Origin: Nitrosopumilus sp.
Lineage (GTDB): Archaea > Thermoproteota > Nitrososphaeria > Nitrososphaerales > Nitrosopumilaceae
Length of the DNA stretch: 64,000 bases
Direction: 5' to 3'
Assembly (NCBI GenBank): GCA_965223425.1
Contig: OZ245003.1
Location: 1,664,001 to 1,728,000 of the forward strand
The notes under the pieces: model-generated
Database searches by the model: none
What the model saw: the letters and a program-made list of their open reading frames with translations, nothing else
Told to the model about the DNA's origin: nothing
Translations under genes and position numbers: made by a program
Part shown: piece after piece, positions 1-64,000 of the stretch
How the letters are laid out: each line of letters begins with the position of its first letter
Position numbering within the stretch: the stretch's first letter is position 1

Positions 1-2
1 CG

Positions 3-1889
3 CTTGCGGCACTGCTGTTTTTTGTCGGAATAGTCCTGGGAATATCCGGACATTTGGAGATGTTTGCAGCCCTAATAGTCTCCTCGCTTGTCGCGTACTT
101 TGCAGATGACGGCACGATCTCATCTGCAAGAAGGAGGATAAAATGGAGGCGCGGCGATGTTTTGTCCATGAAGATAAGGGAAAAGCATGTTCCGACATCA
201 GAGACATTTCTCAACGGACTTTTAAAATACGGGCTGTTCCGGAAAGTGTACGACTCTGTACGCGAGTCAGTCCACAATGCCGTAAGGGAGACGGGAGTCA
301 CTGCAAATCCCACAAAAACTGCAAGAAGCACGACGATAGCGCTGTTTGTGTCGTTTCCAATATCTATAATAATAGCAATTGCGGGAATAATCCTCAGTTT
401 TCCAGTCATCATTGCATTCTCGCCGGTCTTGCCGCTTGCAGTGTATGCATCCCCCAGAATAGCAATAAAGTTCCATGTAATGGAGCGCTCCTCCATATTT
501 GACGAGGAGCTTGCATATTTCTACTCGTATCTGCAGATTGTCCACACCGGAGGCACGATGATATATTCAAGCATCCTCTCACTTGTTGGCAAAAAGATAT
601 TCCCGGGGGTGGAGGCAGACGGCCTGATGCTGAAAAAATGGGTGGAATACGACGATTCAGTCCAGCTTGACGCGATAAACGAGATTGCAGAAAACCACTC
701 CCATCACGGATTTCAGGCTTTTCTGCGGCAGTATTACGGGATAGCAAAGTCAAGTGTGAGCAACCTGCCGTCATTTATCTCAGAGTCGGCGCAGTCGGAA
801 TTTCAGAAGATAATAGAGAAAGACGAGAAGCTAATCGGCAAGGCCGGAGGAGTATTCATCATGGGCGCAATGATGATGATTATGGCGCCAATACTGATGG
901 TACTGATGTCGTTTGTCGGAACAGATTCCTCCACCACGCACCTTATCACCATGGGACTGACGGCAATGCCGATAATGTACGCCGGAATGGTTCTGGTCAC
1001 TTTCAAAATGCGGCAGGACGGCACACTGTACGCAAAAAAGATAGTCTTTGCGATTGCGCCGGTGGCATTTGTGATGTGCTATGTGATTACACGGGACGCA
1101 CTCTCTTCAGTTGCAATCGCACTTGCCATTCCCTGCATTATTAACGGCAGATATGTCGCAGAACAGATAAGATACATCCGCTCGCTAAACGACCACTTTC
1201 CGGTGTTCATCCGGGACCTGATAGAGAGCAGAAAGGTCGATGCAAACTTTATCGTATCCATAAAAAAACTCTCCTCCCAGAAGAACCTGGACGGAAAATA
1301 CGGCGCATTTTCAAACGTGCTAAGGCAGATTCGGATGCGGCTTGAATACAACACAAACAGAAGCCGTCTCATATATGATGATACGGTAAGGTCGTGGCGG
1401 CTGCGGATGCTCATGTTTGTGTTTCAGACAATATTTGATGCCGGCGGCGGCTCAATTGACACGCTGGAGAAGATGCACTCATTTAGCGTATCAGTGAATT
1501 CCATAAAGAACAAGCTGTCCGACTCCATCATGATGTCCTCCCTGATGCTGTATGTCGCGCCTACGATGTTCTTTGTGGCACTAGTCGGGGTGTCCGTGTT
1601 TATGGGGTCGTTTTCTGCCTCGGTCCCCGAACTGCCTCCAGATCTGCGGGGCTCGTTGCTGGCGGCGGGAATGTTTGCAAAGCCGGACTTTTCATCAATG
1701 CTTGAGGCGATGCGTCCGGCATTTCTGATAATGTCGATATGTTCGGGGATAGTGATATCGCGCGTGGCATACATGTCGTTTTTTGCCACCATGCCGATTG
1801 GGATCTGCTGCATGGCGGCCTTTGTGGTTCTGACTGGATGGCACTTCTTCTTTGATCTGATGTCGGATTTGATAGGGTCGATTATTTGA
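3..1889 (+). CDS. Type II secretion/type IV pilus membrane platform protein (TadC/FlaJ-like, T2SS-F domains), 5'-truncated by window edge
   Basis: Frame is open from base 3. Two cytoplasmic domains ('DEELAYFYSYL', 'DHFPVFIRDLIE') each followed by TM helices, the usual FlaJ/TadC layout; lies next to pilin-like genes. Confidence 0.7.
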   Translation, partial: LAALLFFVGIVLGISGHLEMFAALIVSSLVAYFADDGTISSARRRIKWRRGDVLSMKIREKHVPTSETFLNGLLKYGLFRKVYDSVRESVHNAVRETGVTANPTKTARSTTIALFVSFPISIIIAIAGIILSFPVIIAFSPVLPLAVYASPRIAIKFHVMERSSIFDEELAYFYSYLQIVHTGGTMIYSSILSLVGKKIFPGVEADGLMLKKWVEYDDSVQLDAINEIAENHSHHGFQAFLRQYYGIAKSSVSNLPSFISESAQSEFQKIIEKDEKLIGKAGGVFIMGAMMMIMAPILMVLMSFVGTDSSTTHLITMGLTAMPIMYAGMVLVTFKMRQDGTLYAKKIVFAIAPVAFVMCYVITRDALSSVAIALAIPCIINGRYVAEQIRYIRSLNDHFPVFIRDLIESRKVDANFIVSIKKLSSQKNLDGKYGAFSNVLRQIRMRLEYNTNRSRLIYDDTVRSWRLRMLMFVFQTIFDAGGGSIDTLEKMHSFSVSVNSIKNKLSDSIMMSSLMLYVAPTMFFVALVGVSVFMGSFSASVPELPPDLRGSLLAAGMFAKPDFSSMLEAMRPAFLIMSICSGIVISRVAYMSFFATMPIGICCMAAFVVLTGWHFFFDLMSDLIGSII

Positions 1890-2110
1890 TTGGGGGGTTA
1901 GGGCAGGGACATCATAGATGCAGAATCAGACACCGAGAATCTCACAATATATTCTACGGCAGACTGCAGGATCTCATCTGAGAGGTTCGGCATGTCAAAT
2001 CCGGAGTGCAGCTGCAAGAACATCAAAAAGGTGTTTGGCATATAAAATCAGAAACCGAACAATAATAAATTTGTCTCATGTCTGGAGTTTCACGTGATCG
2101 ATCAATTGAG

Positions 2111-2350
2111 TCAAAGGATAACTACAAGTACCGACAGAAAAAAACCCATAATTTGCGGCTTGGGAAAAATATCAACTCCTATTTTGTATTTTCCAATAAC
2201 TGTGTCAAGAATGCAGTCCCATGAATCCAACACTGTTTTTTTGATGTATTTTTTGTTCAATGGATGTTTTTTGATCAGTAATTTCGTTTTTGATTCCCAC
2301 TGAGATTTGTTCAAACCTGCGTATGGAGAATCCATGTCGTGATTAAGCAA
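2111..2350 (-). pseudogene. N-terminal fragment of a ScaI-family-like restriction endonuclease
   Basis: 'SPYAGL..QWESKT..LIKKHPL...VLDSW..I....IG...IGVDIFPKPQIMGFFL' resembles the ScaI-family N-terminus as recalled. The ORF stops right after it; low-GC segment. Confidence 0.55.
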
Positions 2351-2485
2351 TATCGGTATATCTGTCTAGCTCTTGATGATTTCCATGGAAGTGGTCCTGT
2401 TCTATTGAGAATCAGATTGTTTTTTTGACTCAATACAAAATATACAGTCAATATCTATGAATATATCCGACTTTCAAAATCCAAC

Positions 2486-3139
2486 ATGTACAATATGGAC
2501 AAAGATGTAGAATCACATTTACCATCCCCAAAATGGATTGTAAAAGGAAGAAAAATTGAAATGCCAAGTGGATATATTGTGGCATTTGGCGGAAAACATG
2601 ACAAGAAAATAATCGTTACAGAACAAGGTTCTGATACACATGTCACATTTGCCATCAATCATCATGAATATGATTTACATATTAAAACATTCAAGGGAAG
2701 CAAAGATGAGTACAGGAAAATTTTTAAACTTCACCAGGATGTAGTCATGGACATAACTCGTGCAATTTTTAAAGAAAAAGAAAATCAAAAACTTTGGGAA
2801 TGTAGAGAAAGGCGGTCTTTTATAACAAGTAAAAAATATTTCATAGATTTTGACAGTCAGTCATATCCAGAGTTGAAGAAAATGGATACTGGCATTTTGG
2901 ACATATTTCCTGAAGAACTTAAAAAATATTCCATAAAATCAAAAACAATTATGCGTCAGAACTTCAGAGCCGCATCAGTACACAAATCAGACGGAGCATG
3001 TATTGAAATTATTTTTCCCACAAAAGATCATAACAAGGTAATAGTGACCAAACCAAATCTCATTGACTTGATTTTAGATACCCTCATTGGTATTAATCGG
3101 CTGAGGGAGATACTTTCTGAAAGTCTGACAGGCAAATAG
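2486..3139 (+). CDS. Hypothetical protein (AT-rich insertion)
   Basis: 217-aa ORF, markedly lower GC than flanks; no recognisable motif. Confidence 0.55.
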   Translation: MYNMDKDVESHLPSPKWIVKGRKIEMPSGYIVAFGGKHDKKIIVTEQGSDTHVTFAINHHEYDLHIKTFKGSKDEYRKIFKLHQDVVMDITRAIFKEKENQKLWECRERRSFITSKKYFIDFDSQSYPELKKMDTGILDIFPEELKKYSIKSKTIMRQNFRAASVHKSDGACIEIIFPTKDHNKVIVTKPNLIDLILDTLIGINRLREILSESLTGK

Positions 3140-3386
3140 TCTGTTATGACTGGATAGAGTATCTTGGCATTAGACTAATCCTACTCATCATCAAGTATTT
3201 TTTATAAATTCTGAAAAATGATTTTAAAAATACTATGACAAAATAATTGACAAAGTGTGAAGAAGATTATGTGTACGGCCAAAACAAATTAGAAACATCA
3301 TATTCTTACTTTCTGTTTGCAACTTCTTTTGAAGTTTAGAAAACACGAAATTTCCGCTTTAAATGTAAAACACATAGTCCACTTCA

Positions 3387-3842
3387 ATGAATATAACCAA
3401 GGAACAGATAATCTGGGTCGGACTCATTGTTGGAGTAGCATCCGTAGCCGGCGGACTGCTGGGAATGGGAGTGATCGGCGACGTGCAAAACCTGCAAATA
3501 GAGGGACCGTTTGAAATTACTTCTGCGGAATTGATCAAGGGATCCGGTGGTGTTGCCGTGGTCAGCATAAATATGAGAAACACAGGAGATGTGGGTTTGC
3601 AAATTCAGAGTCCGATAAAAGTGGATAATAATACTGCTACATTTTCTCCACGACCAGTAATCGCAGCAGGCAAGACTCTATCAGTGTCCTATAGCGTGCT
3701 TAATACGAGCGACTATAAACAAGGAGATTCATACCCGGTGATAGTTGAAGTGACTATAGATGACAATGGCGATGGAACTTACGCCAACGATGAAACTAAA
3801 TCCTCCGACTCTATTGGGGCATTTGTGACATCCGGATTCTAG
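3387..3842 (+). CDS. Type IV pilin-like protein
   Basis: N-terminal MNITKE + hydrophobic helix, then beta-rich domain with 'NMRNTGD' typical of archaeal pilins. Confidence 0.6.
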   Translation: MNITKEQIIWVGLIVGVASVAGGLLGMGVIGDVQNLQIEGPFEITSAELIKGSGGVAVVSINMRNTGDVGLQIQSPIKVDNNTATFSPRPVIAAGKTLSVSYSVLNTSDYKQGDSYPVIVEVTIDDNGDGTYANDETKSSDSIGAFVTSGF

Positions 3843-3920
3843 ACTGCCCACCATTTTTTAATTTTTTAGAAAGACATACGGTCAATTCCGCGTTTAAATT
3901 CAAAACACAAAGAAAAAACA

Positions 3921-4370
3921 ATGATAGTTACAAAGGAAATCTCAATTATAATTATAGCAGTATTGGCGGCCGGCGGTGCGGTGTTTTCCATATTGGGCGA
4001 GCAGTCAATATCCAGGATACAGACGCGTGACGGACTGGAGATAGTATCAGCTGAAATTAACGGCGACTATGCGGGAAACTACATTCTCAGCCTCACCGTA
4101 AAAAATAACGGCAGGGATGACATTACATTAGATAATTTGGAATTTAATTCACCGTTAGGTGATCTAGAGAGTCTAGAGCCTCACCCAGTACTGCAAGCGG
4201 GAAAGACCTGGTCGAATAACTACGATATTGGAAAACACGAATTTGTACGCGGAACATCACATCTTTTGACAGCGTCGGGCATGTCTGGAGGCAGTGCGGT
4301 AAATGATGTATTTCCAGTTGTTGTGATAAACAGTCCCCACCGCGTGGAATTGACAGAACCAACACCGTAA
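3921..4370 (+). CDS. Type IV pilin-like protein
   Basis: MIVTKE + hydrophobic helix; 'LTVKNNG', 'LQAGKT'; paralogous to 3387..3842. Confidence 0.6.
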   Translation: MIVTKEISIIIIAVLAAGGAVFSILGEQSISRIQTRDGLEIVSAEINGDYAGNYILSLTVKNNGRDDITLDNLEFNSPLGDLESLEPHPVLQAGKTWSNNYDIGKHEFVRGTSHLLTASGMSGGSAVNDVFPVVVINSPHRVELTEPTP

Positions 4371-4421
4371 CCGACTGCACCATAACCAATACCAGAACCG
4401 GAACCCATAGTTTCAATCGCA

Positions 4422-4682
4422 TTGTCGCCAGAATCGCCTGTTGCAAAGGGAACGAAGGCGACAGTGACTGCAACGTTCCACAACACGGGATCCGAACCGG
4501 AATCACGGGTTTCATTCGCGCCATACATCTCAGGAGGAGAGGATGGTTGTGGCGTTGTTCAGATATGGGAAAGAATAGAAGAGTTTGTAGATAACAAGGC
4601 AGTCAGAATGTTCACGGTAGACAGTACCTGCCCAGTAGGAGAATATGAAGTCGGTGTCGCCTTCAATTTCTCAGAGCATTAA
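4422..4682 (+). CDS. Small Ig-like beta-domain ORF (possibly detached fragment)
   Basis: 'VTATFHNTG...VDSTCPVGEYEV' Ig-like pattern; TTG start, preceded by Pro-rich coding-like sequence. Confidence 0.35.
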   Translation: MSPESPVAKGTKATVTATFHNTGSEPESRVSFAPYISGGEDGCGVVQIWERIEEFVDNKAVRMFTVDSTCPVGEYEVGVAFNFSEH

Positions 4683-4774
4683 AAGATCCAATTCACATTG
4701 CAGTACTTGAAGATTACGCCATGACGATATCCCCACTTCATGAAAATTCCGTTTTTAAGTAAACTCCCAACTAA

Positions 4775-7700
4775 ATGCCGATGATCAGACTTGCAATTGT
4801 TATGGCACTGGCGGCAGTGTCACTTTTCCCCTACGCATATGCGCAGGCAGAACCGCCTGAGGGGATGCCGGAATCCGCCCCACAAAACGACGGAATAACC
4901 CTGATACTTCCAAAAAACATCCTGCTTGGCGACCACAAATACTATGGAATGCTGATTCGCGAGGATGCGGACGGTCCACTGGTCGCAAGCCTGGTGTCCG
5001 ACTCTGATATTTTACAGGTCCCATCATCGGTGTTCATCACACACGGAAAAAACCACGGCCTATTCGAGGTGGTTCCGCACGGCGAAGGCAGCGTGGAGGT
5101 AACTGCAATAGCAGATGCAGACCTGTATTCGGCAAGAACCGAAATATCCTATCCTGCCAGCGACGACTATCGCATAATAATGGTGGTGCCAGAATCAGTC
5201 TCCACTCCGTCTGACGTAACGTTCCCCCTCTATCTGGTTGACAACTACGGGGATCCGGTAGAGGCAAAGGAGGACACCGGTGTGAAATTTGCCGTATCTG
5301 GAATGGATATGGTATCTGACAGTGCCGTCATTCCAGAGGGATCTGCCAGCATCTTTGTGAACGTCAAGGTGCACGGTAACGGGTCAATACTGGCATACAC
5401 GGGCGAGGCAGTGTCTGAAACATATGAGATATCCAGAACATCCACGTCGGCTGCCGTCCGAATCGGCGTGGCCCCGGAGGTGATCCTGGACAACTCGTTT
5501 GCATACCTCTTCATATGGATTGCAAACGAGGATGACACCCCCATCTCACCATACCTCCCGTTAAGTGCGACAATAAAGACATCAAATCCAAGGGTTGCGG
5601 GCTTTGACGGACTCTACAAAATTGACGGTACGGACTCGGCAAAGGCGCACATTACAGACGGGGGATTCCACATGCTGAAGCTGTACACGTATGAAAGGGG
5701 CGTCTCGACAATAACTGTCAGCATACCGGGGTATGGTGCCGCATCGCTTGATCTAAACGTGGGACCCTTACTGCTCGAGGAAGTGGTCCATGACAGTTTC
5801 ACACTTCCAAACGGAATTGTGCTGGAACCCAGTGACGAGGAGTTTTTGAAACTAATTATCAAACAGAGAAAATCCAACCTAATTGGCCATTCCACTGCCA
5901 GTGACATTATCGAGAGGTATGTTGCAAATATGACACTCCCGGGATACGACGAATCCACACAAATCACCATAGAAAACACCAGGGAAATTATCACTAGATA
6001 TGTTCTAGGCCAGGCAGAGTCGTTAGAACCGGCACAAATCACCTCCGATACTGCAAGCGGTGACGTGGAAGAGCACTGCACAATTTACGAGGGAACTGAT
6101 TTTGTCTCAACACCAAGACCGGCCGATGAAACGTTTCACGGAGGCAATCCGCCACTAAAACACCTGTGCGCATATGTCTACCCGGAGAAGACCACGTCTG
6201 AGGCATACCTCATCTGGTCGCTGTATGACTCGTATACCGAAGAGGAGACGGACACCGCCGGTACAGGGATCTTCTTCAACCCGATACACGACTCCAAGCT
6301 GGACTTTCTCATCTCTTCAGACGACTCTGTAAGCTATGCAAGAAAGCACACATTCCAGCCAGAGGGCAGATACACCCAGTCAAACGTAATGCCTATTTCA
6401 ACGAGCGTTATTGGCGAGCACACCCTGTCCATCACCTCCACTGATTTTTACACCATCGAGGCTTCGTTTGAGGCAGTGCCGCCTCCGCAGTACTCCTTTC
6501 TGATATCATCCCTGCCGTTCTCAAAGTCCGGCCAGACAGAGCCGCTATTCACGCTGTCTGTGACAGACGAGCGCGGCAGCATCATTGACCCGCACTATCT
6601 CTTTGGCGGAATGTCAGTCGACATGATATCTGACGATATAATATTTGAGAAGGACTCCATCACCATACAGAGACCGGTCACCATAATTTATGGCACCTCT
6701 GCCGTTACACAGCCCTCAATCACGCTAGTGTCAGACCAGAACATAAGCGGCGTACACAAGACCGACAAAAGCAACAGCCTCTCACTTTCAATTGATTCCC
6801 CCGTACGCGTCCATTCCGGGGAGCAGTTTCCATTGTACGCATACATTGTCGACTCCGATGAAAGGCCGATATCACTCCTTGACACCCCGATAGATTCCCA
6901 CTGCGGCACCGGTGACGGCATCCTGTTTTCGTGTGACAGGGATGCGGAGATGATCATCATCAAGGAATCAGTCGGAATCACGCATCACAGAATAGAGGTG
7001 TTTCATAATTCCCTTGATGACAGGCACATAGGTGTGGACTTTGGCGATACCTCCGATGTCGGGTTGTATGACAATCACCGCGTCAGAATAGTGACAGCAG
7101 ACGACATCAAATGGAAGGTGGAGACACTGATGAAGCACGAGATAGTCGGCGACGAGCTGATCCTCACCCCCGACAATACCGGAAAACAGACCGTGAACAT
7201 AGTGTTTACCAGTCCCGGATATGATACACATGTAGAGTCGCGCGAGATAGTGGTGCAGGACAAGATAAACCTGGAGATTGCCACCAGAACATCTGACGGC
7301 TCTGCATTTGCAGCCGATGTGGAGATAGTAAACATGGACGGTTCCACTCCGGTGACCACTCCGGACAACATATCCATACGGCGCGGGGAGACCACCGTAA
7401 CGTTTCACAATACCGTGCAGACCGAGCATGCCGGATACATACTGGACCACATAAAGTGGAATTCACAGATTATCCCGGGAAACGTGTTTTCCGGAGTGAT
7501 AATGCGTCCCGGCGAGATGACTGCCCACTACCACGAGGTCATAAACATCAAAGTCACAAACGGACTTGGGACCGGGGCGTATGACATTGGCCAGACTGTG
7601 ACAATACGTGCGCCTCCAAAGGACGTTGCGTCGTTCCTTATCCGCGATGTCTTGGACTACTGGACGGTCGCCCCGCAAAACCACAGGACGGACTCTGACG

Positions 7701-7882
7701 TGATCACGTTTGTTGCAGACTCGTCATTCTCCACCACGGCAGTATACAAGCAGGACTTTGCGGGACTGGTGTCAGTGGTTGTTGCAGTGTCAGCTGCGGT
7801 CGTCGCGTTCAGAAAGAAGGACGTGATACTTGATATGGTCAGGAAAAACAAGGACGGCGAGGAGGAGGCCCAGGAGGTATGA
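4775..7882 (+). CDS. Large secreted/surface protein with signal peptide and C-terminal TM anchor
   Basis: 1035 aa; signal peptide ending AYA; beta-rich body; C-terminal hydrophobic stretch followed by RKK. Confidence 0.75.
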   Translation: MPMIRLAIVMALAAVSLFPYAYAQAEPPEGMPESAPQNDGITLILPKNILLGDHKYYGMLIREDADGPLVASLVSDSDILQVPSSVFITHGKNHGLFEVVPHGEGSVEVTAIADADLYSARTEISYPASDDYRIIMVVPESVSTPSDVTFPLYLVDNYGDPVEAKEDTGVKFAVSGMDMVSDSAVIPEGSASIFVNVKVHGNGSILAYTGEAVSETYEISRTSTSAAVRIGVAPEVILDNSFAYLFIWIANEDDTPISPYLPLSATIKTSNPRVAGFDGLYKIDGTDSAKAHITDGGFHMLKLYTYERGVSTITVSIPGYGAASLDLNVGPLLLEEVVHDSFTLPNGIVLEPSDEEFLKLIIKQRKSNLIGHSTASDIIERYVANMTLPGYDESTQITIENTREIITRYVLGQAESLEPAQITSDTASGDVEEHCTIYEGTDFVSTPRPADETFHGGNPPLKHLCAYVYPEKTTSEAYLIWSLYDSYTEEETDTAGTGIFFNPIHDSKLDFLISSDDSVSYARKHTFQPEGRYTQSNVMPISTSVIGEHTLSITSTDFYTIEASFEAVPPPQYSFLISSLPFSKSGQTEPLFTLSVTDERGSIIDPHYLFGGMSVDMISDDIIFEKDSITIQRPVTIIYGTSAVTQPSITLVSDQNISGVHKTDKSNSLSLSIDSPVRVHSGEQFPLYAYIVDSDERPISLLDTPIDSHCGTGDGILFSCDRDAEMIIIKESVGITHHRIEVFHNSLDDRHIGVDFGDTSDVGLYDNHRVRIVTADDIKWKVETLMKHEIVGDELILTPDNTGKQTVNIVFTSPGYDTHVESREIVVQDKINLEIATRTSDGSAFAADVEIVNMDGSTPVTTPDNISIRRGETTVTFHNTVQTEHAGYILDHIKWNSQIIPGNVFSGVIMRPGEMTAHYHEVINIKVTNGLGTGAYDIGQTVTIRAPPKDVASFLIRDVLDYWTVAPQNHRTDSDVITFVADSSFSTTAVYKQDFAGLVSVVVAVSAAVVAFRKKDVILDMVRKNKDGEEEAQEV

Positions 7883-10800
7883 GTGGATTTCCGTGGTATT
7901 GTCGTGTGGGAATCATACTTTTGGTGGTGGCAGTTATGGTATCAGTAACACTTTCCAGCCCGGCAGAGGCCAGCCCGCGTCCATACAATCATGATTGTCG
8001 CCTCTCATTGGAAAAGAAGATATTTCCCGCATACTATGACGGACACATTAGGCAGAATCCCGACGGCACGTACTATCCCGGGGACGCCTTTTACTTTGTG
8101 TTTGCATATGCCATACAGAGGGAATGTGGTGGGCTCAGAATCGCTCTCACGCAGTACGCCGACGCAATGGTAGTCGAGCTGAACTATACTGACTACAAGC
8201 CGGAACTGATCACGCGGAGGTGGACTGACTTTGACTATCGAGACAGCGATGAGGATTTGGAGTTATTTGAGTTTCTATTTCCATCGACACCGCATTTGTT
8301 TGACGGTATGAGTGATGAGCGAAAGGAGAGAATACTTGAGAGGGGGAACCATTCGGGGAATATACCGGAGCAGATAGCAGAATACTGCAAGAGACATGTA
8401 GACTCTAGCTGGGCCGATAAATATGAAAAAAGGGTGGCCGGGTGCGTCTACGGTAGAGTGGAGATACGTGCGGAGGGAAACGCTGATTACTGCCGCGAGT
8501 TTGACTTTGAAAAGGTGAATCTGGACGGTGCGTACAAGTACTCATGGTTCTCAATAGATGGCCGTTCATATCCACAGTTAAAGAGAATCTCGATCCCAAT
8601 TGAGCATTTAAGCTCTGAAAACGTTTCAGATATCAGGATTTACCCACTTCGGGAAATATCCTACAGTGAGAGCCTAGACTCAAAGTCAAAAAGAGAACAT
8701 TACAATATATACCATACATACTTTACACTCTATGACGGAAGTAACTACAATTATCAGTTCCATGGTCGTCATGGAACTTATATCCCAGTCAATAAATACG
8801 CACCGCACCCGTTGCTGGACGCGACTAGCGTCAAGCTAAAGTCAAAGGCCCAGAACAATTTTTACTCCCTGTTTGATTTGGATGAAAGGCACGAGGAGGA
8901 GCTGTGCTATCCAAACCCATCAAAGATAGAGCTCAAAGTCTCAACAAGCAAGCAATACCACGCAAGGGACAAGTTCGGAGACGAGATACACAAGTTCAGA
9001 AGCATCACAAAAACAGGCACACTGACGCCTCCAATGGCAAACAAGATATTTGACGTGAAATTCAGGTATCCCACACTGCTTGACATTGACGCACTGCCGG
9101 CAAAGAACAATGACGGCACATACTATACCGACGACCCGGCAGCAGTAGTCAGGTATCCGGATTTGAAATGGGCCGAGCAGCGCTGGCCCCTGATATTGTT
9201 TGAGGAGGACTGGCTAAAGACATCAAAGCCCATAAGTAACCACTTCACACACAACTGCAATGCCACCGGCTGCGCGATAAACGTGACGTATGAGGACATT
9301 TACCACACCAACCCGCTAGAATACACAAACGGCCACGGGATCGACGTGTTTGCAATCCATGACGTAGAGAGGGAGCTGGGGAGAAACGTTCCGTCTTACC
9401 AGCTCACATCATGGAATCTCGGGGACAAGATGTATACGGACGCATCTGACGGAAACCTGCTGTTTGTCAGATATGACCCGCAAATATCAGATACCCACAC
9501 GTGGTCCGTATTCAGTGACGGCGGACTGACGTCCTTTGAGAACAGGCATTCCCTTGGAATCAGATACGACGGCTCAGTCGGAGGCGGGCCTGACGACCCC
9601 GGCGGGGCGATACACCCGGACAGAAGGATGAAGATAACAGACGTATACCACAACGTCACGATGTCAAACGGGTTTGAGACGATATACCCGCAGGAAGAGG
9701 GATACGGCTTTGAGATCTCGCGCGCAGACAACATACAGGACATGACAATACTGGATTCGGTGACTGAACAGATACCCGAATGGTTCTCCTTCTCCGGTGA
9801 AAAATACGAGGGCTCGCTCCTCATGAGCCCGCTTGACTCCAACAAAAACATGACCTTCTATGAGGCCGGATACTCCAGATTCCTTACAAGCTCGTCATTA
9901 CCAGAGGAGCGACTGACAAAGAACTTTATCGATGTGGACATACATGAGAGGATAACAAGCGAGGAATTTGCCGGACTAGACCACACCCATCTGACAAATG
10001 CCACGTACAACTACCCGTACGGCACTCTTTCAGTCCCACTCAACATCACGGCATACAAGATCCTCCTGATTGAGAACTCCATGGAACACTGCACGGATGA
10101 CTCCAAGTACATATGCGTCTCCAAGGACGTGACATCAGAGGAGATTGACCGTTCCACGAAAATAAAGAGCGTAACGTTCTCACCGTCAGACGACCAGGAG
10201 TTTATCACCACCAGCGAGTTTCTGCTAAACAACCACAGGACTGAAAACATTATAGAGCCGTTCACAGTAATGGTTTTCTCTGACCTGTACGACATGAACG
10301 TGCCGCAAGAAATCAACGAGTCCACCGTCCTGTTGCTGCTGAACAAGAGCGGCATACATTACGTGCTGGAACCGACAAATGAGGCACTTGACAGAGAAGT
10401 GTTCGCAATAGATAACGTGACTGGAGATGGGACCGTCAACACACGCACGTTTGGCATGGACTTTGCAGATTTTCTCAATGTGACCGAATCAGTCAGTGAT
10501 GACGACATAATGTACCAGCCGGTGAGGGAGTTTTTTTCCGCATACGAAATCCATGACGTAACAGTTGACGCGCAGCGCGAATCTGACACACGGAGCAACA
10601 CCGTTACAATGACGCAGTATGGCCAGTCGACTATTGAATACATCCTGAACATGTATCCCCTAAACCATCTGGAGGCGACAAGGGCCGTGAAATTTATCGG
10701 ATTCAACCCGTCACAATATTTCGGCCATGACTACGAGGTGCATATTGACGGGGCCCATGTCCCAAAGCAGGTCAGTGGCGACGTGTTTGCCAAATATAAT

Positions 10801-11058
10801 TCCAACGTCTGCAGCCACGGCCAGTGCATGGTAAGGCTGGATCATGACGATCCGATCGATGCCAAGCTCGTAAACATATGGGGCGGAATAGCCCAGGACG
10901 CCTCAGTTGATGCAATCATAATACCAAAATACGAGATGGACTGGGACCTGGCGGCAATGAGAATCATGTATATAGCTGCCGCACTGGTGGCGGTGTTTCT
11001 TCTCTATGTGTTTGTCAAAAGATTTGCAGGCTCCCTGTTCCCTAAAAAACGAGTTTAA
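7879..11058 (+). CDS. Large membrane-anchored surface protein
   Basis: 1059 aa; N-terminal signal/TM; two 'N.DGTYY..D' repeats; C-terminal TM + basic tail; ATGA overlap with upstream gene. Confidence 0.75.
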   Translation: MSGFPWYCRVGIILLVVAVMVSVTLSSPAEASPRPYNHDCRLSLEKKIFPAYYDGHIRQNPDGTYYPGDAFYFVFAYAIQRECGGLRIALTQYADAMVVELNYTDYKPELITRRWTDFDYRDSDEDLELFEFLFPSTPHLFDGMSDERKERILERGNHSGNIPEQIAEYCKRHVDSSWADKYEKRVAGCVYGRVEIRAEGNADYCREFDFEKVNLDGAYKYSWFSIDGRSYPQLKRISIPIEHLSSENVSDIRIYPLREISYSESLDSKSKREHYNIYHTYFTLYDGSNYNYQFHGRHGTYIPVNKYAPHPLLDATSVKLKSKAQNNFYSLFDLDERHEEELCYPNPSKIELKVSTSKQYHARDKFGDEIHKFRSITKTGTLTPPMANKIFDVKFRYPTLLDIDALPAKNNDGTYYTDDPAAVVRYPDLKWAEQRWPLILFEEDWLKTSKPISNHFTHNCNATGCAINVTYEDIYHTNPLEYTNGHGIDVFAIHDVERELGRNVPSYQLTSWNLGDKMYTDASDGNLLFVRYDPQISDTHTWSVFSDGGLTSFENRHSLGIRYDGSVGGGPDDPGGAIHPDRRMKITDVYHNVTMSNGFETIYPQEEGYGFEISRADNIQDMTILDSVTEQIPEWFSFSGEKYEGSLLMSPLDSNKNMTFYEAGYSRFLTSSSLPEERLTKNFIDVDIHERITSEEFAGLDHTHLTNATYNYPYGTLSVPLNITAYKILLIENSMEHCTDDSKYICVSKDVTSEEIDRSTKIKSVTFSPSDDQEFITTSEFLLNNHRTENIIEPFTVMVFSDLYDMNVPQEINESTVLLLLNKSGIHYVLEPTNEALDREVFAIDNVTGDGTVNTRTFGMDFADFLNVTESVSDDDIMYQPVREFFSAYEIHDVTVDAQRESDTRSNTVTMTQYGQSTIEYILNMYPLNHLEATRAVKFIGFNPSQYFGHDYEVHIDGAHVPKQVSGDVFAKYNSNVCSHGQCMVRLDHDDPIDAKLVNIWGGIAQDASVDAIIIPKYEMDWDLAAMRIMYIAAALVAVFLLYVFVKRFAGSLFPKKRV

Positions 11059-11081
11059 TTGGAATTGTGTACGAGTAGGCA

Positions 11082-11312
11082 ATGAAGCATCGTGACGCGT
11101 TTTTGAAGATATGCGACAAAATGGGAATGGAGCCCGACGAGATTGCAGGGGCAATACGCGTCCTTTCGGATTCGGGGTCGGTATATTTTGGCCCGTTTAA
11201 AATTACTCTACACTACTCAAAGCAGGAAGGAAAGAGGAGGCTCTACATGGTATCACTCCATGATCACGGCAGGCTGATAACCAAGGCCTTTGTGGACATA
11301 AAGGGATCATGA
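11082..11312 (+). CDS. Small hypothetical protein
   Basis: 76-aa ORF in operon; ATGA overlap with the next gene. Confidence 0.5.
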   Translation: MKHRDAFLKICDKMGMEPDEIAGAIRVLSDSGSVYFGPFKITLHYSKQEGKRRLYMVSLHDHGRLITKAFVDIKGS

Positions 11313-11740
11313 TTCTCACAAAGGAGATGATTATGGTTTTTGGGTTTGTCACAGTCATTGGCGGGGTGGCCATGGCACTCATTGTCTCTGATTTTCATGG
11401 GTCCGTAGGAGGAATTGTGCTGGATGTGCATGTCAATGCACATCTGGTAGTCGACAATGTGATAGTGCTGGACTATACCGTATACAACACCGGAACAACT
11501 GAAATATCCAGCGTTGATATAATTGTCAACTGCTTTGGGGGCGATGTGAAGGTTGGAAAACTGCGGCCGGGGGAATCCGTATCCGTATCTCCTGATGATA
11601 CTGAATATCTCAAACACGACCCTGCCAAATGTCCCGGTTTGCCGCCGTCAGGTGGCGATGCCATAATTGTAAAGTTTGAGGCAACGGACAGCCTTGGAAA
11701 CAGCGACGCATTTACAAAAAACGTCATTCTCAGGGGATGA
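11309..11740 (+). CDS. Type IV pilin-like protein
   Basis: MILTKE + hydrophobic helix; 'TVYNTGT', 'LRPGES'; third paralogue. Confidence 0.6.
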   Translation: MILTKEMIMVFGFVTVIGGVAMALIVSDFHGSVGGIVLDVHVNAHLVVDNVIVLDYTVYNTGTTEISSVDIIVNCFGGDVKVGKLRPGESVSVSPDDTEYLKHDPAKCPGLPPSGGDAIIVKFEATDSLGNSDAFTKNVILRG

Positions 11741-11979
11741 ACCTGATGGCATGACGGCCTGCAAATGCGGTTTGTTTATGGACATGGATATTGTCGCTGC
11801 CATGAACATATCACGCAAGCTGCCCCCCAGGTTTAGGGGCAGTAGAGGTGGCATATGTGAAGCGCAGTCCGGCACTTTTGAGCAGGCGATTACGGAATCC
11901 GGCACACCATTGGCAGTCCGAATAGCCGATATGTCAAAGTCAAGTTATAGGGGTCAACTCCCGATAACTTTACAGAACC
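11741..11979 (+). mobile_element. IS200/IS605-like remnant: TnpB C-terminal fragment and right end
   Basis: Translation 'CKCGLFMDMDIVAAMNI' matches the TnpB Zn-ribbon/RuvC-III 'C..CG...DRD.NAA.NI'. Last ~95 bp is repeated at 22026..22120, both ending at CAGAACC. Confidence 0.65.
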
Positions 11980-12050
11980 ACAAATAACATATCAAAAAGT
12001 GATTCCCTACACCGGCATAAATTAACCCCTTTAATACAAATCATCTCTGT

Positions 12051-13910
12051 ATGGTTGTGGCAAAGAGACAGATAAAAAAGGAGGAGATAAAGTCACTGGC
12101 GCTGCATCCACTGAACATCAGATATGCCTCAGAGGAGTCAGTCCATGGAACCACCGAGCTTGACTCGATACTGTACAAGTATTCCGATTTAATCAACTCC
12201 ATCTCAAGGCCGCTGACAATTGATGCCGTAAAGGACTATGAGACGCTGATGTTCAACAAGACCCCCCATTTGTGCAACTTTGACCGCGTGATATTCAACT
12301 CCTCTGAAAACCTAGAGCCCATGCTGCACTCAAACTCGATGGAATTTTATCCAGTAGAGACAAGAAAGTGGGAGGTCGAAAAGGAACTCTCAGACCACAT
12401 GGTGCTGGCGGGGGGAATGCACTGCAAGATGTACACCCTTACAAACATGCATGCCGAGCTGCCGCCCGGATGGATTTACGAGCCGTTTTCCAATTCCGAT
12501 TTTCTGAGAATATTCATCAAGCCCGTCCCAAAGGAAAGGCACCTAAAGACAATCAACTCACACAAGTCACTGCAGGCCACCAGGAGCTCGGCCGAAGACA
12601 TGGACCAAACTGACGACGTGGCGGCAATCAGGGAGCTTGTACTGAATGCAAAGACTGACAACCTGTTCTCAGTTATAATCAATGCGGGAATTCTGGGGAT
12701 TGATGCCGAATCCATGCAGGAGAAAATAAAGGAGTTTGAGGCCTCTGACAACAAAAACAGAACAGAGATGTACTCCATGAAGAACGTGCAGTCAAAGTTT
12801 CTGCGCGGACAGATGGGACAGAAGCACCTGATGGTCCGCAGCTCAATGCCCGCACTCATTCCGTTTGTAACATCGGAGATTTATGAGGACGGCGGATGTC
12901 TCCTGGGGCGCAACATGATTACCGGCAACCCGGTAAAGTGGGACATCAACCAGAGGATCAACAGGAATACAGTCCTGGCAGCAACGTCGGGTTCCGGCAA
13001 GACCACCCTTGCAATGATGATAATCCACGCGTTTGAGAAGATGTATCCGGACACCTTCATCTTCGTGATTGATCCCGAATCCGAGTACAGGGCCTTGTCT
13101 GACAACATGGGATTCCATTATTTGGACTATTCATCGGGAACAAAGCTCGGGTTTGACGTGTTCAAGATGGTGGCAGACCCCATCTCGGCGGTAGAGACGC
13201 TCTGCGATGTGCTGCAGGTGCCCTCACTTGATCGGACCCTGCCGTTCCAGGCGGCGGCCAGGATGTCGATCAGAAAGGAGGACAGGGACTTTTTCAAGTT
13301 TTATGATGAACTGGTAAAGCTGGAGGAGGGCTCCCATGGCGCCACGCCATCGCAGTATTTCTCAATTCTGGCCGAGCCGCCATTCAATACGCTGCTGCAG
13401 GGCAGGCCGCCAACTGACAACAAGATTGTACTCTCACTCAAAAACATAGGAAGTGCGGGAGGCGCGGTGCAGAGAATTATCACGCAGATTGCCCTGGCAT
13501 ACGCGATGGGAAAGTCGCTGATGATGCCCAAGATTGTGCCAAAGCTCTTCATGTTGGACGAGGTCTGGATGCTTCTCCAGCACGAATCCCTTGGAAACTA
13601 CATACAGAACCTCTCAAGGCGCGGAAGAAAATACAACATAAACATGATGATGGCATCGCAGAACATCGAGGACATGACAGAGAACCCGGCGGCAAGAAAC
13701 GTGCTGGTCAATTCGGACACGGTGATGTTTCTGAGGCAGTCTGAAACCACTCTAAAGTCCCTTGTCACGCATTTCGTGCTGTCTTCGGAGGCTGCAACTA
13801 CTCTGATGCGGCTGAAGGTGGGGCAGGCGATGATAAAATTCGGGAATAGCATGGTACCGGCAAACGTAATGCCCGACGAGGAGCAGCTCAAGCTCTTCAA
13901 GCCAAAGTGA
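12051..13910 (+). CDS. virB4: VirB4-like conjugative transfer ATPase
   Basis: Walker A ATSGSGKT, 'IDPESEY', Walker B MLDEVW, 'RRGRKYN', 'ASQNIED'. Confidence 0.8.
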   Translation: MVVAKRQIKKEEIKSLALHPLNIRYASEESVHGTTELDSILYKYSDLINSISRPLTIDAVKDYETLMFNKTPHLCNFDRVIFNSSENLEPMLHSNSMEFYPVETRKWEVEKELSDHMVLAGGMHCKMYTLTNMHAELPPGWIYEPFSNSDFLRIFIKPVPKERHLKTINSHKSLQATRSSAEDMDQTDDVAAIRELVLNAKTDNLFSVIINAGILGIDAESMQEKIKEFEASDNKNRTEMYSMKNVQSKFLRGQMGQKHLMVRSSMPALIPFVTSEIYEDGGCLLGRNMITGNPVKWDINQRINRNTVLAATSGSGKTTLAMMIIHAFEKMYPDTFIFVIDPESEYRALSDNMGFHYLDYSSGTKLGFDVFKMVADPISAVETLCDVLQVPSLDRTLPFQAAARMSIRKEDRDFFKFYDELVKLEEGSHGATPSQYFSILAEPPFNTLLQGRPPTDNKIVLSLKNIGSAGGAVQRIITQIALAYAMGKSLMMPKIVPKLFMLDEVWMLLQHESLGNYIQNLSRRGRKYNINMMMASQNIEDMTENPAARNVLVNSDTVMFLRQSETTLKSLVTHFVLSSEAATTLMRLKVGQAMIKFGNSMVPANVMPDEEQLKLFKPK

Positions 13911-16627
13911 TGACACCGGTCAGTAACGACTATTCCGTGATTGGGTACGTCGGGGACAATGCGGATTCGGGCAGGCCTGTGGGGAAGAAAACCGGCAACC
14001 GGCATTCCGGGACGGAATGCGCCGGGGAGAGGATGCTCTCCATTCCAAACAAAATCAGGCAGAACTTTGCAATTTTCGGGGAGATTGGTTCGGGCAAGTC
14101 CTCGATACTGCGGCTGCTGATACTCCAGGACATCCAGGCCGGGAGGGGGTTTCTCCTGGCTGAAAACCACAACGAGCTGTCAAGGGAGATACTCTCAATG
14201 ATTCCGCCCGACCAGTACCACAAAATCGTGTATGTTAATCTGACATCGCTGAGAAAATGGGACAAGACGATGCGCTTTAATCCGCTGCGGTGCGATGATC
14301 CGGTGGATTCTGGGATGGTGGCGCTGACATTCACCGAATGCATGGCAAGGGCGTTTTCTGACTCGTGGGGGGCGCGTGTCGAGACGTGCACCAGGAACGG
14401 CGCCCTTGCAACGATTGGCACGTCAAGCAATACCATCGGAGTCATGCTGAAGCTGCTCACTGACAAGGCCTACCGGGAGGCCTTTGTTCCGACCATACAG
14501 AACAAGCAGGCAAGGGACTTTTTTCTCCACGTGTACGACGAGCAGTATCCAAAGGAGGCAGGAGGTGTCGTCTTCAACAAGCTTAACAAAATGATGACAA
14601 TCCCGGAGATGGATGCGATGTTCAACACCAGCAAGTCGTCAATTGACTTTGCCAAAATAATCGATGAGGGAATGTACGTCATACTTGATTTTGGCGGAGG
14701 CCTCCCCGATGATATGGTACGGTTTCTCGGAAACGTCTTCATGCACCTGTTCTATACCACATACAGGAAGAGGGTCAAGGAGCCTGACGGCACCTACAGG
14801 CCGTTTAACCTGTATCTGGACGAGGTGCAGACGTTCTCGCCATCAATGATTCGTGAGCTGCTCAATACCGTGAGAAAATACGGCATCAAAATGACGGTGG
14901 CAACGCAGTCGGTATCTGCACTGGACAGGGACCTCTCCGACGAGATTGCCACGCTGTGCCGCGCAATTGCGTGCTTTAGGTGCGACGTAAAGACTGCCGC
15001 ACACCTCAAGGCCATACTTCCGTGTACCGTGGAGAAGCAGCAGGCACTGTCATGGCACGTCTTCTCGTTTTATTCCGGAGGGGATTCGCCAATAAAGGCA
15101 GTAGCCAGGACAAGACACCTGCAGGTAGCGCAGAGGTGGGAGCAGGCGGCAAGATCCAGCGTGGAGAGGCTTGGGGAGTTTGTCTCACTGGAGAAATACT
15201 ACAACCAGTCCGGAGGAAACGCCGAGGTGTTGCTGTCCCCGCTCGAGTTTGGAATACTGAACTACCTTCGCATGGAGAACAGGGACGTTTCACGGGACGA
15301 GATAACCAAGGTCATGACAAGAAGGTACAGGACTGATGCCAGAACAGTGGCTTCTGCGATAAATGACACGCTGATTGACTCGCACCATTTTGTCGAAAAG
15401 CACGACATACTCACCGATGACGGGGACAGCAACTTTGAGTCGAGGTACTCTGTCACGTCCACTGCAATCAAGATTGTATTCTCAAAGGCGGCCTCGGGCA
15501 GACGTGCGGGAGGGGACATGCACCTTGCAATGATATTCATGATTCAGGACGTGCAGATGAACCTCGGAAATTACTGCGTTGTGGACAGGGGGACTGGCGC
15601 TGCAAGGCATGCCGACCTGCTGATGTTTTCCCCAGAGAAGATAAGGGACGGCGAGGGAAATGAGATAGCATACCACCCTCACGAGTGGTCAAAGGATATA
15701 ATCGCAGTAGAGGTGGAGACTGCCCCTGGAAAGCACATGGAGCAGGTAGTCACAAACTACAAGAAAAACCACGAAATGGGATACTTTTTGCAGTTTGTAG
15801 TTTTTTCAGAAAGTGACAAGGAGAAGATAGTCAACGCGTTCAGACACGCAAAGATAGGCCAAAAGGAATACTCCATCACGGTCATGAACACGGGCATTCT
15901 GACCTCAGTGGATATGAACTCTGAATCAGTAAGGCAGTTCAGCCCGATACAGACATCGATATTTTCCATTCTGTTAAACGCCGGCGGAATGGCAGCAGAG
16001 CAGTACATCATTGACAACTCATGGAGACACGAGCCAAAACATATCATGGAAACCCTTGCCTCCATGGCAAAGAAGGGCGAGCTTGGGTCTGAGGAGAGGC
16101 AGATCCAGAACCCGTCCAATCCCGATGATCCGTCCGACAAAAAGACAGTAAGGATGTGGAAGCTGGCAGGATACTCTTCCTCTGCAAACAAGAAAAAAGA
16201 CGAAGAGAAAAGAGACGGCGTGGCACCAAAGCTGACAGAGGACACATTTTCCGTATCACGACCTGAGCCGATGGGGCTGTACAGCAGGGACCACTATGAT
16301 CCCGATCCTGGGAAAAAAGACAGGGGGACAGAAGAGGACTCGGAAGCGAAGGGAATGGTACGGCAGTCTGTGAGGGGGGCATGTCCACAGAAAGACAAGG
16401 ATACGGAACCGGAGAAGGCCACGGAACGGAATCATGATGACATCTACCGGGATCTTGATGAGAACATGCTGCTTGACATTTTCATCGCACACGACGTAAA
16501 CGACGAAAAAGAGGACATGCGGAGAATAAGGGAGGTGCTCAATGTGCGCGGGTTCTGCATCAAGCGGCGCGGCCACAACAACTTTTTTGTTGCAAAGATT
16601 CCAAAAAAGAAAAATTCCTCAAGGTGA
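13907..16627 (+). CDS. virD4: VirD4/TraD-like coupling ATPase with long C-terminal extension (possible wHTH + PD-(D/E)xK-like domain)
   Basis: GEIGSGKS, 'RFNPL', LYLDEVQ, 'RKYGIKMTVATQS'; extension carries 'HADLL...IAVEVET'. Confidence 0.75.
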   Translation: MMTPVSNDYSVIGYVGDNADSGRPVGKKTGNRHSGTECAGERMLSIPNKIRQNFAIFGEIGSGKSSILRLLILQDIQAGRGFLLAENHNELSREILSMIPPDQYHKIVYVNLTSLRKWDKTMRFNPLRCDDPVDSGMVALTFTECMARAFSDSWGARVETCTRNGALATIGTSSNTIGVMLKLLTDKAYREAFVPTIQNKQARDFFLHVYDEQYPKEAGGVVFNKLNKMMTIPEMDAMFNTSKSSIDFAKIIDEGMYVILDFGGGLPDDMVRFLGNVFMHLFYTTYRKRVKEPDGTYRPFNLYLDEVQTFSPSMIRELLNTVRKYGIKMTVATQSVSALDRDLSDEIATLCRAIACFRCDVKTAAHLKAILPCTVEKQQALSWHVFSFYSGGDSPIKAVARTRHLQVAQRWEQAARSSVERLGEFVSLEKYYNQSGGNAEVLLSPLEFGILNYLRMENRDVSRDEITKVMTRRYRTDARTVASAINDTLIDSHHFVEKHDILTDDGDSNFESRYSVTSTAIKIVFSKAASGRRAGGDMHLAMIFMIQDVQMNLGNYCVVDRGTGAARHADLLMFSPEKIRDGEGNEIAYHPHEWSKDIIAVEVETAPGKHMEQVVTNYKKNHEMGYFLQFVVFSESDKEKIVNAFRHAKIGQKEYSITVMNTGILTSVDMNSESVRQFSPIQTSIFSILLNAGGMAAEQYIIDNSWRHEPKHIMETLASMAKKGELGSEERQIQNPSNPDDPSDKKTVRMWKLAGYSSSANKKKDEEKRDGVAPKLTEDTFSVSRPEPMGLYSRDHYDPDPGKKDRGTEEDSEAKGMVRQSVRGACPQKDKDTEPEKATERNHDDIYRDLDENMLLDIFIAHDVNDEKEDMRRIREVLNVRGFCIKRRGHNNFFVAKIPKKKNSSR

Positions 16628-16745
16628 CCATTTCTCGCATATGTGCCGCCGGTCAGAAGATACGGCCGGGCGCAATTTGATTTGGGGAATATCCGTATTG
16701 AGTGGCAAATTTTCGCTTTAAATTCTAATTGTAACAGCAGATACA

Positions 16746-17120
16746 ATGATAGCAAAAAACAAGGGCGATGACATAAGCGATGCGTTTCGTGGACCTGTCG
16801 GATACTTTGCAATAGCGTTGATTGTGATTGGAGCTGCATCAGCATATGCAAATACATTAGGAGCGGGCGACGATACACCAACAGCACCAGACAAGCCCAT
16901 ATTTGGATTTATCACCAATGCCATTAATGAGTTCAGATACGTTCTTGACATTGTTGTTCCGGTGGTGATTATTGCCGGTGCGGTCATGATAGGACTTACG
17001 CTGAGACTTGACAGCACACACACAAACCAGAAAAGACTGCGATATCCATGTAAGTTGACGCTTTCACGTGCGGCACGCATGGCCAATTCACCAATATTAT
17101 TGATAAAGCGTCATTTTTGA
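16746..17120 (+). CDS. Small two-TM membrane protein (candidate T4SS pilin/membrane subunit)
   Basis: Two hydrophobic segments; directly downstream of virB4/virD4. Confidence 0.45.
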   Translation: MIAKNKGDDISDAFRGPVGYFAIALIVIGAASAYANTLGAGDDTPTAPDKPIFGFITNAINEFRYVLDIVVPVVIIAGAVMIGLTLRLDSTHTNQKRLRYPCKLTLSRAARMANSPILLIKRHF

Positions 17121-17512
17121 AATTGGCACTGATATCAATATTTTTTATCTCATTTTTGTCAGCAGTATATGCGGTATTTCTAGACGGAATGATGGAGGAA
17201 TACGGGGTTTTTGTGGCCCTGGGAATTTACGGCGCGGCCTTTGCGGCTGATTTTCTTTCCACCATATTCGCGCAGGACGCACAAAAGAGGGAAAAGAATC
17301 CCATCGCAAGATACATGTCAAAATTTGTCGGGTTTCGCACGTCACTTGTCCTGGTCGGGGCAGTCGGTCTCTCAATACAGATTGTGGCGTATCTTGTGAC
17401 AGGCAACATGATAGTCACATACCTTATGGCGGTACTGCACGCATATGCCGCCTTTTCAAATCTGTGGCATCAAAAATCCGCCTCAAATACAAAACATGTT
17501 GAAACATTGTGA
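17117..17512 (+). CDS. Membrane protein (DUF5658-like)
   Basis: Several TM segments; 'ADFLST...EKNPIA' motif. Confidence 0.5.
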   Translation: MKLALISIFFISFLSAVYAVFLDGMMEEYGVFVALGIYGAAFAADFLSTIFAQDAQKREKNPIARYMSKFVGFRTSLVLVGAVGLSIQIVAYLVTGNMIVTYLMAVLHAYAAFSNLWHQKSASNTKHVETL

Positions 17513-18018
17513 ACATGAACAAGATAAAAATTGTAAATGTCGTGGCAAAGGCGGTGATTGCGGGCCATGACAACAACACAATACTAAAGACCGTAAGAAA
17601 TGCAGAATACCGCCCGAACAATTTTCCCGCGATCGGAATAAAGACTGCAAAGGCAAAGATATGGCTGTACAATTCCGGGAAGGTGACATCGACTGGGACA
17701 AATTCCATGGATGAGGCACTTGTCAGCATAACTGACTTTGTGCATGAGATGGCGAGGCTTGGCATGTCAATCAAGATGATATCAGAGCCGAGGGTCGTGC
17801 TGGTCGTGGCCAACGTCTTTGTCTCAAAGAAGCTTGACATCATAAAGATGCGGCACATGGTAAAGTCGTCGCAGCCGAGGTTTACGTCGCGTACCGTGCA
17901 GTTTGGCGACGGAAAACATGCAAGAATCTATGACAACAACGCCGTGATTGCCAGTGCGTCCTCCATAGACGGGATCATTGAGATCGTAAAGAAGCTTGAA
18001 AAATACCAGATGGAATGA
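17509..18018 (+). CDS. tbp: TATA-box binding protein homologue (divergent)
   Basis: 'IKIVNVVA', 'AEYRPNNFPAI', 'LYNSGKVTSTGT' match TBP repeat 1; repeat 2 is degenerate. Confidence 0.8.
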   Translation: MNMNKIKIVNVVAKAVIAGHDNNTILKTVRNAEYRPNNFPAIGIKTAKAKIWLYNSGKVTSTGTNSMDEALVSITDFVHEMARLGMSIKMISEPRVVLVVANVFVSKKLDIIKMRHMVKSSQPRFTSRTVQFGDGKHARIYDNNAVIASASSIDGIIEIVKKLEKYQME

Positions 18019-18218
18019 GAATTTTACGGTTAAATACAAATCTGTTACGTGACTTTGTGCATATACCACGTACATGTCCCAAATGCGGTGGAGAGATGTA
18101 CTGTGCGTCTTATGTCGTTATAATTGCACTCCTTAGGGAGAGGAACTGGCATGTCTGCAAAAAGTGCGGGTTTGAGCAGAATGTTGAGAGGTTTAAGAAC
18201 ACGCTGTTTTGCAGGTGA
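18015..18218 (+). CDS. Small zinc-ribbon protein
   Basis: CPKCG ... CKKCG; ATGA overlap with tbp. Confidence 0.55.
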   Translation: MRILRLNTNLLRDFVHIPRTCPKCGGEMYCASYVVIIALLRERNWHVCKKCGFEQNVERFKNTLFCR

Positions 18219-18472
18219 TGTATGTTTTGAAAATAAAAAATCGTGTTACAATGCCGCACAGAAACCACAAAAGGAGGAATCCATAATGATATGACAAGGA
18301 CGATGCGAGGCGTCATGACCGATTGCATCTATGAAGAGGCGTCTGCAGAAATATTTTATGGCAGAAAAGACCCGTGCAAAATGCGCCCGCATGATGTGGT
18401 CAAAACGTCGGCAAGCAGAGAAAAAACAACGAAGAGCGAAAATTTCTTGACGAATCCTGAGAAAATGACAGG

Positions 18473-18944
18473 ATTTCCGTAACGAAAAAGTTACGGCCCC
18501 ATTGAAGCCTTTACGTGAATAGTGAATCTAAGGATGCCTGCTCATTTCCGTAACGAAAAAGTTACGGCCCCATTGAAGCCGCCGGAACGCACATCAAATC
18601 CATATTTCAGGAAAGAATTTCCGTAACGAAAAAGTTACGGCCCCATTGAAGCGACTTTACTAAAATCCAAAATAAGCGGAATGTAACGGATTTCCGTAAC
18701 GAAAAAGTTACGGCCCCATTGAAGCGTCATGATGATTTAGGATTAAAACCAGTGTAGAGTAATTTCCGTAACGAAAAAGTTACGGCCCCATTGAAGCAAA
18801 ATGCCGCTCAGGCATCTTGATCCGGCGGCCAAAAAATTTCCGTAACGAAAAAGTTACGGCCCCATTGAAGCCATCATAGGAACCCCAGGATCAGGCAAGA
18901 CTACACTGATTTCCGTAACGAAAAAGTTGCGGCCCCATTGAGGC
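18473..18944 (+). CRISPR. CRISPR array, 7 repeats / 6 spacers, type I-G-like repeat, no adjacent cas genes
   Basis: 36-bp repeat ATTTCCGTAACGAAAAAGTTACGGCCCCATTGAAGC at 18473, 18544, 18617, 18690, 18762, 18836 and 18909 (last degenerate). Spacers 35-38 bp; internal hairpin CCGTAAC/GTTACGG; leader on the left. Confidence 0.97.
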
Positions 18945-18990
18945 AAACGGCCCCGATATCTCTGTCAAATCCAGTCATCAAAAAACACAG

Positions 18991-19608
18991 ATGACAAAAT
19001 ATCTATTTATACCAAAAAATTCAGACAATCATGTGTTCGGCAAGAAAAAGGAAGGGAAGGACAAGGATCAAATTATAGACGAGAATGAATCCGAAAAAAT
19101 CAGGGACAGGCTTGATCCTGGCGAGAGCATAATAATGTCGGCAAGGCAGTCCCGCATAAGACCGGGAGGTGCGGCTGCCATAAATCCAAACACAATTTTC
19201 ATCACGGAAAAACGCGTGATAATCAGAAACCCGATACGCCTGGGATACGGCGAGCACATCGAGGAATACTATTACCACCAGATAACAAACGTGAGGCTGG
19301 AGAAGGGACTGTTCTCCTCATCGCTTGTGTTTGCAATTCCCGGACTGACGGAAATATCAAAGAGCGACCGCAAACTTGTTCCGTGGGGAAGGGACTCTGA
19401 GGGAGTTATAGATGCCATCCAAAAGGAGATTGCAGAAAAAATGTATGACTATATCAGGGAAAGAATCAAATCTGAAAAGAGTAAAAAGGACGGCCAATCG
19501 CAACAATACTCCGGCGACGAAGATCCAATAAAAATTCTCAAGGCAAGGTACGCACGAGGGGAAATCTCAAAGGACGAGTTTGAATCGATGAAAAAGGATT
19601 TGGAATAG
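18991..19608 (+). CDS. Bacterial-type PH domain protein with C-terminal SHOCT domain
   Basis: 'IFITEKRVII', 'ITNVRLEKGLF'; SHOCT 'ILKARYARGEISKDEFE'. Confidence 0.75.
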   Translation: MTKYLFIPKNSDNHVFGKKKEGKDKDQIIDENESEKIRDRLDPGESIIMSARQSRIRPGGAAAINPNTIFITEKRVIIRNPIRLGYGEHIEEYYYHQITNVRLEKGLFSSSLVFAIPGLTEISKSDRKLVPWGRDSEGVIDAIQKEIAEKMYDYIRERIKSEKSKKDGQSQQYSGDEDPIKILKARYARGEISKDEFESMKKDLE

Positions 19609-19741
19609 TCAGTCACGGTGTTTGGTGCAAAGGGACGGTCCAATCACTAGAATACATCATCCCATGTAGTAATAATTGATGTTATGATCTTCCCTCTTCT
19701 GCAAAAAACCCGTCTTTTATCCAACGTACATACGCGATTGC

Positions 19742-20179
19742 GTGAACGTTGAGATAGTTCCCGCAGGCGTAAAGGATGCGTGCGACTTTTACAGGCTGGA
19801 GGCCAAATGCTTTGGGATGGACGAGAATCCCGACACGCTGTACTTTTGGGTTCCGATACTAGAGCATCAACACTGCTACAAGGCAGTTTGTGGCGGTTCC
19901 CTGGTTGGCGGAATAGTGTCAATGCCGACACGCGACAAAAGATGGTACATCAACTCGCTGTTTGTCGATCCAATGTACAGAAGAAAAAAAATAGCAAGCG
20001 GGCTTTTGGGGAAGATAGTCGGCATTGCACGGTGCGACATCGTACTTGATGTCAAGACAGACAGGCCCCATCTTGTCGAATTCTACCAGGAGCGCGGGTT
20101 CAAAAAGGAAAAGACGTCAGTCGGGCACTATTACGACGGTTCCGACCGGTTCATAATGCAAAAAGCACACCCAAACTAG
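19742..20179 (+). CDS. GNAT-family N-acetyltransferase
   Basis: 'INSLFVDPMYRRKKIASGLL', 'FYQERGF'. Confidence 0.8.
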   Translation: MNVEIVPAGVKDACDFYRLEAKCFGMDENPDTLYFWVPILEHQHCYKAVCGGSLVGGIVSMPTRDKRWYINSLFVDPMYRRKKIASGLLGKIVGIARCDIVLDVKTDRPHLVEFYQERGFKKEKTSVGHYYDGSDRFIMQKAHPN

Positions 20180-20323
20180 CCATCTTGCCTGCATCTGTGT
20201 CTATCAGAGGCCGCATCCCATCCATAATGCCAAATTCAAAATCCACACAGGGACACGAATCCCAATTCAATGGAAACGGCGCATTCATCAGACAGCATGC
20301 CAAAATCAGGTTTATAACAAAAC

Positions 20324-20899
20324 ATGGCAGGCAGGTGCGTGTTTGGAAAAAAAGACAAGAACCAGATAATAGACGCAAAAGAGTCTGAAAAAATCAGAGA
20401 GAGGCTTGATTCTGATGAAACCATTGTAATGTCGGCAAGGCAGTCCAGGATAAAGCCCGGAGGCGCCGCCGCCGTAACTCCCAACACCATATTTGTGACA
20501 GAAAAGCGGGTAATAATCAGAAACCCGACACGTCTGGGGTTCGGAGAGAACATCGAGGAATACTATTTCCGCCAGATCACAAACATCAGGCTGGAGAAGG
20601 GCATATTCTCCTCGTCGATTGTGCTTGCAATTCCCGGACTGACTGAAATCTCAAAGTATGACAGAAAGCTCACCATGTGGGGCAGGGAATCCGAAGGGGT
20701 GATAGATGCCATACCAAAGGAGATTGCAGAAAAAATATATGATTATGTCAGAAGGAAGATCAATGAAGCCAAGGAGAAAAAGAACATTCCATCCAGTCAT
20801 TCGGCCGGGAACAGCCCCATGAGAATTCTCCAGTCAAGGTATGCGCGAGGAGAAATCTCAAAGGGCAAGTTTGAATCGATGAAAAAGGATTTGGAATAG
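20324..20899 (+). CDS. PH + SHOCT domain protein, paralogue of 18991..19608
   Basis: High similarity to the 18991 protein over its length. Confidence 0.75.
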   Translation: MAGRCVFGKKDKNQIIDAKESEKIRERLDSDETIVMSARQSRIKPGGAAAVTPNTIFVTEKRVIIRNPTRLGFGENIEEYYFRQITNIRLEKGIFSSSIVLAIPGLTEISKYDRKLTMWGRESEGVIDAIPKEIAEKIYDYVRRKINEAKEKKNIPSSHSAGNSPMRILQSRYARGEISKGKFESMKKDLE

Positions 20900-20909
20900 A
20901 GCAGTCAAA

Positions 20910-22016
20910 ATGTATCATACCATCAGAACAAGACGATATTGTCTTTGCGGGGCGCATGGAATGGCGATATGCCTCATTGGAGCAATTCTTCTGATGCCCG
21001 TCTCTGCTGATGCAAGGGCACAGTCGTGGTGGGACCACATATTTGAATTTCACCGGGACGGCATGATATCAACTGAGGAGCTGAGGACTGCAATGGAATA
21101 CGTGATGGATGTCAGAAACTTGTCGGCGCCCACACCGAAAACCGACAGCAAAAACATAATAACGTATTCTGTCGGAATGTGGCCGGCACTGACATACCCG
21201 GACATACCTGCAGGGGCCATGGAGGCGGCAATCACGACATGGGAGTATAACAATCCGGGCCTTTTGTTTGTCCAGTCAGATTATAATCCGGACATCCGCA
21301 TAGAATGGGATTTGTTCCTCTCAGAAGAGTATGCGGGACTGGCAACATGCACTGATTTTTCAGGTATTGGCTCAATTGACTGTACACTGGACATAGCGCT
21401 TGGTGACTATGACTGCACCGGAGAGTTTGTGCAAGGTGATGTGGATTTTATCACACATACAATAATGCATGAGGTTGGACACGCACTCGGTATCGGGCAT
21501 ACGTCTGATGAAACGCATCTGATGTTTGGACCAGACCCCACAGAGCCGTTTGACACAAAGGGATACCGCATACCTGACTCACTGGACGGAACGTATGTGG
21601 GCCAGGATGAGATTGATGGGGCCATAGATGATACCGGCCGTTCCATTGATAAATTATATGACGATATTCGGGAGATTAATGTCCCGATAGACGAATTGAA
21701 AGTGGAGCTTGACTTGATAAATGACAGACTCATTGCCGGCAAGGACAGAATCAGGGAACTGGAAATGAGGTATGAATTTTACGAGTCCGGAAATCTTTCA
21801 GAAAATCAATACAATCAGGCCATGAGAATCTATGATTTACTGAATATGGAGTATGAGGATCATAAAGTCCTGGTAAACCAGTATAATGAAATTGTCAGGG
21901 AGCAGACAGTTCATATTGATGAATCAAACATGCTTTCTGACGAGTACCAGGCCATGGCAGACAGGCAGTCAGTTCTTGTAGAGACATACAACTGCTATCC
22001 CAATGTGGGGGACTGA
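20910..22016 (+). CDS. Secreted matrixin/M10-like zinc metallopeptidase with coiled-coil tail
   Basis: HEVGHALGIGH + Met-turn 'LM'; signal peptide; heptad C-terminus. Confidence 0.8.
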   Translation: MYHTIRTRRYCLCGAHGMAICLIGAILLMPVSADARAQSWWDHIFEFHRDGMISTEELRTAMEYVMDVRNLSAPTPKTDSKNIITYSVGMWPALTYPDIPAGAMEAAITTWEYNNPGLLFVQSDYNPDIRIEWDLFLSEEYAGLATCTDFSGIGSIDCTLDIALGDYDCTGEFVQGDVDFITHTIMHEVGHALGIGHTSDETHLMFGPDPTEPFDTKGYRIPDSLDGTYVGQDEIDGAIDDTGRSIDKLYDDIREINVPIDELKVELDLINDRLIAGKDRIRELEMRYEFYESGNLSENQYNQAMRIYDLLNMEYEDHKVLVNQYNEIVREQTVHIDESNMLSDEYQAMADRQSVLVETYNCYPNVGD

Positions 22017-22025
22017 CATGCAGCC

Positions 22026-22120
22026 GGCGATGACGGAATCCGGCACACCATTGGCAGTCCGAACAGTCGATATGTCAAAGTCGAGTTATATGGGTTGACT
22101 CCCGATAACTTCACAGAACC
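22026..22120 (+). mobile_element. Second copy of IS200/IS605-like right end (no transposase)
   Basis: Close match to 11885..11979; similarity stops sharply after CAGAACC. Confidence 0.6.
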
Positions 22121-22835
22121 CGTAAGATAAATAAAAAGAAAAAATAAAATTAAAGAGAGGAGGGGATGATTCATGCCAAGGATATACTATTATTGCGAAA
22201 AACATTATGAGCATTTTGATGAGTGTAACATACGTCACATAAGAGAGCTGACAGACAACACGTGCGTATGCGAGTATAGAAGATGTACAATGCGTGGCAG
22301 GTGCATGATTCTTCTTCGTGTTGACTAGATTAGATTTTGATGCAACCAAACAACAAAAATACGAGTGCCTGTTAGAAGTACTGAACTAGAATGATCACAC
22401 AAAAAGATGAAAGTATTGTTGAAGATATTGTCTTTGATGATGGCGACAAAATAGAAATAGCATGTTCATATCCAGATGTGGAAACTGCCATAAAGGCATT
22501 ACACGCTTTTTTTATTGATTTCAAAAAACAACACACAAACCAAGGTTCTGTATAATCTTCGAGAGCTGAAATATGGATCTTCTCCGAATTGAAATTAGGC
22601 ATGTTGATTCAATGAGGCATTTTGAATTATTGTCCTCCATTTGTTATTTCTGTCTACTACAACACCAGCTAATTCGGCTGGTGTCTTCTTGCCAATCCCA
22701 CCATGATCCACATCTCATGTACCGACAACGTTACAGAACCTCATGATCACCAGCTTGATATTTGCCTAGATAGATCTGTTTTGTTTTCAGGCGTACCGCA
22801 CATCGAAAATTAATATGTAAGAAAAAGAATCAAAG

Positions 22836-22904
22836 AATGAGGGCTCAGAGGTCGTCTCACTCATCACAGAGTCAGAAGTCGTTGGTCTCATCATTGCCCT
22901 CATT
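22836..22904 (-). ncRNA. Box C/D sRNA
   Basis: Minus strand: AATGAGGGC-a-ATGATGA(C)-gaccaacgactt-CTGA(D')-ctct-GTGATGA(C')-gtgagacgacct-CTGA(D)-GCCCTCATT; 9-bp terminal stem, 12-nt guides. Confidence 0.88.
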
Positions 22905-22996
22905 TCTGTTTGATTCGTCTTATCCCTATATAGATATAAACCAAATATAAAACTATCTCTATTAAGGTATAAATTACAGTGCCGTAATTATAGATT

Positions 22997-23206
22997 ATGC
23001 CGATAACTACAAAGACGGTAAGTGGTGAAAGATACATCTACTTTTCACATTATAAGAATGGCAAAAAAAAGGAAACATATTGCGGACTAGCCTCAAAACC
23101 TGAATCAAAAAGAAAAGCAGTAGATCTCGAGATCATCAGTCTGAAAGAACAGCGAAAAACAATATTAGATAAGATTAGAAAATTGGAGGTACAAAGACAC
23201 TTATGA
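22997..23206 (+). CDS. Small basic putative DNA-binding protein
   Basis: 'TKTVSGERYIYFSHYKNGKKKETYCG' beta-sheet motif + coiled coil, common in archaeal MGEs. Confidence 0.55.
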   Translation: MPITTKTVSGERYIYFSHYKNGKKKETYCGLASKPESKRKAVDLEIISLKEQRKTILDKIRKLEVQRHL

Positions 23207-23239
23207 AGTTTGGATATAAGCCCAGTGGAAGCGGACATA

Positions 23240-23270
23240 AGCTTCCAATAGCTTCCAATAGCTTCCAATA
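23240..23270 (+). repeat. Tandem 10-bp repeat (AGCTTCCAAT x3)
   Basis: Directly visible just upstream of the RM gene. Confidence 0.85.
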
Positions 23271-23291
23271 TACTATTAATGGTGTTGCCCT

Positions 23292-26027
23292 CTGGTAGCA
23301 CCAGAGAATCTATCTCTGGAGGAGATCAAGACAAATGCCATAAATTTTTCAGAGAGATGGAAAAATGAAAAGAATGAAAAATCAGAGGCCCAGACCTTTG
23401 TTAATGAGTTCTTTGCAGTGTTTGGGTTAGATAGAAAGACAGTTGCAAGATTAGAAGAGCACCCAGATAATTCACCTGATTGGATGGATTGCTTTTGGAA
23501 GAGCAAATTAATAATTGAGATGAAAAGTCTTGGAGAAAATCTAGATAAGGCAATGGAGCAGGCACTCAGTTATTATGTACAACTGAAAAAAGATGAAGAG
23601 CCACGACACATACTGGTTTGTGATTTTGAACACTGGTATATTCGTGACAAAAAAGAAAACACAGATCACTTTTTCATACTATCTGAACTAGTTGATAATA
23701 TAGGGCTTTTTGGGTTTATGACAGACAGACCTAAGCTGATACGTGCAGATCCTGTAAACTTGCATGCATCAGAAACCTTAGGTAAAATCTTTAACATGTT
23801 AAAAGCAGCTAACTATGGGACTCATCATACAGAATACTTTTTGACAAGGCTTGTGTTCTGTCTGTTTGCTGATGACACTGGCATATTTGGTGATCATGGT
23901 AAATTTCAAGCCTACATTAAAGAATCTACCTTGGAGGATGGCTCTGATTTAGGCCGTTATCTCGCATACTTGTTTGGCGTACTAAACCAAGACAGAGACA
24001 CACGCTCCAAAACAATGGACTCTAAAACTCGTTCATTCCCATACATCAACGGTGCGTTGTTTGAAAAGCCAATAGAGTTTCCTGATTTTAATGGCAAGAT
24101 GAGAGAGTTATTAATTCAAGCAGGTGACTATGACTGGTCTAAAGTATCACCCGCAATTTTTGGCAACATGTTCCAGACCGTAATGGATCAGGATGCACGC
24201 CGTGAGATGGGGGCTCATTACACCAGTGAGGAAAACATACTCAATGTCATCAGACCGTTGTTTTTGGATAAACTAAATGAGGAATACGACGAGATAAACA
24301 GCATAGCTGATGATGCCAAAAAAGCCAGATTTGTAGAATTTCAAAACAAGCTTGCAAGCTTGACGTTTTTAGATCCTGCATGTGGCAGTGGAAATTTCCT
24401 AGTAATAGCATACAGGGAAATAAGAAGATTGGAGCACCGTGTGATTATGAAGATACATGGTTATGCGGGCAAAAGAACGGATACTGACGGATTATCAAAG
24501 GTAGATGTAAACCAATTTTATGGAATTGAGATAATAGAATTTTCCTCTCGTATTGCAGAGACATCGCTTTGGATGATGGATCATATTATGAATGTGGAAT
24601 TATCAAACAGATACGGATATAGATTTAGAAGGATACCAATTAAGAAAAAACCCAATATTGTATGGAAAGATGCATTGGAGTTTGACTGGAACGAACTTCT
24701 GCCAAGTGAGGAATGCTCTTACGTATTTGGGAATCCCCCGTTTGGCGGTTCAAAGACGATAACTAAAGAGCAGAGAGGGCAAGTACAGCGTATAGCGAAT
24801 ATTGAAAGAAGCGGTGGAACGTTGGACTATGTTACTGCATGGTTTTTTAAGGCATGTGAGTATATACCACACACCAAATGTCCTCAAATTGCATTTGTGT
24901 CCACTAACAGTATAACTCAAGGAGAACAGGTAGGGCAGCTGTGGCCCGCTATGTTTGAAAGGCATGGTGTGGAAATATCCTTTGCATATCAGTCATTCAA
25001 GTGGGAGTCAGAGGCAAGAGGCAGGGCACAGGTGACTGTAATTATAATAGGTCTTACAAGAAACGATGACAGGAAACGACTATTCCATTATGATGACAAT
25101 GGAAATCTCATTGAGATTAATCCTGAATGTATCTCCCCCTACCTAATTGAAACATCAAAGACACTTCCGATAGTAATGGAGACATCAAAACCACTCAACG
25201 GTTTCCAAAAAATGAAGATGGGTTCTAAACCCATAGATGGCGGAAATTACATTTTTACCAGTGATGAAAAGGAGAAATTTCTTGCAGAAGAGCCAAACGC
25301 AAAAGATTTTTTCAGACCGTATGTAAATGCGGATGAATTTCTGAATGGCAACATGAGATCAATCTTGGCATTGCATAATATTGAGCCACATGAGCTGAGA
25401 AGACTGCCGAGAGTTATGAAACGAGTTAACTTGGTGAGATTATTCAGAAAGAAAAGCATAGATAAAGGAACAAAAAAACTGGCGGATAATCCTACATCTT
25501 ACCATCTTAATGTGATACCTACGTCCACATTCCTGATTATACCACGTGTTACTTCTGAGAAACGTGAATATGTGCCAATAGGTTTTTTGGAGCCTCCTAT
25601 AATACCTAGTAGTGCCACTATGGTTATAGAGAATGCCTCTCTTGACATGTTCGGACTTTTGACTTCAAAAATGCACATGATATGGCTTAGAACAGTTGGT
25701 GGCAAGCTGAAATTTGATCTTAGGTATTCTAAAGGAATAGTATACAACACATTCCCAATTCCAACTGATTGGAGTGAAAAATCAAAAACTTTGTGGCCAT
25801 ACGCACAATCCATACTTGATGCCAGAAAGAGTCATCCCGAGTCCACATTGGCAGACCTCTATGATCCGACGGCAATGCCAACTGACCTGAAAAATGCACA
25901 TCAAAAACTGGACAAGGCTGTGGAGAAATTATACAGGAAAAAACCGTTTGAATCAGACAGTAAGAGGCAGGAGTTCCTGCTGGAAGAGTATCAAAAGATG
26001 ATAGATGATCATCAAACTACTTTATAG
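23292..26027 (+). CDS. MmeI-like type IIL restriction-modification enzyme (endonuclease + m6A MTase + TRD)
   Basis: 'MDCFWKSKLIIEMKS' PD-ExK; 'GAHYTS', 'LDPACGSGNF', 'GNPPF', 'TLADLYDP'. Frame is open upstream of 23418 with MmeI-like 'EKSEAQTFVNEFFAVFG', so the true start is uncertain. Confidence 0.88.
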   Translation: MVAPENLSLEEIKTNAINFSERWKNEKNEKSEAQTFVNEFFAVFGLDRKTVARLEEHPDNSPDWMDCFWKSKLIIEMKSLGENLDKAMEQALSYYVQLKKDEEPRHILVCDFEHWYIRDKKENTDHFFILSELVDNIGLFGFMTDRPKLIRADPVNLHASETLGKIFNMLKAANYGTHHTEYFLTRLVFCLFADDTGIFGDHGKFQAYIKESTLEDGSDLGRYLAYLFGVLNQDRDTRSKTMDSKTRSFPYINGALFEKPIEFPDFNGKMRELLIQAGDYDWSKVSPAIFGNMFQTVMDQDARREMGAHYTSEENILNVIRPLFLDKLNEEYDEINSIADDAKKARFVEFQNKLASLTFLDPACGSGNFLVIAYREIRRLEHRVIMKIHGYAGKRTDTDGLSKVDVNQFYGIEIIEFSSRIAETSLWMMDHIMNVELSNRYGYRFRRIPIKKKPNIVWKDALEFDWNELLPSEECSYVFGNPPFGGSKTITKEQRGQVQRIANIERSGGTLDYVTAWFFKACEYIPHTKCPQIAFVSTNSITQGEQVGQLWPAMFERHGVEISFAYQSFKWESEARGRAQVTVIIIGLTRNDDRKRLFHYDDNGNLIEINPECISPYLIETSKTLPIVMETSKPLNGFQKMKMGSKPIDGGNYIFTSDEKEKFLAEEPNAKDFFRPYVNADEFLNGNMRSILALHNIEPHELRRLPRVMKRVNLVRLFRKKSIDKGTKKLADNPTSYHLNVIPTSTFLIIPRVTSEKREYVPIGFLEPPIIPSSATMVIENASLDMFGLLTSKMHMIWLRTVGGKLKFDLRYSKGIVYNTFPIPTDWSEKSKTLWPYAQSILDARKSHPESTLADLYDPTAMPTDLKNAHQKLDKAVEKLYRKKPFESDSKRQEFLLEEYQKMIDDHQTTL

Positions 26028-26122
26028 ACACAATTTCTTGATTCAGAGAAGATCAGTATTTCATACCTATATCACTACAAGTTGACAGAACCAATCAAAG
26101 GAATCCTTAACTTGTATGACGT

Positions 26123-26362
26123 ATGAAACATGCTATGAATGACGATACTGCCGACTGCACAAGTGTTATTCTTATTTATGCTGGTATTTTTATGATGATG
26201 GCAGGAGCACTCGTTACAATCATCTGGATTGAGCTTGCCGTCGTAATTATGGTGGGAGGTGGCATACTATTAATGGCATCGGGGGTCATTGGGATGGCGT
26301 ATGGAGGCCTTGGATGGGAATATGTCCCAGAGGATGTGAGAAAAAGACAGACAGAGGACTGA
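26123..26362 (+). CDS. Small two-TM membrane protein
   Basis: 79 aa, two hydrophobic helices. Confidence 0.5.
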   Translation: MKHAMNDDTADCTSVILIYAGIFMMMAGALVTIIWIELAVVIMVGGGILLMASGVIGMAYGGLGWEYVPEDVRKRQTED

Positions 26363-26689
26363 TCAGATCACACAAATTCCCGAACCAGTCAAGTACATGG
26401 CAGGTATGACGGCATATTGTACGTAAGATACTGAAATATCCTGTTTTTATCCTATTTCCATATTTTTAGATGTGAGAACAAGAATGCAGACAAACTGCAA
26501 GTACTGTGGCGGTAGGAATTATTATCACCTTTATGAAGATTCGATGCCGCTTGATAGCAGGTCGTGGCTGTATTGCATGGACTGTGGATTTACGCGTCCC
26601 GCATGAGAACACGCGTACCCGGCGTTTCATGAGGTATGGGGTTCTCTAAAAACAATAATACTGTTCATATGCACCATTCAACATAAGCG

Positions 26690-27757
26690 ATGAACGATGC
26701 ATTCTGGATGGAACATATCAGGGGATGGATGCGGATGGAGCACAGACAGAGGCCGTGCCGCCTGGTATGTCTTGTGGAAGACGAGGGCGAATTTGACACA
26801 ATACGGACAATGGCCGAAGGGCTTGGAGTCGGCGCAGTATCCGTATATGACGACTCGTGGACAATGAATCCCACGTCACATGCAATTATAGTTGGAACAC
26901 ACGATGAACTGCTGTCGCGCTCACTGGATCGCGGGTACGGTGTAAAACCTGCCATGTGGCACATACAGTTTGGACTGTTAAATTCCGACTGTCTGTGGAC
27001 AATGAAATCCCCAAACCGTGTCTGGTGCGGTCTTGACTCGCTACATAAAAAATTGGGTGCATACAACATATTCTCTGATACAAAAGTGACTGATGCGGCA
27101 GACATTCCCATACGTGGCCTGTTTGACGTATCGGGTGGAACAGAAGACGACATCGAGGAATTTATGATGGGGTTCCCACACCATGAGACTGAACAGCATG
27201 AGAGGATGGTGCAGGGCACGAAATGGGTGACTCTTCCCAGGCATCTTTCGCAGACAGTTACGGCCGTACTGGATCTTGCAGTCAACAAGAGGTTTGAAGG
27301 AACGCTGCTGACTGCCGCCAGATATCATGATTATGGCAAGTCACATCCTCTTTTCCAGAAAATGCTTCTTGGTGGACTTGATCAAAATGAGAGAATGTCC
27401 AGGGCCGGAACAGTGTGGGCCAAGAGAAGGCCCAGAACCAGACTGGAATGTGCAGGTTACCGCCACGATCTGACAGGTGCGTGCGCCTTTGTCAGCACAA
27501 ATCCCGACATGTTGCTTGAGGGATATCTCATCATGTCACACCACGGCAGGTTTTATTTTTCAATTCCCAAAGTCAGTGACAGGCTGCCAAAAACGGATGT
27601 CGGCGGCGGCATTATTGTTGGCGACACCTCGTTTGAGATGACCCAGGACAAATGGGGCGCAATATTTGATCAGCTGTACAGAACACACGGGCCGTTCGTG
27701 CTGGCGTACCTTGAGGCGGTCCTGCGCGTGGCCGACATGAGGGCAAGTGATCTGTAG
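26690..27757 (+). CDS. cas3: Internally deleted type I-G Cas3-like protein (helicase remnant + C-terminal HD domain)
   Basis: 'IIVGTHDELLSRSLDRGYG...IQFGLLNSDCLW' (I-G Cas3 helicase segment); 'LPRHL', 'YHDYGK', 'GYRHD', 'SHHGR', 'LAYLEAVLRVADMRAS'. Walker A and DExH are absent. Confidence 0.7.
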   Translation: MNDAFWMEHIRGWMRMEHRQRPCRLVCLVEDEGEFDTIRTMAEGLGVGAVSVYDDSWTMNPTSHAIIVGTHDELLSRSLDRGYGVKPAMWHIQFGLLNSDCLWTMKSPNRVWCGLDSLHKKLGAYNIFSDTKVTDAADIPIRGLFDVSGGTEDDIEEFMMGFPHHETEQHERMVQGTKWVTLPRHLSQTVTAVLDLAVNKRFEGTLLTAARYHDYGKSHPLFQKMLLGGLDQNERMSRAGTVWAKRRPRTRLECAGYRHDLTGACAFVSTNPDMLLEGYLIMSHHGRFYFSIPKVSDRLPKTDVGGGIIVGDTSFEMTQDKWGAIFDQLYRTHGPFVLAYLEAVLRVADMRASDL

Positions 27758-27891
27758 TGTGTGGATGTCAGAAGGAATCAGACAAACTGCATGGTTACCA
27801 AGTATGGTTGCCAATCATGGCCGATGAAGGCGGAACATAATCTATATTCTGCCCCCACTTCAATTGAGACATGCCTGTTTGGCGTCCTATT

Positions 27892-28170
27892 CTAGAGAAA
27901 GTCCGGGTCGTCATCATCTGTCGGAATCTCCGACTTTTGGCCGCCTGTGTGATTGTTGTCTCTTTCTGTTTTTATTTTGTCATTTATTTCCGCAATCACA
28001 TCCAGGTCAAGGCGCTTTAGGATCATCTCTGCATTTTCTACAAGAAACCGGACATCGTTTAAAATGCCGTCAATCTTTCTCCTGGTCCTTAATTTCTGAA
28101 GCCTTAGTCTTCCAGGCGAAAAAGAGTCAGGTGAGACAATCGCCCGCTTTTGTTTGTCAGTTAGTGCCAT
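27892..28170 (-). CDS. Small protein coupled to ParM-like gene (candidate ParR-like adaptor)
   Basis: ATG at 28170 overlaps the end of the actin gene; basic N-terminus, acidic tail. Confidence 0.45.
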   Translation of the reverse strand: MALTDKQKRAIVSPDSFSPGRLRLQKLRTRRKIDGILNDVRFLVENAEMILKRLDLDVIAEINDKIKTERDNNHTGGQKSEIPTDDDDPDFL

Positions 28171-29015
28171 TTCTGCGCCTTTGTAAGCATCCCAAGCGCA
28201 TTTGAAAATACTGGGTCCCTTGCTATCTGGCACTTGTCGCGTATTGCCTCATTTTTTATCTCAGAGACAAGCTTTGGTATCAGTGCCCCGCCTCCGGCCA
28301 GAATCACAGGAAGTTCCGGAAAGTCAATGACTGTCTTTGTCAGGGAATCAGATATAGAGTCTGCAAGAAGCTTTCTGTACTGTGAGAGCTCCGGAGTGTC
28401 CTTTGCAAACAGGCTCTTCTCCTTGACGTATCCGGTCTTTGTGTCAGTTATTGCAGAGGTGATGTCTCCGACTCCGTGATCCAGTGTCAGGCCTGAGGCT
28501 ATCTTGCCATTGACTACTGCCATTATCTCAGTGGTTCCATGTCCGATGTGGCACACAATACCGTCCTCCAATCCCTGGTGGATGAGGGTGGCCCTTGCCT
28601 GGTATATGAGCCCAAAGAACTTTGGTCCAAGCGCCTTCATTACTGCCTCGCGAATCTTTTTGCTGTGGTCCCTTGCAGCATATGGGACTCCTGCAACGAT
28701 GACCATTTGTGCATACCTGCCAACGGCAGATGTCCTGGGGGTTCCGAGGATCTGGTCCATTGAGTATTTTATCAGGCTGATATAGTCCTCCATTATTGTT
28801 GGAATCCCGCGATATACGGGCCTCTTTAGTGTCATTGTTTTTATGGTTTCATATTTTGCAGCATCGTATCCGATGTGTGTCGTATCCTTGTTGTTTGACT
28901 CTAGCTCCAGGTGCCTGCCAGTGGCAATTAGTGACGGGAACTTTGTCAATCTGGTCGATGTTGCAATCTTTACAAAGCCGGTTCCAATGTCGAGTCCGGC
29001 AACATATTCACTCAT
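28161..29015 (-). CDS. ParM/StbA-like actin-fold ATPase
   Basis: Phosphate-1 'GLDIGTGFVK', phosphate-2 'HIGHGTTE', adenosine 'LAGGGA', 'SNALG'. Confidence 0.8.
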   Translation of the reverse strand: MSEYVAGLDIGTGFVKIATSTRLTKFPSLIATGRHLELESNNKDTTHIGYDAAKYETIKTMTLKRPVYRGIPTIMEDYISLIKYSMDQILGTPRTSAVGRYAQMVIVAGVPYAARDHSKKIREAVMKALGPKFFGLIYQARATLIHQGLEDGIVCHIGHGTTEIMAVVNGKIASGLTLDHGVGDITSAITDTKTGYVKEKSLFAKDTPELSQYRKLLADSISDSLTKTVIDFPELPVILAGGGALIPKLVSEIKNEAIRDKCQIARDPVFSNALGMLTKAQKWH

Positions 29016-29057
29016 TGAGATTGCCGTATCAGTTTTGAATTTAAGGCAGTTTTTGCC

Positions 29058-29291
29058 GTTTCAAAAAAGTGAAACGCCGTTTCACTTTTCCGACGGTTTT
29101 GAATTCGGGGTACTTTTTCCTGAAAAACGGAGATAAAAAAAGGTACTCAATACAACACACATATACAATATAAACAAACAACAAAAAACATCTAAAATAC
29201 AACAACGGCAATCGATAAGGAGAAATCCCAATTAATTATTCCAAATTTTACAAAGTGCGAAAAAATCGCGAATGTTTCACTTTTTTGAAAC
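29058..29291. promoter_or_regulatory. Inverted 18-bp operator-like sites and hairpin in AT-rich divergent intergenic region
   Basis: GTTTCAAAAAAGTGAAAC (29058-29075) and its exact reverse complement (29274-29291); hairpin AAAAGTGAAAC-GCC-GTTTCACTTTT (29065-29089). Confidence 0.55.
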
Positions 29292-29443
29292 GCTTTCTGG
29301 CCAGAATTTCACAGTATGTGATCGTAAATAATTAGAAAGAAAAAGAAAACAAAAAATTCAGAGCAACCAAAAAAATCAGACACCAATCCAAAATCATTTC
29401 AAAAAAATCATTACACCAAAACAGAATCAAGATAATAAAAAGA

Positions 29444-29507
29444 AGGGCCATGATGAGACTCCATTCATTCTGACATCAATATGATGACAGAGATCAGTCT
29501 GAGCCCT
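29444..29507 (+). ncRNA. Box C/D sRNA
   Basis: AGGGC-c-ATGATGA-gactccattcatt-CTGA-catcaat-ATGATGA-cagagatcagt-CTGA-GCCCT; all four boxes canonical. Confidence 0.88.
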
Positions 29508-29590
29508 CAAATTCAATCTAACTGACTTCAATAAAAATCAGACCATACCAAACCAACCACTCATTCCAAGAAAATCAAGATAATAAAAAA

Positions 29591-29653
29591 AGGGCGGTGA
29601 TGAGTTCCATTCATTCTGTCATCATTATGATGATAAACCCCCAGTCCTGGCCC
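29591..29653 (+). ncRNA. Box C/D sRNA, degenerate paralogue
   Basis: GGGC..GTGATGA-gttccattcatt-CTGT-catcatt-ATGATGA-...-GCCC; D/D' boxes mutated; shares upstream AATCAAGATAATAAAAA with the 29444 copy. Confidence 0.6.
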
Positions 29654-29696
29654 CCATTCCCCAGCAACACATACCAATTAAAACATTCAAAAAGAA

Positions 29697-29794
29697 AAAC
29701 ATCCTGATGAGCCCTTTTGGGCCAACTCCAATCAGAACATAACTGGTTTGGATGAGCCCTACTAGGGCGAAACTGCCATTGGCAGTCGATGTTT
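29697..29794 (+). ncRNA. Type I hammerhead ribozyme (extended stem II)
   Basis: P1 AAACATC/GATGTTT; CTGATGA; P2 GCCCT...AGGGC; GAAA; P3 CTGCC-ATT-GGCAG; GTC cleavage after 29787. Confidence 0.85.
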
Positions 29795-30136
29795 CGCAAA
29801 ATACTTTCGCGAGTATCTGGTGGCGAAAAGCTGCCAACAATCAGAAAGGGCACTAAAGAGTATGCCCTAAGAATATTCCTTCGAGGGGGATATGTTCTCC
29901 GTGATGGTTCACGATTGGTATGTTTGCCCACTTGTTATTGGGATCACAAACTAGACCGGCCATACATGGAATGGTTTGAAATAAGCCGAGACGGCACTCT
30001 AACATATTACAGACTAAAGGATTCTGTAAAGGCTGTTGCCGAGTGCAAGGTTGAATCAAATTATGGGTTCATACCAAAAGCCACATACCCTCGTGTCATG
30101 AAGGCCTGTCGGGCTCCATGCAACTCTGGTTGTTAA
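29789..30136 (+). CDS. Hypothetical protein starting 1 nt after hammerhead cut
   Basis: 115-aa ORF; first 12 codons shared with the 30327 ORF. Confidence 0.55.
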   Translation: MFRKILSRVSGGEKLPTIRKGTKEYALRIFLRGGYVLRDGSRLVCLPTCYWDHKLDRPYMEWFEISRDGTLTYYRLKDSVKAVAECKVESNYGFIPKATYPRVMKACRAPCNSGC

Positions 30137-30234
30137 CTGATAATTCCTCTCACGAGGAATATCTTCCCCTTTTTATTAAACTGTAAATTTACAGCATGCC
30201 AAACCGGCATTCCAATGAAAACTTTCAAAAAGAA

Positions 30235-30332
30235 AAACATCCTGATGAGCCCTTTTGGGCCAACTCCAATCAGAACATAACTGGTTTGGATGAGCCCTGC
30301 TAGGGCGAAACTGCCATTGGCAGTCGATGTTT
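30235..30332 (+). ncRNA. Type I hammerhead ribozyme (near-identical copy)
   Basis: Same as the 29697 copy apart from a loop change; cleavage after 30325. Confidence 0.85.
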
Positions 30333-30560
30333 CGCAAAATACTTTCGCGAGTATCTGGTGGCAAAAAGCCACAAACCAAAGAGTGTCCAGATAACATTGT
30401 CTGCATGGAAGACGAAAGAATCGGATACATCGAACGTGACGGTTCGCGGTTGGAACGTTATCCATGGAGATGTCAGCAGGAAGACTACGATAAAGGTTAT
30501 CCAGAACTGAAATGGGCCAACCTCCGGTTAGACAAAGCAGCTTGCAGAGAAGCAAGTTGA
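30327..30560 (+). CDS. Hypothetical protein starting 1 nt after hammerhead cut
   Basis: 77 aa; shares MFRKILSRVSGG and 'RDGSRL' with the 29789 protein. Confidence 0.5.
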   Translation: MFRKILSRVSGGKKPQTKECPDNIVCMEDERIGYIERDGSRLERYPWRCQQEDYDKGYPELKWANLRLDKAACREAS

Positions 30561-31134
30561 CTCAGAGTCTTCATACGTCTTTGGTTACTAACTGATAATT
30601 CCTCTCATGAGGAATATCTTCCCCTTTTTTATTAAACAGAAACTAATTTTACAGCATGCCAAACCGGCATCCATAAATCATTCTTGAAAATATAACATCA
30701 AATCAAACACGGCAATCGCACAGAGACATGCAGATGAGCTTTTTTATTATCATAATTTTATCAATTCAACATCATATTGGGCCAGTGTCCCAATTTACAA
30801 AGGCAAATTTCAGAAAATTTCACGCCATTGCTTCCTTATTATGATGAGCAAGAAAAAAACACCCTATTATCCGCGCATCAAGCGAGAATTTGAGCCCGAC
30901 CCGGAAGACAAGGAAATCTGGTAGGCGCTCATGCCCCTTTTTTTCTATAACATCCATTTGATTGTTTTATCATTATGTACATGCGTTCCGGCATGTCTTT
31001 ATGAAATTGTAATGATGACTGGCACGGGGCGTATGGAATCGCCTGAGTTTCGGACTGTGATGAAACAGTTTGAGCAAAGTCCACACGAGTGCCCACATTC
31101 AATTCATGAAACAGCGAAAGCTTGACCAAGAAAA

Positions 31135-31186
31135 CCATGCCGATGTGCTCTACTTGAGCGAAACAGCCCTTTGTGGCAGTCCATGG
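31135..31186 (+). ncRNA. Type I hammerhead ribozyme, variant core
   Basis: CCATG-CCGATGT-GCTC tactt GAGC-GAAA-CAGCC ctttgt GGCAG-TC-CATGG; core deviates (U4C, A9U); cut after 31181. Confidence 0.65.
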
Positions 31187-31596
31187 AAAGAACCATGACA
31201 AAGAAAGTCAAATTTCTTAAAAGGAGACTTGCCTGTTCCTTGCGTATAGAAAACATCTCTTATCGACTGATGTTTGATTGCGGTCCAATAGGAAGACCAT
31301 ATTCTGCAATCGTTTATCAGCTGATGTTTGATTGCGGTCCAATAGGAAGACCATATTCTATAATCGTGAGTCTAGTCAACAAGCTTCTCAGAAAAGAAAG
31401 ACTCTATCCTAACGACTACGACAGTCCGGATTTTCCTGCATGCTGCAGAAAAACGATTGTTGGGTTGGAAAATACCAGTAGTATTAAGGGCAGCGCATTT
31501 CCTCACAGATGCAAGACCTGCAATAGGGAGTGGCAATACTACTTTGGATATGTGTTGCATAGTAGCCTATTTGGAGAACAGCCAATATGGGACTGA
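31183..31596 (+). CDS. Cys-rich hypothetical protein with internal duplication
   Basis: In-frame ATG at 31183; LMFDCGPIGRPYS x2; CC...CxxC. Confidence 0.5.
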   Translation: MERTMTKKVKFLKRRLACSLRIENISYRLMFDCGPIGRPYSAIVYQLMFDCGPIGRPYSIIVSLVNKLLRKERLYPNDYDSPDFPACCRKTIVGLENTSSIKGSAFPHRCKTCNREWQYYFGYVLHSSLFGEQPIWD

Positions 31597-31728
31597 CCCC
31601 CACTCTTTTTTTCTAATCATATTTTCTTAATTTTAGACACACAACACCTGCAAATAATCAACACATACTTTTTGATTATTTCATTAATGCGGCAAGGCAT
31701 CACCTCTTGCTGTTTTGTAATTCCAACG

Positions 31729-31790
31729 GGGGCCATGATGAGACAGAACAGTTCCGACTCTGTGATGAGTGAGACGACATCCGAGTCCTC
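31729..31790 (+). ncRNA. Box C/D sRNA (paralogue of 22836..22904)
   Basis: ATGATGA-gacagaacagtt-CCGA-ctct-GTGATGA-gtgagacgacat-CCGA; terminal stem. Confidence 0.75.
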
Positions 31791-31867
31791 ATTGTCAGTA
31801 ACTGTATCATTGATTTTAACCTTGGTGCCACTCTGTACAGTCTTGCACCGCTTTGAAAAAATCCAAC

Positions 31868-31981
31868 GGGGGCGATGATGAATAAAATTATGGCCCAATC
31901 TCATGATGAGACACAACAGTTCCACTCCTGGAATCCACCTCCTCCTAGAAGGTTCTGTGACAGGCCGCTATCTGAGCCCCC
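31868..31981 (+). ncRNA. Extended/atypical box C/D-like sRNA
   Basis: GGGGGC stem, ATGATGA, second ATGATGA, long insert, terminal CTGA-GCCCCC. Confidence 0.55.
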
Positions 31982-32000
31982 ATCAATCATACAAATTAGA

Positions 32001-32053
32001 GTCATGCTGATGTGCTCCCAATGAGCGAAACTGCCATTATGGCAGTCCATGGC
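32001..32053 (+). ncRNA. Type I hammerhead ribozyme
   Basis: GTCATG-CTGATGT-GCTC ccaat GAGC-GAAA-CTGCC attat GGCAG-TC-CATGGC; cut after 32047; ATG at 32049. Confidence 0.8.
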
Positions 32054-32714
32054 AAAACAAATTCTCAAACAGATTGCAAAAGCAATCGCAATAACCGTGA
32101 TTGTAGTGATTACGGCATCCATTGTGTGGACATTTGTTGTTCCGATGCTGCCACTGAGCCAAGTGTCAGATATTGTAGAAGAGAATGTGAAAGAGCCGTT
32201 AGAGAAACTTGTTTCACAAACACCGCTTGCACCAGATGAGCAAGTCACAAATGGAACGCCAAAGAACAATGACGCCCCATCGTCATACGATGACATTGAC
32301 GACCCGCCATCGGACATAGTTACCTCATATGATCCACCAGACATGGATTTTCTGAACAGTGGCACTGTAACCAAAGTCATTGACGGCGACACGATTGATA
32401 TCGACAACATGCGATTCAGACTTGCTCTGATAGACACTCCTGAGAGAGGCGAGGCCGGATACAATGAGGCAAGGATGTTCCTGTTGAAGAACTGTCCCGT
32501 ACAGTCGTTGGCACTGTATGATATCGACGACAAACAGAAGACGGACAAGTACGGACGATACATAGGAAAGGTATGGTGTTATGGATATCCACCTGTCGTT
32601 CCTGAAAATTCCATGAACAGCAAACTTGTAAACGAGGGACATGCAGTGGTTGTCTCAACGTTTTGCAGGTCAAGCGAATATGGAAATGAGCAGTGGTTAG
32701 ACCCACACTGCTAG
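32049..32714 (+). CDS. Membrane-anchored thermonuclease (SNase family)
   Basis: 'VTKVIDGDTI', 'RLALIDTPE', 'DKYGR', 'NSKLVNEGHA'; N-terminal TM. Confidence 0.88.
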   Translation: MAKQILKQIAKAIAITVIVVITASIVWTFVVPMLPLSQVSDIVEENVKEPLEKLVSQTPLAPDEQVTNGTPKNNDAPSSYDDIDDPPSDIVTSYDPPDMDFLNSGTVTKVIDGDTIDIDNMRFRLALIDTPERGEAGYNEARMFLLKNCPVQSLALYDIDDKQKTDKYGRYIGKVWCYGYPPVVPENSMNSKLVNEGHAVVVSTFCRSSEYGNEQWLDPHC

Positions 32715-32868
32715 TATTGTTCTCTTTCACATACCATCCCCCCCCTTTTTTTCTAATCAAATTTTTTGTACGGACATCTGATTATTTTTTCGTGACCTGG
32801 CATGTCATCCCAAATCTTGCACCAGTATGTTCAAACATACCTGACAGGCAGGCAAGTGTGGGGATGAT

Positions 32869-32954
32869 GGTGAGTTTACCTAGCAAGGTAAGGTGTCCGA
32901 CTGATAATCGGAATGTCTGTCAGGACAGCGTGGGTTCGAATCCCACACTCACCG
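32869..32954 (+). tRNA. tRNA with GAU (Ile) anticodon on a class II, Ser-like body
   Basis: Acceptor GGTGAGT/ACTCACC + G73; D ACCT/AGGT; AC TCCGA-CTGATAA-TCGGA; long V-arm TGTCT/GGACA; T GTGGG-TTCGAAT-CCCAC. Confidence 0.88.
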
Positions 32955-33009
32955 TAATACTCCTGCATATTAAAACATTCAGGAGAGAAATTCAAAAAAG
33001 TGAACAAAA

Positions 33010-33393
33010 ATGGGAATGTATGATGAGGTCGTAGCGGCCATAACATGTCCCTGCTGCAAGAGAAGGTATCTGGATTATGGAATCCAAACAAAGAACTTTC
33101 GGTGCGTACTCTCCAAAATATTTGAAAATGACGACACGAGGAATATTGTGGAGGAAAGGAAATCGTTTGGAAACATAAGGAACGAGACGTTCAAATGTTT
33201 TACATTCTGTGTAATGTGTTCTGCGGGAATCAATATGACAGGAGTCATATCAGAATATGTGTTTCGTGGAGTCAAGGCGGACTCGTTTAATGAGAATATA
33301 AAAAGGTCCGGAACAGATGGAATTGCAATTGATCCCTCCATCATGACAGAAAATGGAAACCATGCAGCAGAAAACGGACTGCTAAAACCCTGA
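33010..33393 (+). CDS. Zinc-finger hypothetical protein (MGMYD...CPCC...QTK family)
   Basis: Two CxxC-type pairs; duplicated at 34146..34529. Confidence 0.65.
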   Translation: MGMYDEVVAAITCPCCKRRYLDYGIQTKNFRCVLSKIFENDDTRNIVEERKSFGNIRNETFKCFTFCVMCSAGINMTGVISEYVFRGVKADSFNENIKRSGTDGIAIDPSIMTENGNHAAENGLLKP

Positions 33394-33673
33394 TTATTTT
33401 TTCGTGACCTGGCATGTCATCCCAAATCTTGCACCAGTATGTTCAAACATACCTGACAGGCAGGCAAGTGTGGGGATGATGGTGAGTTTACCTAGCAAGG
33501 CCGGAACAGATGGAATTGCAATTGATCCCTCCATCATGACAGAAAATGGAAACCATGCAGCAGAAAACGGACTGCTAAAACCCTGATTATTTTTTCGTGA
33601 CCTGGCATGTCATCCCAAATCTTGCACCAGTATGTTCAAACATACCTGACAGGCAGGCAAGTGTGGGGATGAT

Positions 33674-33828
33674 GGTGAGTTTACCTAGCAAGGTGTCGCC
33701 CCGATGAGACGATTGCTTCTGAATTAACATCGCTGGTTCAAATCCCGCACTAACCTCCATTAGTTGTTTCGTTCAGTGTGCGAGCGTCTTAGAAGTGGAC
33801 ATCGTGGGTTCAAATCCCACACTCACCG
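33674..33828 (+). pseudogene. Degenerate GAU tRNA followed by a second tRNA 3' half
   Basis: Shortened D arm, mismatched stems, ends ACTAACC-TCCA at 33759; then a second T-arm + ACTCACCG ending 33828. Confidence 0.6.
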
Positions 33829-34002
33829 TTACAACCCTCAATATTAGACCATTAATGAGGTAAATTCAAAAGTGAAAACCATGCAGCAGAAAACGGACTG
33901 CTAAAACCCTGATTATTTTTTCGTGACCTGGCATGTCATCCCAAATCTTGCACCAGTATGTTCAAACATACCTGACAGGCAGGCAAGTGTGGGGATGATA
34001 AT

Positions 34003-34090
34003 GGTGAGTTTATCTAGTAAGGTAAGATGTCGCCCTGATGAGGCGATTGCTTCTGACGGAGCATCGTGGGTTCAAATCCCACACTCACCG
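34003..34090 (+). tRNA. Second intact GAU-anticodon, long-variable-arm tRNA
   Basis: D ATCT/AGAT; AC TCGCC-CTGATGA-GGCGA; V-arm TGCTTC/GGAGCA; G73; compensatory changes relative to the 32869 copy. Confidence 0.88.
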
Positions 34091-34145
34091 TAATACTCCT
34101 GCATATTAAAACATTCAGGAGAGAAATTCAAAAAAGTGAACAAAA

Positions 34146-34529
34146 ATGGGAATGTATGATGAGGTCGTAGCGACCATAACATGTCCCTGCTGCAAGAGAA
34201 GGTATCTGGATTATGGAATCCAAACAAAGAACTTTCGGTGCGTACTCTCCAAAATATTTGAAAATGACGACACGAGGAATATTGTGGAGGAGAGGAAATC
34301 GTTTGGAAACATAAGGAACGAGACGTTCAAATGTTTTACATTCTGTGTAATGTGTTCTGCGGGAATCAATATGACAGGAGTCATATCAGAATATGTGTTT
34401 CGTGGAGTCAAGGCGGACTCGTTTAATGAGAATATAAAAAGGCCCGGAACAGATGGAATTGCAATTGATCCCTCCATCATGACAGAAAATGGAAACCATG
34501 CAGCAGAAAACGGACTGCTAAAACCCTGA
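34146..34529 (+). CDS. Duplicate of 33010..33393
   Basis: Differs at 2 residues. Confidence 0.65.
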   Translation: MGMYDEVVATITCPCCKRRYLDYGIQTKNFRCVLSKIFENDDTRNIVEERKSFGNIRNETFKCFTFCVMCSAGINMTGVISEYVFRGVKADSFNENIKRPGTDGIAIDPSIMTENGNHAAENGLLKP

Positions 34530-34645
34530 TTATTTTTTTGTGACCTGGCAATCCTTCCAAACCCGCATCAGATGAGCAATCATCCTGACAGGCAGACGGG
34601 TGTGGGAATGGCGCGGTGTTTGAGACATCAAAGGTAAAACATACA

Positions 34646-34975
34646 ATGAATGCAAAAGGAGCCATAACACATCTGGTAAAAAGGCCGATGGGAGTCGTCT
34701 TTACAGGAATGCTGATTTTTGGGCTGTTCCTGATGATTGGAGGTGACTCGGGCGTACCGGAAATACTGAGAATATGGCCAGTCTACGGAGTGTTTATTAT
34801 TCCTGCCATAGTAGGAATAACTATGCTGCTACTTACTGCTGATGAGGTATCCAAGATACACGGACGTTTTGACTCAGTAGAGTCAAAGCTGGACAAGCTG
34901 GACAATATAGAGTCAAAGCTGGACAGCATAGAGTCAATTCTGAAAGAGATAGCGGGATATCTAAAACCAAAGTAG
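34646..34975 (+). CDS. Two-TM membrane protein with coiled-coil tail
   Basis: Likely ATG 34646; duplicated at 38259..38609 with variable heptad number. Confidence 0.6.
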   Translation: MNAKGAITHLVKRPMGVVFTGMLIFGLFLMIGGDSGVPEILRIWPVYGVFIIPAIVGITMLLLTADEVSKIHGRFDSVESKLDKLDNIESKLDSIESILKEIAGYLKPK

Positions 34976-35383
34976 CACACGGCAGTTCTCACACATTCAT
35001 TTTTTATCTGACCTGGCAATCCTTCCAAACCCCGTATCAGATGAGCAATCATCCTGACAGGCAGACGGGTGTGGGAAAGGCATCAGACATTTGCGATGTC
35101 CTAGATCAAAAATGAAAAACTATGAAGAAAATTTTGAAGAATGGTGTGCAGAATATGAAAACACAATGCACAGCAATGGTTCTGAAATTATGACCCGTAC
35201 GGACGGCGACATCGGAATCAAATACGTTGTCAGGAAAGACACCGACGGATGTGGCGCATACCTCATCTGGGAGTAATTACAACCTGAAAACACCAACTAT
35301 TTTTTCGTGACCTGGCATGTCATCCCAAATCTTGCACCAGTATGTTCAAACATACCTGACAGGCAGGCAAGTGTGGGGATGAT

Positions 35384-35538
35384 GGTGAGTTTACCTAGCA
35401 AGGTGTCGCCCCGATGAGACGATTGCTTCTGAATTAACATCGCTGGTTCAAATCCCGCACTAACCTCCATTAGTTGTTTCGTTCAGTGTGCGAGCGTCTT
35501 AGAAGTGGACATCGTGGGTTCAAATCCCACACTCACCG
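35384..35538 (+). pseudogene. Copy of the degenerate tRNA/half-tRNA unit
   Basis: Same sequence as 33674..33828. Confidence 0.6.
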
Positions 35539-35974
35539 TAATACTCCTGCATATTAAAACATTCAGGAGAAAAATTCAAAAAAAGTGATACAAAATGTTC
35601 GAAGAGGCAAAGTACAAACTCAAAAGAAGCGTCTACAAAAAGACAATTTGTAGAAACTGCAAAAGGGAACGATGGGAAGGGCACCCCGAACTCAACGAAT
35701 GTGATTGCTGTCAGATAGGTCTCTGATTTTTCTGCAATGCCTTGTTGAAAGGTTCCAAAACCATATTTTTTGTGACCTGGCAATCCTTCCAAACCCGTAT
35801 CTGATGAGCAATCATCCTGACAGGCAGACGGGTGTGGGAAAGGCAAAAATGCTTGCGGCATTTATGAAAAAATATGCAAGAAAAAGACACAACAATCAAA
35901 ATAAGAACCGGTCTGATTCGACGACAGCAAGTCATCTTTGTTGCAATGATGGCAGTCGGGCATTCCTGATTACC

Positions 35975-36304
35975 ATGAGCCAGCTAGTGGACCAAAGACT
36001 CCTAAGCGAGGGCATAGCCTTTTTTACCATTGGATTCGTAGGAATACTAATGTCCTGGACTACAATGGATATCGGAGCTGGCATCAAGGAGGCAATACAT
36101 GAGGTCGGCCAGCAAAATCAAAGGGCAATTGCCGAAAGCAATCAAAGATTTGACAAGACTCTAAACCGCATTGCCGAATCCCAAAAAGATATTGCCGAAT
36201 CCCAAAAAGATATTGCCAAGGTGTTAGACAATGTCACAAAATCTCAGGAACGCATGCACAAATCCCAAGACGACATCAAAGACACGATAAAAAACAAAGA
36301 CTAG
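35975..36304 (+). CDS. Single-TM coiled-coil protein
   Basis: ATG 35975; TM then heptads IAESQKD x2. Confidence 0.5.
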   Translation: MSQLVDQRLLSEGIAFFTIGFVGILMSWTTMDIGAGIKEAIHEVGQQNQRAIAESNQRFDKTLNRIAESQKDIAESQKDIAKVLDNVTKSQERMHKSQDDIKDTIKNKD

Positions 36305-36808
36305 GTTCTTCAAACATCCAAACATTTTTTCGTGACTGGGTCATACAGTCCAAACCCGTTTTACCTTTGGCGCAAGCCGCAGGCCGACCCAGCGGACGGG
36401 TGTGGGATATAATGAATTCTCATATGAGAATAAGCGTCCAGATGAAAGACGATACTTTCATAGCAATATAACGTCTGTTCTGGCACGTAACATCTGCCAG
36501 AAATACGACCAAACGACAAAGGTTTGGGAGTGATCCTGGTTGCTATAAAAACGATAGCAACATTCACAGAAATGCGACCAAACGACAAAAGCATGCAATG
36601 CCGACAGCACATGGCATCCTTTCCCAGTACGACACGGTATGTCAAATAACAGGCAGACTATGGATTATTGCGCTTGATGATAATCCACCATCCAGATATT
36701 TTTTAGCATAGCCGAGGCTATGGGCGGATGACGACATCAGCTGGGGATATGATGCCAGGCGCTTCAGACATCGTGCATGTGTTTTGTGAAAAAAAGGAGT
36801 GAAACCAA

Positions 36809-38119
36809 ATGGTTTTAAAAAATACAATCAATACAAGTACAAGTATTAAAAATGTACAAAATCAGTCAGTAGGCAAGAAAGGCAGGATCTCAAACAGGGA
36901 TCTCATAAGCATCAGCAGAAATCTGAGTGATCTTGCAAACGGATACATCACGTACAAAACGTACAGGGACGGACGTACCGGCTTCTTCCGTAACAGCACA
37001 ATGATAGCCGTCCTGGAAGAAGGAATGGTAACAACACTGTTTGGCGGTGAGCCAAGGCAGGCAAGCGTGGCATCATTGCTGGATGGCGCATCCCGCAACG
37101 AAGGCATCAAAAAAGAAATTGCACAATGTGCAAGATTTGCCGCAGACTACACCCCCGCAGACGAGGTGGATTCTGAGAAGGACAAGGCCCAGATGCACAG
37201 GGCAGACTCCAGAAGGCCGACAATCAAGGACCGACTCGTGCTGTACTTTGCCGGAATGTCAGATGCCAGCATCCCATGCATGGTGCACGGCAAGGACAAA
37301 TTCAAGATTCTTGTGCCACACAAAGGTACGACAAGAGTTTTTGAAATCAACCGGTCAGAATTCGGCGGAATATCAAAACTGGTAAGAATGGTGCTCAGAA
37401 GGAACCACCAAAAACGCAAATTCACGGCACCTACAGACGAGGTCAAGTTTGCAATAAGTGACGCCGCACGCCTCCCAACGAGAAGAAGCGCCACGTCACA
37501 TGTCACACAGGGCCGCGTGGAACTCTCCGTGATCAGCCCCAGAGAAGAGGTGATAGAGAAAACAACAACGGTACTGGCATCTCTGATAAAATGCGAGGGG
37601 TTTGAAAGAATCCTATCTGAGGAGACAGAGTCATACCAGGCAGAGGAAGTCATCTATGAAAGATTCGGACCAGAAAAACTGCCAACCATCCCGGTGTGGT
37701 TTCCTACCGATGTCACTGCCAACGCAAAAATGGCACACGGAATGGAACGCATCCACGGAACGGAACCTGTAAGAAAGGTATCAAAACACACCACCCGCAA
37801 ATTCTATGGCGCCAAAGAGTCTGAGCTTGAGGATATTGAAGCAAGCAAGAGACACACATATGAGCAAATCCACGCTGCAATGAAATACATAAGGGAGAAC
37901 GGATACTGTACTTGCAATGAGAAGTGCATGTGTGCCGATTTGCCATACGAGGAGAACACCCTGAACATCGCAGAGGTGGCAGACATCTGCTCAGGCATGA
38001 AGGTCGAAGATCTGAGTCTTCTCATGCAGACAATGAAAAGCTGCAATGTCTTGGGGCCAGAGTATTCAGTTGTCTGCTCTGCTGCCGCACGGCTCAGATC
38101 ACAGAACAGTGCGAAATAG
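36809..38119 (+). CDS. Hypothetical protein (436 aa)
   Basis: Long ORF preceded by SD-like AGGAGTGA; Cys cluster near the C-terminus. Confidence 0.7.
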   Translation: MVLKNTINTSTSIKNVQNQSVGKKGRISNRDLISISRNLSDLANGYITYKTYRDGRTGFFRNSTMIAVLEEGMVTTLFGGEPRQASVASLLDGASRNEGIKKEIAQCARFAADYTPADEVDSEKDKAQMHRADSRRPTIKDRLVLYFAGMSDASIPCMVHGKDKFKILVPHKGTTRVFEINRSEFGGISKLVRMVLRRNHQKRKFTAPTDEVKFAISDAARLPTRRSATSHVTQGRVELSVISPREEVIEKTTTVLASLIKCEGFERILSEETESYQAEEVIYERFGPEKLPTIPVWFPTDVTANAKMAHGMERIHGTEPVRKVSKHTTRKFYGAKESELEDIEASKRHTYEQIHAAMKYIRENGYCTCNEKCMCADLPYEENTLNIAEVADICSGMKVEDLSLLMQTMKSCNVLGPEYSVVCSAAARLRSQNSAK

Positions 38120-38258
38120 CACACGGCAGTTCTCACACATTCATTTTTTATCTGACCTGGCAATCCTTCCAAACCCCGTATCAGATGAGCAATCATCCTG
38201 ACAGGCAGACGGGTGTGGGAAAGGCGCGGTGTTTGAGACATCAAAGGTAAAACATACA

Positions 38259-38609
38259 ATGAATGCAAAGGGAGCCATAACACATCTGGTAAAAAGGCCG
38301 ATGGGAGTCGTCTTTACAGGAATGCTGATTTTTGGGCTGTTCCTGATGATTGGAGGTGACTCGGGCGTACCGGAAATACTGAGAATATGGCCAGTCTACG
38401 GAGTGTTTATTATTCCTGCCATAGTAGGAATAACTATGCTGCTACTTACTGCTGATGAGGTATCCAAGATACACGGACGTTTTGACTCAGTAGAGTCCAG
38501 TTTGGGTAGAATAGAGTCAAAGTTGGGTGGAATAGATACAAAGCTGGACAAGCTGGACAGCATAGAGTCAATCCTGAAAGAGATAGCGGGATATCTAAAA
38601 CCAAAGTAG
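38259..38609 (+). CDS. Duplicate of 34646..34975
   Basis: Identical N-terminal part, extra heptad. Confidence 0.6.
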   Translation: MNAKGAITHLVKRPMGVVFTGMLIFGLFLMIGGDSGVPEILRIWPVYGVFIIPAIVGITMLLLTADEVSKIHGRFDSVESSLGRIESKLGGIDTKLDKLDSIESILKEIAGYLKPK

Positions 38610-38939
38610 CACACGGCAGTTCTCACACATTCATTTTTTATCTGACCTGGCAATCCTTCCAAACCCCGTATCAGATGAGCAATCATCCTGACAGGCAGAC
38701 GGGTGTGGGAAAGGCGCGGTGTTTGAGACACCAGTTTTTTACTCAGAAAAATTTCACAAATAGCAAGAGTGCACAGTGCACACAATTTTGTCATGCAAGT
38801 GATGATCAAATACATTCATCTGAATGAAAAACATCTACGGAATTTTTTCCGTCAAAAACAAAAAACACCGTCTGGGACATGTTCCCGGAAAAAAACCAAA
38901 GAATGTTCTTTGGAATAATCAACAAAGGAGGTTGATAAA

Positions 38940-39365
38940 ATGAGCAAACAAGAAATAGAAAAACAAGAAAATACAAAGCATGAGAAAGTATCAGACTTTG
39001 AGGAAACTGGGCCAGACGAAGTATGTAAATTCTGTATGGAGAGACATCGGATGGGAGTATCAGACTTTGAGGAAAGCTGGGCCAGAGTGGACAAATTCAA
39101 AGAAAAGTTCGAAAGGGTGTTTCTTATAAAAATCTTTAAAGGCACACCAATAAGACCCGAAGAGGGCGCAGAGAGAGTTAATTTCGGGTATGATGTTGCA
39201 GTGGCATGTGCCAATGATGCAAAAATAAAAGAGATCGACAGACTGATTCTCGAAATGAGATTCCTAATTGAGAACTCTGAATTGCCAGGACATTTTCAAA
39301 GAGGGGTACGCAATGCACTTGATGAGTGCATAGACAGTCTGCCAAAAGTGCAGAGTTGTTTCTAA
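38940..39365 (+). CDS. Hypothetical protein
   Basis: ATG directly after the RBS element. Confidence 0.6.
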   Translation: MSKQEIEKQENTKHEKVSDFEETGPDEVCKFCMERHRMGVSDFEESWARVDKFKEKFERVFLIKIFKGTPIRPEEGAERVNFGYDVAVACANDAKIKEIDRLILEMRFLIENSELPGHFQRGVRNALDECIDSLPKVQSCF

Positions 39366-39574
39366 TGAAAAACATGCAAAATACATTCCGTAATAACATG
39401 TTTCTGTCTGTGCCACTTGCAGTGGGATTCACGACTCTCGGCCTTGGATACATCCCGCCACACTCAGAGATGCTCATCAACATTGGTTCGGCCTTTATTA
39501 TTGTGTCTGGTATAGAATCAACACGGCAAATGATTTCAGATGCAATGAAGGTAAGACGTGATAGGAAAAGATGA
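39365..39574 (+). CDS. Small membrane protein, paralogue of 63450..63824
   Basis: Shared 'LG.G..PPHSEM.I..G.AFII' motif. Confidence 0.5.
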   Translation: MKNMQNTFRNNMFLSVPLAVGFTTLGLGYIPPHSEMLINIGSAFIIVSGIESTRQMISDAMKVRRDRKR

Positions 39575-39797
39575 GCAAGAGACAGTCTCAAATGAAATGG
39601 AACCTATCCAAAAACAAAACCACTCAGAGATGATGAGTGTCACAAATAGCACAATCACCACGCCGGATAAGAATCTAGCATGGTAGCGCGCACCATCTAC
39701 TTTGACCAAAAGTTTGGGCGAAGTTGCGCCTGAATCAAATGACTGCTGGGAAACTTCCCGGACAATATTATACCAATCAACAAAGGAGGTTGATAAA

Positions 39798-40247
39798 ATG
39801 AGCAAACAAGAAATAGAAAAAGAGACAATAAGAAAGGTGCTCCACTACAGGTCACAAATGGAAGATGACGCAGACATGTGTTTGGGCACCAGCGACTCTT
39901 ACATGGAAAGCCTCGTAGACGACATCTTAGAGGCAATTCCCACAAACAACTACGAGCTTACCAGGCCCAGGCACTGTCCTGACTGCAAAAAGATTGTAAA
40001 GACCTACTGGGAACTGCTTTTCTGTGACAAAAATCCCAAAGGTGAAAATACTGTTGCAATGGGGGAAAGGCACGGAAACGTAAAGGACGGCACAATTAGA
40101 TGCGAGGACGGCTATTGCAATCCGCAGGAGTCGATCTGTGAGCCCTCAGAAATAAATCAGGTGTACGTTGATACCCACTCTGTCAACCAGAGATGTATGG
40201 AGTGCGACCAGTTCCTTGTTGTCAATTGGCGGATTGCCCCGCAATAA
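39798..40247 (+). CDS. Zinc-binding hypothetical protein
   Basis: ATG after the RBS element; CPDC, CMEC. Confidence 0.6.
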   Translation: MSKQEIEKETIRKVLHYRSQMEDDADMCLGTSDSYMESLVDDILEAIPTNNYELTRPRHCPDCKKIVKTYWELLFCDKNPKGENTVAMGERHGNVKDGTIRCEDGYCNPQESICEPSEINQVYVDTHSVNQRCMECDQFLVVNWRIAPQ

Positions 40248-40772
40248 CGTATTCTGTCAACCGGAGATGCAAGGAGTGCAACCGGTTCCTTTGAGTTCCA
40301 AAGAGAGAAATTCCATACCAGAAGACCTTCCTGAATTTCCGGAATTCACAGACATGCCGGAACCCGCCCCACTGCTCACCAAGAGCTGGGAGGACTTTTG
40401 GGAGTATGCAAGGGAGATAACGCAGAAAAAATGGAAGAGAGACCCTTCCAGAGAGGAGATCATAGGAATCTTTGAGTCGTGCAATGATATGGACTGTGAA
40501 AACGGCACCTACTGGAGTACGGTAAGCGAGGCAGTTCGCAGGTACTATGAGTAAGAACATGCCGGGTACGGATTCCTCGATTAATGCGCAGTCCATGACA
40601 CGCAGGCAGGAGGACGGACAATGAAGAATACGGCAAAAATCAAAAAGGAAATTCATGTTCTGCTTGATTTGATTGACAGCCTGGAGGATCCGTCATTGAC
40701 CAACATGAGACGGCACTATCTTATGTCACTTGCAATAAGACAGCATTCCAGGATGGGGAGGCTGATGAAAAA

Positions 40773-41243
40773 ATGAGTCCAAAAACCGCACCGGAAAACA
40801 ATGCCGGAAAATATACGTCAGCAATGAGCACTGCGTCTAAAATTGGCGCTTTGTACCGGCACCGCACATCATCAGAGTCTTCCAAGAACGATCCGTCCGC
40901 AAGGAGGTACGTGCTGAAAGTGTTCTCTAAAAAAGACATCCGGACGGCGCTGAGGACGGCAGAAATCCTAACAGACGGGGAGCTCATGTGGAGTATCGTG
41001 GAGAGCGGGACTGACGCAAATAATGGCAGTCCGAACATACCGTGGAGTGATGTCAAAAACATGACGGAACGGAAGCATGAGGATGTCAAGGACTTTGAGG
41101 AACTGGACATTGAAGAAAAAATCAAAATACTGGAGAAGGGAGCAAAGATACTGTTCTCAAAAAAAGAGATAGATCGCACATTTGAGATAATTGCGAGAAT
41201 TGCGGATCTGAAAATTTCAGGCCCAGTCAACAAAGGAGGTTGA
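40773..41243 (+). CDS. Hypothetical protein
   Basis: 156 aa, SD-like GGAGG upstream. Confidence 0.5.
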   Translation: MSPKTAPENNAGKYTSAMSTASKIGALYRHRTSSESSKNDPSARRYVLKVFSKKDIRTALRTAEILTDGELMWSIVESGTDANNGSPNIPWSDVKNMTERKHEDVKDFEELDIEEKIKILEKGAKILFSKKEIDRTFEIIARIADLKISGPVNKGG

Positions 41244-41248
41244 TAACT

Positions 41249-42037
41249 ATGGGAGAAGAAACACACACGCGACTTTCCGGCTCTGGGGAGTCCGGAACAA
41301 CAAGCATTCCAAAATACAATACAAGAACAGAAACCGTCATCCATGAGATGCTGGTGGAAAACACCGGCCGTATCCTGTGCGATTCCGGCGATGCCTATGG
41401 AAGATCATATCAGAAAAACCGGAAGGTGGGCGACTTTAGAAGGATACCCGACGTATTCCCGTCGCAGTATGCAGAAGGCGAGTTTGAAATGTGCAGGAGC
41501 CTGTTTGCATTTCTCAGCGACCAGCTGCACTATGACGAATCCATGAATGCGGAGTTTGAGAAATTCGACAGGAAGACCGACCCTGAAAACAAAATGGCAT
41601 GGCTTGAACTCGCAGAGGCGTTTGCAGAAAAAATGCAGGATGATGACGATATTGGAACAGTCAACACATACAACGAAGAGACATCCGCGCTTTCTGAAAT
41701 CATCCAGTACTGCACGTTCAGGAACGACGATGGAGAATACGTCATCCTTCAGATACACGGAGGCTGTGACGCACGCTACGGCTACACAAAACCGAGGGTC
41801 TTCTCAATCAATGAGATGGGCGGCCATGACGTCTTTGCCAGCAACATGAGAAGCATTGACGGCAGCTGTGAGTGTTGCGAATCCCGCACGTTTGACGGCG
41901 GACTGGAATGGGAAACGACGGCCAATGACGGCCAACATGTCGATGAGTCATTTCCAAGCGCATGGAATGCCGTCCTTTCACGCGACGGAAACTTTGTGGA
42001 ATGTGCCAGATGCCACAGCAGGGTTTCATTTTACTGA
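41249..42037 (+). CDS. Conserved MGE/phage hypothetical protein
   Basis: 'MLVENTG..LCDSGDAYGR', 'VNTYN', 'LQIHGGCDARYGYT.P.VF'; C-terminal Cys pairs. Confidence 0.65.
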   Translation: MGEETHTRLSGSGESGTTSIPKYNTRTETVIHEMLVENTGRILCDSGDAYGRSYQKNRKVGDFRRIPDVFPSQYAEGEFEMCRSLFAFLSDQLHYDESMNAEFEKFDRKTDPENKMAWLELAEAFAEKMQDDDDIGTVNTYNEETSALSEIIQYCTFRNDDGEYVILQIHGGCDARYGYTKPRVFSINEMGGHDVFASNMRSIDGSCECCESRTFDGGLEWETTANDGQHVDESFPSAWNAVLSRDGNFVECARCHSRVSFY

Positions 42038-42205
42038 CTGTGATGAAATTCAAAGAGGCAGTCGGCAAACTCCGTGATCAGTTGCGCAAGGCACTGTACA
42101 TGTCAGAGCAAATAGAGAAAAATGACTTTCCCGAACATGACACAATAGGTGTTACGGGAAAAAGGCACAAAGTCCGTGCCAGAATTCACAAAAAGAGGTG
42201 ATACT

Positions 42206-42628
42206 ATGGGACAAAAAACATATCCAAGACTTCCGGGCTATGACAAGCTCAGGAAGATAAGCAACAAAATACACTCTGTCCGCAAGGACGGGGAATACGA
42301 GCAGATAAGCCGGGCATATGACGAGATATTCTTTGATGAGAGTCCGAGCAGTACAAACCTTATCTCTGCTGCCGAACTGCTCCCATACTTCAAGAGTGAA
42401 AGGTATGCATACGGCAGCTTTCACATCCAGGCAGATAGGCTACAAGCACTTGCAATAAAGATGCAAAATTTCATCTGGAACAACCAGACTGACGTGCCAA
42501 AACTGAGAGAAGGCCTGAATGTGGCAGTCAAGGAGATAGACGATATGATAGAATACATCAAGGGCGAGTACCGCAAAAAGACAGGCAAGATCCGCAACAA
42601 CTGCAAGACATGCCCTGCAATGCCATAG
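42206..42628 (+). CDS. Hypothetical protein
   Basis: ATG after GAGGTGA. Confidence 0.55.
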   Translation: MGQKTYPRLPGYDKLRKISNKIHSVRKDGEYEQISRAYDEIFFDESPSSTNLISAAELLPYFKSERYAYGSFHIQADRLQALAIKMQNFIWNNQTDVPKLREGLNVAVKEIDDMIEYIKGEYRKKTGKIRNNCKTCPAMP

Positions 42629-42657
42629 AAAACTATTCCATTGGTGGTGAACAATTC

Positions 42658-43056
42658 ATGAATAACGTAGAATATGAAGTAAATGCGGAATACAGACTAG
42701 ATGAGTTCAGGAAGGCCTTTGAAAAATTTGTAAAAAACCCAAAGGTGTGCGGTACGGTGGATGAATTTCACGGATATGAAGAGTCGTTTTGTGGGCTCTG
42801 GGTGTCCGGCGAGGAAGGCAATGAAATGGGCGACGGAAAGCCTGCGTTTTGCTACGGCGCGCCAGACAGGTGGAGCACCATTTGTTTGAAAGGGAATGAA
42901 ATGGGCGACGGAAAGCCCGCGCTTTCCCACTCTGTGGACTTTCTTTACGAGTTTGGCATACACAAGGACATGCGTTCCTGGCTTGAGAAGCAGGGGTTCT
43001 ATGCACAATGGTTCGACGGCGGCACTGTAATGATATACGGCAGGGACGCACTGTGA
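42658..43056 (+). CDS. Hypothetical protein, paralogue of 60587..61057
   Basis: Shared 'TVDEF...G..VSGE.GN...AF.Y...W.D.GTV'. Confidence 0.6.
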   Translation: MNNVEYEVNAEYRLDEFRKAFEKFVKNPKVCGTVDEFHGYEESFCGLWVSGEEGNEMGDGKPAFCYGAPDRWSTICLKGNEMGDGKPALSHSVDFLYEFGIHKDMRSWLEKQGFYAQWFDGGTVMIYGRDAL

Positions 43057-43090
43057 TGGCAATCGTACCTTTCAGGGAGCGGTGTAAACA

Positions 43091-43710
43091 TTGACGTGTC
43101 CTGCCTGTAAACAGAACATGCTCAAGGCGGACACGTGCCTCTTCAAATACGAGGAGCTGAACGGCAAGTTATACGAAAGAACATGCGAGCCTGATAACGA
43201 AAGATGCGGCGACTGCGGCATACTGAAGAAAAGCGGCAGCGCACATCACCCGGGCTGTGACAAGGAATACTGTCCTGTATGCAGAATGCAGGCAATGGGA
43301 TGCGACTGCAAGAACGGTCCCATGTATGTGGAAAGACCGGACGGCGTGGAGGTTGTAAACCAATGAGCGGCCACGATGCGCCACCGGTAAAAAACTACTG
43401 CAGTGATTATGACACCATGTTTGTGGCAGAAGGTGTGGAGTGGATGGTGCGCACCAATGAGACGGAGCTTGGAGGATACATCCAGGTTGACCGTGTCCGC
43501 AATGATGTGGACGGCAGAAAATACACCTGCGAGGACGGGTTTTTCTGCTCCGGTGAGGAGGCCTACAACATTGCAAAAGATGCCGGACACGATGAGTATG
43601 ACTCCTGGGACGAAAAAAGGATATTTGACTGTCTTGATAGTTCCGGTGTTCTTGAGGGTTGTTGCGACCTTCCATTACTCATGTGGGCACAATGCAGCCT
43701 CACAGCCTGA
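43091..43710 (+). CDS. Two small overlapping ORFs (Cys-rich 43091..43366; hypothetical 43363..43710)
   Basis: 'RCGDCG....HHPGCD.E.CP.C' Zn motif; ATGA coupling. Confidence 0.5.
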
Positions 43711-44143
43711 AAGTTCGGAGGTTCCTGGCAGCTGATTACTGCCTGCGTTATTGCGGCATGAATCATCTCATGTAAGAAAGGTGGAAAAAATATGACAGTT
43801 CCAAAACAGATCAAGGAACCAAAGTCATTTTCCAAAACATGGATAAAAAACCCGAGAGCGCAGATGCGCAAACTTGTATCACAAATTGAGGAGGTGCATA
43901 TATGATGTTCATGACAGACAGGATTGCAAGGGGACTGCATGAAAGATTCAATGAGCAGATATGTATTCTGAAGGAAATTTCATCGACTCAGAAGGAGATT
44001 TCATCAACTCTCAAAAGCATAGATGGAAAAATCAAATAGCATCAATAACCAAAACCGCAGCATCGGCTGCCATGGAAATAGCTTATTTCCAGAACGCGAC
44101 ACAACCTGTTGCGACAACAAAGTCAACAAAGGAGGTTGATAGT

Positions 44144-44401
44144 ATGAGCCAGACAGAAGAAAATATTTGCGACCCAGAAAACTGCACCGACGGAGAAACA
44201 CATGAATTTGATTCAAAACTCTCCGTGGCAGTCTACAACAAAGAACCAGAAAACAAAAACCAGATAGAATTTTCCGATGACTATTCGGAAATAAACACGA
44301 TAGGACAGGTACTTGAAAAAAGATACACGTGTCTTAAATGTGGAAGGAAGATTCATGAGAGATTCAGATACGAGTCGTCGCGCTTTGCAGACGATGACTA
44401 G
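44144..44401 (+). CDS. Small Zn-ribbon-like protein
   Basis: ATG after the RBS element; CLKCG. Confidence 0.55.
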   Translation: MSQTEENICDPENCTDGETHEFDSKLSVAVYNKEPENKNQIEFSDDYSEINTIGQVLEKRYTCLKCGRKIHERFRYESSRFADDD

Positions 44402-44452
44402 AACAGCTTATTCCGATTTGGAATGAATTCAAAAACCAAGGGAGGTAACAAA

Positions 44453-45292
44453 ATGGCGCAAGAACAAATACAGAAGGAACGGACGACAATAATTGTAATG
44501 AATGGCGGCCAGGTCAAGTCATTTAGGAAAGCAGTACAGCTGATTAATAATCAGGTTGGCGGCGAACTGACTTTCAGAATAAGGGACGGATTTATCCATT
44601 TACAAAAAATGGATCCCGGCCATGTCTGCATGGTCGACTTTAGGTTCCGTCCATCACACATTCATGAAAGTCACAAGCAGTTTGGAATACATTCAAACGA
44701 CCTGTACCAGATAACCAGACACCTGAGGAATGATTCCGAGGTGGAAATGGCAATCAAAGATAAAACCATGACCATCTTTGTATATGACGGAAGCTTCGGT
44801 ATGGATGAGGCGGTGGAAATAGCCATCAAAGATGAAACCATGACCATCCCCGCATTTGATAAAGTGTCAAAAAGACACGTACTAAAAGTCAGTGAGGGCG
44901 ACATATGTGACTGCTTCCTGCCGTGTGTAAAGTACACACACCGGATAAACATGGCAAAAGAGCATGTCGGGGAGATAACATCAAAGCTGAAACAGTTTGA
45001 TTTTATGAAAATCAGAATTGAAGACCAGAACGTCACGTACGCGGCAAAAAACAGCATCAGGGATGTAAAATTGGAACTGTGTCACGAGATCGGGGAGTGT
45101 AATGGAATTATGGATTCAGAGTATGACATGAAATTCCTGCCACAGGCATTTAAAATTTGCACGCAGATCAGCGAGTGTGAGTTGTACATTGCCAGTGAAA
45201 GTCCGCTCAAACTTGCAGTCAAAAACGATGATCTGAGCATCGATTATTACCTGGCCCCACGGATTAAAGATTCGGGCAGTGCAACGGAATAA
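44453..45292 (+). CDS. pcn: PCNA (DNA sliding clamp) homologue, divergent
   Basis: 'LQKMDPGHVCMVDF', 'SEYDMKFL', 'SPLKL...IDYYLAPRI'. Confidence 0.8.
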   Translation: MAQEQIQKERTTIIVMNGGQVKSFRKAVQLINNQVGGELTFRIRDGFIHLQKMDPGHVCMVDFRFRPSHIHESHKQFGIHSNDLYQITRHLRNDSEVEMAIKDKTMTIFVYDGSFGMDEAVEIAIKDETMTIPAFDKVSKRHVLKVSEGDICDCFLPCVKYTHRINMAKEHVGEITSKLKQFDFMKIRIEDQNVTYAAKNSIRDVKLELCHEIGECNGIMDSEYDMKFLPQAFKICTQISECELYIASESPLKLAVKNDDLSIDYYLAPRIKDSGSATE

Positions 45293-45294
45293 AA

Positions 45295-47583
45295 ATGGAC
45301 AAACAAAAAATCTACAAGCCGACACTAATCTCTGAGAACGCACTGGATATTCCGAATCCCGGATATGCCGGCAAGATGCCCGATGGCACGCAGGACGGCT
45401 TTATCTCAACCAAGATAGAGGAGGACGTAACAATCCAGAGGATATCCCACGATCTGTACAAGCATGCGTCATCGGGATTCCGCGAACTGTTTGTCAATGA
45501 GGCAAGATTCTGCAGACATGCGCGCGACTGCCATGACGCAGACCCGGTCATAAACGTGAAAATAGGCAAGAACCGCGAGCTGATAATCGAGGGCCGTGAC
45601 TCCATGGGGATGTCATGGGAGACATTCAGCAACGTGTATACGGTACTTGGCAGGTCCACCAACTTTGACGGCCAGACGCCGGGACAGTTCGGCTTTGGCC
45701 GGGCGGCATACACATGTCTCTCCGAAATCATGATAATGGAGGTCCACTCGCGCGAGACCGGCGAAAAGTTTGCCGTGATGGGCAAAAACGGAGTGGGGTG
45801 GCAGACCGGACTTCCGACACCGGAAGACATGGACTTTTTCGGATGCAGAATAACCATGACATTGTACGATGACGTAGATATCAGGTCAATCATCAGAATG
45901 ATGAAAAACTGCTGCAAACTGAGCGGCGTCCGGGCCACGCTGGACACAAGGGACGCACTGGACATCATCGATTTTGGCTACGGGGATGACCAAAGTGCAT
46001 ACCGCGCATACGAACCAGGAACTCTTGAAGGCATGTATAACAAGTTGATTGATACTGAACGCTGCGATCACGTGCTAGACATCTCTGCCGAAGAAGGCGG
46101 AATAGAGATGATGATCGGATACCAAGTGCAAACATGGTCAGAGGAGAGGGGTCCTAAGCGTAGAATGATACACACGTATACTGAAAATAACGAATGCTAT
46201 CTTGCAGGCGTTCCAATTGGGGAGCTGAAAATCGACAGTAATGTGCATTCTCTGCTGGGTTCTGCAAATACAATTCTGGTCAACATCAAAGACGAGCGCA
46301 CGTACAGTCCCACCCCCGACAGGGAGAGGCTAAAGGACGATGCGGAGAAAAGGATATGCGACATAGTGGAGAACAGGATATGGTGCGAGATTAGGGACCG
46401 CTTTTCCGGCATCAAAACAGTCGATGACTATGTCAATCATCCCAACAGGGAATTCATTGACGGGGTTTTCAACAGCAGAGACGACCATTGGTCATTTATG
46501 ACTGAAAACCACATGGAACTGGGAAGGGCCATGGCAGTCACCCTAGTTGATGAAAACAAACGGCACATAAATCTTGAATACATCGCACCCGGCCGGAAGG
46601 AGCTGCTGATCACGGACAAAATGAGCAGGTCAAAGGTATCTGCTGCCAAAGAGTTCAGTCAGGCAGTGAAGGTGGTCAGGCCCCTTGATTATGAAAACAC
46701 CCATTCACTCTTTGAGAACCTGGGGGTGCGCACCCTTGATGACTATATCGCCAGCAACGGCATAACTGTCAAAATGATTGAGAGTGACGATGTACCGGAG
46801 CCGTTTGTAATCCATGAGACACATTATGGTTACTGGAATTCAGAAAACCATAATGTATTGTTCAAAAAATCAACCAGAAACACGACTGACTGCGACATGC
46901 CGGACAACGTCATCATAGCAAAGAAAAACTTTGGAATGCTGTGTGATTTGCTGAGAACAGTTGAAACAGAATACCGTGTAACAAAGTACAAAAAAACGGC
47001 AAAGGGCGGACTGCGTGAGGAAGAGTTCTTTGAGCGTGTGAGAAAATCGGCATATGCCACAAATGACGGGCCAATGGGCATAGATGACATATCCGAGACG
47101 GATAAAAAAATCGTCATGGTACCATACGAGCGTGAATCGCTTGCAAAATACATGCAGTCCGACAAGATTCTATACGTTGTCGGCAGCGATGACAAGCTCT
47201 TTGAGATGTCTGCGCATCTAAAGATGCACAAGAGGGAATTCCACATATCAGACACGAAATATAGATTCAGGGATTATAATAAAGAGATCATGTTTCCTGA
47301 GGAATATTTCAAACTGATAAAAGGGTATATTGCTCATGTCGATTCTTTCTCAGACCAGATCAAGATATGCTCGGCATACATACATGGATACCGCGCGATC
47401 AAAAACGAGGACGCAAGAAAGATGTTTCTGGGATTCGTGCTAGGTACAAAACACAACCATGACATCCGATACCCCGATGTATCACAAATGCTGGAAAGGG
47501 CGTTTCACATCGATGAGTCGCTGGAAAAGAAAACAAAGGAAAATGGACAAACAAAAAATCTACAAGCCGACACTAATCTCTGA
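45295..47583 (+). CDS. GHKL/HSP90-like ATPase domain protein (rIIA-like architecture)
   Basis: 'RELFVN', 'GRDSMGMS', 'LGRSTN', 'GQFGFG' Bergerat motifs; 'PTPDRERL'. Confidence 0.7.
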   Translation: MDKQKIYKPTLISENALDIPNPGYAGKMPDGTQDGFISTKIEEDVTIQRISHDLYKHASSGFRELFVNEARFCRHARDCHDADPVINVKIGKNRELIIEGRDSMGMSWETFSNVYTVLGRSTNFDGQTPGQFGFGRAAYTCLSEIMIMEVHSRETGEKFAVMGKNGVGWQTGLPTPEDMDFFGCRITMTLYDDVDIRSIIRMMKNCCKLSGVRATLDTRDALDIIDFGYGDDQSAYRAYEPGTLEGMYNKLIDTERCDHVLDISAEEGGIEMMIGYQVQTWSEERGPKRRMIHTYTENNECYLAGVPIGELKIDSNVHSLLGSANTILVNIKDERTYSPTPDRERLKDDAEKRICDIVENRIWCEIRDRFSGIKTVDDYVNHPNREFIDGVFNSRDDHWSFMTENHMELGRAMAVTLVDENKRHINLEYIAPGRKELLITDKMSRSKVSAAKEFSQAVKVVRPLDYENTHSLFENLGVRTLDDYIASNGITVKMIESDDVPEPFVIHETHYGYWNSENHNVLFKKSTRNTTDCDMPDNVIIAKKNFGMLCDLLRTVETEYRVTKYKKTAKGGLREEEFFERVRKSAYATNDGPMGIDDISETDKKIVMVPYERESLAKYMQSDKILYVVGSDDKLFEMSAHLKMHKREFHISDTKYRFRDYNKEIMFPEEYFKLIKGYIAHVDSFSDQIKICSAYIHGYRAIKNEDARKMFLGFVLGTKHNHDIRYPDVSQMLERAFHIDESLEKKTKENGQTKNLQADTNL

Positions 47584-49819
47584 GAACGCACTGGATATTC
47601 CGAATCCCGGATATGCCGGCAAGATGCCCGATGGCACGCAGGACGGCTTTATCTCAACCAAGATAGAGGAGGACGTAACAATCCAGAGGATATCCCACGA
47701 TCTGTACAAGCATGCGTCATCGGGATTCCGCGAACTGTTTGTCAATGAGGCAAGATTCTGCAGACATGCGCGCGACTGCCATGACGCAGACCCGGTCATA
47801 AACGTGAAAATAGGCAAGAACCGCGAGCTGATAATCGAGGGCCGTGACTCCATGGGGATGTCATGGGAGACATTCAGCAACGTGTATACGGTACTTGGCA
47901 GGTCCACCAACTTTGACGGCCAGACGCCGGGACAGTTCGGCTTTGGCCGGGCGGCATACACATGTCTCTCCGAAATCATGATAATGGAGGTCCACTCGCG
48001 CGAGACCGGCGAAAAGTTTGCCGTGATGGGCAAAAACGGAGTGGGGTGGCAGACCGGACTTCCGACACCGGAAGACATGGACTTTTTCGGATGCAGAATA
48101 ACCATGACATTGTACGATGACGTAGATATCAGGTCAATCATCAGAATGATGAAAAACTGCTGCAAACTGAGCGGCGTCCGGGCCACGCTGGACATAAGGG
48201 ACGCACTGGACATCACCGGTTTCAGCATCCATGAGCACGAAAGAAAGTACCTCACATACAAACCGGGAACTCTTGAAGGCATGTATTACGCGTCGACTTA
48301 CTGTGACGACGGCGAGCACCTGCTAAACATCTCTGCCGAAGAAGGCGGAATAGAGATGATGATCGGATACAAAACGAAAGAACGGTCAGAAGGAAGAGGC
48401 CCTAAACGCAGAAGTGTGTCCTCGTATATTGAAAATAACGAATGCTATCTTGCAGGCGTTCCAATTGACGAGCTGAAAATCGACAGTAATGTGCATTCTC
48501 TGCTGGGTTCTGCAAATACAATTCTGGTCAACATCAAAGACGAGCGCACGTACAGTCCCACCCCCGACAGGGAGAGGCTAAAGGACGATGCGGAGAAAAG
48601 GATATGCGACATAGTGGAGAACGCGATAGGGTGCGAGATTAGGGACCGCTTTTCCGGCATCAAAACAGTCAATGACTATGTCAACCATCCCGACAGGAAA
48701 TTCATTGACGGGATTTGCAACAACGAACTCAACTTTCGGTCAATTCTGACTGAGAACCTCATGGAACTGGGAAGGGTCCTGGCAGTCACCCTAGTTGATG
48801 AAAACAAACGGCACATAAATCTTGAAGACATCGCACCCGGCCGGAAGGAGCTGCTGATCACGGACAAAATGAGCAGGTCAAAGATATCTGCCGCCAAAGA
48901 GTTCAGTCCGGCAGTGAAGGTGGTCAGGCCCCTTGATTATGAAAACACCCGTTCACTCTTTGAGAACCTGGGGGTGCGCACCCTTGATGACTATATCGCC
49001 AGCAACGGCATAACTGTCAAAATGATTGAGAGTGACGATGCCGTGCGGCCGTTTGTAATCCATGAGACGTCCCACAGCGACGCGGACATTGGATGCGGCA
49101 GTGAGCAGTTCAGAAAAACAACCACAAACACGACTGACTGCGACATGCCGGACAACGTCATCATAGCAAATAAAAACTTTGGAATGCTGTGTGATTTGCT
49201 GCGGACATTCGACACCAAATACCGCGTAACAAAGTATAGAAAAACGGCAAAGGGCGGACTGCGTGAGGAAGAGTTCCTTGAGCGTGTGAGAAAATCGACA
49301 TATGCCACAAATGACGGGCCAATGGGCATAGATGACATATCCGAGACGGATAAAAAAATCGTCATGGTACCGTACGACAGGGAATCGCTTGCAAAATACA
49401 TTCCATCCGAGGAGATACTGTACGTTGTAGGCACCTACGACAAGCTCTTTGAGGTGTCGGCCCATCTGAATGTGAATGGGAGGAAATTTCACGTGTCAAT
49501 CATAAGATGCGGCTATGGCCTTAGGAGTGAGTCAACCATGTTCCCTGAGAAACACATCAAACTGATGGAGGAATGTCTGGTTTACGACACGGAATGGCGC
49601 GACCAGATCAAGATATGTTTGGCGTACATAGACGGCCACCACACGATCAAAAACGACAACATAAAAAAGATGTTTCTGGGATTCGTGTCAGGTTCAAAAC
49701 ACAACTACAACATACGATACCCCGATGTATCACAAATGCTGGAAAGGGCGCTTTGCATCGACGAAGAACTGCAGAACCAAACAAAGGAAAATGGCACACA
49801 CGTCACTGGCAATACTTGA
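47543..49819 (+). CDS. Tandem paralogue of the GHKL ATPase protein
   Basis: ATG 47543; ATPase domain essentially identical, later blocks divergent. Confidence 0.7.
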   Translation: MDKQKIYKPTLISENALDIPNPGYAGKMPDGTQDGFISTKIEEDVTIQRISHDLYKHASSGFRELFVNEARFCRHARDCHDADPVINVKIGKNRELIIEGRDSMGMSWETFSNVYTVLGRSTNFDGQTPGQFGFGRAAYTCLSEIMIMEVHSRETGEKFAVMGKNGVGWQTGLPTPEDMDFFGCRITMTLYDDVDIRSIIRMMKNCCKLSGVRATLDIRDALDITGFSIHEHERKYLTYKPGTLEGMYYASTYCDDGEHLLNISAEEGGIEMMIGYKTKERSEGRGPKRRSVSSYIENNECYLAGVPIDELKIDSNVHSLLGSANTILVNIKDERTYSPTPDRERLKDDAEKRICDIVENAIGCEIRDRFSGIKTVNDYVNHPDRKFIDGICNNELNFRSILTENLMELGRVLAVTLVDENKRHINLEDIAPGRKELLITDKMSRSKISAAKEFSPAVKVVRPLDYENTRSLFENLGVRTLDDYIASNGITVKMIESDDAVRPFVIHETSHSDADIGCGSEQFRKTTTNTTDCDMPDNVIIANKNFGMLCDLLRTFDTKYRVTKYRKTAKGGLREEEFLERVRKSTYATNDGPMGIDDISETDKKIVMVPYDRESLAKYIPSEEILYVVGTYDKLFEVSAHLNVNGRKFHVSIIRCGYGLRSESTMFPEKHIKLMEECLVYDTEWRDQIKICLAYIDGHHTIKNDNIKKMFLGFVSGSKHNYNIRYPDVSQMLERALCIDEELQNQTKENGTHVTGNT

Positions 49820-50570
49820 AGAGCGCCATAATCTGCTGATCATCCAGACCGGCAGCGGGAAGGTGGCAACAGTTCCAAGGTCGGAGTATATAGTCCTCAA
49901 GTTCAAGCACTACAACGGCAACAGGATATTTTACGACTTTGGCAAGGCAGTAGGAGAAGAAGAATGCAGTACTGCAAGAATAGCGGAGACATACGATGAC
50001 GGCATCTTTAACTGCTGGTACAAAAAACAGCACGTTCAGATATCTGACACAAAGTCCATAGCTCATGCAATCATGACAAAAAACAGGGACGAGTATGTCG
50101 ACATATTTGCGCGCTGGTACGGAATCCGGCAGCAGAAAGAGACAATTGACATGATTATCCGAAACTACACGGATCGTGTCAGCAATGTCAGCTCTGATAT
50201 GTATGTGATAGACGGCGTGTTTGCAGTTGGCTCAAGTGCTGCAGATTATTATTCAAAAAATCCAGCTGATATGTATGTGATAGACGGCGTGTTTGCAGTT
50301 GACAGTCACGGTGTCTCACATTACATGGAGGACAACAGGTGGAATTCCCTGTGTCTTGTTGCAAATTCGATCAGGGAGCCAAAAAATATCGAACTGCCGG
50401 GCATCGGACTTGTCGCGTTAAACGAGATAACGCAGACAATACTTGCAAAAATACTGTTTCTGCTGTACCCGAAAGAGGACACCGTGTTTTTGAACCAGAT
50501 CCCGCAGCACCTGAAGGATCATGTCAGAAAGACAATGGAGCAGAACAAAAAAACAGAGACTACTGCATGA
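49791..50570 (+). CDS. Hypothetical protein coupled to GHKL gene
   Basis: ATG 49791 overlaps the upstream gene; internal DMYVIDGVFAV duplication. Confidence 0.55.
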   Translation: MAHTSLAILEERHNLLIIQTGSGKVATVPRSEYIVLKFKHYNGNRIFYDFGKAVGEEECSTARIAETYDDGIFNCWYKKQHVQISDTKSIAHAIMTKNRDEYVDIFARWYGIRQQKETIDMIIRNYTDRVSNVSSDMYVIDGVFAVGSSAADYYSKNPADMYVIDGVFAVDSHGVSHYMEDNRWNSLCLVANSIREPKNIELPGIGLVALNEITQTILAKILFLLYPKEDTVFLNQIPQHLKDHVRKTMEQNKKTETTA

Positions 50571-50749
50571 GAGATGCAGTGTATAAGGCCAATACTGGCA
50601 CGGCCATCACATTCACGGCAGAAGCGCGTGATGGGGCCGTTGCCATGACGACAGGGATGTCGAATTTAGAAACCAACAAAGGAGGTTGATTGCATGGATA
50701 TGGAAAATGAATATCAAGAAAGACCCGAATGGGACTGGATACAGAGAAA

Positions 50750-51190
50750 ATGAGCAACGTAAACGTCAGGACATCACCGCCCTACGACCGGGCATGTGAG
50801 ATTCTGCAAAAGACAAACGACGGAGAAGAACTGTCAGGCAGTCATCTGAGGCTGGTAGAGATGATGGTCAATGGCAATGACATTACAGAGAAGATGGAGG
50901 TGGAGTTTGAAAAACTCTACGAGAACGTCAGAACTGGATATGTCAAGCCATGGCTGTTTGGAATACGGCACATGACTGCTGACCACGAGGGATACATCTA
51001 CTGGCGCGGCAGACAGGTGGAGCACTACTCCCATGATAGCTATAAGGGGATGCGCCAATCCGCAAAGGACCTGGAAAGAAGGGCCCTTATTCTGGAATCA
51101 AGGGGAATCAAGGTGACTTTTGGATCCCTTTTCATGGAATGGAACAACAAGTCCGGGCCATGTTCCAAACTGACGTGCCATAAGAAATGA
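50750..51190 (+). CDS. Hypothetical protein
   Basis: 'WLFGIRHMTADHEGYIYWRG.QVEHY'; coupled to a 19-aa ORF starting at 50694. Confidence 0.55.
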   Translation: MSNVNVRTSPPYDRACEILQKTNDGEELSGSHLRLVEMMVNGNDITEKMEVEFEKLYENVRTGYVKPWLFGIRHMTADHEGYIYWRGRQVEHYSHDSYKGMRQSAKDLERRALILESRGIKVTFGSLFMEWNNKSGPCSKLTCHKK

Positions 51191-51500
51191 CAAAGTGCAA
51201 AAAATGCAGTGAAGAGTTCAGCTGTGACAACCCACAGATGATCGAGGGCGTAGTCACCGAAAACATGTGTCTGTGTGCCGAATGTGGGACAGACATACTG
51301 AACAGGCAGTACGACATGGGACTGAGCGATACGTCAATGCAAATACTGTGTGATCCGCGTGAAATACTCGGTGATTTATAGATGACAAGCATGATCAGAC
51401 CGCTCAAACAGTCACCGGCAGAAAACACAAATCAGGAAGACGGCACCGTCTTCAACGCGGAAACAATTCCGCAAACAGATCAACAAAGGAGGTTGATAAA

Positions 51501-51767
51501 ATGAGACAGCAAACCAAACTAGAAAAACCAAAAACAAAAACACAGGATCCGGCAAACATCCCGGAAACTGCAAGAAAAATAGCGGCAATAGACCTTCTCG
51601 ACAGGCCGGACAAAGTACACATACAAAGGACGGCAGCTGCAATCGCAGTCAAATACGGAGATCAGGTATACATGGTGACATTACACCACATGGTACCGGA
51701 GACGGCACAGGTGCTGAGAACCAGTGACAATTCAATTGTCGGATTCTCGGCAGTTGCAGGCGGATAA
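51501..51767 (+). CDS. Hypothetical protein, duplicated at 59768..60034
   Basis: ATG after the RBS element; near-identical copy. Confidence 0.6.
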   Translation: MRQQTKLEKPKTKTQDPANIPETARKIAAIDLLDRPDKVHIQRTAAAIAVKYGDQVYMVTLHHMVPETAQVLRTSDNSIVGFSAVAGG

Positions 51768-51779
51768 ACCATCCACAAC

Positions 51780-52394
51780 ATGAAAGACAGTAACATACCC
51801 AAACTGGGGGAGACAGACGGCACGTCATTTGATGAGAAGATAATCCATCAGATGTGGTTTGAGCCGCAATCACATTTCTGGTGGCTCATAGCAGAGTACG
51901 ACCCGGAAGACGATATCGCGTTTGGATTCGCAAATCTCGACTCGGATATGAACGCCGAATGGGGACACATCCCCATTTCAGAGATAAGGGGAATTGGGGC
52001 AGTACAAGACGACAAATGGAAGCCGGTAAAGTTTCCGGAAGGAAAACAGATGGCAAAAAACCGCGCATCGGCCGCCTTTTCAAATTCGCAGAAAACCGGA
52101 AGTGGGTCGGATCTGGACGGCACAGAAAATGAAATACGCCGCCTGTTTTTTAGAATCATAGAACTGCAGAAGGAAAAAAGCATTTGCAAAGAATACCATG
52201 ACAGCACATCAGATGAGGAAGTGCTTGGAATTGCCATCAGCAACTATGTGGAATGGGACGGAGAGAGAATCTTCCAGATCGCAAAATCGGCATTTGAGGA
52301 CAGCAACTTTCGCCAGTTTAACTCCGAGTTTGAGGATTTGTGGAATGCAAATGTAGATGATGTACAAGCACACATCAAGAAGCGTGACAGTTAA
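51780..52394 (+). CDS. DUF2958-like protein
   Basis: 'WLIAEYDP....FGFANL.....AEWG.I'. Confidence 0.6.
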   Translation: MKDSNIPKLGETDGTSFDEKIIHQMWFEPQSHFWWLIAEYDPEDDIAFGFANLDSDMNAEWGHIPISEIRGIGAVQDDKWKPVKFPEGKQMAKNRASAAFSNSQKTGSGSDLDGTENEIRRLFFRIIELQKEKSICKEYHDSTSDEEVLGIAISNYVEWDGERIFQIAKSAFEDSNFRQFNSEFEDLWNANVDDVQAHIKKRDS

Positions 52395-52720
52395 CTCCGA
52401 GTTTGAGGATTTGCGGAATGCAAGGGGCCACTGCTGAGGCATGAGGGACTTTCACATAAACAAAAAGCTGGGATGCCTTCGCATCCGGATGGCCTACAGG
52501 CGCCACGGTGCGGCATTTGAGAAGCTCTTCAACTTCTCATTGCACATTGGCAAAAACGAGCTGTTCGTATCAAGGCACTCAAAATCCCGACTGCCGAGAA
52601 TAAAATGGAACGAGTTTCAGAAAAAATGACTCGGCAACCGACGGCATGGAATGACTCCATGCTGCAACAAATCAACAAAGGAGGTAGACATATCAGCGCA
52701 GAAAGGGGGGCGGCTAACTA

Positions 52721-52990
52721 ATGAAACAAAATCTTCAAACATACAAACAAGAGAAAACACTCCCTGAAATTTATGTCTGCATTATCTGTGGCAACGAGAA
52801 GATATGCTACGCCAAATCTAGTGACAAACGGGAGTTGCCAGTTCATCTAAAAACCCATTGTGAAAAATGTCAGGAAGTTACACAATTTGATTATCGACAC
52901 TGGATCGATAATACGCTTTTCTTGCTGACCGCAGAGGATGAGAAAAATAAAGGATCTGGCGAAACTCAAAATCCCGACTGCCGAGAATAA
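52721..52990 (+). CDS. Zn-finger hypothetical protein
   Basis: CIICG, CEKC. Confidence 0.45.
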   Translation: MKQNLQTYKQEKTLPEIYVCIICGNEKICYAKSSDKRELPVHLKTHCEKCQEVTQFDYRHWIDNTLFLLTAEDEKNKGSGETQNPDCRE

Positions 52991-53079
52991 AATGGAACGA
53001 GTTTCAGAAAAAATGACTCGGCAGCCAACGGCATGGAATGACTCCATGCTGCAACAAATCAACAAAGGAGGTTGATAAT

Positions 53080-53634
53080 ATGGAAGAAAAAGCAATAGAA
53101 ACAAGAATACACGAAGACAAAATACTTGAGATATACCAGGACGAGTTCCCGGAATCGCCAAGAGAATGTGACAACCTGGGAATCATGATATGCGGACACC
53201 AAAATTATGATCTTGGCGACGAGCAATATGACAAAGACACCTTCGATGGGAAGGTCTCGGCGGCAACAGAAAAACTCAACTTGCACCTGATGGACCACAG
53301 CGGGCTTTGGATGAGCACGGGACCATTTGCGATGGATCCGCAGGGATGGGATTCCGGAATAGTCGGCGTCATATACACCACCGAACAGAAAATCACAGAG
53401 ATGTTTGGGAATCGTAAAAGGCCATCAAAAGAAAAGATAGCCGGCATGCTGGAAGAAGAGGTGAAAATATACAACCAGTATCTGCAGGGAGATATATACT
53501 GCTATACGATCTCTGAAGTCAAGACATGCTCGCTTGGAGAAGAACACAAAGAAATCATCGACTCGTGCAGTGGGTTCTACAACGTTGATGACATCATAAG
53601 CGATGTCGGAGCAGAGAACTGGGAGTGCAAATAA
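53080..53634 (+). CDS. Conserved MGE/phage hypothetical protein
   Basis: 'ESPRE.DNLG', 'DHSGL', 'WDSG.VG.IY', 'EVKIYNQYL.G', 'DSCSGFY'. Confidence 0.65.
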   Translation: MEEKAIETRIHEDKILEIYQDEFPESPRECDNLGIMICGHQNYDLGDEQYDKDTFDGKVSAATEKLNLHLMDHSGLWMSTGPFAMDPQGWDSGIVGVIYTTEQKITEMFGNRKRPSKEKIAGMLEEEVKIYNQYLQGDIYCYTISEVKTCSLGEEHKEIIDSCSGFYNVDDIISDVGAENWECK

Positions 53635-54201
53635 ATGCCTAACTGGTGCTATATCACACTGGAAATTACAGGCCCGGAAAAGGAGATAGACTCCATAATG
53701 AGGTCAGGGCTCGACTTTGAGAAGATACTTCCGACTCCAAAAAAACTGATAGCCCACAACTCTGCTCTCAAGGAACTGTTCCTGAGACTTGTGGCAAAAA
53801 TTAGAGGCGACAAATGGTACATGGAGGTTGCCCACCTGACTGAATCCCAAATGGCGGCAAACCTGGCAGAATACGGTCACGAGTACTGGTACTCTTGGAG
53901 GATGGAGAACTGGGGGGTAAAATGGAACCCGAAAGACGGACACAATGACATCAAAAGGGTCTCCCCAGTAAAAATCGAGGCTGCTTTAATAACTTCATGG
54001 GGTGTTCCACTCAAAATCCTACAGCACATCAGCAGGTCCCACCCCAACACAGAAATACACATCACAGACTGCGAGGAGGAATCAGGCGAGTTTGTCGGCT
54101 CATTAAAGATCCTAAACGGTGAGGTAGTCGAGGACACAGTACACAAGCCTACAGAATGCGAGCTGAGAGAACGTAACATGCTGTGCGAGGAAGGGGACTG
54201 A
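53635..54201 (+). CDS. DUF1281/YubB-like ferredoxin-fold protein
   Basis: 'MPNWC...L.ITG', 'DFEKILPTP', 'WYSWRMENWGVKW'. Confidence 0.7.
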   Translation: MPNWCYITLEITGPEKEIDSIMRSGLDFEKILPTPKKLIAHNSALKELFLRLVAKIRGDKWYMEVAHLTESQMAANLAEYGHEYWYSWRMENWGVKWNPKDGHNDIKRVSPVKIEAALITSWGVPLKILQHISRSHPNTEIHITDCEEESGEFVGSLKILNGEVVEDTVHKPTECELRERNMLCEEGD

Positions 54202-54446
54202 TGTCCGAATTCACGCAGAAAAAGGCAAGAAATCTCATAGACACTGGAAGCATAGCCCGAATAGATGACTTTACGTTTCAGGCCAAGGCATCGACTACGG
54301 GAAAATCATACATCATAAGGAACGGGGCATGCGAGTGTCCGGGATACAGGTACCGGGACGACTGCTCCCACGTGCAGGCTGTACAGATTATGATGCGCAT
54401 AGATGAACTGGGCCTCTTGGAAAAAATAAAAAGAAAAAATGCGTAA
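54201..54446 (+). CDS. SWIM zinc-finger protein
   Basis: CxC...CxH ('CECPGYRYRDDCSH'). Confidence 0.7.
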   Translation: MSEFTQKKARNLIDTGSIARIDDFTFQAKASTTGKSYIIRNGACECPGYRYRDDCSHVQAVQIMMRIDELGLLEKIKRKNA

Positions 54447-54533
54447 AACACAGAGTATCAATTGTTTTGGTACACAAATACAAGCCGGAATTGTCTGGCT
54501 TTAAAAACAAAATCAACAAAGGAGGTTGATAAC

Positions 54534-54941
54534 ATGAAGAAATATTATGTGGAATGGCGCGACGACGACCAACAGGAAAACGATGTGGTGGAAGCTACAA
54601 CCGCCGACGAAGCAATGAAAAAAGTAACAGACGAAATGGACAAAAGAAAAGAGGACTGGACTATCAGAGAAACCGTGACAATTTTCGCGGATGAAGAAAA
54701 AACCAAGCAGTTGTTAACCAAAGAATACAACCGTGATCCTGACGAGCCAGCCTGCACAGATCCGGCGGGCCATGATTGGGAAGAATCCCAAGGCAGAACC
54801 GGTGTACCCAATTACGACACCATTGTAAGCTGGTGTGAGAAATGCAAACTCAATAAAAAGATAATTGGTGAGGAGATCCCCGACGGCTCAGCAGGCGACA
54901 TTTTTTATTCGTACGCAGAGGAGGAGGGTGAAAACCAATGA
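54534..54941 (+). CDS. Hypothetical protein
   Basis: ATG after the RBS element; acidic; C..H..CxxC. Confidence 0.55.
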   Translation: MKKYYVEWRDDDQQENDVVEATTADEAMKKVTDEMDKRKEDWTIRETVTIFADEEKTKQLLTKEYNRDPDEPACTDPAGHDWEESQGRTGVPNYDTIVSWCEKCKLNKKIIGEEIPDGSAGDIFYSYAEEEGENQ

Positions 54942-55393
54942 AATATTTTTCAGACGTAGGGCCAGCAATAGCCGAAATCAAAACACGGCTCCAAAAGGAA
55001 TCACATGCTGACATGGAATATTCCATAATGTATTATCCATTCGCAAAAGAAAAAAAACAATACTGTGTAAGTTTGGATTCAACATCATGCTCCGTTCCAC
55101 AAAACGAATATCTTAGCTTGGAAAGTCAGTATGATGATCCCACTCTAAATCATAGAGATTATGGGAAAACTGTATTCACCATAAATGCCGATACAATCAA
55201 AGCAAGATTGGCCTTCGATACAATCAAAGCAAGATTGGCCTTTGTTGGACAAATTACAATGACCGAATTCATGGAAGGGGAAATAGATTCCTGGTTTGAC
55301 GATTCCGTTACTGATGAAATAGATGAGAAAATTGCAGACGTAATGGCCGAAGTCGAACGCCTCAACAGCAGTATCAAAGAGGAGGATAACTAA
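54938..55393 (+). CDS. Acidic hypothetical protein, paralogue of 55699..56247
   Basis: Shared 'EIK.R...ESH..M.Y.I.YYPFA', 'QY.DP...H.DY', 'WFDD'. Confidence 0.6.
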   Translation: MKYFSDVGPAIAEIKTRLQKESHADMEYSIMYYPFAKEKKQYCVSLDSTSCSVPQNEYLSLESQYDDPTLNHRDYGKTVFTINADTIKARLAFDTIKARLAFVGQITMTEFMEGEIDSWFDDSVTDEIDEKIADVMAEVERLNSSIKEEDN

Positions 55394-55698
55394 TGTCCAA
55401 AAAACACATCTACATTACACCACGGCAAGAACACTGGGGCGACGACGTAACATCTGTAACGATGATTGCAGACGAAAAATGTACCAAGTGCCGCGGCGAT
55501 ATGGAAATGGAAGTGGATCCAGAGACAGGTCACGGCTCCGGTGGAGTTGTTGAAGCATGACTGTCACAGATCCGAACTGTAAAAAGACAAAAATCACAAA
55601 ATAAAAATGCGTAAAACACAGTGTCAATATTTTTGGCGCGCAAATAAAAAAGCCGGAATTTTCTGGCTTGGAAAATCAACAAAGGAGGTTGAGAACTA

Positions 55699-56247
55699 AT
55701 GTCAACAGAAAAACAAAAAGAAGAACAACACAAATTTGATGATTTTGACGATGCACTTTCTGAAATAAAATCCAGAATGTGTACAGAATCACATCAGGAG
55801 ATGCAGTATGAGATAACATACTATCCGTTTGCAGAAAAGAAGGAAAAGTACCGCGTCGACTTGGTTCCAAAATCAGGAGGAACGCCGGCAAACGAATATT
55901 TCGGACTTTGGAAGCAGTATGAAGATCCCATGATGGACCATACTGACTATGCACGAGTGGTATATCACACTGGTGCGGACATGTCTGAAACTCAAAACAA
56001 CCATGAGGCGTGTAAAATCTGCATGGAGAGTCATCACAGAGAAATTGATGATGAGGGAATCTCATACATCGATCACAAATACGACGATGATCACGACTTT
56101 GAGGGATCTGGAAAATTCCAGTCATATCTAGAAGATGAGGTTGACGGCTGGTTTGATGATGCTTCTGCCAAAGTCGACGAAGAAGTAGAATCAGTCGATG
56201 AAGAAGTCGAGAAATTTCAGAAACAAATCAACGGGGAAGACAACTAA
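55699..56247 (+). CDS. Acidic hypothetical protein
   Basis: Paralogue of 54938; follows the RBS element. Confidence 0.6.
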   Translation: MSTEKQKEEQHKFDDFDDALSEIKSRMCTESHQEMQYEITYYPFAEKKEKYRVDLVPKSGGTPANEYFGLWKQYEDPMMDHTDYARVVYHTGADMSETQNNHEACKICMESHHREIDDEGISYIDHKYDDDHDFEGSGKFQSYLEDEVDGWFDDASAKVDEEVESVDEEVEKFQKQINGEDN

Positions 56248-57196
56248 TGTCCGCAGAAAGCCAGGCCGACAGAACATATTATGACATCGTAGCAAGGTGC
56301 ACTAACTGCAAGGAGTACGAAATTTTCACACACGATGCCCCACTTGAGGTCGGCAGCAGTCTGGATATGTACCCATGCAGCTATTGCGGCGGAAATACAG
56401 ACGATATAATCGTAACAGAATGTGCGGCGGCTAACTTATGACCGACAAGAAAAAAATTGACAAAGCCCTGACCATTTTGGAAAAAGAGTTGGATGGTGAG
56501 GAGATAGGTGCAATAATACAGCGAACAGATTGCGGAACAGGTGAAAACCTGATCGACAAAATGAATTTTGAAGAATCCGACTCTGTTTTCAAAATCGCAC
56601 ACACACTACTTACAGAGTATAAACAAAACAAAGAAGAGTTAGACGCACATTTCAAAATGACTCGGGCAGAAATATCAGAGAATTTGGATGGGGAAGATGA
56701 AAAATGAGTCGGCTCCGCAAAGTCTGCAAGAGTATAAAAGATGTCCATGAAGACTGTGATTACGGATATATCTTCGGCCACCGCCGCTGCCACGAAGATG
56801 CCGACTCCGACATGGAGGATGCCGCAAATTGGGCAGAGCAGGTAATGGAGGCATACGACTAATGCCGGCAGAAAGCCAGATCAGATGCGCAACGCGCCCA
56901 CATACTGAGAAATGACCTGGACACGGAAGATAATCGGCGACGGCATTCCCGGTGTGATAACACCAGCTGAGATACGCAATGCCATTGGAAACTATGAGAT
57001 GGCGTTTTTCAGAAAAAATGGAAAATGGCGTCTCGGACCGAATGTCCTCTCATCATACAACGGCACTGAGGACTGCGGCATAGATCTGCTCCATGACACA
57101 GACGAATGTGATTTTTCAGAGGACTATACTGTCACTGATTATATCACCAGTGTCCTTGATGCACACGAAGATGCAGAAAGTGAACGGCTCCGTTGA
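56247..57196 (+). CDS. Run of small coupled hypothetical ORFs (56247..56441, 56438..56707, 56912..57196)
   Basis: Stop/start overlaps; the first has two CxxC. Confidence 0.45.
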
Positions 57197-57360
57197 ATGG
57201 AGCAGTGTCCACTTGACTACATCTACAATGACTTTGTGGCAGAGTCAAAGAAATGGAACGGCTCCGTTTAATGGAGCAGTGTCCACTTGACTACATCTAC
57301 AATGACTTTGTGGCAGAGTCAAAGAAATGGAACGGCTCCGTTTAATGGAGCAGTGTCCAC
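57182..57360 (+). repeat. 74-bp tandem repeat, ~2.4 copies
   Basis: Units start 57182, 57256, 57330; contain hairpins GCTCC/GGAGC and TGACTTTG/CAGAGTCA. Confidence 0.9.
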
Positions 57361-57396
57361 CTTTCTGAAAACAGATCAACAAAGGAGGTTGATAAC

Positions 57397-57735
57397 ATGA
57401 AAAATGAAAAAACAATATTGGAACGGACCGGGTCGAAAATGAATAAAGGCGATAAGCAGTACCACCTTTTTTCAGACCCCGGACACGGATGGCTCCGTGT
57501 CAAAAAATCAGAGATAGACTCGCTGGGAATAGCAGAGAAGATCTCAAAGTACAGCCACACAAGCAAGAGATGGAAGACAAAGTACGTGTTTCTTGAGGAG
57601 GACGACGACATGGAAGTGTTCATCGCGGCAAAGAAAAAACAGAATCCCGGCTGGGAGCTTGATGCCGTAGAACACACACTGCCGGAGAGGGAATCGATAA
57701 TCCGGAGCTTTGAGACATATGACCCAAAATTCTGA
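57397..57735 (+). CDS. Conserved MGE/phage hypothetical protein
   Basis: 'SDPGHGWL.V', 'ISKYS', 'LEEDDD'. Confidence 0.65.
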   Translation: MKNEKTILERTGSKMNKGDKQYHLFSDPGHGWLRVKKSEIDSLGIAEKISKYSHTSKRWKTKYVFLEEDDDMEVFIAAKKKQNPGWELDAVEHTLPERESIIRSFETYDPKF

Positions 57736-58561
57736 AAAGGCAACAATGCTTTTGCACAAAATTGCAGAACAATTCTCACAAAAGGAATTCCCAAGAGCGT
57801 GCGCAAAGACGTTCATAACCGTGCCGGACGGGAACATTCCGTCCTCATCATGGTCCCTTGGCAACAAGATACTCATGATGATGTCAGGAACGGCAGACGC
57901 AAGGGGATACAGGCAGTGGGAAAAGGTAGGCCGACACGTCAAGAAGGGCTCAAAGGCAATATACATACTTGTCCCAATGACCAAAAAAATCGAGGACAAA
58001 AAAACGGGCGAGGAGAGGGTCGCAATGATAGGGTTCAGAGGCGCGCCCGTATTCTGCTATGAGGATACCGAAGGCCAGCGTCTCAAAACATACGAGCCCC
58101 GGGTACTTCCGCCACTGTTTGATCTTGCAAAAAAGAACGGCATTGACGTGAGATACGCAAACTCAAAGAATGGGGAATACGGCTCCATCCAACTCCATAC
58201 CAAAAAAATAACGCTCAGTACAGAGTCTCATGACACGTTTCTGCACGAGCTGATGCACTGGTACGACGGCAAAAAATACAAGCTAAAGCCAAAGCAGGAT
58301 GCCGAACAGGAGATAGTGGCACAGCTTGGCGCATGCGTTCTGGCAGAGATGTACGGGTATGACGCACGGGAGTACACGTGGAACTATGTCTCCTCATACG
58401 CAGAAACCAAGTCGCCGCAGGAGATTGGACAGAGGTGCTTCAGAGTCCTTGGCCGCGTGCAGCAGGCAGTCAACGCAATACTGTATGATGCAGACGAATG
58501 GGTGAAGGAAGCGGAAAATCCGCGTTTAAAAGAAAACCGTCCAATAGAGGTTGAAAACTGA
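57719..58561 (+). CDS. ArdC-like antirestriction/ssDNA-binding protein with zincin HExxH domain
   Basis: 'WSLGN', 'ARGYRQWEKVGRHVKKGSKAIYIL.P', 'PVF....TEG', HELMH, 'EIVAQ'. Confidence 0.75.
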   Translation: MTQNSEKATMLLHKIAEQFSQKEFPRACAKTFITVPDGNIPSSSWSLGNKILMMMSGTADARGYRQWEKVGRHVKKGSKAIYILVPMTKKIEDKKTGEERVAMIGFRGAPVFCYEDTEGQRLKTYEPRVLPPLFDLAKKNGIDVRYANSKNGEYGSIQLHTKKITLSTESHDTFLHELMHWYDGKKYKLKPKQDAEQEIVAQLGACVLAEMYGYDAREYTWNYVSSYAETKSPQEIGQRCFRVLGRVQQAVNAILYDADEWVKEAENPRLKENRPIEVEN

Positions 58562-58935
58562 TGTCGCAAGACGGCTTTGAAACCATAAAAAAGATGAAGC
58601 TGAACCACCTGCCAAACGAGGCGGAACTGGTAATGCAGAGGCAGCGAAACTCGTACATACCAAAGGACAAGTTCCAGTTCGGGATACCGACCACGTTTGT
58701 CTCACCTGAGAACGGCGAGACTGTATGGAACTCCGGGCCATCAATCCAGCTCGAGCAGATACCGGAACTCATTGAGATGCTAAGGGATGTATACGAGAGA
58801 TATTCCGGAGACAAAGATCCCAAGGCGGCAAGGACATGTACGGTTAAGGATGTGTTCAGCTCGGTGAAAAACAAACTGGATAAAATCAATCCCAAGGCGG
58901 CAAGGACATGTACGTTTGCAGATGTTGCAGAATAG
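58561..58935 (+). CDS. Hypothetical protein
   Basis: Coupled to the ArdC-like gene. Confidence 0.45.
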   Translation: MSQDGFETIKKMKLNHLPNEAELVMQRQRNSYIPKDKFQFGIPTTFVSPENGETVWNSGPSIQLEQIPELIEMLRDVYERYSGDKDPKAARTCTVKDVFSSVKNKLDKINPKAARTCTFADVAE

Positions 58936-59172
58936 AAGCAATGATGCAAATCACTGCAGGCAACGATGTTACAGTATGGCGCGCTCGATAATTACAGATG
59001 CCATGACAAAACACCCCGCCAAGATAATACATGACGCGTGGAAAATCCTGGGAATCGCCCAGGATTCCATCCGCCTAAGAAGGCACAAAAGGGCACTCAA
59101 GAAGATAAGGCGGGAACTCGTGGGAATTCTTGACTCCTAACATTTTTTAGGATGCAGGGCGAGCAAAAGAAC

Positions 59173-59319
59173 ATGTCAAAGGCAAAACAGGTCACAGATG
59201 AGAACGATCTCCGGGCAAACGAAGAATACGCAATAGAGCAGTACGAATCAGGCGCAGACCGACCAAAGTCATTTAAAACTCCTGAAGAGTTAATAGCTGA
59301 TCTTCACGAACATAAATGA
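59173..59319 (+). CDS. Putative antitoxin (48 aa)
   Basis: MSKAKQ...KSFKTPEELIADLHEHK; ATGA overlap with the toxin. Confidence 0.55.
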   Translation: MSKAKQVTDENDLRANEEYAIEQYESGADRPKSFKTPEELIADLHEHK

Positions 59320-59591
59320 TTTTGTGGCATACGGAAATAACCAAACTCTTTGTGGTCAGTTACAAAAAACTTTCTTCGCGACTGCAAAAGCAAACAGATG
59401 AGGCCATACTTGCCATTGCAAAATCAGAATTCCCTGCCGATTTAGGAGTTCCAAAAAAAGGAAAGTATGGGGGATACTTTGCCTATGAGCTTGGACGGTC
59501 ATACCGATTAATCTACAAGGTTGTCAATCCACAAAAAATCATTTTGTTGGTTGTTGTAGGTGATCACAAGTCAGTATACGGCAATGACTGA
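59316..59591 (+). CDS. RelE/ParE-family toxin
   Basis: 'F..SYKKL', 'SYRLIY.V', 'VGDHKSVY'. Confidence 0.75.
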   Translation: MILWHTEITKLFVVSYKKLSSRLQKQTDEAILAIAKSEFPADLGVPKKGKYGGYFAYELGRSYRLIYKVVNPQKIILLVVVGDHKSVYGND

Positions 59592-59767
59592 TGCAGTCTT
59601 TACTGACTGTATTATCCAAACCAGTCTTATCTTGAAACGGAAGAACCAACTGAGTGGACGGATATTGACAAAACATATGACAGTTCTGAAAAATATTTTT
59701 CAGAAAATACGGATGCAGACACTGTCTGCAAGCAACAAAAAAACAAATCAACATGGAGGTTGATAAA

Positions 59768-60034
59768 ATGAGACAGCAAACCAAACTAGAAAAACCAAAA
59801 ACAAAAACACAGGATCCGGCAAACATCCCGGAAACTGCAAGAAAAATAGCGGCAGTAGATCTTCTCAGCGGAGCAGAAAAAGTCCACATACAAAGGACGG
59901 CAGCTGCAATCGCAGTCAAATGTGAGGGACAGGTATACATGGTGACATTGCATCATATGGTGCCAGAAACTGCACAGGTGCTGAGAACCAGTGACAATTC
60001 AATTGTCGGATTCTCCGCAGTTGCAGGCGGATAA
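59768..60034 (+). CDS. Duplicate of 51501..51767
   Basis: Near-identical protein. Confidence 0.6.
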   Translation: MRQQTKLEKPKTKTQDPANIPETARKIAAVDLLSGAEKVHIQRTAAAIAVKCEGQVYMVTLHHMVPETAQVLRTSDNSIVGFSAVAGG

Positions 60035-60049
60035 ACCATTCATAGCAGC

Positions 60050-60571
60050 ATGGAAAACAACGGAATACCCAAACTGGAAGAGACAGACTGCACACCTTAT
60101 GATGAGAAGACCATCCATCAAAGGTATACAAACAGGGACTCGTTTACCTGGCTTATGGCAGAGTATGACCCGGAGACTGAGACATACTTTGGATTTGCAA
60201 ACCTGAATTCAGATATTGATGCAGAATGGGGTTTGATACCAAAGTCGGATCTTGATGCATTCAGTGCGGTGTTGGATGCAGAATGGAGTCCTGCTCCGTT
60301 CTCAAAGGCGAAGATACTGAACCAGTCGATTCACTCTCCCCTGAGAAGGATGGAGATGACAGAGGACGGGAAGATAAAGATCATAAAGGAGAACGGGAAT
60401 GCCACGTACAACTACGGATTTGTTCCGCAGGGGTACTTTCAGGTCGGGTGCATGTTTATCAAGACTGACAGAAGGGCACTCAACTATGCAAAGAAGATGA
60501 ATCCGAACTTTGAGTATGCAATAGTTGAGCGGAAGGCCATGGCGGCATCTGCAAAAAGCAGTGCAAAATAG
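60050..60571 (+). CDS. DUF2958-like protein
   Basis: 'TWLMAEYDP....FGFANL....AEWGLI'; C-terminal domain differs from 51780. Confidence 0.6.
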   Translation: MENNGIPKLEETDCTPYDEKTIHQRYTNRDSFTWLMAEYDPETETYFGFANLNSDIDAEWGLIPKSDLDAFSAVLDAEWSPAPFSKAKILNQSIHSPLRRMEMTEDGKIKIIKENGNATYNYGFVPQGYFQVGCMFIKTDRRALNYAKKMNPNFEYAIVERKAMAASAKSSAK

Positions 60572-60586
60572 TACCGGCGTGAGACA

Positions 60587-61057
60587 ATGAGTGAGAAAAC
60601 AGAAGAGTTCGAGTCCTCCATGGGCTTTTTGCAGGACTGTTATTCAGCAGAGGGCGCAGATAAGCGGAAGTTAGAAGAGTTCATGGCCGCCTTTCGCAAA
60701 AGGTTCGAGGACCCGCAAATAGGAAGTACCGTGGACGAATTTTATGACCGCGAGGAGAAATGGAAGGGAATAACTGTCTCCGGGGAGGGCGGCAACACGA
60801 TTGACGGTGCTCCTGCCTTTGACTATTACGCCCCACAAGGCATGGGCATATATGACGGAAACGTCTTATTTGCCGCCCGCAGATGGCTGCTTGAGCACAA
60901 ATTTGAGGTGGAGTGGCATGATCCGGGAACGGTCTTTCTGATCAGGATCACAAAAAATGACGCCACAAGACAGCTTGCAGACATGGGGAACAGGCAGAGA
61001 AAGGCGCGCGAGAACAGTTCCCCGGAACGCATCGCCGAAGAGATCGGCATGTTCTGA
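60587..61057 (+). CDS. Hypothetical protein, paralogue of 42658..43056
   Basis: Shared motifs. Confidence 0.6.
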   Translation: MSEKTEEFESSMGFLQDCYSAEGADKRKLEEFMAAFRKRFEDPQIGSTVDEFYDREEKWKGITVSGEGGNTIDGAPAFDYYAPQGMGIYDGNVLFAARRWLLEHKFEVEWHDPGTVFLIRITKNDATRQLADMGNRQRKARENSSPERIAEEIGMF

Positions 61058-61093
61058 TCTCATGGAATGTAAAAAACAAAGGGATGAATTCAC

Positions 61094-63406
61094 ATGAGTA
61101 AAAAGAACAAAGTAATGGAACTGGAAAGAAGACTTTGGGAGATACACCAGAAAATTGAAGACCTCAACAAATTCAAGGACCGGCTTGAAGAGGAGATTGC
61201 AAAAGAGTTCTTTTCGGAATATACAGTAGAGAAGATACGACTGGACTGGAACAACGGGGGTTTTGATGAGCGTCTCACAATGATGGAAAAATGTCCGAGA
61301 TTTGAGAGAGCAATCAGGAACGTTGCGTATTCAGCAGGTCTAGAGTACGACGAATTGCGCAAAAAAATACTCGAGAATGAATGGATTCAGAACAGAAGCA
61401 TGGACATGGATGAAATATTCAGCCCATATTGCAGCCCAAAAAAATGACGGGTTGATAATCTGATGAAGAACAAATACGTGCGCGCACTGACGTGCGACAC
61501 AAACCAGTCAACAAAGGAGGTTGAGAACTAATGTCAGAAAAAGTACAGCAGGAAAAATGTCCCATAAAGGAGAAGCTACTGGATAAAATAGCATTTGGTC
61601 CAAACACGGAATATGCAGATGAATGGTATGAGCTAAGTGACGCAACACAGGAAAAAATTGCAGAATCAGACGAGGCCATAAAGCCGTACATCACGAATCA
61701 GAAGGAAATCGACGCTCATGAAAAGGACATGCAGGAAAAGCTGTCAGCACACCTGAGAATGTGTCAGAATGAAACCTGCAAAAAATCACTCAGGGCGAGA
61801 ACGGAGGGGGGGATTCAGTAACATGTCTCACTTTCTGAGAAATATACTTGATGCAATCTGGAACATCAGGGGAAAGGTGGAAAACGATAATCCACACAAG
61901 AACACCAGAGAAAGTAAGATGAGTGCAAGACATATCATTTATGAAATACCTGATGATGTTCTAGATGATATAATAAAAAACGGCAATCATAGGCCGTTAG
62001 ATGAGAATGCAAAGGAAAAACTGGTAGAGAATTTGCGAGAGAATGCATACTTGGGCGAATGTTTCAGAGAAGAACTTGAGAGTGCAATAGACTCGGAACT
62101 TTTTATATGTGAGATGGACCATGAGTAGGGTACAACAGCCGGGATTTTCCTGCCTTGAAAACAGAATCAGCAAAGGAGGTTGATAACATGGAAAAAGAAG
62201 CAATAGAAACAAGAATACACGAAGACAAAACAACGGCAGAATATTATGCAGAAATGCCGGAACTGCATCCTCACATGTGTAGTTGCGTGGAGTGCGACTG
62301 ATGAAATCAGAATCGGCACAACATGATAACTTTGTTGAAGGTGAAGATTGGAAAAATCCAAAAGGCGAGATTTGCCCTTCTTGCAAAACAAACAGGATGT
62401 ATACTGTAGAGTGCAGAAACAGTCTGTCCAGAAGGGACAACTCGACTTACATCTGTACTGACTGTGGTGACAAAGAAGCACTTGAAGATTTGGCACAAAC
62501 AGCACAGCACCCCGAGGTCGAAATCTAATGGGATGGTGGAATCTAAAACCAAGAGAACAATTAGATCCCTATCACTGTTTACAACTTGGAGTAAAAGACG
62601 ATCTTGGTGAGGTGTATTGTGACATTGGAGACATTGTCGAGTTTGATGTCCAGGACGGTTATGAAATCTCAGAAGCGGATTCCGAACATGTCTCTGGATT
62701 AGTTCGACGGGGATTCACTTCAGGAGAAATCAACGATTGGGATTGGAAATCCGAGCAAGAGTTGGAGGTCACAAACCAATGAAGAACGCATATACTCTTC
62801 GAGATAGAGACGACCAAGAATTATATGGTGTATTCAAGTCAGATTTGGATTTTGATGCCATACAAAAGATAATAGGCAAAACAGATGATGAATTTGCAAA
62901 AGAGGGGAACACTCTTTCCAAATCAGGTATCTTTTTTGACTTTCTTGGAGAAGAAGATCAAAACTATGAACAAATCAACTTTGAAGTGGTGTATATCTGA
63001 TGGAACTTGTAGAGGAACCAACACTTGAACAAGTGACAAAAAACAGATCAACAGAGGAGGCTGATTATTCTTGAAGACTAAAATAAGAATACTCACATCA
63101 AACGGACCCGGTGCTTTTGAGGGCGATATCAACAACTTCTTAGATAGGAAGGGAATTGACGCGATTCAGTCGATAGACTATTTCAGAACACCCCACTCTG
63201 CGTTTGCAGTGGCGATCAGATATTGGGAGCCGGCGATTGGAAAAAAGAGGACGGCACGATCAGGCGGAATGACAGATTCGGAACCTGGTGGAAAAAAATG
63301 CACAAACTGCAACGGCAGGGGATTCAACATGGAAGATACCGGCAGCAGAACATATGATGAGATCCCATGTAGTGACTGTGACGGAACAGGCAAGGAACCC
63401 CTGTGA
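61094..63406 (+). CDS. Run of small hypothetical ORFs (61094..61447, 61531..61821, ~61823..62128, 62283..62528, 62528..62782, ~62779..63000, 63071..63406)
   Basis: Co-oriented, several after the RBS element; the last has DnaJ-type CxxCxGxG pairs. Confidence 0.45.
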
Positions 63407-63449
63407 GGCCCGCCAAAAGTACGGCAATACAAACATTCCATAAAATGGC

Positions 63450-63824
63450 ATGCAAGATACAATCAGGGACAACACGTTTCTGTTTGCGATAGTTGCATTG
63501 GGATTCGTAATTCTCGGCTTTGGTCACTTCCCCCCGCACTCTGAGATGCCAATCGCGCTGGGAGCTGCCTTTATTATTGCCGGTGGCGCAGGGATCTACA
63601 TGATGCTTGCGACAAGGCAGGTGGCAAAAAAGCTACATGAGAGGTTCAACGAGCTGAACGATACCATAAAACAGAACCATTCGGAGACAACTGAAATTCT
63701 CAAGGAAATGGCATCGTCGCAAAAGCAGAACCATTTGGAAACAACAAAAATTCTTAGGGAGGGCCATTCAGAGATGATGGGCGTCCTAAACAGCATAAAC
63801 GACACGCTGGAGAAAAAGCTATAA
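63450..63824 (+). CDS. Two-TM membrane protein with coiled-coil tail
   Basis: TM pair; KQNH.ETT.IL repeats. Confidence 0.6.
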   Translation: MQDTIRDNTFLFAIVALGFVILGFGHFPPHSEMPIALGAAFIIAGGAGIYMMLATRQVAKKLHERFNELNDTIKQNHSETTEILKEMASSQKQNHLETTKILREGHSEMMGVLNSINDTLEKKL

Positions 63825-64000
63825 CAAGATATAATGCGCATCGGTATTATTTGGTGCGCAACATGCAGCTTGGAAAAATTTCCAAGACCGCAGAAGACAA
63901 ATCAACAAAGGAGGTTGATAAAATGAGAAAACCAGAAACAATCAAAAGATACGGTGAAACCGGATCACGGAAAATCAACTCACAACAAAAACCCGCATTT

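Follow-up and report, generated by a model that had tools for sequence, protein, structure and literature searches.

The window examined here (a 64,000-nucleotide stretch of a Nitrosopumilus genome) contains box C/D guide sRNA genes, as a preliminary description had proposed. Searching both strands of the whole 2.64-Mb genome with a strict pattern (RTGATGA N9-14 CTGA N2-10 TGATGA N9-14 CTGA) yielded three matches, two of which lie in the window (22845-22894, minus strand, and 29450-29502, plus strand), and both of these are bounded by terminal stems of 5-8 bp. A relaxed scan, tolerating up to two box mismatches and requiring a stem of at least 4, recovered 10 loci in the real genome, whereas three shuffled genomes gave 0, 2 and 1. 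At gathering thresholds, Rfam identified two tRNAs in the window and nothing more; every match to its C/D families fell under the gathering score, the best being sR1 at 31.2 vs. 45 bits, for sRNA 1. A covariance model (R1) built on 13 members of the family scores four of the window copies, at 78.2, 62.5, 61.3 and 55.3 bits.

The two canonical genes are sRNA 1 (22838-22901, minus strand; 62.5 bits) and sRNA 2 (29443-29509, plus strand; 78.2 bits). The former has boxes C ATGATGA, D' CTGA, C' TGATGA and D CTGA, a terminal stem of 8 bp, and guides GACCAACGACTT (D') and GTGAGACGACCT (D). It sits 5' of a decayed DDE-transposase gene, shares its flank with paralogues at C1:648 kb and C1:917 kb, and has an orthologue in G397 in which each guide differs by one change. 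The guides of sRNA 2 are GACTCCATTCATT (D') and CAGAGATCAGT (D), and its scaffold recurs with other guides in G007, G009, G401, G308 and others. Downstream on the plus strand, sRNA 4 (31728-31791; 55.3 bits) is near-canonical, having CCGA at both D' and D (i.e., the GA is retained) and guides GACAGAACAGTT and GTGAGACGACAT. The count of five copies given previously is too generous, as the other two are degenerate. In sRNA 3 (29590-29656, plus strand; 61.3 bits), the C box is GTGATGA and the D' guide is GTTCCATTCATT, but D' reads CTGT and the D box is replaced by CTGG, and because GA is missing from both, this gene may be dead. The fifth copy (31865-31981, plus strand), read by eye, keeps the upstream flank of its paralogues, a C box and a guide like GACAGAACAGTT; it is interrupted by two insertions, its C box is duplicated, R1 leaves it unscored at E<=1, and it is probably a decayed copy. 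Guides are indeed shared between paralogues: TCCATTCATT is common to the copies at 29450 and 29592, and GTGAGACGAC to the D guides of those at 22845 and 31735.

Members of the R1 family occur in 13 of 105 congeners, frequently as tandem arrays; the LSU guide is present in 2 of 88, and a core sRNA at C1:2081077 in 39 of 40. Among 47 distinct members from 14 genomes, the C box is ATGATGA in 41 and D' is CTGA in 37, and the D' guide, of which there are 39 distinct versions, is 12-13 nt long in 40. Pairing in the terminal stem reaches 97.5%, and two pairs are compensatory. Boxes and stem are thus conserved while the guides vary, and the same guide families reappear in different genomes.

The sRNA array belongs to a conserved module with the order ParM-like gene, sRNA array, SNase-like gene. 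An actin/ParM-like partition ATPase gene (28161-29015, minus strand; Pfam MreB_Mbl, Actin, ALP_N) is transcribed divergently from the sRNAs and is the syntenic anchor of the module in G007, G308, G382, G216 and G430, where module synteny is kept; the position is retained in at least five other genomes although the proteins are only 40-55% identical. In the intergenic region between this gene and the sRNAs (29020-29442), the palindrome CGTTTCAAAAAAGTGAAACG occurs twice (29057-29075 and 29274-29292), a pair that resembles an operator or centromere; analogous palindromes of different sequence are found in G007 and G308. The module's conserved last gene encodes an SNase-like nuclease (32049-32714, plus strand; Pfam SNase, 1.6e-08), which looks exported since its N-terminus is hydrophobic. 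Pfam gave no match for the ORFs neighbouring the array.

As a by-product of this analysis, hammerhead ribozymes were recognized on the plus strand of the same region. Hammerhead A (29697-29794; type I, z -4.79) has the canonical core CUGAUGA...GAAA...UC and an extended stem II, and its predicted cut falls after C29787, ahead of the ORF at 29789-30136; a near-identical duplicate, B (30235-30332), precedes the ORF at 30327-30560. A hammerhead-like element, C (31135-31186; 54.9 bits), has the core CCGAUGU, with two core deviations and one mismatch in stem III, and its predicted cut precedes the ATG at 31183. Hammerhead D (32001-32053; 59.3 bits, and 18.8 bits with Rfam HH9, below gathering) lies before the SNase-like gene, has the core CUGAUGU (U at position 9), and is predicted to cut after C32047, before the ATG at 32049. 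In 12 of 12 cases, cleavage is predicted exactly one nucleotide before the ATG of the downstream gene, the start codon being part of stem I; an essentially leaderless mRNA would therefore result. Hammerheads flank genes in prophages and in haloviruses HF1/HF2, where one precedes a start codon by 13 nt, as described by Perreault et al. 2011 (PMC3088659). There, as here, several occur per mobile element, positioned so that cleavage would split a long transcript into mRNAs of one gene each; the present ones differ in having the start codon within stem I, the cut one nucleotide before the ATG, and a thaumarchaeal host.

The location of these genes on mobile DNA, suspected from the window itself, is borne out by the surrounding chromosome. 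Synteny, an integrase gene (at 1,579,996), direct repeats and a VirB4/VirD4 pair together place the entire window inside an integrated conjugative element of about 162 kb: core synteny is lost at C1:1,579,031 and regained at 1,741,306, the 11-bp direct repeat TAAACGATTAA is present at both ends, and the insertion site is empty in at least 12 of 20 congeners, in which the flanks meet within 25 bp. Pfam identifies genes for a VirB4-like ATPase (12051-13910) and a VirD4/TraG-like ATPase (13907-16627), both on the plus strand. The element's cargo also includes an MmeI-family restriction-modification gene (23418-26027, plus strand; Pfam MmeI domains), between sRNA 1 and a Cas3-HD-like ORF. According to Krupovic et al. 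2019 (PMC6563490), VirB4 and VirD4/TraG-like ATPases are the signature gene pair of thaumarchaeal conjugative elements, whose median size is 64 kb. The present element resembles those in this pair, its integrase, its short att repeats, its large size and its paralogue of a basal transcription factor; it differs in its length and in encoding TBP instead of the TFIIB reported there, and the terms sRNA and ribozyme are absent from the main text of that paper.

Close VirB4 homologues occur in nine congeners, and seven of these also have the sRNA family, as against 6 of the remaining 96; the six family-positive genomes of the latter group are without a close VirB4 homologue. Because three members of the family in the host genome lie outside the element, the tie between the two is strong but not exclusive.

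The window contains no gene for fibrillarin, Nop5 or L7Ae, so that host proteins would be needed, as had been noted, and all three are encoded elsewhere in the genome (C1:2157252, C1:2156411 and C1:426222, respectively). The antisense match of TCCATTCAT(T) to LSU rRNA, proposed in the preliminary description, is present in the host: GTTCCATTCATT forms a significant duplex of 11 Watson-Crick bp at LSU position 2066 (0 of 100 shuffles were as good), and GACTCCATTCATT, the D' guide of canonical sRNA 2, pairs over 9 bp (equalled by 31 of 100). By the fifth-nucleotide rule, this guide family points to the bracketed A in LSU AUG[A]AUGG. No other guide family of the window has a target that beats chance; the D' and D guides of sRNAs 1 and 4 and the D guides of sRNAs 2 and 3 were equalled by 23-93 of 100 shuffles. 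The suggested pairing of GACCAACGAC with a tRNA T-arm is not supported: among tRNAs it pairs best with the tRNA-Tyr precursor (9 bp, one of them G-U), and under stricter scoring against all rRNA and tRNA its best is 7 bp, a length that 93 of 100 shuffles attain. When guides were pooled across the family, with related guides counted as independent and the rRNA of this genome standing in for that of the others, 33 distinct D' guides had a mean best rRNA score of 8.24 vs. 7.73 (sd 0.16) for shuffles, none of 200 being as high. The D guides, some of them truncated by the alignment, were not enriched (7.21 vs. 7.27; 129 of 200 shuffles as high).

We consider it probable that these are genuine box C/D guide sRNA genes that form a conserved cargo of a family of integrative conjugative elements in Nitrosopumilus-like archaea, with D' guides aimed at host rRNA. 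The sRNAs would be transcribed from the region divergent to the ParM-like gene, singly or in tandem arrays, upstream of the SNase-like gene, whose mRNA is probably freed by hammerhead cleavage. Among the listed sequencing runs that contain the locus, none is recorded as RNA. Bringing no protein partners of their own, they would assemble with host L7Ae, Nop5 and fibrillarin.

An alternative, which we regard as unlikely, is that small, self-contained C/D genes have been copied, in part through association with an IS-type transposase, and are decaying in accessory DNA without being of any use to the element. Boxes are degenerate in three of the five window copies, for most guides no target exceeds chance, and the G308 arrays contain near-identical repeated units along with units whose C boxes are broken. 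The flank common to sRNA 1 and the paralogues at 648 and 917 kb coincides with the 5' end of a DDE_Tnp_IS240 transposase gene, of which only the 917-kb copy is intact. However, a place between the ParM-like and SNase-like genes that is kept across such divergent modules is not what one would expect of neutral passengers, and boxes, stem and 12-13-nt spacing persist despite changing guides. In addition, guide families reappear between genomes, and rRNA matches are enriched among the D' guides. It is less probable still that the guides are irrelevant and that the K-turn RNAs bind L7Ae in order to titrate it, or act on the 5' part of the element's transcripts by stabilizing, marking or terminating it. 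Such a role would suit the many orphan guides and the position of the sRNAs in the apparent leader of the SNase transcription unit (in G308, G433 and G382 a hammerhead follows them immediately), but a purely structural function would require neither a guide length held to 12-13 nt (40 of 47 members), nor guide families conserved across genomes, nor an 11-bp rRNA match of correct geometry.

The least probable possibility is that of a new RNA-guided system, in which tandem dual-guide units, especially their variable D guides, direct an effector at the nucleic acids of competing elements and not at host rRNA. In TIGR-Tas systems, 36-nt RNAs derive from arrays of alternating short repeats and 9-nt spacers, a Nop-domain Tas protein is encoded adjacently, and DNA is targeted (PMC12045711). 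The present arrays recall these in carrying tandem dual-guide RNAs on mobile DNA, as TIGR arrays do on viruses and mobile DNA, and in the structural and evolutionary link of TIGR to box C/D RNPs; their D guides vary and are not enriched for rRNA matches, and a nuclease gene follows the array. Yet the units here are complete C/D sRNAs with K-turn boxes, 130-300 bp apart and with guides of 11-13 nt, unlike the alternating 8-12-nt repeats and 9-nt spacers of TIGR (PMC12045711). No Tas-like gene was found, host Nop5 being the sole Nop-domain match in the genome; the neighbouring ORFs are without Pfam matches, and the SNase-like protein appears to be exported.

The element-borne sRNAs agree with the archaeal box C/D sRNAs of Sulfolobus and Pyrococcus (Rfam sR1, RF01152, and snoPyro_CD, RF00095) in the order C, D', C', D, in guides of about 12 nt, a terminal stem and a length of about 60 nt, and in depending on cell-encoded L7Ae, Nop5 and fibrillarin, but they differ from these families in scoring under every gathering threshold, and from core archaeal C/D genes in being element-borne, patchily distributed and often in tandem. 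Tripp et al. reportedly described, in 2017, archaeal C/D sRNA genes that are clustered or plastic, and a citing sentence makes them chromosomal; they are said to share with the present genes the arrangement of several sRNA genes in a row and the use of neighbouring genes' transcription, whereas ours travel on an element and occupy a fixed syntenic position. Accessory DNA that adds a ribose methyl at a functional rRNA site has a parallel in the thiostrepton-resistance protein Tsr, an rRNA 2'-O-methyltransferase carried as a resistance gene. Enzymes of the Tsr type stand alone and have been shown to confer resistance; in the present case, the host enzyme would be redirected by an RNA guide.

The preliminary interpretation of the locus is partly supported: the mobile setting, the need for host proteins and the LSU match are borne out, the tRNA target is not, and its proposals that the element shields RNA from nucleases or sequesters L7Ae are conjectures. 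If the sRNAs act as we propose, their D' guides would be directed at functional centres of host rRNA, and with the element the host would gain 2'-O-methyl marks missing from most congeners. The strongest candidate is an adenosine in LSU helix 71; at the level of the family, the loop of SSU helix 31 and the SSU decoding-centre C that corresponds to E. coli C1407 are further candidates. Such methylation may benefit the element, for example by protecting ribosomes or by tuning translation toward its leaderless mRNAs. As the element's own guide RNAs suggest, mobile DNA can reprogram the modification of host ribosomes.

The window corresponds to C1:1664001-1728000 of a genome of 2.64 Mb in two contigs with 41% G+C, which carries one rRNA operon and 48 tRNA genes (ARAGORN); among named genomes in a public collection, those most closely related to it are MAGs labelled Nitrosopumilus sp. 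Direct reading of window positions 22500-32300 bore out the preliminary description of two canonical and three variant box C/D sRNAs. sRNA 1 (22838-22901, minus strand) reads GAGGGCA ATGATGA GACCAACGACTT CTGA CTCTG TGATGA GTGAGACGACCT CTGA GCCCTCA, and sRNA 2 (29443-29509, plus strand) reads AAGGGCC ATGATGA GACTCCATTCATT CTGA CATCAATA TGATGA CAGAGATCAGT CTGA GCCCTCA; both therefore contain an exact C box (RUGAUGA) and D box (CUGA), together with internal D' (CTGA) and C' (TGATGA) boxes. In sRNA 3 (29590-29656) the D' box is CTGT and the D position is occupied by CTGG, in sRNA 4 (31728-31791) CCGA stands at both D' and D, and the fifth copy (31865-31981) is disrupted by two insertions and a doubled C box. 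Guide spacers in the window copies measure 12-13 nt (C to D') and 11-12 nt (C' to D), and the closing terminal stem has 5-8 bp. A strict pattern for this architecture matched three places on both strands of the entire genome (sRNA 1, sRNA 2 and C1:648289, on the contig that holds the window), and a relaxed pattern recovered 10 loci versus 0, 2 and 1 in three shuffled genomes. R1, a covariance model of the family, scored the first four window copies at 55-78 bits and missed the fifth. No Rfam C/D family reached its gathering score (the best, sR1, obtained 31.2 vs 45 bits); because these families are lineage-specific, such sub-threshold scores concern which family the RNAs belong to and not their membership in the box C/D class. 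None of the eight listed sequencing runs holding the locus is recorded as RNA.

That these sRNAs are carried by a mobile element, as had been proposed from the sequence alone, is now supported by a VirB4/VirD4 pair, an integrase gene, direct repeats and the finding that 12 of 20 congeners have the site empty. In searches with 20-kb queries from both sides, core synteny with congeners stops at C1:1,579,031 and restarts at 1,741,306, and in the 12 genomes with the empty site the flanks adjoin within 25 bp on a single contig; in another congener (G017), a different 42-kb insertion occupies the site. The sequence TAAACGATTAA is present at both junctions (C1:1579018 and 1741310, a spacing of 162,292 bp), and a tyrosine-integrase gene at C1:1579996 lies 1 kb inside the left end. 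Within the window, the genes for a VirB4-like ATPase (12051-13910; TraG P-loop, DUF87, AAA_10) and a VirD4-like ATPase (13907-16627; TraG-D_C, T4SS-DNA_transf) are accompanied by a TrbC-like ORF, a TBP paralogue, an MmeI-type restriction-modification gene, and ParM/actin-like, ArdC-like and SNase-like genes. In its VirB4/VirD4 pair and att repeats, the element agrees with the integrative-conjugative elements that Krupovic et al. 2019 (PMC6563490) described from Thaumarchaeota. That source describes a VirB4/VirD4 pair and att sites down to 8 bp, and the words 'sRNA' and 'ribozyme' are both absent from its main text. Whereas a TFIIB homologue beside a ParB-like gene is a trait of thaumarchaeal elements of this type, the larger window ORFs, which are the part of the 162 kb that this comparison covered, include instead a TBP-domain ORF (17509-18018) and the ParM/actin-like gene.

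Close homologues of the VirB4-like protein (47-66% identity) occur in nine congeners, seven of which carry the sRNA family, as against 6 of the 96 others; since the relatives are not independent, this co-occurrence is an association and not a test. Counting this genome, eight have both, and in seven of them the sRNAs are 4-40 kb from the VirB4 gene. When the 11-kb stretch holding the sRNAs was compared with 24 congeners, 8 had matches, all of them fragmentary, and 16 genomes of other families had none.

A conserved gene order was recovered by tblastn in five relatives (G007, G308, G382, G216 and G430), consisting of a ParM-like gene, one or more divergent sRNAs and an SNase-like gene, with proteins in the fetched loci just 40-55% identical to the window ORFs. 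The fragments matched in G007 correspond to the ParM-like gene and to an sRNA 700 bp off, which has the scaffold of 29443-29509 and other guides. Many of these sRNAs are arrayed: a MAG locus found in a search with the ParM-like protein (L018) contains at least eight C/D units in tandem, diverging from the ParM-like gene, and in G308 the units recur every ~130 bp in two arrays, one of eight and one of six. The divergent intergenic region of the window contains a palindrome twice, and G007 and G308 have palindromes at the equivalent place that differ from it in sequence. The SNase transcription unit seems, in several relatives, to have the sRNA array as its leader.

We slid each guide along the LSU and SSU rRNAs and all tRNA precursors, counting a pairing only when it ran without interruption across guide position five, as numbered from D or D', and comparing it with 100 shuffles per guide. 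The D' guide GTTCCATTCATT, located in 29590-29656 and at C1:1832566, forms 11 Watson-Crick bp at LSU 2066 (context GCGCAUG[A]AUGGAAC), which 0 of 100 shuffles equalled, and GACTCCATTCATT of the canonical 29443-29509 forms 9 bp at the same site, matched by 31 of 100 shuffles. A box-guide-box pattern for the LSU guide, allowing up to 2 mismatches, was found in this genome and in only two (G308, G397) of 88 congeners, each at least 95% complete. The remaining six window guides paired with rRNA or tRNA no better than their shuffles (23-93 of 100), and the T-arm of a tRNA, which had been put forward as a target of GACCAACGAC, did not emerge from the search of rRNA and tRNA precursors. A genome-wide comparison of the orphan guides with mRNAs yielded matches of just 10-11 nt, about as many as chance would give; three of these, on contig C2, fall in paralogous coding sequence and are not interpretable. 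The D' guide of the paralogue at 648 kb on C1 has 10 bp of complementarity to the anticodon loop of tRNA-Ala(UGC) (4 of 100 shuffles). Inside the element at C1:1606616-1607100, beyond the window, there are nine perfect 54-bp tandem repeats, across which one reading frame stays open; every unit contains AATGAATGGAAC, 12 nt that are perfectly complementary to the LSU guide GTTCCATTCATT, and these repeats could be a chance occurrence, iterons or a decoy target.

Groups of D' guides recur between genomes. One, TCCATTCATT, is shared by this genome, G308, G433 and G397; a second, GGCGTTGAT, by G007, G308, G433, G382 and G430; and a third, TCTGGC(G/A)AT, by G009, G401, G382, G216 and G430; GTGA(A/G)ACGAC is a D' guide in G395 and a D guide in G397 as well as in sRNAs 1 and 4 of the window. 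The best rRNA sites of the guide groups are LSU 2066, SSU 908-911 (GUCA[A]CG[C]CAGA) and SSU 1348 (CCCGU[C]GUUUCAU). We take the first to be approximately A1969 in helix 71 (E. coli numbering), the second to be the loop of helix 31, and the third to be the C of the decoding centre that corresponds to C1407 in E. coli.

One explanation for these genes is that they are neutral hitch-hikers in the course of decay, a view with which the altered boxes of three window copies are compatible. The family at large argues for constraint. Among 105 congeners, each at least 90% complete, R1 detected the family in 13, all with genomes of 1.9-2.8 Mb, and this genome has seven members. The 56 matches that we aligned reduce to 47 distinct sequences, of which 41 have ATGATGA as C box, 37 have CTGA at D' and 35 have it at D, and 26 have TGATGA at C' (where the model alignment divided some boxes wrongly); in 40 the D' guide measures 12-13 nt, and 97.5% of cells in the six-pair terminal stem are paired, with 2 compensatory pairs (slid controls, 33-69%). 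There are 39 distinct D' guides. Boxes, stem and spacing are thus constant and guides variable, which is the pattern predicted by selection for guide function. The genus also has a C/D sRNA of another kind at C1:2081077, present in 39 of 40 congeners (84-96% identity; a single match in 38), whose guides form 10 bp with LSU 2603 (1 of 100 shuffles) and 12 bp with pre-tRNA-Met (0 of 100); since this sRNA is near-universal, the genus possesses core guide RNAs, to which the R1 family is an addition. A C-box/stem pattern scan of IMG/VR returned four loci, none of them family members (top score 20.7 bits), and a stricter pattern had no matches in JGI metagenomes.

A second possibility is that the sRNAs are structural or serve to titrate L7Ae. 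The 34 D guides, several of them clipped by the model alignment, showed no pooled enrichment for rRNA pairing (7.21 vs 7.27; 129 of 200 shuffled sets). The D' guides did show enrichment, in that the mean best rRNA score of 33 distinct guides was 8.24 vs 7.73 (sd 0.16) for shuffled guides, with 0 of 200 sets as high, and nine guides scored at least 9 vs a shuffled mean of 4.0 (2 of 200), in tests that counted related guides separately and used this genome's rRNA as a stand-in for every genome. The host proteins of box C/D RNPs are encoded far from the window, which itself contains none of the three genes: L7Ae (PF01248, 89 bits) at C1:426222, Nop5 (PF01798, 230 bits) at C1:2156411 and fibrillarin (PF01269, 297 bits) at C1:2157252. 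The arrays also invite comparison with TIGR-Tas (cf. PMC12045711), and the sRNAs might constitute a TIGR-like targeting system. However, TIGR arrays alternate a pair of 8-12-nt repeats with ~9-nt spacers and adjoin a gene for a Nop-domain Tas protein, whereas here the units are 60-80-nt C/D sRNAs set 130-300 bp apart and no such gene was found beside them; the host Nop5 is the sole PF01798 match in the genome, and the ORFs adjoining the sRNAs have no Pfam matches, a search that a very divergent Nop fold would escape. The simplest account, judged from sequence, is that these are real guide RNAs, which are transcribed from the element and which the methylation enzyme of the host employs, with the D' guides, at least, probably aimed at functional centres of the rRNA.

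The sRNAs are linked to a second class of predicted functional RNA. Four ORFs downstream of them start inside the motif CUGAUG(A/U)-helix-GAAA-helix-UC, and these candidate hammerhead ribozymes (A-D) lie at 29697-29794, 30235-30332, 31135-31186 and 32001-32053. A scan for type I hammerheads, allowing at most 1 core mismatch and requiring at least 4, 4 and 5 pairs in stems I, II and III, produced three matches in the genome, all within the window, and none in five shuffled genomes. The canonical core CUGANGA/GAAA/UH is present in A and B and in G382, G308, G433, G353, G436 and G430; copies C and D deviate by a U at core position 9, and copy C by a C at position 4 as well. At homologous positions in G382, G308 and G430, canonical-core hammerheads are built from different stem sequences, and among five aligned sequences, from which the structure was itself derived, 98.6% of cells are paired, with compensatory changes in 7 of 16 pairs (slid controls, 22-37%). 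Minimum-free-energy folding gave the three-way junction in four of six sequences; window copy C attains it only in the centroid, and the G308 copy folds otherwise. Rfam HH9 attained no more than 18.8 bits vs its gathering score of 52.

The position of the motif is invariant. Stem I includes the start codon, and the predicted cleavage site lies 1 nt before the ATG in 12 of 12 cases from seven genomes (10 distinct full-length and 2 partial matches to the hammerhead model R2), those in relatives including L058:945-992, L025:837-884 and L018:78-123, all on the minus strand. A further R2 match, of 17.2 bits, has neither stem II nor stem III and was taken as false. The motif occurs in 6 of 105 congeners, four of which, like this genome, also carry the sRNA family; in G433 and G308 it lies about 40-90 nt downstream of the last sRNA. 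In those relatives whose SNase gene seems to have the sRNA array as its leader, cleavage would free a leaderless SNase mRNA. In G007, the SNase homologue (L019, about 1813-1860) has a GGAGG Shine-Dalgarno-like leader in place of the hammerhead of other elements, which is a natural swap between two translation-start modes. Published cases already include hammerheads that divide the transcripts of prophages into single genes, and in haloviruses HF1/HF2 one lies 13 nt before the start codon (Perreault 2011, PMC3088659); the fixed minus-one placement seen here is not mentioned in the portions of that paper on which we draw. Our literature search found nothing relevant on hammerheads in Thaumarchaeota and, in titles and abstract openings, no natural archaeal leaderless mRNA made by a ribozyme.

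Some members of the sRNA family are associated with a transposase, which may be a second level of mobility. sRNA 1 and its downstream flank are 84% identical to C1:648182-648363 and 89% identical to C1:917243-917356. At the latter locus (C1:917177-918340), the sRNA lies 48 nt 5' of an intact gene for a 345-aa DDE_Tnp_IS240 transposase, and the gene is truncated both at 648 kb (C1:647900-648365) and in the window (22372-22835, minus strand). No terminal inverted repeats with at least 13 matches surround the 917-kb sRNA-transposase unit. The 648-kb sRNA copy is upstream of an alanyl-tRNA synthetase gene.

The window contains other repeated sequences, among them a ~220-bp MITE-like repeat (11763-11979 and 22022-22123) with about 15 chromosomal copies of 79-94% identity, a 40-bp repeat (57213-57252 and 57287-57326) found at about 20 other chromosomal sites with 92-100% identity, and a tandem duplication (45292-47546 and 47540-49794; 89% identity) encoding adjacent ORFs of 762 and 786 aa without Pfam matches. 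Beside the MmeI-type gene, a 355-aa ORF (26690-27757) has a weak, below-cut-off match to the Cas3 HD domain (E 1.6e-4) and may be a defence-related nuclease. Tandem duplications at 32778-35600 contain two tRNA genes called as tRNA-Ile(GAU) (32868-32955 and 34002-34091) and a weaker third (33674-33756); the element's tRNA-Ile(GAU) genes show G73 and a long variable arm, and the host genes nearest to them are those for tRNA-Ser, the host's normal tRNA-Ile(GAU) being at C1:2245190. Such a tRNA, joining an Ile anticodon to a Ser-like body of class II, could misread Ile codons, or may be a decoy.

How the element would profit from guiding methylation is inference only: ribosomes may be shielded from toxins or inhibitors whose action depends on an unmodified site, or initiation tuned to the element's own leaderless messages. 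A bolder reading, which we think unlikely, is that conjugative elements carry a programmable ribosome-editing cassette, in which C/D arrays and the host enzyme would 2'-O-methylate the decoding centre, the P-site loop and an intersubunit helix in a pattern specific to the element, and the coupled hammerheads would make element transcripts into leaderless mRNAs, with the result that ribosomes favour element messages or resist toxins; the fast-changing D guides may also target the RNAs of rival elements.

Box C/D guide RNAs are usually regarded as housekeeping genes in archaea and eukaryotes, and our literature search turned up no account of C/D sRNAs from Thaumarchaeota, nor of any encoded by archaeal mobile elements. 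Here, a whole box C/D family is accessory, residing on conjugative elements in a fixed module and in tandem arrays, and at least one of its guides is aimed at an LSU rRNA site for which 86 of 88 congeners have no such guide. The linked hammerheads would, if cleavage occurs as predicted, be a natural case of leaderless mRNAs made by ribozymes. Transferable marking of rRNA has an analogy in the resistance methyltransferase Tsr, and, if the marks are made, these sRNAs would be an RNA-guided counterpart of such enzymes. Horizontal transfer could then alter the pattern of ribosome modification, and ribosome heterogeneity would be a transferable trait in these abundant ammonia oxidisers.

Follow-up and report, generated by a model that had tools for sequence, protein, structure and literature searches.

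One or more box C/D sRNA genes, a hammerhead motif and an ATG follow one another as a conserved module, which is not a coincidence, in a conjugative element integrated into the genome of an ammonia-oxidising archaeon and in related elements of other genomes. Within the first of these elements lies the window, the whole 64,000-nucleotide stretch of Nitrosopumilus sp. DNA that we analysed (GCA_965223425.1 OZ245003.1:1664001-1728000; positions are counted from its first letter), and the modules lie in a cassette-like, RNA-rich part of the element that is full of repeats and tRNA fragments. A sequence-only reading of the window had described twice a design of two box C/D sRNAs, a hammerhead and a protein gene, the second gene being a thermonuclease. 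All eight features that it had flagged are present where it placed them, and both units are real, but the window contains four hammerhead-ORF units, of which those with the second and third hammerhead had been overlooked.

Hammerhead motifs at start codons

Four type-I hammerhead motifs (HH1-HH4) were identified in the window, and in all four the predicted cut falls exactly 1 nt 5' of the ATG of an open reading frame (29789, 30327, 31183 and 32049). The features of the region are:

29325..29330, plus strand: TATA-like TAAATA, candidate promoter of unit 1, with a putative start at about 29351-29358
29445..29506, plus strand: CD1, canonical box C/D sRNA with all boxes and end stem
29592..29654, plus strand: CD2, degenerate C/D paralogue, D' CUGU, D CUGG
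29697..29794, plus strand: HH1, type-I hammerhead, canonical core, C3 = 29704, C17 = 29787
29787/29788, plus strand: predicted cut of HH1, placed by C17
29789..30136, plus strand: ORF1, 115 aa, cysteine-rich, start codon inside the 3' strand of HH1 stem I
30170..30189, plus strand: hairpin with a T5 run behind it, closing unit 1, then TATA-like TTTATTAAACTGTAAATTT, candidate promoter of unit 2
30235..30332, plus strand: HH2, near-identical to HH1, C17 = 30325, predicted cut 30325/30326
30327..30560, plus strand: ORF2, 77 aa, ORF1 paralogue, start 1 nt after the predicted HH2 cut
31007..31077, plus strand: degenerate C/D-like element upstream of HH3, 18.2 bits in Rfam, far below gathering
31135..31187, plus strand: HH3, hammerhead-like motif, altered core, one mismatch in stem III, C17 = 31181
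31183..31596, plus strand: ORF3, 137 aa if begun at the ATG 1 nt past the HH3 site
31683..31688, plus strand: TATA-like ATTAAT, candidate promoter of unit 4
31728..31790, plus strand: CD3, C/D-like, CCGA at both D positions
31869..31979, plus strand: CD4, composite C/D-like, 111 nt, good C box, D box and end stem
32001..32053, plus strand: HH4, type-I hammerhead, U at core position 9 (32013), predicted cut 32047/32048
32049..32714, plus strand: membrane-anchored thermonuclease (SNase) gene, Pfam PF00565
32746..32752, plus strand: T7 run, oligo-T at the end of unit 4

The conserved hammerhead core (C3 U4 G5 A6 N7 G8 A9 ... G12 A13 A14, H17) is present in HH1 and HH2, where it reads CUGAUGA ... 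GAAA ... GUC, and is broken in HH3, with C4, U9 and one mismatch in stem III, and in HH4, with U9 (C17 = 32047). The context of the cut site is GUC/G AUG in HH1 and GUC/C AUG in HH4. A core enclosed by three helices, with the A15.1-U16.1 and 10.1-11.1 pairs in place and stem I open, was recovered by both the folds and the descriptor. In HH1 the stems comprise 7 bp (I), an extended 56 nt (II) and 6 bp (III), and HH2 lies inside a 169-nt repeat with 95% identity to the HH1 copy. At minimum energy these two fold into the hammerhead three-way junction (z -5.1 for HH1, -4.3 for HH2); the z-scores of HH4 and HH3 are -2.2 and -0.9.

The pattern shared by the four motifs was observed four times in the window as compared to 0.04 expected, and none of 100 shuffles reached four. 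Run over both strands of the 2.64-Mb genome, a full type-I descriptor (canonical core; at least 5, 3 and 4 bp in stems I, II and III) picked out HH1 and HH2 alone, and it matched nothing in 10 shuffled genomes; with any base allowed at position 9, HH4 was the sole extra match. The core class, the three helices and the topology with stem I open are those of Rfam Hammerhead_1 (RF00163, clan CL00010), but the window copies stay under its gathering score, and no window element reached an Rfam gathering score at all. The best matches were HH4 to HH9 (18.8 bits, gathering 52) and HH1 to the RAGATH-1 hammerhead (20 bits, gathering 56.3), with HH1 and HH2 scoring low because of their 56-nt stem II and HH3 and HH4 because of their core changes. 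Judged from sequence, HH1 and HH2 are likely to be active, and HH4 and especially HH3 may have lost some or all of their activity; changes to the hammerhead core usually cut activity strongly (PMC3088659, in the part available).

ORF1 and ORF2 share their N-terminus and a GY.xRDGSRL stretch, and ORF2 is possibly truncated because a conserved 3' end module lies past its stop codon. For ORF1, neither a Pfam match, a homologue nor a known family was found, and ORF3, which contains an internal 54-nt tandem duplication, has no Pfam match. The gene at 32049 does encode a thermonuclease: it is intact (221 aa), its residues 122-207 match PF00565 with 35.4 bits (cut-off 21), and homologues with 35-44% identity are found in genomes G009, G036 and G430. 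HH4 is the orthologue of hammerheads with canonical cores that precede the same gene in G036, G151, G169, G172 and G433, and its sequence is identical in contigs of runs X1 and X2.

Box C/D elements and transcription signals

The pairs of box C/D sRNAs described by the sequence-only reading are borne out for one member: CD1 is canonical, and CD2, CD3 and CD4 failed the archaeal box test, being degenerate or composite paralogues of host sRNAs. CD1 has the boxes C AUGAUGA, D' CUGA, C' AUGAUGA and D CUGA and an end stem GGGC/GCCC, in agreement with the archaeal pattern (RUGAUGA, D', C', CUGA, guides of about 12 nt, terminal stem), which is also displayed by an sRNA at 22841-22899 on the minus strand; its best Rfam match is 27.8 bits (gathering 42). 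Homologues of CD1 with conserved boxes and variable guides occur in the host chromosome, G007 and G009, and the same contrast between boxes and guides holds when CD1 and CD2 are aligned with these copies. CD2 and the chromosomal sRNA at G000:C1:1832561 have the same D' guide. CD3 is a paralogue of the canonical sRNA on the minus strand, and CD4, in which the 5' half of CD3 is present as an insertion, lacks proper internal boxes at the usual spacing. The element upstream of HH3 aligns at 31028-31063 to a contig of run X1, the unaligned flanks of which have C-box- and D-box-like ends.

In archaeal C/D sRNAs the target nucleotide pairs with the guide base five positions from the D or D' box. The best match of a guide to rRNA was 10 of 11 nucleotides at LSU position 2062 (the guide of CD2 and the chromosomal sRNA), which was equalled in 8 of 100 shuffles, and overall the matches, scored against rRNA only, were no better than chance. 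The claim of a functional guide-RNA cluster is weak for the window, because three of the four proposed guide RNAs are degenerate.

Upstream of 1388 long host ORFs, TATA-like 6-mers show a sharp maximum at -33..-26 relative to the first ATG, where TAAATA has the highest enrichment among true TATA-like 6-mers. With this leaderless promoter signature, leaderless translation appears to be the default of the host. The same spacing would place the start from ATTAAT at about 31709-31716, just 5' of CD3. T-runs of at least five are absent from 29287 to 30169 and from 31674 to 32745, and none lies between the first C/D element and the end of the ORF in unit 1 or unit 4.

Recurrence and covariation in related elements

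Seven other genomes of the family carry related elements with hammerheads 1-2 nt before start codons, including those of nuclease orthologues, and in five of the seven the hammerhead is preceded, at a distance of 40-60 nt, by one to four C/D sRNA genes. The order C/D, hammerhead, ATG is seen for four of the five hammerheads in G290, for three of the five in G430, with C/D pairs, and in G151, G169 and G172 (four C/D genes in a row); the sRNA family of CD1 and CD2 is the one that precedes the hammerhead in the last three. The design is a recurrent module across these five genomes, and the module precedes unrelated ORFs. Nuclease homologues behind a hammerhead that would cut 1 nt before the ATG amount to seven copies in five genomes (one each in G036, G169 and G433, two each in G151 and G172). 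The linkage of C/D genes, hammerhead and nuclease in five genomes of one genus may represent a single inherited block.

A scan of 121 family genomes of at least 99% completeness gave 12 matches in seven genomes, as compared to none in the backwards control. When 400 genomes of the order were scanned with a pattern blind to the ATG, 36 of them yielded a total of 42 matches. Nine of these matches, in seven genomes, read as well-paired hammerheads; five of the nine lie 1-2 nt before an ATG. Among the copies in G290, the one at L182:1796-1844 exceeds the gathering score of Rfam Hammerhead_1 (35.4 bits, gathering 34), and two others score 33.8 and 28.2 bits.

Conservation of the fold was assessed with 20 hammerheads from eight genomes and three genera, in an alignment that was fitted to the model and thus favours the structure. 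The cut site lies 1-2 nt 5' of the start codon in all 20. Paired cells make up 97.2% of 284, against 69.4% after shuffling (reached in 0 of 500) and 21-42% with slid partners, and compensatory changes affect 10 of the 16 pairs, in all three stems, including four of the six in stem I. The A15.1-U16.1 and G10.1-C11.1 pairs are present in every copy, and A9 in 18; the copy L182:113 has U at position 12.

A T-run of at least five within the next 45 nt follows five of six stand-alone C/D genes, as compared to three of 17 that are linked to a hammerhead or internal to a cluster, and all three of these are in G430.

A proposed self-cleaved transcript and its alternatives

We consider the chances about even that the hammerhead splits one transcript into C/D RNAs and a near-leaderless mRNA. 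Each cassette gene would then stand behind a type-I hammerhead with its start codon within the 3' strand of stem I. Transcription would begin upstream, in two window units ahead of C/D genes that have no terminator of their own, and the polymerase would pass the sRNA gene or genes, the spacer, the ribozyme and the ORF before stopping at the oligo-T run past the ORF. Upon closure of stem I, the ribozyme would cleave after C17. The 3' product would be an mRNA that begins with a 5'-OH and has one nucleotide ahead of its AUG, and the 5' product would contain the C/D sRNAs, to be trimmed to size under the protection of their proteins. The ribozyme would in this way uncouple the cassette gene from the sequence upstream of it. 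Such a leaderless product is plausible in view of the host promoter signature, the absence of T-runs within the units and the scarcity of T-runs behind linked C/D genes. We also count in favour of this reading that ribozyme and promoter appear to interchange: a 27-codon ORF at 30838 has a TATA-like word at 30804, and its homologue in G290 has a hammerhead instead, while G009 has the nuclease gene without a hammerhead. The analogy with Saccharolobus, where leaderless mRNAs with a 5'-OH give weaker initiation complexes than those with a 5'-triphosphate (PMC11698992, available in part), would count against it, as do the deviant cores of HH3 and HH4, the low Rfam scores of the window copies, the degenerate CD2-CD4 with guide matches at chance level and the lack of any homologue found for ORF1.

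In most relatives, the spacer that separates C/D gene and hammerhead contains a TATA-like box (AATATA or TATTTAAT), joined in G430 by a T5 run; these could represent a separate promoter or terminator. The hammerhead might accordingly be a 5'-terminal element of an mRNA with its own spacer promoter, acting as an insulator that strips the triphosphate and a variable leader; the C/D sRNA genes would be separate and upstream, any read-through from them being merely cut off. We regard this as rather unlikely, although the spacer box is conserved in G151, G169, G172, G290 and G430, weaker TATA-like boxes precede HH1 and HH4, and HH2 has no upstream C/D gene, yet a TATA-like stretch about 50-60 nt before it. 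Two hammerheads in G430 and one in G290 also lack upstream C/D genes, and a truncated transposase gene abuts the hammerhead in G036. By the TATA-to-ATG spacing of the host, however, transcription from the spacer box would start at or inside the ribozyme, between about 4 nt before and 14 nt after C3, and the 5' strand of stem I would be lost; stem I covaries nonetheless (four of six pairs), and the box lies anywhere between 16 and 34 nt from the core. Most of the linked C/D genes have no T-run, and read-through is therefore to be expected in any case.

The deviant cores raise the question of whether only HH1 and HH2 are ribozymes in the window, with HH3 and HH4 decayed to, at most, structured leaders that pair with the start codon; if HH4 is decayed, the thermonuclease unit is not self-processing here. 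U9 is found in just these two of the 20 aligned copies, HH3 has C4 and the stem III mismatch in addition, their fold z-scores are -0.9 and -2.2, and in five other genomes A9 is still present in the orthologous hammerheads ahead of the nuclease gene. Against this, HH3 and HH4 retain their stems and their distance to the ATG, the 221-aa nuclease gene is intact, and some natural core variants keep low activity (PMC3088659, in excerpt). We hold the decay of both to be improbable. It is less credible still that the C/D-like and hammerhead-like sequences are non-functional recombination debris, their order an accident of common descent. The region is dense in repeats and tRNA fragments and degenerate copies are many (CD2-CD4, HH3, and L182:113 with its U12), but the compensatory changes in all three stems across 20 copies, eight genomes and three genera, the fixed position of the cut relative to the ATG and the placement of the module before unrelated ORFs argue against debris.

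Beyond the split transcript, we put forward only tentatively that this family of conjugative elements in ammonia-oxidising archaea uses a modular five-part expression cassette, consisting of a conserved upstream element of about 70 nt, the C/D gene or genes, the hammerhead, the gene and an oligo-T run, in which the ribozyme would serve as a natural context insulator. Any gene behind any sequence would yield a standard near-leaderless message that carries a 5'-OH and a leader of one nucleotide. The C/D genes would supply the promoter and a protein-protected 5' module, and the C/D particle, by assembling on the RNA while it is being made, could time or gate the folding of the ribozyme. With their conserved ends and variable middles, the cassettes might be exchangeable units.

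Hammerheads have been described that cleave polycistronic RNAs of bacterial mobile elements, such as the three that flank ardA in Agrobacterium tumefaciens (Perreault et al., 2011; PMC3088659, in the part available). The ribozyme class, the location between genes and the prophage or mobile setting are the same as here, and there too cleavage separates cistrons within one transcription unit, whereas co-transcription is an inference in our case. The bacterial examples in that portion of the report are mostly type II, with no fixed distance to a start codon given; the hammerheads studied here are type I, have their predicted cut 1-2 nt before an AUG that is itself in stem I, belong to an ammonia-oxidising archaeal host and often have a C/D sRNA gene as upstream partner. 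A closer parallel in an archaeal mobile element is the hammerhead variant of the haloarchaeal viruses HF1/HF2, located 13 nt before a start codon, with the 5' end of the transcript mapped at most 3 nt from the site (same source, excerpted). That variant too lies close 5' of a gene, the first of its transcript. It is a single case with a core insertion, as compared to 20 copies with mostly canonical cores at 1-2 nt in the present family.

Co-transcribed archaeal box C/D sRNAs were reportedly the subject of a study by Tripp et al. For some archaeal C/D sRNAs, co-transcription with mRNAs, tRNAs or further C/D sRNAs is known (PMC6009581, available in part). Such genes have no promoter or terminator of their own and share a transcript with their neighbours, to which the C/D genes of the window may be likened; in the accessible text of that source, no ribozyme is involved and release is ascribed to cellular nucleases, whereas here a self-cleaving RNA would set the boundary.

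RiboJ-type insulators are engineered hammerheads that shield genes from their 5' context. Laboratory hammerhead constructs have also been used to make leaderless mRNAs (PMC11698992, in excerpt). The logic of engineered 5' hammerheads is the same, in that upstream sequence is removed and a defined 5'-OH end is created at the start codon, but these are man-made, while the family here is natural and conserved and would leave one nucleotide before the AUG. In our literature searches, we found no description of the arrangement of start-codon hammerhead and C/D genes and no report of a hammerhead family in ammonia-oxidising archaea.

The role of hammerheads in bacteria and archaea is largely open, and the start-codon family makes the question testable, with a cut site 1-2 nt before a start codon in stem I, a host apparently of the leaderless type and a recurrent, terminator-free C/D partner. 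The candidate function is the production of leaderless mRNAs from internal positions of a transcript together with the release of guide RNAs. If true, ammonia-oxidising archaea would possess a hammerhead family that is a natural counterpart of the ribozyme insulators of synthetic biology, and it would show how the archaeal ribosome handles an mRNA with a 5'-OH and a one-nucleotide leader.

Hammerhead motifs at the start codons of window ORFs

The features listed in the sequence-only reading were each found in their places in the window, including both of its hammerheads, but two proved too few: the total is four hammerhead-like motifs (HH1-HH4). These are as follows, with position 17 (C17) as the predicted cleavage site:

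HH1, 29697-29794: position 17 at 29787, ATG of ORF1 at 29789
HH2, 30235-30332: position 17 at 30325, ATG of ORF2 at 30327
HH3, 31135-31187: position 17 at 31181, ATG of ORF3 at 31183
HH4, 32001-32053: position 17 at 32047, ATG of the thermonuclease gene at 32049

All four share the order stem I 5' strand, CUGAUGA-type core, stem II hairpin, GAAA, stem III hairpin, GUC and stem I 3' strand, which corresponds to a type-I topology. The ATG is located exactly 1 nt after position 17 in all four motifs, and the start codon thus lies within stem I. The shared pattern occurs four times in the window, as compared to 0.04 occurrences expected. When the full hammerhead descriptor was applied to the whole genome, only HH1 and HH2 were recovered (none in ten shuffled genomes), and freeing position 9 added HH4 alone. 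Within the host genome, the covariance models R1 and R2 had no matches beyond the four motifs of the window. Rfam gathering scores were reached by none of the four, and the only window matches at the gathering thresholds were two tRNAs. Two other Hammerhead_1 matches in the host genome (22.7 bits), which are identical copies of one repeat, were rejected because their sequences are not hammerhead-like on reading.

HH1 and HH2, which are located within a 169-nt repeat with two copies of 95% identity, have a canonical core and a minimum-energy fold that is the hammerhead junction (z of -5.1 and -4.3, respectively). HH4 has a U at core position 9, while HH3 has a C at position 4, a U at position 9 and a mismatch in stem III. 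HH1 and HH2 are predicted ribozymes that are probably active, and the activity of HH4 and HH3 is doubtful. Stem II of HH1 and HH2 is 56 nt long and has the appearance of a partial internal duplication; the stretch at 29712-29768 contains a second GAUGAG-CCC...GGG copy, as if part of the ribozyme had been duplicated. Since both one long stem and two local hairpins can be formed, stem II might act as a switch.

ORF1 and ORF2 have a cassette-like layout, in which divergent middles are enclosed by a common 169-nt 5' module (the hammerhead and 12 codons; 29670-29838 and 30208-30376) and a common 61-nt 3' module (stop region, hairpin and T-run; 30114-30174 and 30569-30629). No homologues of ORF1 were identified in a word-indexed protein search confined to near lengths, and protein-based locus searches of the viral contigs with the nuclease and ORF1 returned nothing. 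ORF3 contains a 54-nt tandem duplication (31255-31362, 89% identity) that repeats 18 codons.

Hammerheads in related genomes

Searches for relatives by DNA similarity and by the first covariance-model scans gave no results, and simple core patterns succeeded. In scans of 150 genomes from the genus and 150 from the order, R1 yielded only weak chance matches, negatives that are unreliable: supplied with the loci directly, it scored the hammerheads of G036, G151, G169 and G172 at 35-43 bits, so these genomes were either not drawn or lost at the first-look filter. A loose pattern matched at least 119 stretches in the genome contigs, with no convincing R1 hammerhead match among the 80 loci listed, and a strict stem III pattern gave 15 chance matches in the metagenome contigs and none in the viral contigs.

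A pattern blind to the ATG gave 42 matches in 36 of 400 genomes of the order, of which nine, in seven genomes, were judged from the matched strings to be well-paired hammerheads; only these nine were fetched. Five are located 1-2 nt before an ATG (one each in G036 and G290, three in G430) and one is located 6 nt before a GTG (G231). For the other three (G369, G247, G473) the start codon is 27-30 nt downstream or there is no nearby ORF, and a ribosome-binding-site-like GGAGGUGA is present between hammerhead and ATG in G369 and G247. These three (loci L178, L179 and L180, respectively) represent a second class of hammerheads among ammonia oxidisers, with stem I AUCCC/GGGAG; the ATG 27-30 nt past the cut in G369 and G247 is that of a secreted-looking protein, while no ORF of at least 40 codons starts within 90 nt of the hammerhead in G473.

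Requiring one nucleotide and an ATG gave 12 matches in seven of 121 family genomes (completeness of at least 99%) and none in the backwards control, and a pattern with two nucleotides before the ATG recovered, from 400 genomes, three G430 sites (the +2 class) and one chance match. Further hammerhead copies were present in the flanks of the loci found by pattern. The related loci have the nuclease, an ArdC-like gene and several other genes in common with the window, and thus belong to the same element family.

Homologs of the window thermonuclease were identified in G036, G151 (two truncated copies), G169, G172 (two copies) and G433, each behind a hammerhead predicted to cut 1 nt before the ATG. 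As position 9 is an A in all of these relatives, HH4 is orthologous to their hammerheads and carries a core change that is derived. The nuclease gene of G009 has no hammerhead and is instead preceded by a conserved element of about 70 nt. In G036 (L177 1700-2000), a transposase-like reading frame stops abruptly at the start of hammerhead stem I, indicating a rearrangement breakpoint at the 5' edge of the hammerhead-nuclease unit.

The covariance model was used to align 20 hammerheads, which came from eight genomes. Standard pairs occupy 97.2% of 284 cells, as compared to 69.4% after shuffling (observed value reached in 0 of 500), and sliding the partners lowered the paired cells to 21-42%. Changes on both sides were observed in ten of 16 pairs, including four of the six in stem I, while A15.1-U16.1 and G10.1-C11.1 do not vary. 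Fitting the alignment to the structure biases it in favour of that structure, but the controls with slid partners, and the detection of the hammerheads by an independent pattern search, indicate that the covariation signal is real. With Rfam Hammerhead_1, one G290 copy scored 35.4 (gathering threshold 34) and two others fell just below. We conclude that HH1-HH4 and their relatives represent a genuine hammerhead family; both the family and its start-codon position are well founded.

Association with C/D sRNA genes

The four flagged C/D elements (CD1-CD4) are of unequal quality. One of them and a fifth, C/D-like stretch are as follows:

CD1, 29445-29506: textbook archaeal C/D sRNA
Fifth C/D-like stretch, 31007-31077: degenerate, upstream of HH3

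The family of CD1 includes a copy on the chromosome and others in two further species, with conserved boxes and variable guides. The D' and D boxes of CD2 are damaged, and its D' guide is identical to that of a chromosomal sRNA. Both D positions of CD3 read CCGA, and this element is a degenerate paralogue of the C/D gene at 22841-22899 (-), itself perfect; CD4 is a 111-nt composite. The gene at 22841-22899 (-) has its own TATA-like box and T5 run and is flanked by the inverted repeats GAATCAAA ... TTTGATTC, which also flank chromosomal C/D genes. Matches of the guides to the host rRNAs were overall no better than those of shuffled guides. Targeting of the hammerhead or mRNA of the same unit, for example C17 methylation that blocks cleavage, was rejected, as the complementarity did not exceed that of shuffles.

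C/D genes precede hammerheads in five other genomes:

G290: tandem cassettes of oligo-T, element of about 70 nt, C/D sRNA, spacer of about 45 nt, hammerhead, small ORF and oligo-T
G430: C/D gene upstream of three of five hammerheads, with a second C/D gene further upstream at two of the three
G151: two C/D genes, then the hammerhead-nuclease unit
G169: one C/D gene, then the hammerhead-nuclease unit
G172: four C/D genes in a row, then the hammerhead-nuclease unit

Four of the five hammerheads in G290 have the C/D gene, and the ORFs of these units are 39-93 codons long. The "repeated operon design" of the sequence-only reading, in which a C/D pair, a hammerhead and a protein gene follow each other, is thus a conserved module.

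That reading also held that each unit is one transcript which processes itself. Both C/D-containing window units lack a T-run of 5 or more from the first C/D element to the end of the ORF, have T5-T7 after the ORF, and have TATA-like words (29325, 31683) upstream of the first C/D element. A T-run of 5 or more within 45 nt was found for five of six stand-alone C/D genes, as compared to three of 17 linked or cluster-internal ones, all three in G430, and the only conserved promoter-like element in the G290 cassettes sits before the C/D gene. Co-transcription with mRNAs has been reported for archaeal C/D sRNAs (PMC6009581). Evidence against a single transcript is a TATA-like box in the spacer of most relatives, 16-34 nt before the ribozyme core, which in G430 is accompanied by a T5. 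Given the TATA-to-ATG spacing of the host, transcription driven by these boxes would begin at the ribozyme or within it, in conflict with the covariation in stem I. Co-transcription of the hammerhead-ORF with the C/D genes is plausible on the sequence evidence. The observation behind the sequence-only reading was confirmed and extended, and its interpretation is partly supported.

The conserved element of about 70 nt, TTTTTTGTGACCTGRCAA ... CTGACAGRCAGRC.GGTGTGGGA, has two TGAC..GGCA boxes that resemble each other and are spaced by about 50 nt; it may serve as a regulated promoter or as a site of recombination. Copies are located at:

Window 32785-35331: seven copies
L182 (from G290) 255-350 and 680-775 (-)
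L171 1375-1470

In the window, the element lies upstream of tRNA-Ile genes and of tRNA fragments; in G290 it precedes the C/D genes in the cassettes, and in G009 the nuclease gene. The two tRNA-Ile(GAU) genes (32868-32955 and 34002-34091) are 88-90 nt long, and their variable region contains an insertion of 14-16 nt that may be an intron. At three further places (33475, 33668, 35378), a copy of the 5' portion of the tRNA runs on into unrelated sequence, which looks like a series of integration junctions.

Host setting and probable use of leaderless messages

The host encodes an archaeal AmoA (392 bits) and is thus an ammonia-oxidising archaeon, with a 2.64-Mb genome in two contigs (window at G000:C1:1664001-1728000). 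Contigs from four sequencing runs carried the same sequence, without informative variants. The long window ORFs are nearly all on the + strand, and the G+C content per 2 kb is 36-52%, mostly 43-52% and mostly above the 41% of the genome. TraG/VirB4-like ATPases, an MmeI-type restriction-modification enzyme, an actin/ParM-like protein and an ArdC-like protein are encoded, a gene content from which we infer a putative integrated conjugative element. The second contig, C2 (123 kb), lacks the hammerheads, has a G+C content of 46.9%, near that of the island and above the 41% of the chromosome, and may be a related extrachromosomal element.

Promoter signals of the host were analyzed by 6-mer enrichment upstream of the first ATG of 1388 long ORFs. 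TATA-like 6-mers peaked sharply at -33 to -26 from the ATG and no clear ribosome-binding-site signal was found upstream of these ORFs, so leaderless messages appear to be in wide use in the host. At the four window ORFs, a predicted ribozyme occupies the position expected for such a promoter. A 27-codon ORF at 30838-30921 (start MMSKKK, end DKEIW) is conserved in G290 (L182:2397-2477); in the window it has a TATA-like word at leaderless distance, whereas the G290 homolog lies behind a hammerhead. The ribozyme site and the transcription start thus occupy equivalent positions.

Cleavage of polycistronic RNAs by hammerheads has been reported for bacterial mobile elements, and in a halovirus a hammerhead is located 13 nt upstream of a start codon (PMC3088659). 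Literature searches judged by titles and abstract openings gave no paper linking hammerheads to Thaumarchaeota or ammonia oxidisers; archaeal examples could be included in the alignment datasets of PMC3088659. Hammerheads have been used in the laboratory to produce leaderless mRNAs, and for Saccharolobus it has been reported that the triphosphate on a leaderless mRNA mimics a base at -1 and that complexes are less stable with a 5'-OH end (PMC11698992). By analogy, and as speculation, the single nucleotide left by these predicted ribozymes might fill the -1 role of the triphosphate.

What the first reader, a model, noticed from the sequence alone, without database searches (positions are those of the whole stretch)
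29697..32053. Four hammerhead ribozymes each cut exactly 1 nt before a start codon: candidate ribozyme-made leaderless mRNAs
Seen: type I hammerheads at 29697, 30235, 31135 and 32001 have GTC cleavage sites ending at 29787, 30325, 31181 and 32047. ORF ATGs sit at 29789, 30327, 31183 and 32049. In every case the ATG lies inside the 3' strand of stem I, even though stem I differs between copies (ACATC/GATGT versus CATG/CATG) and the downstream genes are mostly unrelated. Known: hammerhead cleavage leaves a 5'-OH end, and archaea commonly translate leaderless mRNA. Inference: the ribozyme is a portable 5'-end generator or translation switch that hides the AUG until self-cleavage. I do not know of this being described in archaeal mobile elements.
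Basis: partly seen in the sequence, partly recalled or inferred. Interest (0 to 1): 0.95.

Follow-up and report, generated by a model that had tools for sequence, protein, structure and literature searches.

The report
Hammerhead ribozymes abutting archaeal start codons
Self-cleaving hammerhead RNA motifs in a mobile element of an ammonia-oxidising archaeon, and in its relatives, sit so that the predicted cut falls one or two bases before a start codon, which would turn a longer transcript into a nearly leaderless messenger RNA.

Summary
GTC ends at 29787, 30325, 31181 and 32047, and ATG follows one base later, inside the 3' strand of stem I.

Qualifications:
- HH1 and HH2 are one 162-nt duplication. 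Their core is canonical but stem II carries a ~54-nt insertion.
- HH3 and HH4 have CUGAUGU (A9U). HH3 also has U4C and a stem III mismatch.
- None reaches an Rfam gathering score.

A covariance model built from HH3/HH4 recovers 79 phage type I hammerheads. A general model then finds 15 distinct hammerheads in six other genomes of the host's family. All 15 have ATG or GTG starting 1-2 nt after the cleavage site. In 12 of 15 it opens an ORF of at least 30 aa.

By contrast, phage copies have 20-32-nt leaders, mostly with Shine-Dalgarno-like motifs (54 of 74). Sister archaeal families have 6-28-nt leaders.

The host shows promoter spacing typical of leaderless genes. Nine of the 15 relatives, and HH4, follow a C/D-box sRNA.

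Cleavage and translation remain untested. The reading is plausible, apparently undescribed, and directly testable.

The parts
29697..29794 (+). HH1: type I hammerhead. Stem I 5' strand 29697-29703, CUGAUGA 29704-29710, extended stem II 29711-29768 (~54-nt insertion holding a second GAUGAGCCC..GGGC), GAAA 29769-29772, stem III hairpin, GUC 29785-29787, stem I 3' strand 29788-29794 containing ATG 29789-29791.
   Evidence: MFE -38.4 kcal/mol, z -4.9. Local hit of R1 at 29.7 bits and of R2 at 34.9 bits. Two near-isoenergetic folds.
30235..30332 (+). HH2: duplicate of HH1 with one loop difference. GUC 30323-30325, ATG 30327-30329.
   Evidence: repeat D1, 95% identical, spacing 538.
31135..31186 (+). 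HH3: hammerhead-like, core CCGAUGU (U4C and A9U), A:A mismatch in stem III. GUC 31179-31181, ATG 31183-31185.
   Evidence: z -0.9; R1 81.2 bits, a training sequence; R2 50.4 bits.
32001..32053 (+). HH4: type I hammerhead with core CUGAUGU (A9U) and intact stems. GUC 32045-32047, ATG 32049-32051.
   Evidence: MFE gives the three-way junction, z -2.0; HH9 18.8 bits; R2 59.6 bits.
29789..30136 (+). ORF1, 115 aa, no Pfam family. Paralogue of ORF2.
   Evidence: Conserved residues differ by synonymous codons (read).
30327..30560 (+). ORF2, 77 aa. The first 13 residues are identical to ORF1.
31183..31596 (+). ORF3, 137 aa from the ATG in stem I. On record from the ATG at 31195 (133 aa). Contains a 54-nt tandem repeat.
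32049..32714 (+). ORF4, 221 aa: N-terminal hydrophobic segment plus staphylococcal-nuclease domain. On record with this start. Orthologues in G139 start inside a hammerhead in the same way.
31868..31981 (+). Long C/D-box RNA: GGGGGC stem, C box, C' box, D box CUGA, GCCCCC stem. It ends 17 nt before the R2 match of HH4.
29445..29507 (+). Canonical C/D-box sRNA with C, D', C' and D boxes and a GGGC/GCCC terminal stem.
   Evidence: (SNORD60 27.8 bits, below the cut-off of 42). The guide has a 9-nt complement in 23S rRNA.
29593..29651 (+). Degenerate copy of that sRNA (D' CUGU, D CUGG), ending about 45 nt before HH1. The guide has an 11-nt complement in 23S rRNA.
30137..30174 (+). Hairpin plus T-run after ORF1. 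The same module follows ORF2 (30592-30630). A different shared T-run module follows ORF3 (31598-31625) and ORF4 (32738-32765). Each unit is therefore hammerhead, ORF, terminator-like end.
   Evidence: repeats D3, D8, D13.

Best explanation
The four motifs belong to a lineage of type I hammerhead ribozymes carried by integrated conjugative-type elements of Nitrosopumilaceae-like ammonia oxidisers. The ribozyme is built around the start codon. AUG (rarely GUG) is paired inside the 3' strand of stem I, 1-2 nt downstream of the scissile bond.

Proposed mechanism (inferred):
1. A longer precursor is transcribed. Often it begins with a C/D-box sRNA. In other cases it may begin at the ribozyme itself.
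2. While uncut, the AUG is internal, base-paired and has no Shine-Dalgarno sequence, so it is not used.
3. Self-cleavage and melting of the 5-7-bp stem I release an mRNA with a 5'-OH and a 1-2-nt leader.
4. The host's leaderless initiation pathway can take that mRNA.
5. The upstream piece (sRNA plus ribozyme) is released with a 2',3'-cyclic phosphate.

What is shown: the sequence, the fold, family membership, conserved spacing, frame continuity with real genes, and leaderless-type promoter spacing in the host. What is inferred: cleavage in vivo, co-transcription with the sRNA, and translation of the product.

For the window itself, HH1/2 (canonical core, long stem II) and HH4 (A9U only) are plausibly active. 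HH3 is probably impaired.
For: 1. Family membership. Model R1, built only from HH3 and HH4, finds 79 phage or metagenome type I hammerheads at 20-52 bits in 49 fetched loci. That alignment has 98.9% paired cells and a covariation score of 0.716 against 0.163 in shuffles.

2. Relatives. General model R2 finds strong matches (E 1e-13 to 3e-8) in G148, G072, G149, G139, G423 and G542, all of the host's family. In the printed rows, 15 of 15 distinct hammerheads have a start codon at +2 (10 ATG, 1 GTG) or +3 (4 ATG). The base pair next to the cleavage site covaries (GC 7, CG 6, AU 5, UA 1). Overall 97.1% of cells are paired, with covariation 0.690 against 0.129 in shuffles.

3. Frame. By a rule that ignores position, the first ORF of at least 30 aa starts at leader 1-2 in 12 of 15 relatives and 4 of 4 window copies. 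With ATG only and at least 50 aa, the count is 9 of 15 and 4 of 4.

4. Contrast. In phage members the leader is 20-32 nt in 54 of 74. It is 4 nt or less in 5 of 74, and each of those five shows a second ATG at 22-33 nt; four of the five also have a Shine-Dalgarno-like motif before it. In nine hammerheads of five other archaeal families the leader is 6-28 nt, several with GAGG or GGGGUG inside stem I.

5. Orthologues of ORF4. In G139 (45% identical, aligned from residue 1) the gene starts inside a canonical-core hammerhead. In G542 an 11-aa uORF starts at +2 and its stop overlaps the gene's ATG (UAAUG). In G148 there is no hammerhead but GGUGA lies 7 nt before the ATG.

6. Host. TATA-like hexamers peak at -31 to -27 from the ATG (130 counts over five positions, against about 2-10 per position elsewhere). 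Shine-Dalgarno-like motifs peak at -16 to -11 (179 counts). The sample was 879 genes.

7. Constraint. HH3 and HH4 are similar only within the module (score 32 against 6.7 +/- 1.4 for shuffles). Their flanks are not similar.

8. A9U. Passages read in PMC10085705 say this change cut activity at least 20-fold in an artificial ribozyme, but occurs in a functional natural one and cleaved in vitro in their example.

9. Precedent. Hammerheads flank prophage genes. The HF1/HF2 halovirus variant lies 13 nt before a start codon, with a mapped 5' end within 3 nt of the site (PMC3088659, passages).
Against: - There are no cleavage data and no RNA data. No RNA run was listed.
- In Saccharolobus toeprints a 5'-OH leaderless mRNA formed initiation complexes less well than the 5'-triphosphate form (PMC11698992, passages). 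That paper also says the triphosphate mimics a -1 base, which the extra nucleotide here might replace. That step is my inference.
- All four window copies are atypical. They show A9U (0 of 79 phage copies and 0 of 15 archaeal relatives have it), U4C, or a 54-nt stem II insertion. None reaches an Rfam gathering score.
- In 3 of 15 relatives the +2/+3 codon opens only 11, 11 or 26 codons.
- ORF3 is annotated from a later ATG. ORF1 and ORF2 are not in the protein collection.
- Promoter positions are unresolved. Some TATA-like motifs predict starts at or inside the ribozyme's 5' strand, for example 29678 predicting 29705-29709.
- The 15 relatives share descent, so they are not 15 independent events.
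- The arrangement is rare: 3 of 150 other genomes of the genus had a match.
Confidence: 0.55

Rival explanations
1. The ribozyme mainly serves the upstream RNA. It defines the 3' end of a co-transcribed C/D-box sRNA precursor, or insulates or ends upstream transcripts. On this view the closeness to the AUG only reflects tight packing of cassettes.
For: By one rule (C box, D box, terminal stem of at least 4 bp), a C/D-box RNA ends 17-52 nt upstream of 9 of 15 relatives and 1 of 4 window copies. The same rule hits 34 of 20,000 random 220-nt genome windows and 0 of 9 hammerheads of other families. Rfam C/D families match these elements at E 5e-4 to 8e-3, below their cut-offs. Co-transcription of C/D sRNAs with mRNAs, and the need to excise them, is discussed in PMC6009581 (passages).
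Against: Six of 15 relatives and HH2 have no such sRNA and follow a T-run instead. Packing alone does not explain why the start codon sits at exactly +2 or +3 and is paired in stem I in 19 of 19, while the neighbouring pair covaries. In G148 a TATA-like motif lies between the sRNA and the ribozyme.
Confidence: 0.2
2. The fold works without cutting. It is a stem I hairpin-junction that hides the AUG and opens with temperature, ions or a factor. This would apply especially to the core-variant copies HH3 and HH4.
For: The AUG is paired in every copy. HH3 and HH4 deviate at core positions that are invariant in 79 of 79 phage copies. HH1 has two folds within 1 kcal/mol, -38.4 and -37.4.
Against: An internal AUG without a Shine-Dalgarno sequence would still lack an entry route after melting. 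All 15 relatives keep the complete catalytic core (CUGANGA, GAAA, NUH), which a mere hairpin would not need. A9U variants can cleave.
Confidence: 0.1
3. The window copies are decaying relics of a selfish repeat. The ATG is inherited with the repeat and has no present role.
For: The window copies carry core changes, a stem mismatch, an insertion and a duplication. HH3 folds no better than shuffles. Only 4 copies exist in the genome.
Against: Differences between HH3 and HH4 fall mostly in loops, while stems and core are kept and the flanks have diverged beyond recognition. The ATGs are in frame with ORFs of 77-221 aa. ORF4 carries a nuclease domain and is annotated with that start. The orthologous G139 locus keeps the ribozyme with compensatory stem changes.
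Confidence: 0.1

Closest known systems
Type I hammerheads flanking genes in prophages and phages (Perreault et al. 2011, PMC3088659; abstract and passages read)
   Same: Same ribozyme family by covariance model. Both are intergenic, lie just upstream of ORFs in mobile elements, and often occur several in a row. A role in processing long transcripts into gene-length mRNAs was proposed there.
   Different: Phage copies leave a 20-32-nt leader, mostly with a Shine-Dalgarno-like motif (54 of 74). Here the leader is 1-2 nt, there is no Shine-Dalgarno sequence, and the start codon is part of stem I.
HHphage variant of haloarchaeal viruses HF1/HF2 (discussion passage of PMC3088659)
   Same: An archaeal mobile element with a ribozyme directly upstream of the first ORF of a transcript. 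The mapped 5' end lies within 3 nt of the cleavage site.
   Different: It lies 13 nt before the start codon, and its core has insertions. The start codon is not inside stem I. I did not compare its sequence.
Laboratory hammerhead constructs used to make leaderless mRNA starting at AUG with a 5'-OH (methods passage of PMC11698992), and synthetic ribozyme insulators (recalled, not looked up)
   Same: The same trick: a ribozyme placed between the transcription start and the AUG removes itself and leaves an mRNA that starts at the codon.
   Different: Those are engineered. In that study the 5'-OH form bound the archaeal 30S subunit less well than the triphosphate form. The natural copies keep one or two extra nucleotides.
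Endonuclease-made leaderless mRNAs: MazF in E. coli, and tRNA punctuation of mitochondrial transcripts (both recalled, not looked up)
   Same: Cleavage just upstream of the AUG converts an internal cistron into a leaderless mRNA. MazF has the same end chemistry (5'-OH and cyclic phosphate).
   Different: Those use protein enzymes acting in trans. Here the cut would be made in cis by the RNA itself.
Archaeal C/D-box sRNAs co-transcribed with or overlapping mRNAs (PMC6009581, passages)
   Same: An sRNA lies directly upstream of an ORF on the same strand, and the two must be separated.
   Different: No ribozyme is mentioned in the passages read. In those cases the start codon lies within the sRNA.

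Membership tests
Hammerhead ribozyme, type I | Three-way junction with hairpin stems II and III and an open stem I | tested here: met
   MFE folds of HH1, HH2 and HH4 give the junction. Models R1 and R2 match. Covariation was shown on the phage and archaeal alignments.
Hammerhead ribozyme, type I | Core strand CUGANGA | tested here: inconclusive
   Met in HH1 and HH2 (CUGAUGA). Not met in HH4 (CUGAUGU) or HH3 (CCGAUGU). A9 and U4 are invariant in 79 of 79 phage copies. A9U is reported as tolerated in some natural ribozymes.
Hammerhead ribozyme, type I | GAAA strand, A15.1-U16.1 pair and an NUH cleavage triplet | tested here: met
   CGAAAC ... GUC is present in 4 of 4.
Hammerhead ribozyme, type I | Rfam gathering score of a hammerhead family | tested here: not met
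   Window: none at gathering. Best scores were 18.8 against 52 (HH9) and 20 against 56.3 (RAGATH-1-hammerhead). Relatives: RF00163 scored 35.4 against 34 for one G072 hammerhead, and 33.8, 28.2 and 27.5 for three others.
Hammerhead ribozyme, type I | Self-cleavage leaving 2',3'-cyclic phosphate and 5'-OH ends | not testable with these tools
   No RNA runs were listed. An in vitro assay is needed.
Hammerhead ribozyme, type I | Tertiary contact between stems I and II | not tested
   I only inspected it by eye. No convincing pseudoknot was found for HH3 or HH4. In HH1/2 the stem II loop is replaced by a long rod.
Phage or prophage gene-flanking hammerheads | Intergenic, upstream of an ORF in a mobile element, with a leader that carries the ribosome-binding site | tested here: not met
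   The location in an integrated conjugative-type element is met (TraG/VirB4-like, VirD4-like and ArdC-like proteins). A leader with a Shine-Dalgarno sequence is not met: the leader is 1 nt.
Leaderless mRNA | AUG at or within a few nt of the 5' end, with no Shine-Dalgarno sequence | tested here: inconclusive
   This is predicted for the cleavage product. The host shows leaderless-type promoter spacing. The 5' end would be OH rather than triphosphate, and no ends have been mapped.
Archaeal C/D-box sRNA (upstream elements) | C, D', C' and D boxes with a terminal stem, and a guide complementary to rRNA | tested here: met
   29445-29507 has all boxes and the stem. Guides have 9- and 11-nt complements in 23S rRNA. 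Rfam scores are below the cut-offs (27.8 against 42).

The most novel reading that the evidence does not exclude
In mobile elements of ammonia-oxidising archaea, a hammerhead ribozyme acts as a portable substitute for a ribosome-binding site. Any ORF fused to its stem I is released as a 5'-OH mRNA with a 1-2-nt leader and is translated by the leaderless route. The ribozyme is often combined with a C/D-box sRNA gene in an sRNA-ribozyme-mRNA cassette, so that one promoter yields a guide RNA and a translatable mRNA. Across hosts, the position of the same ribozyme family tracks the local initiation signal. It lies before the Shine-Dalgarno sequence in phages, contains that sequence in stem I in sister archaeal families, and contains the AUG in stem I here.
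Probability: 0.45. Interest if true: 0.9.

Novelty: new variant of a known kind. Interest (0 to 1): 0.8.

Why it matters
Perreault et al. 2011 state that the biological role of the hundreds of bacterial and archaeal hammerheads remains unclear (passage). This lineage offers a sharp, testable rule: the distance from the cut to the start codon is fixed at 1-2 nt and the codon is part of the ribozyme.

If confirmed, it would be a natural case of an RNA that makes its own leaderless mRNA. It would show that archaeal ribosomes accept 5'-OH ends with one extra base. It would also explain how sRNA-mRNA co-transcripts can be separated without a protein nuclease.

It would further give a compact natural part for gene expression in archaea.

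My searches of the held library found no paper describing this:
- hammerhead + Thaumarchaeota: 5 papers by listing. I read passages of one (PMC11698992), where the hammerhead is only a laboratory tool; the other titles are on unrelated subjects.
- hammerhead + Nitrosopumilus: 0 papers.
- self-cleaving ribozyme + leaderless mRNA: 4 papers, none on this by title or abstract.

Tried and rejected
- Rfam at gathering thresholds found no hammerhead in the window.
- The strict stem II pattern (GATGWGCYC..GRGCGAAAC) found none in 400 other genomes of the class.
- Model R1, which is too sequence-specific, gave only three weak matches in 150 relatives. Their alignments lack the core, so I rejected them.
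- The metagenome scan with a long pattern returned six stretches. Five are bacterial-phage-type hammerheads with Shine-Dalgarno leaders. The sixth (L136) lacks the CU of the core strand and has no nearby start.
- The search for related loci with ORF4 and with the actin-like protein found no relative in viral contigs.
- ORF1 has no homologue in the protein collection. ORF4 homologues cover only the nuclease half.
- No RNA holder was listed for the region.
- The contigs laid from three runs were identical to the window apart from one T>G at 32252 in one low-depth contig of X5, outside the ribozymes, so they gave no information on ribozyme variation or ends.
- Promoter prediction was inconclusive. 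The genome-derived matrix carries little information beyond the TATA hexamer. TATA-like motifs near the ribozymes give conflicting start predictions.
- The pattern CTGAYGAG..CGAAAC..GTCNATGGCA in genome contigs gave 10 stretches.
  - Four lie in records titled Nitrosopumilus sp. or Nitrosopumilaceae (L173-L175, L179).
  - L173 gave the same four matches and scores as L143/L148 and adds nothing new.
  - L174, L175 and L179 were not analysed further.
  - The six bacterial stretches had no R2 match at E up to 0.1.
- The one viral-contig hit (L180) is a phage hammerhead whose +2 ATG opens 8 codons, followed by GGGAGG and another ATG.
- The phylum-level hit G698 (L169) was not examined.
- I considered that the ATG might be needed for catalysis. 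I rejected this because these stem I positions vary freely in phage copies.
Dataset S1 and Figures S6-S7 of PMC3088659 and Figure S9 of PMC10085705, which may show A9U variants or archaeal examples, were not seen.


Full report
**What is in the window**

The four motifs are at the stated places.
- HH1 spans 29697-29794 and HH2 spans 30235-30332. Both read AAACAUC-CUGAUGA-[long stem II]-GAAAC-UGCC auu GGCA-GUC-GAUGUUU.
- HH3 spans 31135-31186 and reads CCAUG-CCGAUGU-GCUC uacuu GAGC-GAAAC-...-GUC-CAUGG.
- HH4 spans 32001-32053 and reads GUCAUG-CUGAUGU-GCUC ccaau GAGC-GAAAC-UGCCA uua UGGCA-GUC-CAUGGC.

In each, the ATG begins one base after the C of GUC and pairs with CAU in the 5' strand of stem I.

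The shared 3' half occurs 4 times in the window and in none of 100 shuffles. It occurs only 4 times in the 2.64-Mb genome. A strict type I descriptor run on the whole genome returns HH1, HH2 and one long, probably chance, hit elsewhere.

RNAfold gives the hammerhead junction as the minimum-energy fold for HH1, HH2 and HH4 (z -4.9, -3.4, -2.0). HH3 is no better than shuffles.

**Qualifications to the observation**

- HH1 and HH2 lie in a 162-nt duplication with 5 mismatches, one of them in a ribozyme loop. It runs from 27 nt upstream of the ribozyme to codon 14 of the ORF.
- ORF1 and ORF2 are paralogues. In the conserved block GY..RDGSRL, five codons differ synonymously (read). This argues that both are coding.
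- HH1/2 carry a ~54-nt insertion in stem II that repeats GAUGAGCCC..GGGC. The three-way-junction fold (-38.4 kcal/mol) and a multi-hairpin fold (-37.4) are nearly isoenergetic.
- HH3 and HH4 have U instead of A at the last core position. HH3 also has C for U4 and an A:A mismatch.
- Rfam finds no hammerhead at gathering scores and only weak sub-threshold matches.
- The protein collection holds ORF4 with the start at 32049, but holds ORF3 from 31195. The exact ORF1 and ORF2 sequences are absent.

**Setting**

The host encodes archaeal AmoA, so it is an ammonia-oxidising archaeon.

The window holds the following proteins. Together they point to an integrated conjugative-type element:
- TraG/VirB4-like and VirD4-like ATPases;
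- an MmeI-type restriction-modification enzyme;
- an actin-like protein;
- a TBP homologue;
- an ArdC-like protein.

Each of the four ORFs is followed by a T-run module. One module is shared by ORF1 and ORF2, and another by ORF3 and ORF4. The units therefore look like cassettes of ribozyme, ORF and terminator. HH3 and HH4 are alike only within the ribozyme; their flanks are no more alike than shuffles.

**Family membership**

A covariance model built from HH3 and HH4 alone (R1) finds only the four copies in the window and in the genome. The same model finds 79 type I hammerheads in 49 phage or metagenome loci that I had fetched with a stem II pattern.

That alignment shows strong covariation. 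It also has A9 and U4 in 79 of 79. The loci were chosen with a pattern that allowed A or T at position 9. Many of the 79 are further copies in the same loci that the pattern did not select.

So the window motifs are members of the phage-type type I lineage, and A9U is a real departure. Passages of PMC10085705 state three things about exactly this A-to-U change:
- it reduced cleavage at least 20-fold in an artificial ribozyme (Ruffner et al. 1990);
- it occurs in a functional natural ribozyme (Przybilski and Hammann 2007);
- it cleaved in vitro in one of their own predictions.

I did not see the supplementary figure.

**The comparative test**

A general model (R2, built from the 83-row alignment) was run on samples of 150 genomes at five ranks. 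In the host's family it found the following.

| Genome | Matches |
|---|---|
| G148 | 5 |
| G072 | 4 |
| G149 | 1 |
| G139 | 2 identical copies |
| G423 | 2 |
| G542 | 2 |

The family-rank sample added no new genome.

These are 15 distinct ribozymes. Read in the model alignment:
- ATG starts at +2 in ten: L142a, L150a, L143a, L143b, L148a, L155, L157, L156a, L156b and L146.
- GTG starts at +2 in one: L144.
- ATG starts at +3 in four: L142b, L150b, L150c and L148b.

Stem I differs among them (for example GCCAUG/CAUGGC, GUCAUU/AAUGAC, GGCAUG/CAUGUC, GCCUGC/GCAUGGC). The pair next to the cut covaries, while the AUG stays fixed.

I then applied a rule that ignores position, the same one used for phages. 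The first ATG-ORF of at least 50 aa has a leader of 1-2 nt in 9 of 15. The first ATG/GTG/TTG-ORF of at least 30 aa does so in 12 of 15. The three exceptions are:
- a 26-aa ORF in G072, whose product resembles a small ORF at 30841-30924 of the window;
- an 11-aa uORF in G542, whose stop overlaps the ATG of the ORF4 homologue;
- an 11-codon GTG frame in G149.

Rfam's type I model reaches its cut-off for one G072 copy (35.4 against 34) and falls just below for others.

**Contrast groups**

In phage copies the same rule gives leaders of 20-32 nt in 54 of 74. Five of 74 are 4 nt or shorter, and each of those shows a second ATG at 22-33 nt in the printout; four of the five also have a Shine-Dalgarno-like motif before it. 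No ORF was found for 3 further copies.

Nine hammerheads in other families of the class (f4, f7, f10, f15, f27) have leaders of 6-28 nt. In four of them GAGG or GGGGUG lies inside the 3' strand of stem I. In two, upstream of a phage tail-tube gene, a Shine-Dalgarno-like motif follows stem I.

At phylum rank only one further genome had a match, and I did not examine it.

**Orthologues of ORF4**

- G139 has a TraG/VirB4-like protein 66% identical to the window's, 30 kb from its hammerhead. Its two ORF4 orthologues (44% and 45% identical, aligned from residue 1) have first bases lying inside a canonical-core hammerhead. Stems II and III differ from HH4 by paired changes.
- In G542 the homologue is coupled to the +2 uORF (UAAUG).
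- In G148 the homologue has no hammerhead, but has GGUGA 7 nt before its ATG.

The 16S rRNA ends in ...GGAUCACCUCCU.

**Host translation signals**

I took 879 ORFs of at least 200 aa whose first ATG lies within 45 nt of the upstream stop. TATA-like hexamers pile up at -31 to -27 from the ATG. Shine-Dalgarno-like motifs pile up at -16 to -11. Both leaderless and Shine-Dalgarno-led genes therefore appear to exist in this organism.

**An added feature: C/D-box sRNAs**

By one rule, a C/D-box RNA ends 17-52 nt upstream of the following:
- 9 of 15 relatives;
- HH4 in the window (1 of 4);
- 34 of 20,000 random windows;
- 0 of 9 hammerheads of other families.

HH1 follows a copy with a degenerate D box. 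The guides of the two sRNAs upstream of HH1 have 9- and 11-nt complements in 23S rRNA.

Whether the sRNA and the ORF share a transcript is open. In G148 a TATA-like motif between them would place the start at the first base of the ribozyme. Elsewhere no such motif is seen.

**Reading**

The best-supported explanation is that these ribozymes create a 1-2-nt-leader mRNA and keep the AUG sequestered until they cut.

The main caveats are:
- the lack of any RNA or activity data;
- the reported weaker binding of 5'-OH leaderless mRNA to a crenarchaeal 30S subunit;
- the atypical state of all four window copies.

The closest precedents are the gene-flanking prophage hammerheads and the HF1/HF2 variant 13 nt before a start codon. 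I found no description of a start codon built into stem I, of hammerheads in ammonia oxidisers, or of a link to C/D-box sRNAs in the searches listed under Why it matters.

Noticed in passing
window 29445-29507, 29593-29651, 31868-31981 (+) and 22845-22894 (-): The conjugative-type element carries C/D-box sRNA genes. Two of the three strict-pattern hits in the whole genome lie in this window. Two guides have 9- and 11-nt complements at about position 2063 of 23S rRNA. A mobile element that brings rRNA methylation guides is unusual.
   Followed up: partly
window 32868-32955 and 34002-34091: Two tRNA-Ile(GAU)-like genes of 88-90 nt with long variable arms sit in a ~1.1-kb tandem repeat. The 127-aa ORFs at 33010-33393 and 34146-34529 are near-identical. 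Further repeated fragments of the same sequence occur at about 33404, 33597, 33923 and 35307.
   Followed up: no
IMG/VR and metagenome loci L010-L139: Phage type I hammerheads sit at a very regular distance from the next gene. The leader from cut to ATG is 20-32 nt in 54 of 74, usually with a Shine-Dalgarno-like motif, and copies often form arrays of 3-5 per locus.
   Followed up: partly
L161, L162, L163, L166 (G553, G446, G333): In other families of the order, the 3' strand of stem I contains GAGG or GGGGUG, with the start codon 12-14 nt after the cut. The Shine-Dalgarno-like motif, rather than the AUG, would be hidden in stem I. Two of these genes encode EB_dh-domain proteins.
   Followed up: partly
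window 30841-30924 and L148 (G072:C31, downstream of 2472-2527): A conserved ~26-aa ORF ending ..PRIKREFE.DPEDKEIW occurs in both. It follows a hammerhead in G072 but not in the window.
   Followed up: no
window 30184-30210 and 30644-30670; also L143 and L167: A conserved intergenic element (..ACAGCAUGCCAAACCGGCAU.., a small hairpin) follows the T-run terminators. Related CAAACCGGCA elements recur upstream of cassettes in G072 and G148. It may be a promoter or regulatory module.
   Followed up: no
window 29711-29768: The stem II insertion of HH1/2 repeats the GAUGAGCCC..GGGC half of the ribozyme. It gives two folds within 1 kcal/mol, one competent for the hammerhead junction and one not. This could be a conformational switch.
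   Followed up: partly
window 17509-18018: The element encodes its own TATA-binding-protein homologue (Pfam TBP, E 4.9e-10).
   Followed up: no
window 30726-30745: ACAUGCAGAUGAGC followed by a T-run resembles the 5' half of an HH3/4-type ribozyme (stem I plus core strand) without the rest. It may be a remnant.
   Followed up: no
window 31255-31362: ORF3 contains a 54-nt tandem duplication, 89% identical, that repeats an 18-residue peptide.
   Followed up: no

Follow-up and report, generated by a model that had tools for sequence, protein, structure and literature searches.

A covarying pseudoknot heading genes, tRNAs and small RNAs in archaeal conjugative islands and phage-like contigs: a candidate RNA-cutting or RNA-end-defining module

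Relation to known RNA families and structured elements

Minimal 'theta' HDV-like ribozymes come from gut phages, and in the sections of PMC10879173 that describe them the catalytic cytosine is the first base of J4/2. The element described here forms an array within a conjugative-type island of a Nitrosopumilus-type archaeon (the window, that is, the whole stretch of 64,000 nt analysed, C1:1664001-1728000). It shares its strand order with HDV-like and theta ribozymes: a 7-bp first helix that begins at the 5' end, a second one that closes at the 3' end, and a hairpin between the two. The first base of the joiner that precedes the last strand is a cytosine in 61 of 62 sequences, a possible counterpart of the theta catalytic C. 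Both are found in mobile elements adjoining tRNAs, theta at the tRNA 3' end and the element at the tRNA 5' end. Identity with the HDV-like nested double pseudoknot (P1, P1.1, P2, P3 and P4) was rejected, the element having only P1-like and P2-like helices and an optional P3-like one. It possesses neither an L3/P1.1 pairing nor a P4, because the joiner between the 3' strand of the knot and the final strand comprises just 3 nt and the inner hairpin is missing from some members (L225, L205 and L215 lack any). We know of no HDV counterpart for the conserved UGA, AAA and UGUG, and HDV-family Rfam models gave no match at E-values up to 10, 5, 0.1 or 0.05 across searches.

Hatchet ribozymes consist of four nested stems (P1-P4) with 13 conserved bases, and their consensus, in the parts of PMC4604424 that present it, contains no pseudoknot; P0 is a non-conserved hairpin just 5' of the cleavage site (PMC4604424). 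Set against that partial description, the element may be called hatchet-like in being a candidate for cleavage at its extreme 5' edge, in having a non-conserved hairpin a few nt upstream in part of its copies (compare P0), and in having about a dozen invariant unpaired bases spread among bulges, and both are found mostly in metagenomes and mobile contexts (PMC4604424). Identity with hatchet, as far as the consensus presented there goes, was rejected on topology (three helices, one of them crossing, versus four nested stems), and the Rfam Hatchet model gave no match at E up to 10. Hammerheads share the niche of the element, on the same contigs and the same strand, either in equivalent 5'-UTR positions (locus L172) or in the same module (locus L018). 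Identity with hammerheads was rejected, as the element has a different helix topology and no CUGANGA/GAAA core at conserved positions, its own core being UGA, AAA, UGUG and C; hammerhead models matched other sites in these two loci and never the element itself.

The known viral exonuclease-resistant folds close a ring with downstream sequence. By analogy they resemble the element as small pseudoknots with invariant unpaired bases that would head a protected downstream RNA, but the knot of the element uses its 5' tail instead, and no exonuclease-resistant family in Rfam matched it. Integron attC sites likewise recur between small cassettes, pair imperfectly and keep conserved unpaired bases, and the box pair YCCAAAC ... 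GUGUGGGR of the element bears a vague resemblance to the attC core boxes; the crossing helix of the element, in contrast, covaries and is not needed by attC. An attC identity was rejected, there being no integrase nearby and the element also occurring before multi-gene blocks and in phage-like contigs. Overall, none of the 4227 families in Rfam 15 (including twister, twister-sister, pistol, riboswitches, RAGATH motifs and resistant RNAs) overlapped a copy of the element, whether in the window or in 25 related loci, and every known ribozyme class tested was rejected for defining features that the element does not have. The first-pass annotation, which had been able to match the element to no known ribozyme or riboswitch, is upheld by the Rfam result.

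Copies, fold and conserved core

Eleven copies in three sequence types had been proposed for the window, and the same number was returned by a motif search (11 plus-strand matches, spanning 32792-38652) and by covariance model R1, which recovered the identical 11 as its strong matches: five of type A, five of type B and one of type C, all on the + strand. Motif matches in the window numbered 14, with 5.6 expected and 14 reached in 0 of 100 shuffles, and four further R1 matches in the window or locus (12-16 bits, E 0.04-0.44) were classed as noise. Copy A1 (32793-32867; R1 62.0 bits), with a T6 run 2 nt upstream, has the strand order UGA, 7-nt knot strand, outer stem with the AAA/UGUG loop, inner hairpin, knot partner and joiner CAG. 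The other type A copies are A2 (33405-33479; 62.0 bits), A3 (33598-33672; 62.0 bits), A4 (33924-33998; 64.0 bits) and A5 (35308-35382; 61.6 bits), and type B comprises B1 (34541-34608; 79.0 bits), B2 (35009-35077; 72.9 bits), B3 (35773-35840; 79.6 bits), B4 (38153-38221; 72.1 bits) and B5 (38643-38711; 72.1 bits), the last copy of the array. Copy C (36333-36408; 73.4 bits) carries an alternative knot helix, CUGGGUC/GACCCAG, which is fully complementary. The array as a whole is made up of small cassettes with duplications.

The covariance-model set contained 68 copies (63 distinct) from 30 sources. Across the 63 distinct sequences the three helices, including the crossing one, had 91.7% of cells paired, compared with 71.2% in shuffles (0 of 500 as high); slid-pairing controls gave at most 51.6%, and a structure-blind MAFFT alignment gave 90.8% versus 73.4%. 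Compensatory changes on both sides were observed in 13 of 16 pairs, among them 6 of the 7 pairs of the crossing helix, which bears out the earlier claim of a shared, covarying fold with a crossing helix; the covariance model that had been called for reveals covariation far beyond what three types could show. The proposed outer stem with an AAA/TGT internal loop also stands, with the loop now refined to AAA opposite UGUG. The proposed inner tetraloop hairpin is present in the window copies but absent from some relatives (L225, L205, L215 and L188 type); the element is counted as three helices, one crossing, with the inner hairpin optional across relatives.

Eleven unpaired bases are nearly invariant, namely the UGA 5' of the knot (U in 60, G in 62 and A in 63 of 63 sequences), the AAA (63, 62 and 63 of 63) opposite UGUG (63 of 63 at every position), and the single joiner C, a pattern that, judged from the alignment, is what a catalytic or tertiary core typically shows. 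Nested-fold energies were no better than those of shuffles (z -1.31 to +0.19, in a test that does not count pseudoknot energy), which counts against the fold and against a ribozyme reading, and wobble cells (19 of G.U type versus 22 of A.C type) do not indicate the strand. Taken with the Rfam comparison, the pairing data support the view that the element is a real covarying pseudoknot, one that appears to lie outside known RNA families.

Genomic setting and neighbouring RNAs

Copies are always intergenic and on the coding strand (the window ORFs taken as genes lie, like the 11 copies, on the + strand), 10-35 nt past a stop codon and shortly before a Shine-Dalgarno sequence plus start, a tRNA or a small RNA; in many, the Shine-Dalgarno sequence and start codon are located 10-40 nt downstream. 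For B1, the stop codon of a 127-aa ORF lies 12 nt upstream and the ATG of a membrane/coiled-coil ORF about 40 nt downstream, and B4 is preceded by the stop of a 436-aa ORF, 34 nt upstream. In its stretch of mobile element the fold precedes almost every gene, tRNA or small RNA, the downstream units being mRNAs, tRNAs (in 3 genomes) or C/D-box small RNAs. At the 5' edge, a T-run was found in 34 of 42 distinct copies and a stable hairpin (-14.7 to -21.3 kcal/mol) in 6 of 42, either of them stopping 0-4 nt before the UGA. The first-pass statement that each copy follows a T-run is accordingly true of the window (11 of 11, T6-T7) and does not extend to all distinct copies.

The T-run resembles an archaeal terminator, which counts against a ribozyme reading, as transcription through it is then an assumption. 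A TATA box some 26 nt ahead of the start, as in host genes, was the criterion for an archaeal promoter, and in the intergenic regions with the element there is nothing but a pure T-run or a GC hairpin; in GC-rich relatives there is no TATA-like box between the T-run and the next gene. As the host 16S promoter does carry such a box (TTTATATG) and the units do not, we infer that the units downstream of the element must be co-transcribed. A transcription start about 25 nt past the T-run would leave two covarying strands outside the RNA.

Type A copies had been described as ending 1-4 nt before a tRNA, and this is the case for A1 and A4. Each is followed on the + strand by a tRNA-like gene that has a long variable arm and is called as Ile(GAU): the first (32869-32954; 59.6 bits) starts 1 nt after A1 and the second (34003-34090; 56.1 bits) 4 nt after A4. 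The sequences that start 1 nt after A3 (33674-33756) and A5 (35384-35466) are only weakly tRNA-like (24.8 bits, cut-off 29), and A2 is followed by just 21 nt from the 5' part of a tRNA, beyond which lies a duplicated ORF tail. In the gene at 34003-34090 the 'anticodon loop' reads CUGAUGA, with CUGA following after 11 nt, a C/D-box-like arrangement. A tRNA-Asp was found 3' of the element in two further genomes.

In the L018 module a T-run and the element come first, then a C/D-box small RNA, a type I hammerhead and finally an ORF; the hammerheads score 35.4, 33.8 and 28.2 bits (cut-off 34), and the AUG of the ORF lies 1 nt past the hammerhead cut. The type II hammerheads of L172 (35.9 bits, cut-off 37, and 25.3 bits) stand before other genes, in the 5'-UTR position that the element takes before its own gene. 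A scan of 25 element-bearing loci at relaxed thresholds detected hammerheads in just 2 of them, which counts against a ribozyme reading, and none was found in the window array.

Among 151 Nitrosopumilaceae genomes searched, 11 contained the element, and relatives also occur in bacterial-phage-like contigs with DnaB, RecT, Erf and Mu-Gam genes. This spread over archaeal islands (that of the window encodes conjugation ATPases) and phage-like contigs is easier to reconcile with a self-sufficient RNA function than with a protein site specific to the host. Tyrosine recombinases (PF00589) gave 12 matches in the genome, none of them in the window and the nearest at 1579996 and 1968029, about 84 kb and 240 kb away.

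Possible roles of the element

Three options had been put forward: an RNA that cleaves itself or takes part in processing, a structure that blocks nucleases, and an ssDNA promoter or recombination site. RNA processing is circumstantially supported by the hammerheads, C/D-box RNAs, tRNA-Asp, T-run or hairpin edge and phage-like contigs, and the DNA-level options lose ground with no recombinase and no TATA-like box. As far as sequence data can suggest, the knotted fold makes a good candidate for a new module that cuts RNA or defines RNA ends. We tentatively prefer, at somewhat less than an even chance, a transcribed module that defines RNA unit boundaries and would most likely be a new self-cleaving ribozyme. 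The element would be transcribed within long multi-gene transcripts of mobile elements and would form a compact pseudoknot, in which the 7-bp helix made by the 5' tail and a loop packs beside the two-part stem and the AAA opposite UGUG, the 5' UGA and the joiner C jointly make the conserved core. For each expression unit (an mRNA, a tRNA or a C/D-box small RNA) it would mark the 5' limit and keep the unit separate from upstream RNA, probably through self-cleavage by a new ribozyme class. The putative cut would fall at or near the 5' edge, so that the upstream RNA ends in a U-run or hairpin, or possibly in the 3' UGUG loop, with a short leader left on the downstream RNA.

The full form of this proposal is doubtful, if conceivable: a new class of small self-cleaving ribozymes, pseudoknots of about 60-75 nt with a UGA/AAA/UGUG/C core, common to archaeal conjugative islands and bacterial phages, which would split the polycistronic transcripts of mobile elements into individual mRNAs, tRNAs and C/D-box guide RNAs alongside hammerheads that trim mRNAs to leaderless form. 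Against self-cleavage in general, many candidate RNAs beside ribozymes failed to cleave in assays (PMC6765202). A new class, if validated, would add a catalytic fold and a compact RNA-processing tool. To our knowledge, natural self-cleaving ribozyme classes are few and none was first found in ammonia-oxidising archaea. Even without catalysis, the accessory genes of archaeal conjugative islands and some phages would appear to be organised as punctuated polycistronic RNAs, with tRNAs, C/D-box guide RNAs and hammerheads tied by the element into one design, and the element offers a ready marker for such accessory-gene arrays (those of the 11 Nitrosopumilaceae genomes among them).

Position and fold speak equally for the main rival, a nuclease-blocking or nuclease-directing structure, which we consider unlikely. 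A host enzyme would cut at the U-run or after the hairpin, and the fold at the new 5' end would stop a 5'-to-3' exonuclease or a torpedo-type termination factor, so that the downstream unit survives and the polymerase continues; in a variant, a protein endonuclease or RNase P would recognise the fold itself. U-tracts are where archaeal termination and cleavage factors act, a T-run adjoins the element in most distinct copies, the 5' end of the element would be buried with the 5' tail locked in the knot helix, and a purely mechanical block is compatible with spread across domains. Such a block to 5' trimming would, however, hinder the maturation of the C/D-box small RNAs directly behind it, known resistant folds close their ring with downstream sequence and not with a 5' tail, their Rfam families do not match, and a non-systematic look found no conserved partner protein.

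Regulation in cis without cleavage seems improbable, whether the element were to re-arm the polymerase behind every terminator as a processive antitermination signal, to enhance translation of the next gene downstream or to bind an element-encoded protein. One copy does head each gene or multi-gene block directly after a terminator-like T-run, often with a Shine-Dalgarno sequence and start close behind, but the element also precedes untranslated tRNAs and C/D-box small RNAs, its archaeal and bacterial-type carriers differ in polymerases and ribosomes, and an RNA cannot act on the very T-run behind which it is made.

An action of the fold in DNA (as an integron-like cassette recombination site, a promoter on transferred ssDNA or a priming signal for the complementary strand after conjugation) is very improbable: the duplicated small cassettes, the conjugation ATPases, the promoter-like place before every unit and wobble counts that exclude neither strand would suit it, but recombinases are distant, the fold has no TATA/BRE-like duplex, dsDNA-phage-like contigs (DnaB, RecT, Erf, Gam) are not transferred as single strands, and the neighbours are RNA devices (hammerheads, C/D small RNAs, tRNAs). 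One contig, from run X6, could likewise be read as a cassette excision, in that it joins B2 to B3 with 763 nt removed, but the joint shares 43 identical letters on either side, as in ordinary homologous recombination between repeats.

Fold and conservation of the pseudoknot element

A motif search together with a covariance model placed 11 copies of the element in the window, all on the plus strand between 32793 and 38711 and each 68-76 nt long (five of type A, five of type B and one of type C), in agreement with the first-pass annotation. That annotation had also proposed a single fold with a crossing helix for the three types, which was borne out by covariation across 63 distinct sequences. 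At the 5' end of each copy, UGA precedes the first 7-nt strand of the knot helix. After a short linker comes a stem whose outer segment (4-7 bp) is separated by AAA from its inner segment (5-6 bp). A variable stretch, which bears a hairpin in some members, leads to the second 7-nt knot strand and to a 3-nt joiner with C in first place; the return strand of the inner segment, UGUG and the return strand of the outer segment follow. Relatives were gathered by pattern scans of the order's genomes, genome contigs, viral contigs and metagenomes, followed by a pairing filter. The covariance model used for subsequent model searches (R1; E-values rough) was built from 26 sequences with nested stems only, without the knot. 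The final alignment contained 68 copies, 63 of them distinct, from 30 sources. Standard pairs occupied 91.7% of its cells, relative to 71.2% in column shuffles (0 of 500 shuffles reached the observed value) and 33-52% in slid controls; as the relatives are not independent, the shuffle controls overstate significance, and more reliance can be placed on the slid controls and on the variety of pair types. Two-sided changes occurred in 13 of the 16 pairs (six of seven in the knot helix, three of four in the outer stem and four of five in the inner stem), and the knot columns had not been fitted to R1, since that model lacked them. A structure-blind MAFFT alignment agreed (90.8% paired relative to 73.4%, with two-sided changes in 10 of 16 pairs), and at least four fully different complementary knot helices were present (CCUGUCA/GGACAGG-type, CUGGGUC/GACCCAG, CCGGGUC/GACCCGG and CCGAGUC/GACUCGG). 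Near-invariant unpaired bases were found at the 5' end (U in 60, G in 62 and A in 63 of 63 sequences) and in the core, namely AAA (63, 62 and 63 of 63), the joiner C (61 of 62) and UGUG (63 of 63 at each position). In a thermodynamic test the nested minimum free energy was not below that of shuffles, which either counts against the fold or is neutral, and wobble pairs did not separate the strands (19 G.U-type and 22 A.C-type cells).

The absence of a match to a known RNA family, as first suggested, held in Rfam 15, where nothing with E up to 10 lay over any window copy; at gathering level the window gave two tRNA-like genes only, and a search of 25 related loci likewise gave nothing overlapping the element. 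No description of the motif was found in a search of the literature, supplementary files aside. The k-turn and the BHB splicing motif were rejected by eye, their defining bases being absent from the conserved positions, as was the permuted hammerhead in so far as an excerpt of PMC10085705 defines it.

Distribution and neighbouring features

A search of family genomes with R1 found the element in 11 of 151 (host included), spread over 5 of the 27 genera and mostly clustered in groups of two to nine; carriers included genomes of the same genus and family (G372, G145), and arrays in genome G437 contained the same membrane/coiled-coil proteins as the window. Pairing score and model search reduced the 68 metagenome stretches to 14 loci and a weak one, L192; the others were dismissed as chance matches. 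The pattern scan of genome contigs gave 15 stretches, only three of which had a complementary knot (Nitrosopumilus, Nitrosopumilaceae and 'archaeon' MAGs). Among the matches listed in a first viral scan only contig L143 was real, the others being chance, and a tighter scan gave two stretches, L143 and L056, the latter outside the best 40 by pairing score. Locus L188 (the same sequence as L143) and loci L164 and L221 carry DnaB, phage replisome organiser, DUF5131, RecT, Erf and Mu-Gam genes, a content that points to bacterial-phage-like contigs; in all three a hairpin, not a T-run, precedes the element.

As had been noted from the sequence, every window copy follows a T-run (T6-T7, 2 nt upstream). 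Upstream of 42 distinct copies, a run of at least five T was present in 34, a stable hairpin in six (-14.7 to -21.3 kcal/mol, ending 0-2 nt before UGA) and neither in two. The element starts about 10-35 nt past a stop codon. The downstream unit is an mRNA in the GC-rich contig L227, where stop, T-run, element, GGAGG and start follow one another in each of four consecutive intergenic regions, and in genome G316 nine to ten copies each head a block of 1-8 genes. In G316 (loci L228 and L229), three more conserved small hairpins separate each copy from the downstream GGAGG and start codon. Genes at the operon ends upstream of these copies are likewise homologous to each other, and whole intergenic modules therefore appear to be repeated in this genome. 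Archaeal transcription terminates at oligo-T. In neither G316 nor L227 was a TATA-like box found downstream of the T-run and ahead of the next gene; the 16S promoter of the host carries TTTATATG. Because a start about 25 nt past the T-run would exclude two covarying strands from the RNA, the units are probably co-transcribed with the upstream RNA, assuming read-through of the T-run.

The proposal that type A adjoins tRNAs stood for copies A1 and A4, which precede tRNA-like genes at 32869-32954 and 34003-34090, but not at 33674-33830 and 35384-35540, where only composite pseudo-tRNAs below the cut-off (24.8 bits) were found. The two genes measure 86-88 nt and, unusually for archaea, combine a long variable arm with an Ile(GAU) call; the second has CUGAUGA as its 'anticodon loop', followed by 11 nt and CUGA, the 11-nt stretch having GAUUGCUU in common with a guide in locus L018. 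They may be hybrids of tRNA and C/D-box RNA rather than decoding tRNAs. The composite pseudo-tRNAs start with the 5' half of a tRNA, continue with a weak T-arm whose acceptor strand does not match, and then have another T-arm, this one with the acceptor 3' strand that does match; they look like products of recombination between tRNA-like cassettes. In two other genomes (loci L239 and L247) a 73-nt tRNA-Asp begins a few nucleotides after the element, and in a third (L238) the element and its flanks are the same but the tRNA is missing; 21 other loci had no tRNAs.

Locus L018, a Nitrosopumilaceae contig (G145:C31), has four element copies in 2.3 kb, in modules ordered as element, C/D-box RNA, canonical type I hammerhead and ORF. 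The C/D-box RNAs (minus strand, 1885-1945, 620-680 and approximately 200-267) lie directly 3' of the pseudoknot and by eye have textbook boxes (C, 12 nt, D', C', 12 nt, D and a terminal stem), with Rfam C/D models scoring under their cut-offs; their guides had no good complement in the host 16S rRNA (best 3-4 mismatches). The hammerheads (minus strand, 2170-2218, 1796-1844 and 531-579; 33.8, 35.4 and 28.2 bits, respectively, for a cut-off of 34) have a predicted cut 1 nt ahead of the AUG of the next ORF, which would give leaderless mRNAs on an archaeal mobile element. In locus L172, type II hammerheads (minus strand, 3163-3235 and 786-857; 25.3 and 35.9 bits, cut-off 37) lie just upstream of the Shine-Dalgarno of two genes, and a hairpin and the element occupy the equivalent place before a third. 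This contig is phage- or plasmid-like, and one of its other genes specifies a protein in which an HExxH metalloprotease-type motif can be read by eye. The window array and 17 other element-bearing loci (8 and 9) yielded no hammerheads.

Possible roles in RNA processing

A self-contained RNA-processing module is suggested by the compact eleven-base invariant core and by occurrence in two domains of life, as well as by location where units of probably co-transcribed RNAs meet, a niche shared with hammerheads, and a U-run or hairpin that resembles a 3' end and abuts the 5' edge. With a joiner of 3 nt and a 5' linker of 2-6 nt, there is no room for classical H-type knot stacking; judging from the connectivities, the knot helix would lie beside the two-part stem and bring UGA, AAA/UGUG and the joiner C together. 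The element is tentatively put forward as a candidate new self-cleaving ribozyme, a reading that falls somewhat short of probable, with the 5' edge as the favoured site of the cut; cleavage within the UGUG loop would instead give the downstream tRNA, small RNA or mRNA a leader of 10-15 nt.

In the order of its strands the element matches HDV-like ribozymes, and the C of its joiner is reminiscent of their catalytic C, but neither P1.1 nor P4 can form in it. Theta ribozymes are located at tRNA 3' ends according to an excerpt of PMC10879173, unlike the element, which is found at 5' ends. Hatchet ribozymes, as described in part of PMC4604424, have a non-conserved P0 hairpin adjacent to the site of cleavage on its 5' side, resembling the hairpin that abuts the 5' edge of some copies. 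The element is outside the HDV-like, hatchet and hammerhead classes and every Rfam family, and may still act like a 5'-cleaving ribozyme. The main rival, a structure that would block host nucleases or direct them, is considered unlikely, and a regulatory RNA acting without cleavage is distinctly improbable.

The host island and its rearrangements

The host genome (2.64 Mb) contains a full-length archaeal SSU rRNA (1460 bits). Window ORFs taken as genes are nearly all on the plus strand, and the island is a conjugative-type integrated element, its backbone (12051-16627, 23418-26027, 28161-29015 on the minus strand, 32049-32714 and 57710-58561) comprising two VirB4/TraG-type ATPases, an MmeI-family restriction-modification enzyme, an actin-like (ParM-type) segregation protein, a staphylococcal-nuclease homologue and an ArdC-like protein. 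Several island ORFs of 600-1060 aa have no Pfam match. A site acting at the DNA level is very doubtful, as the window search gave no recombinase, the element also occurs in phage-like contexts, and the sole array variant observed is an ordinary repeat-to-repeat deletion. This variant, in a contig of sequencing run X6, fuses 35039 to 35803, so that 763 nt between copies B2 and B3 are lost; apart from this one B2/B3 joint, the DNA contigs from four runs showed only assembly breaks at repeats. Four further element copies are present in the host genome, at two paralogous loci. Whole cassettes and the tail of a 127-aa zinc-ribbon-like ORF are duplicated in the window, both in tandem and dispersed (33385-33690; 33010-33393 relative to 34146-34529; 34616-34975 relative to 38229-38609).
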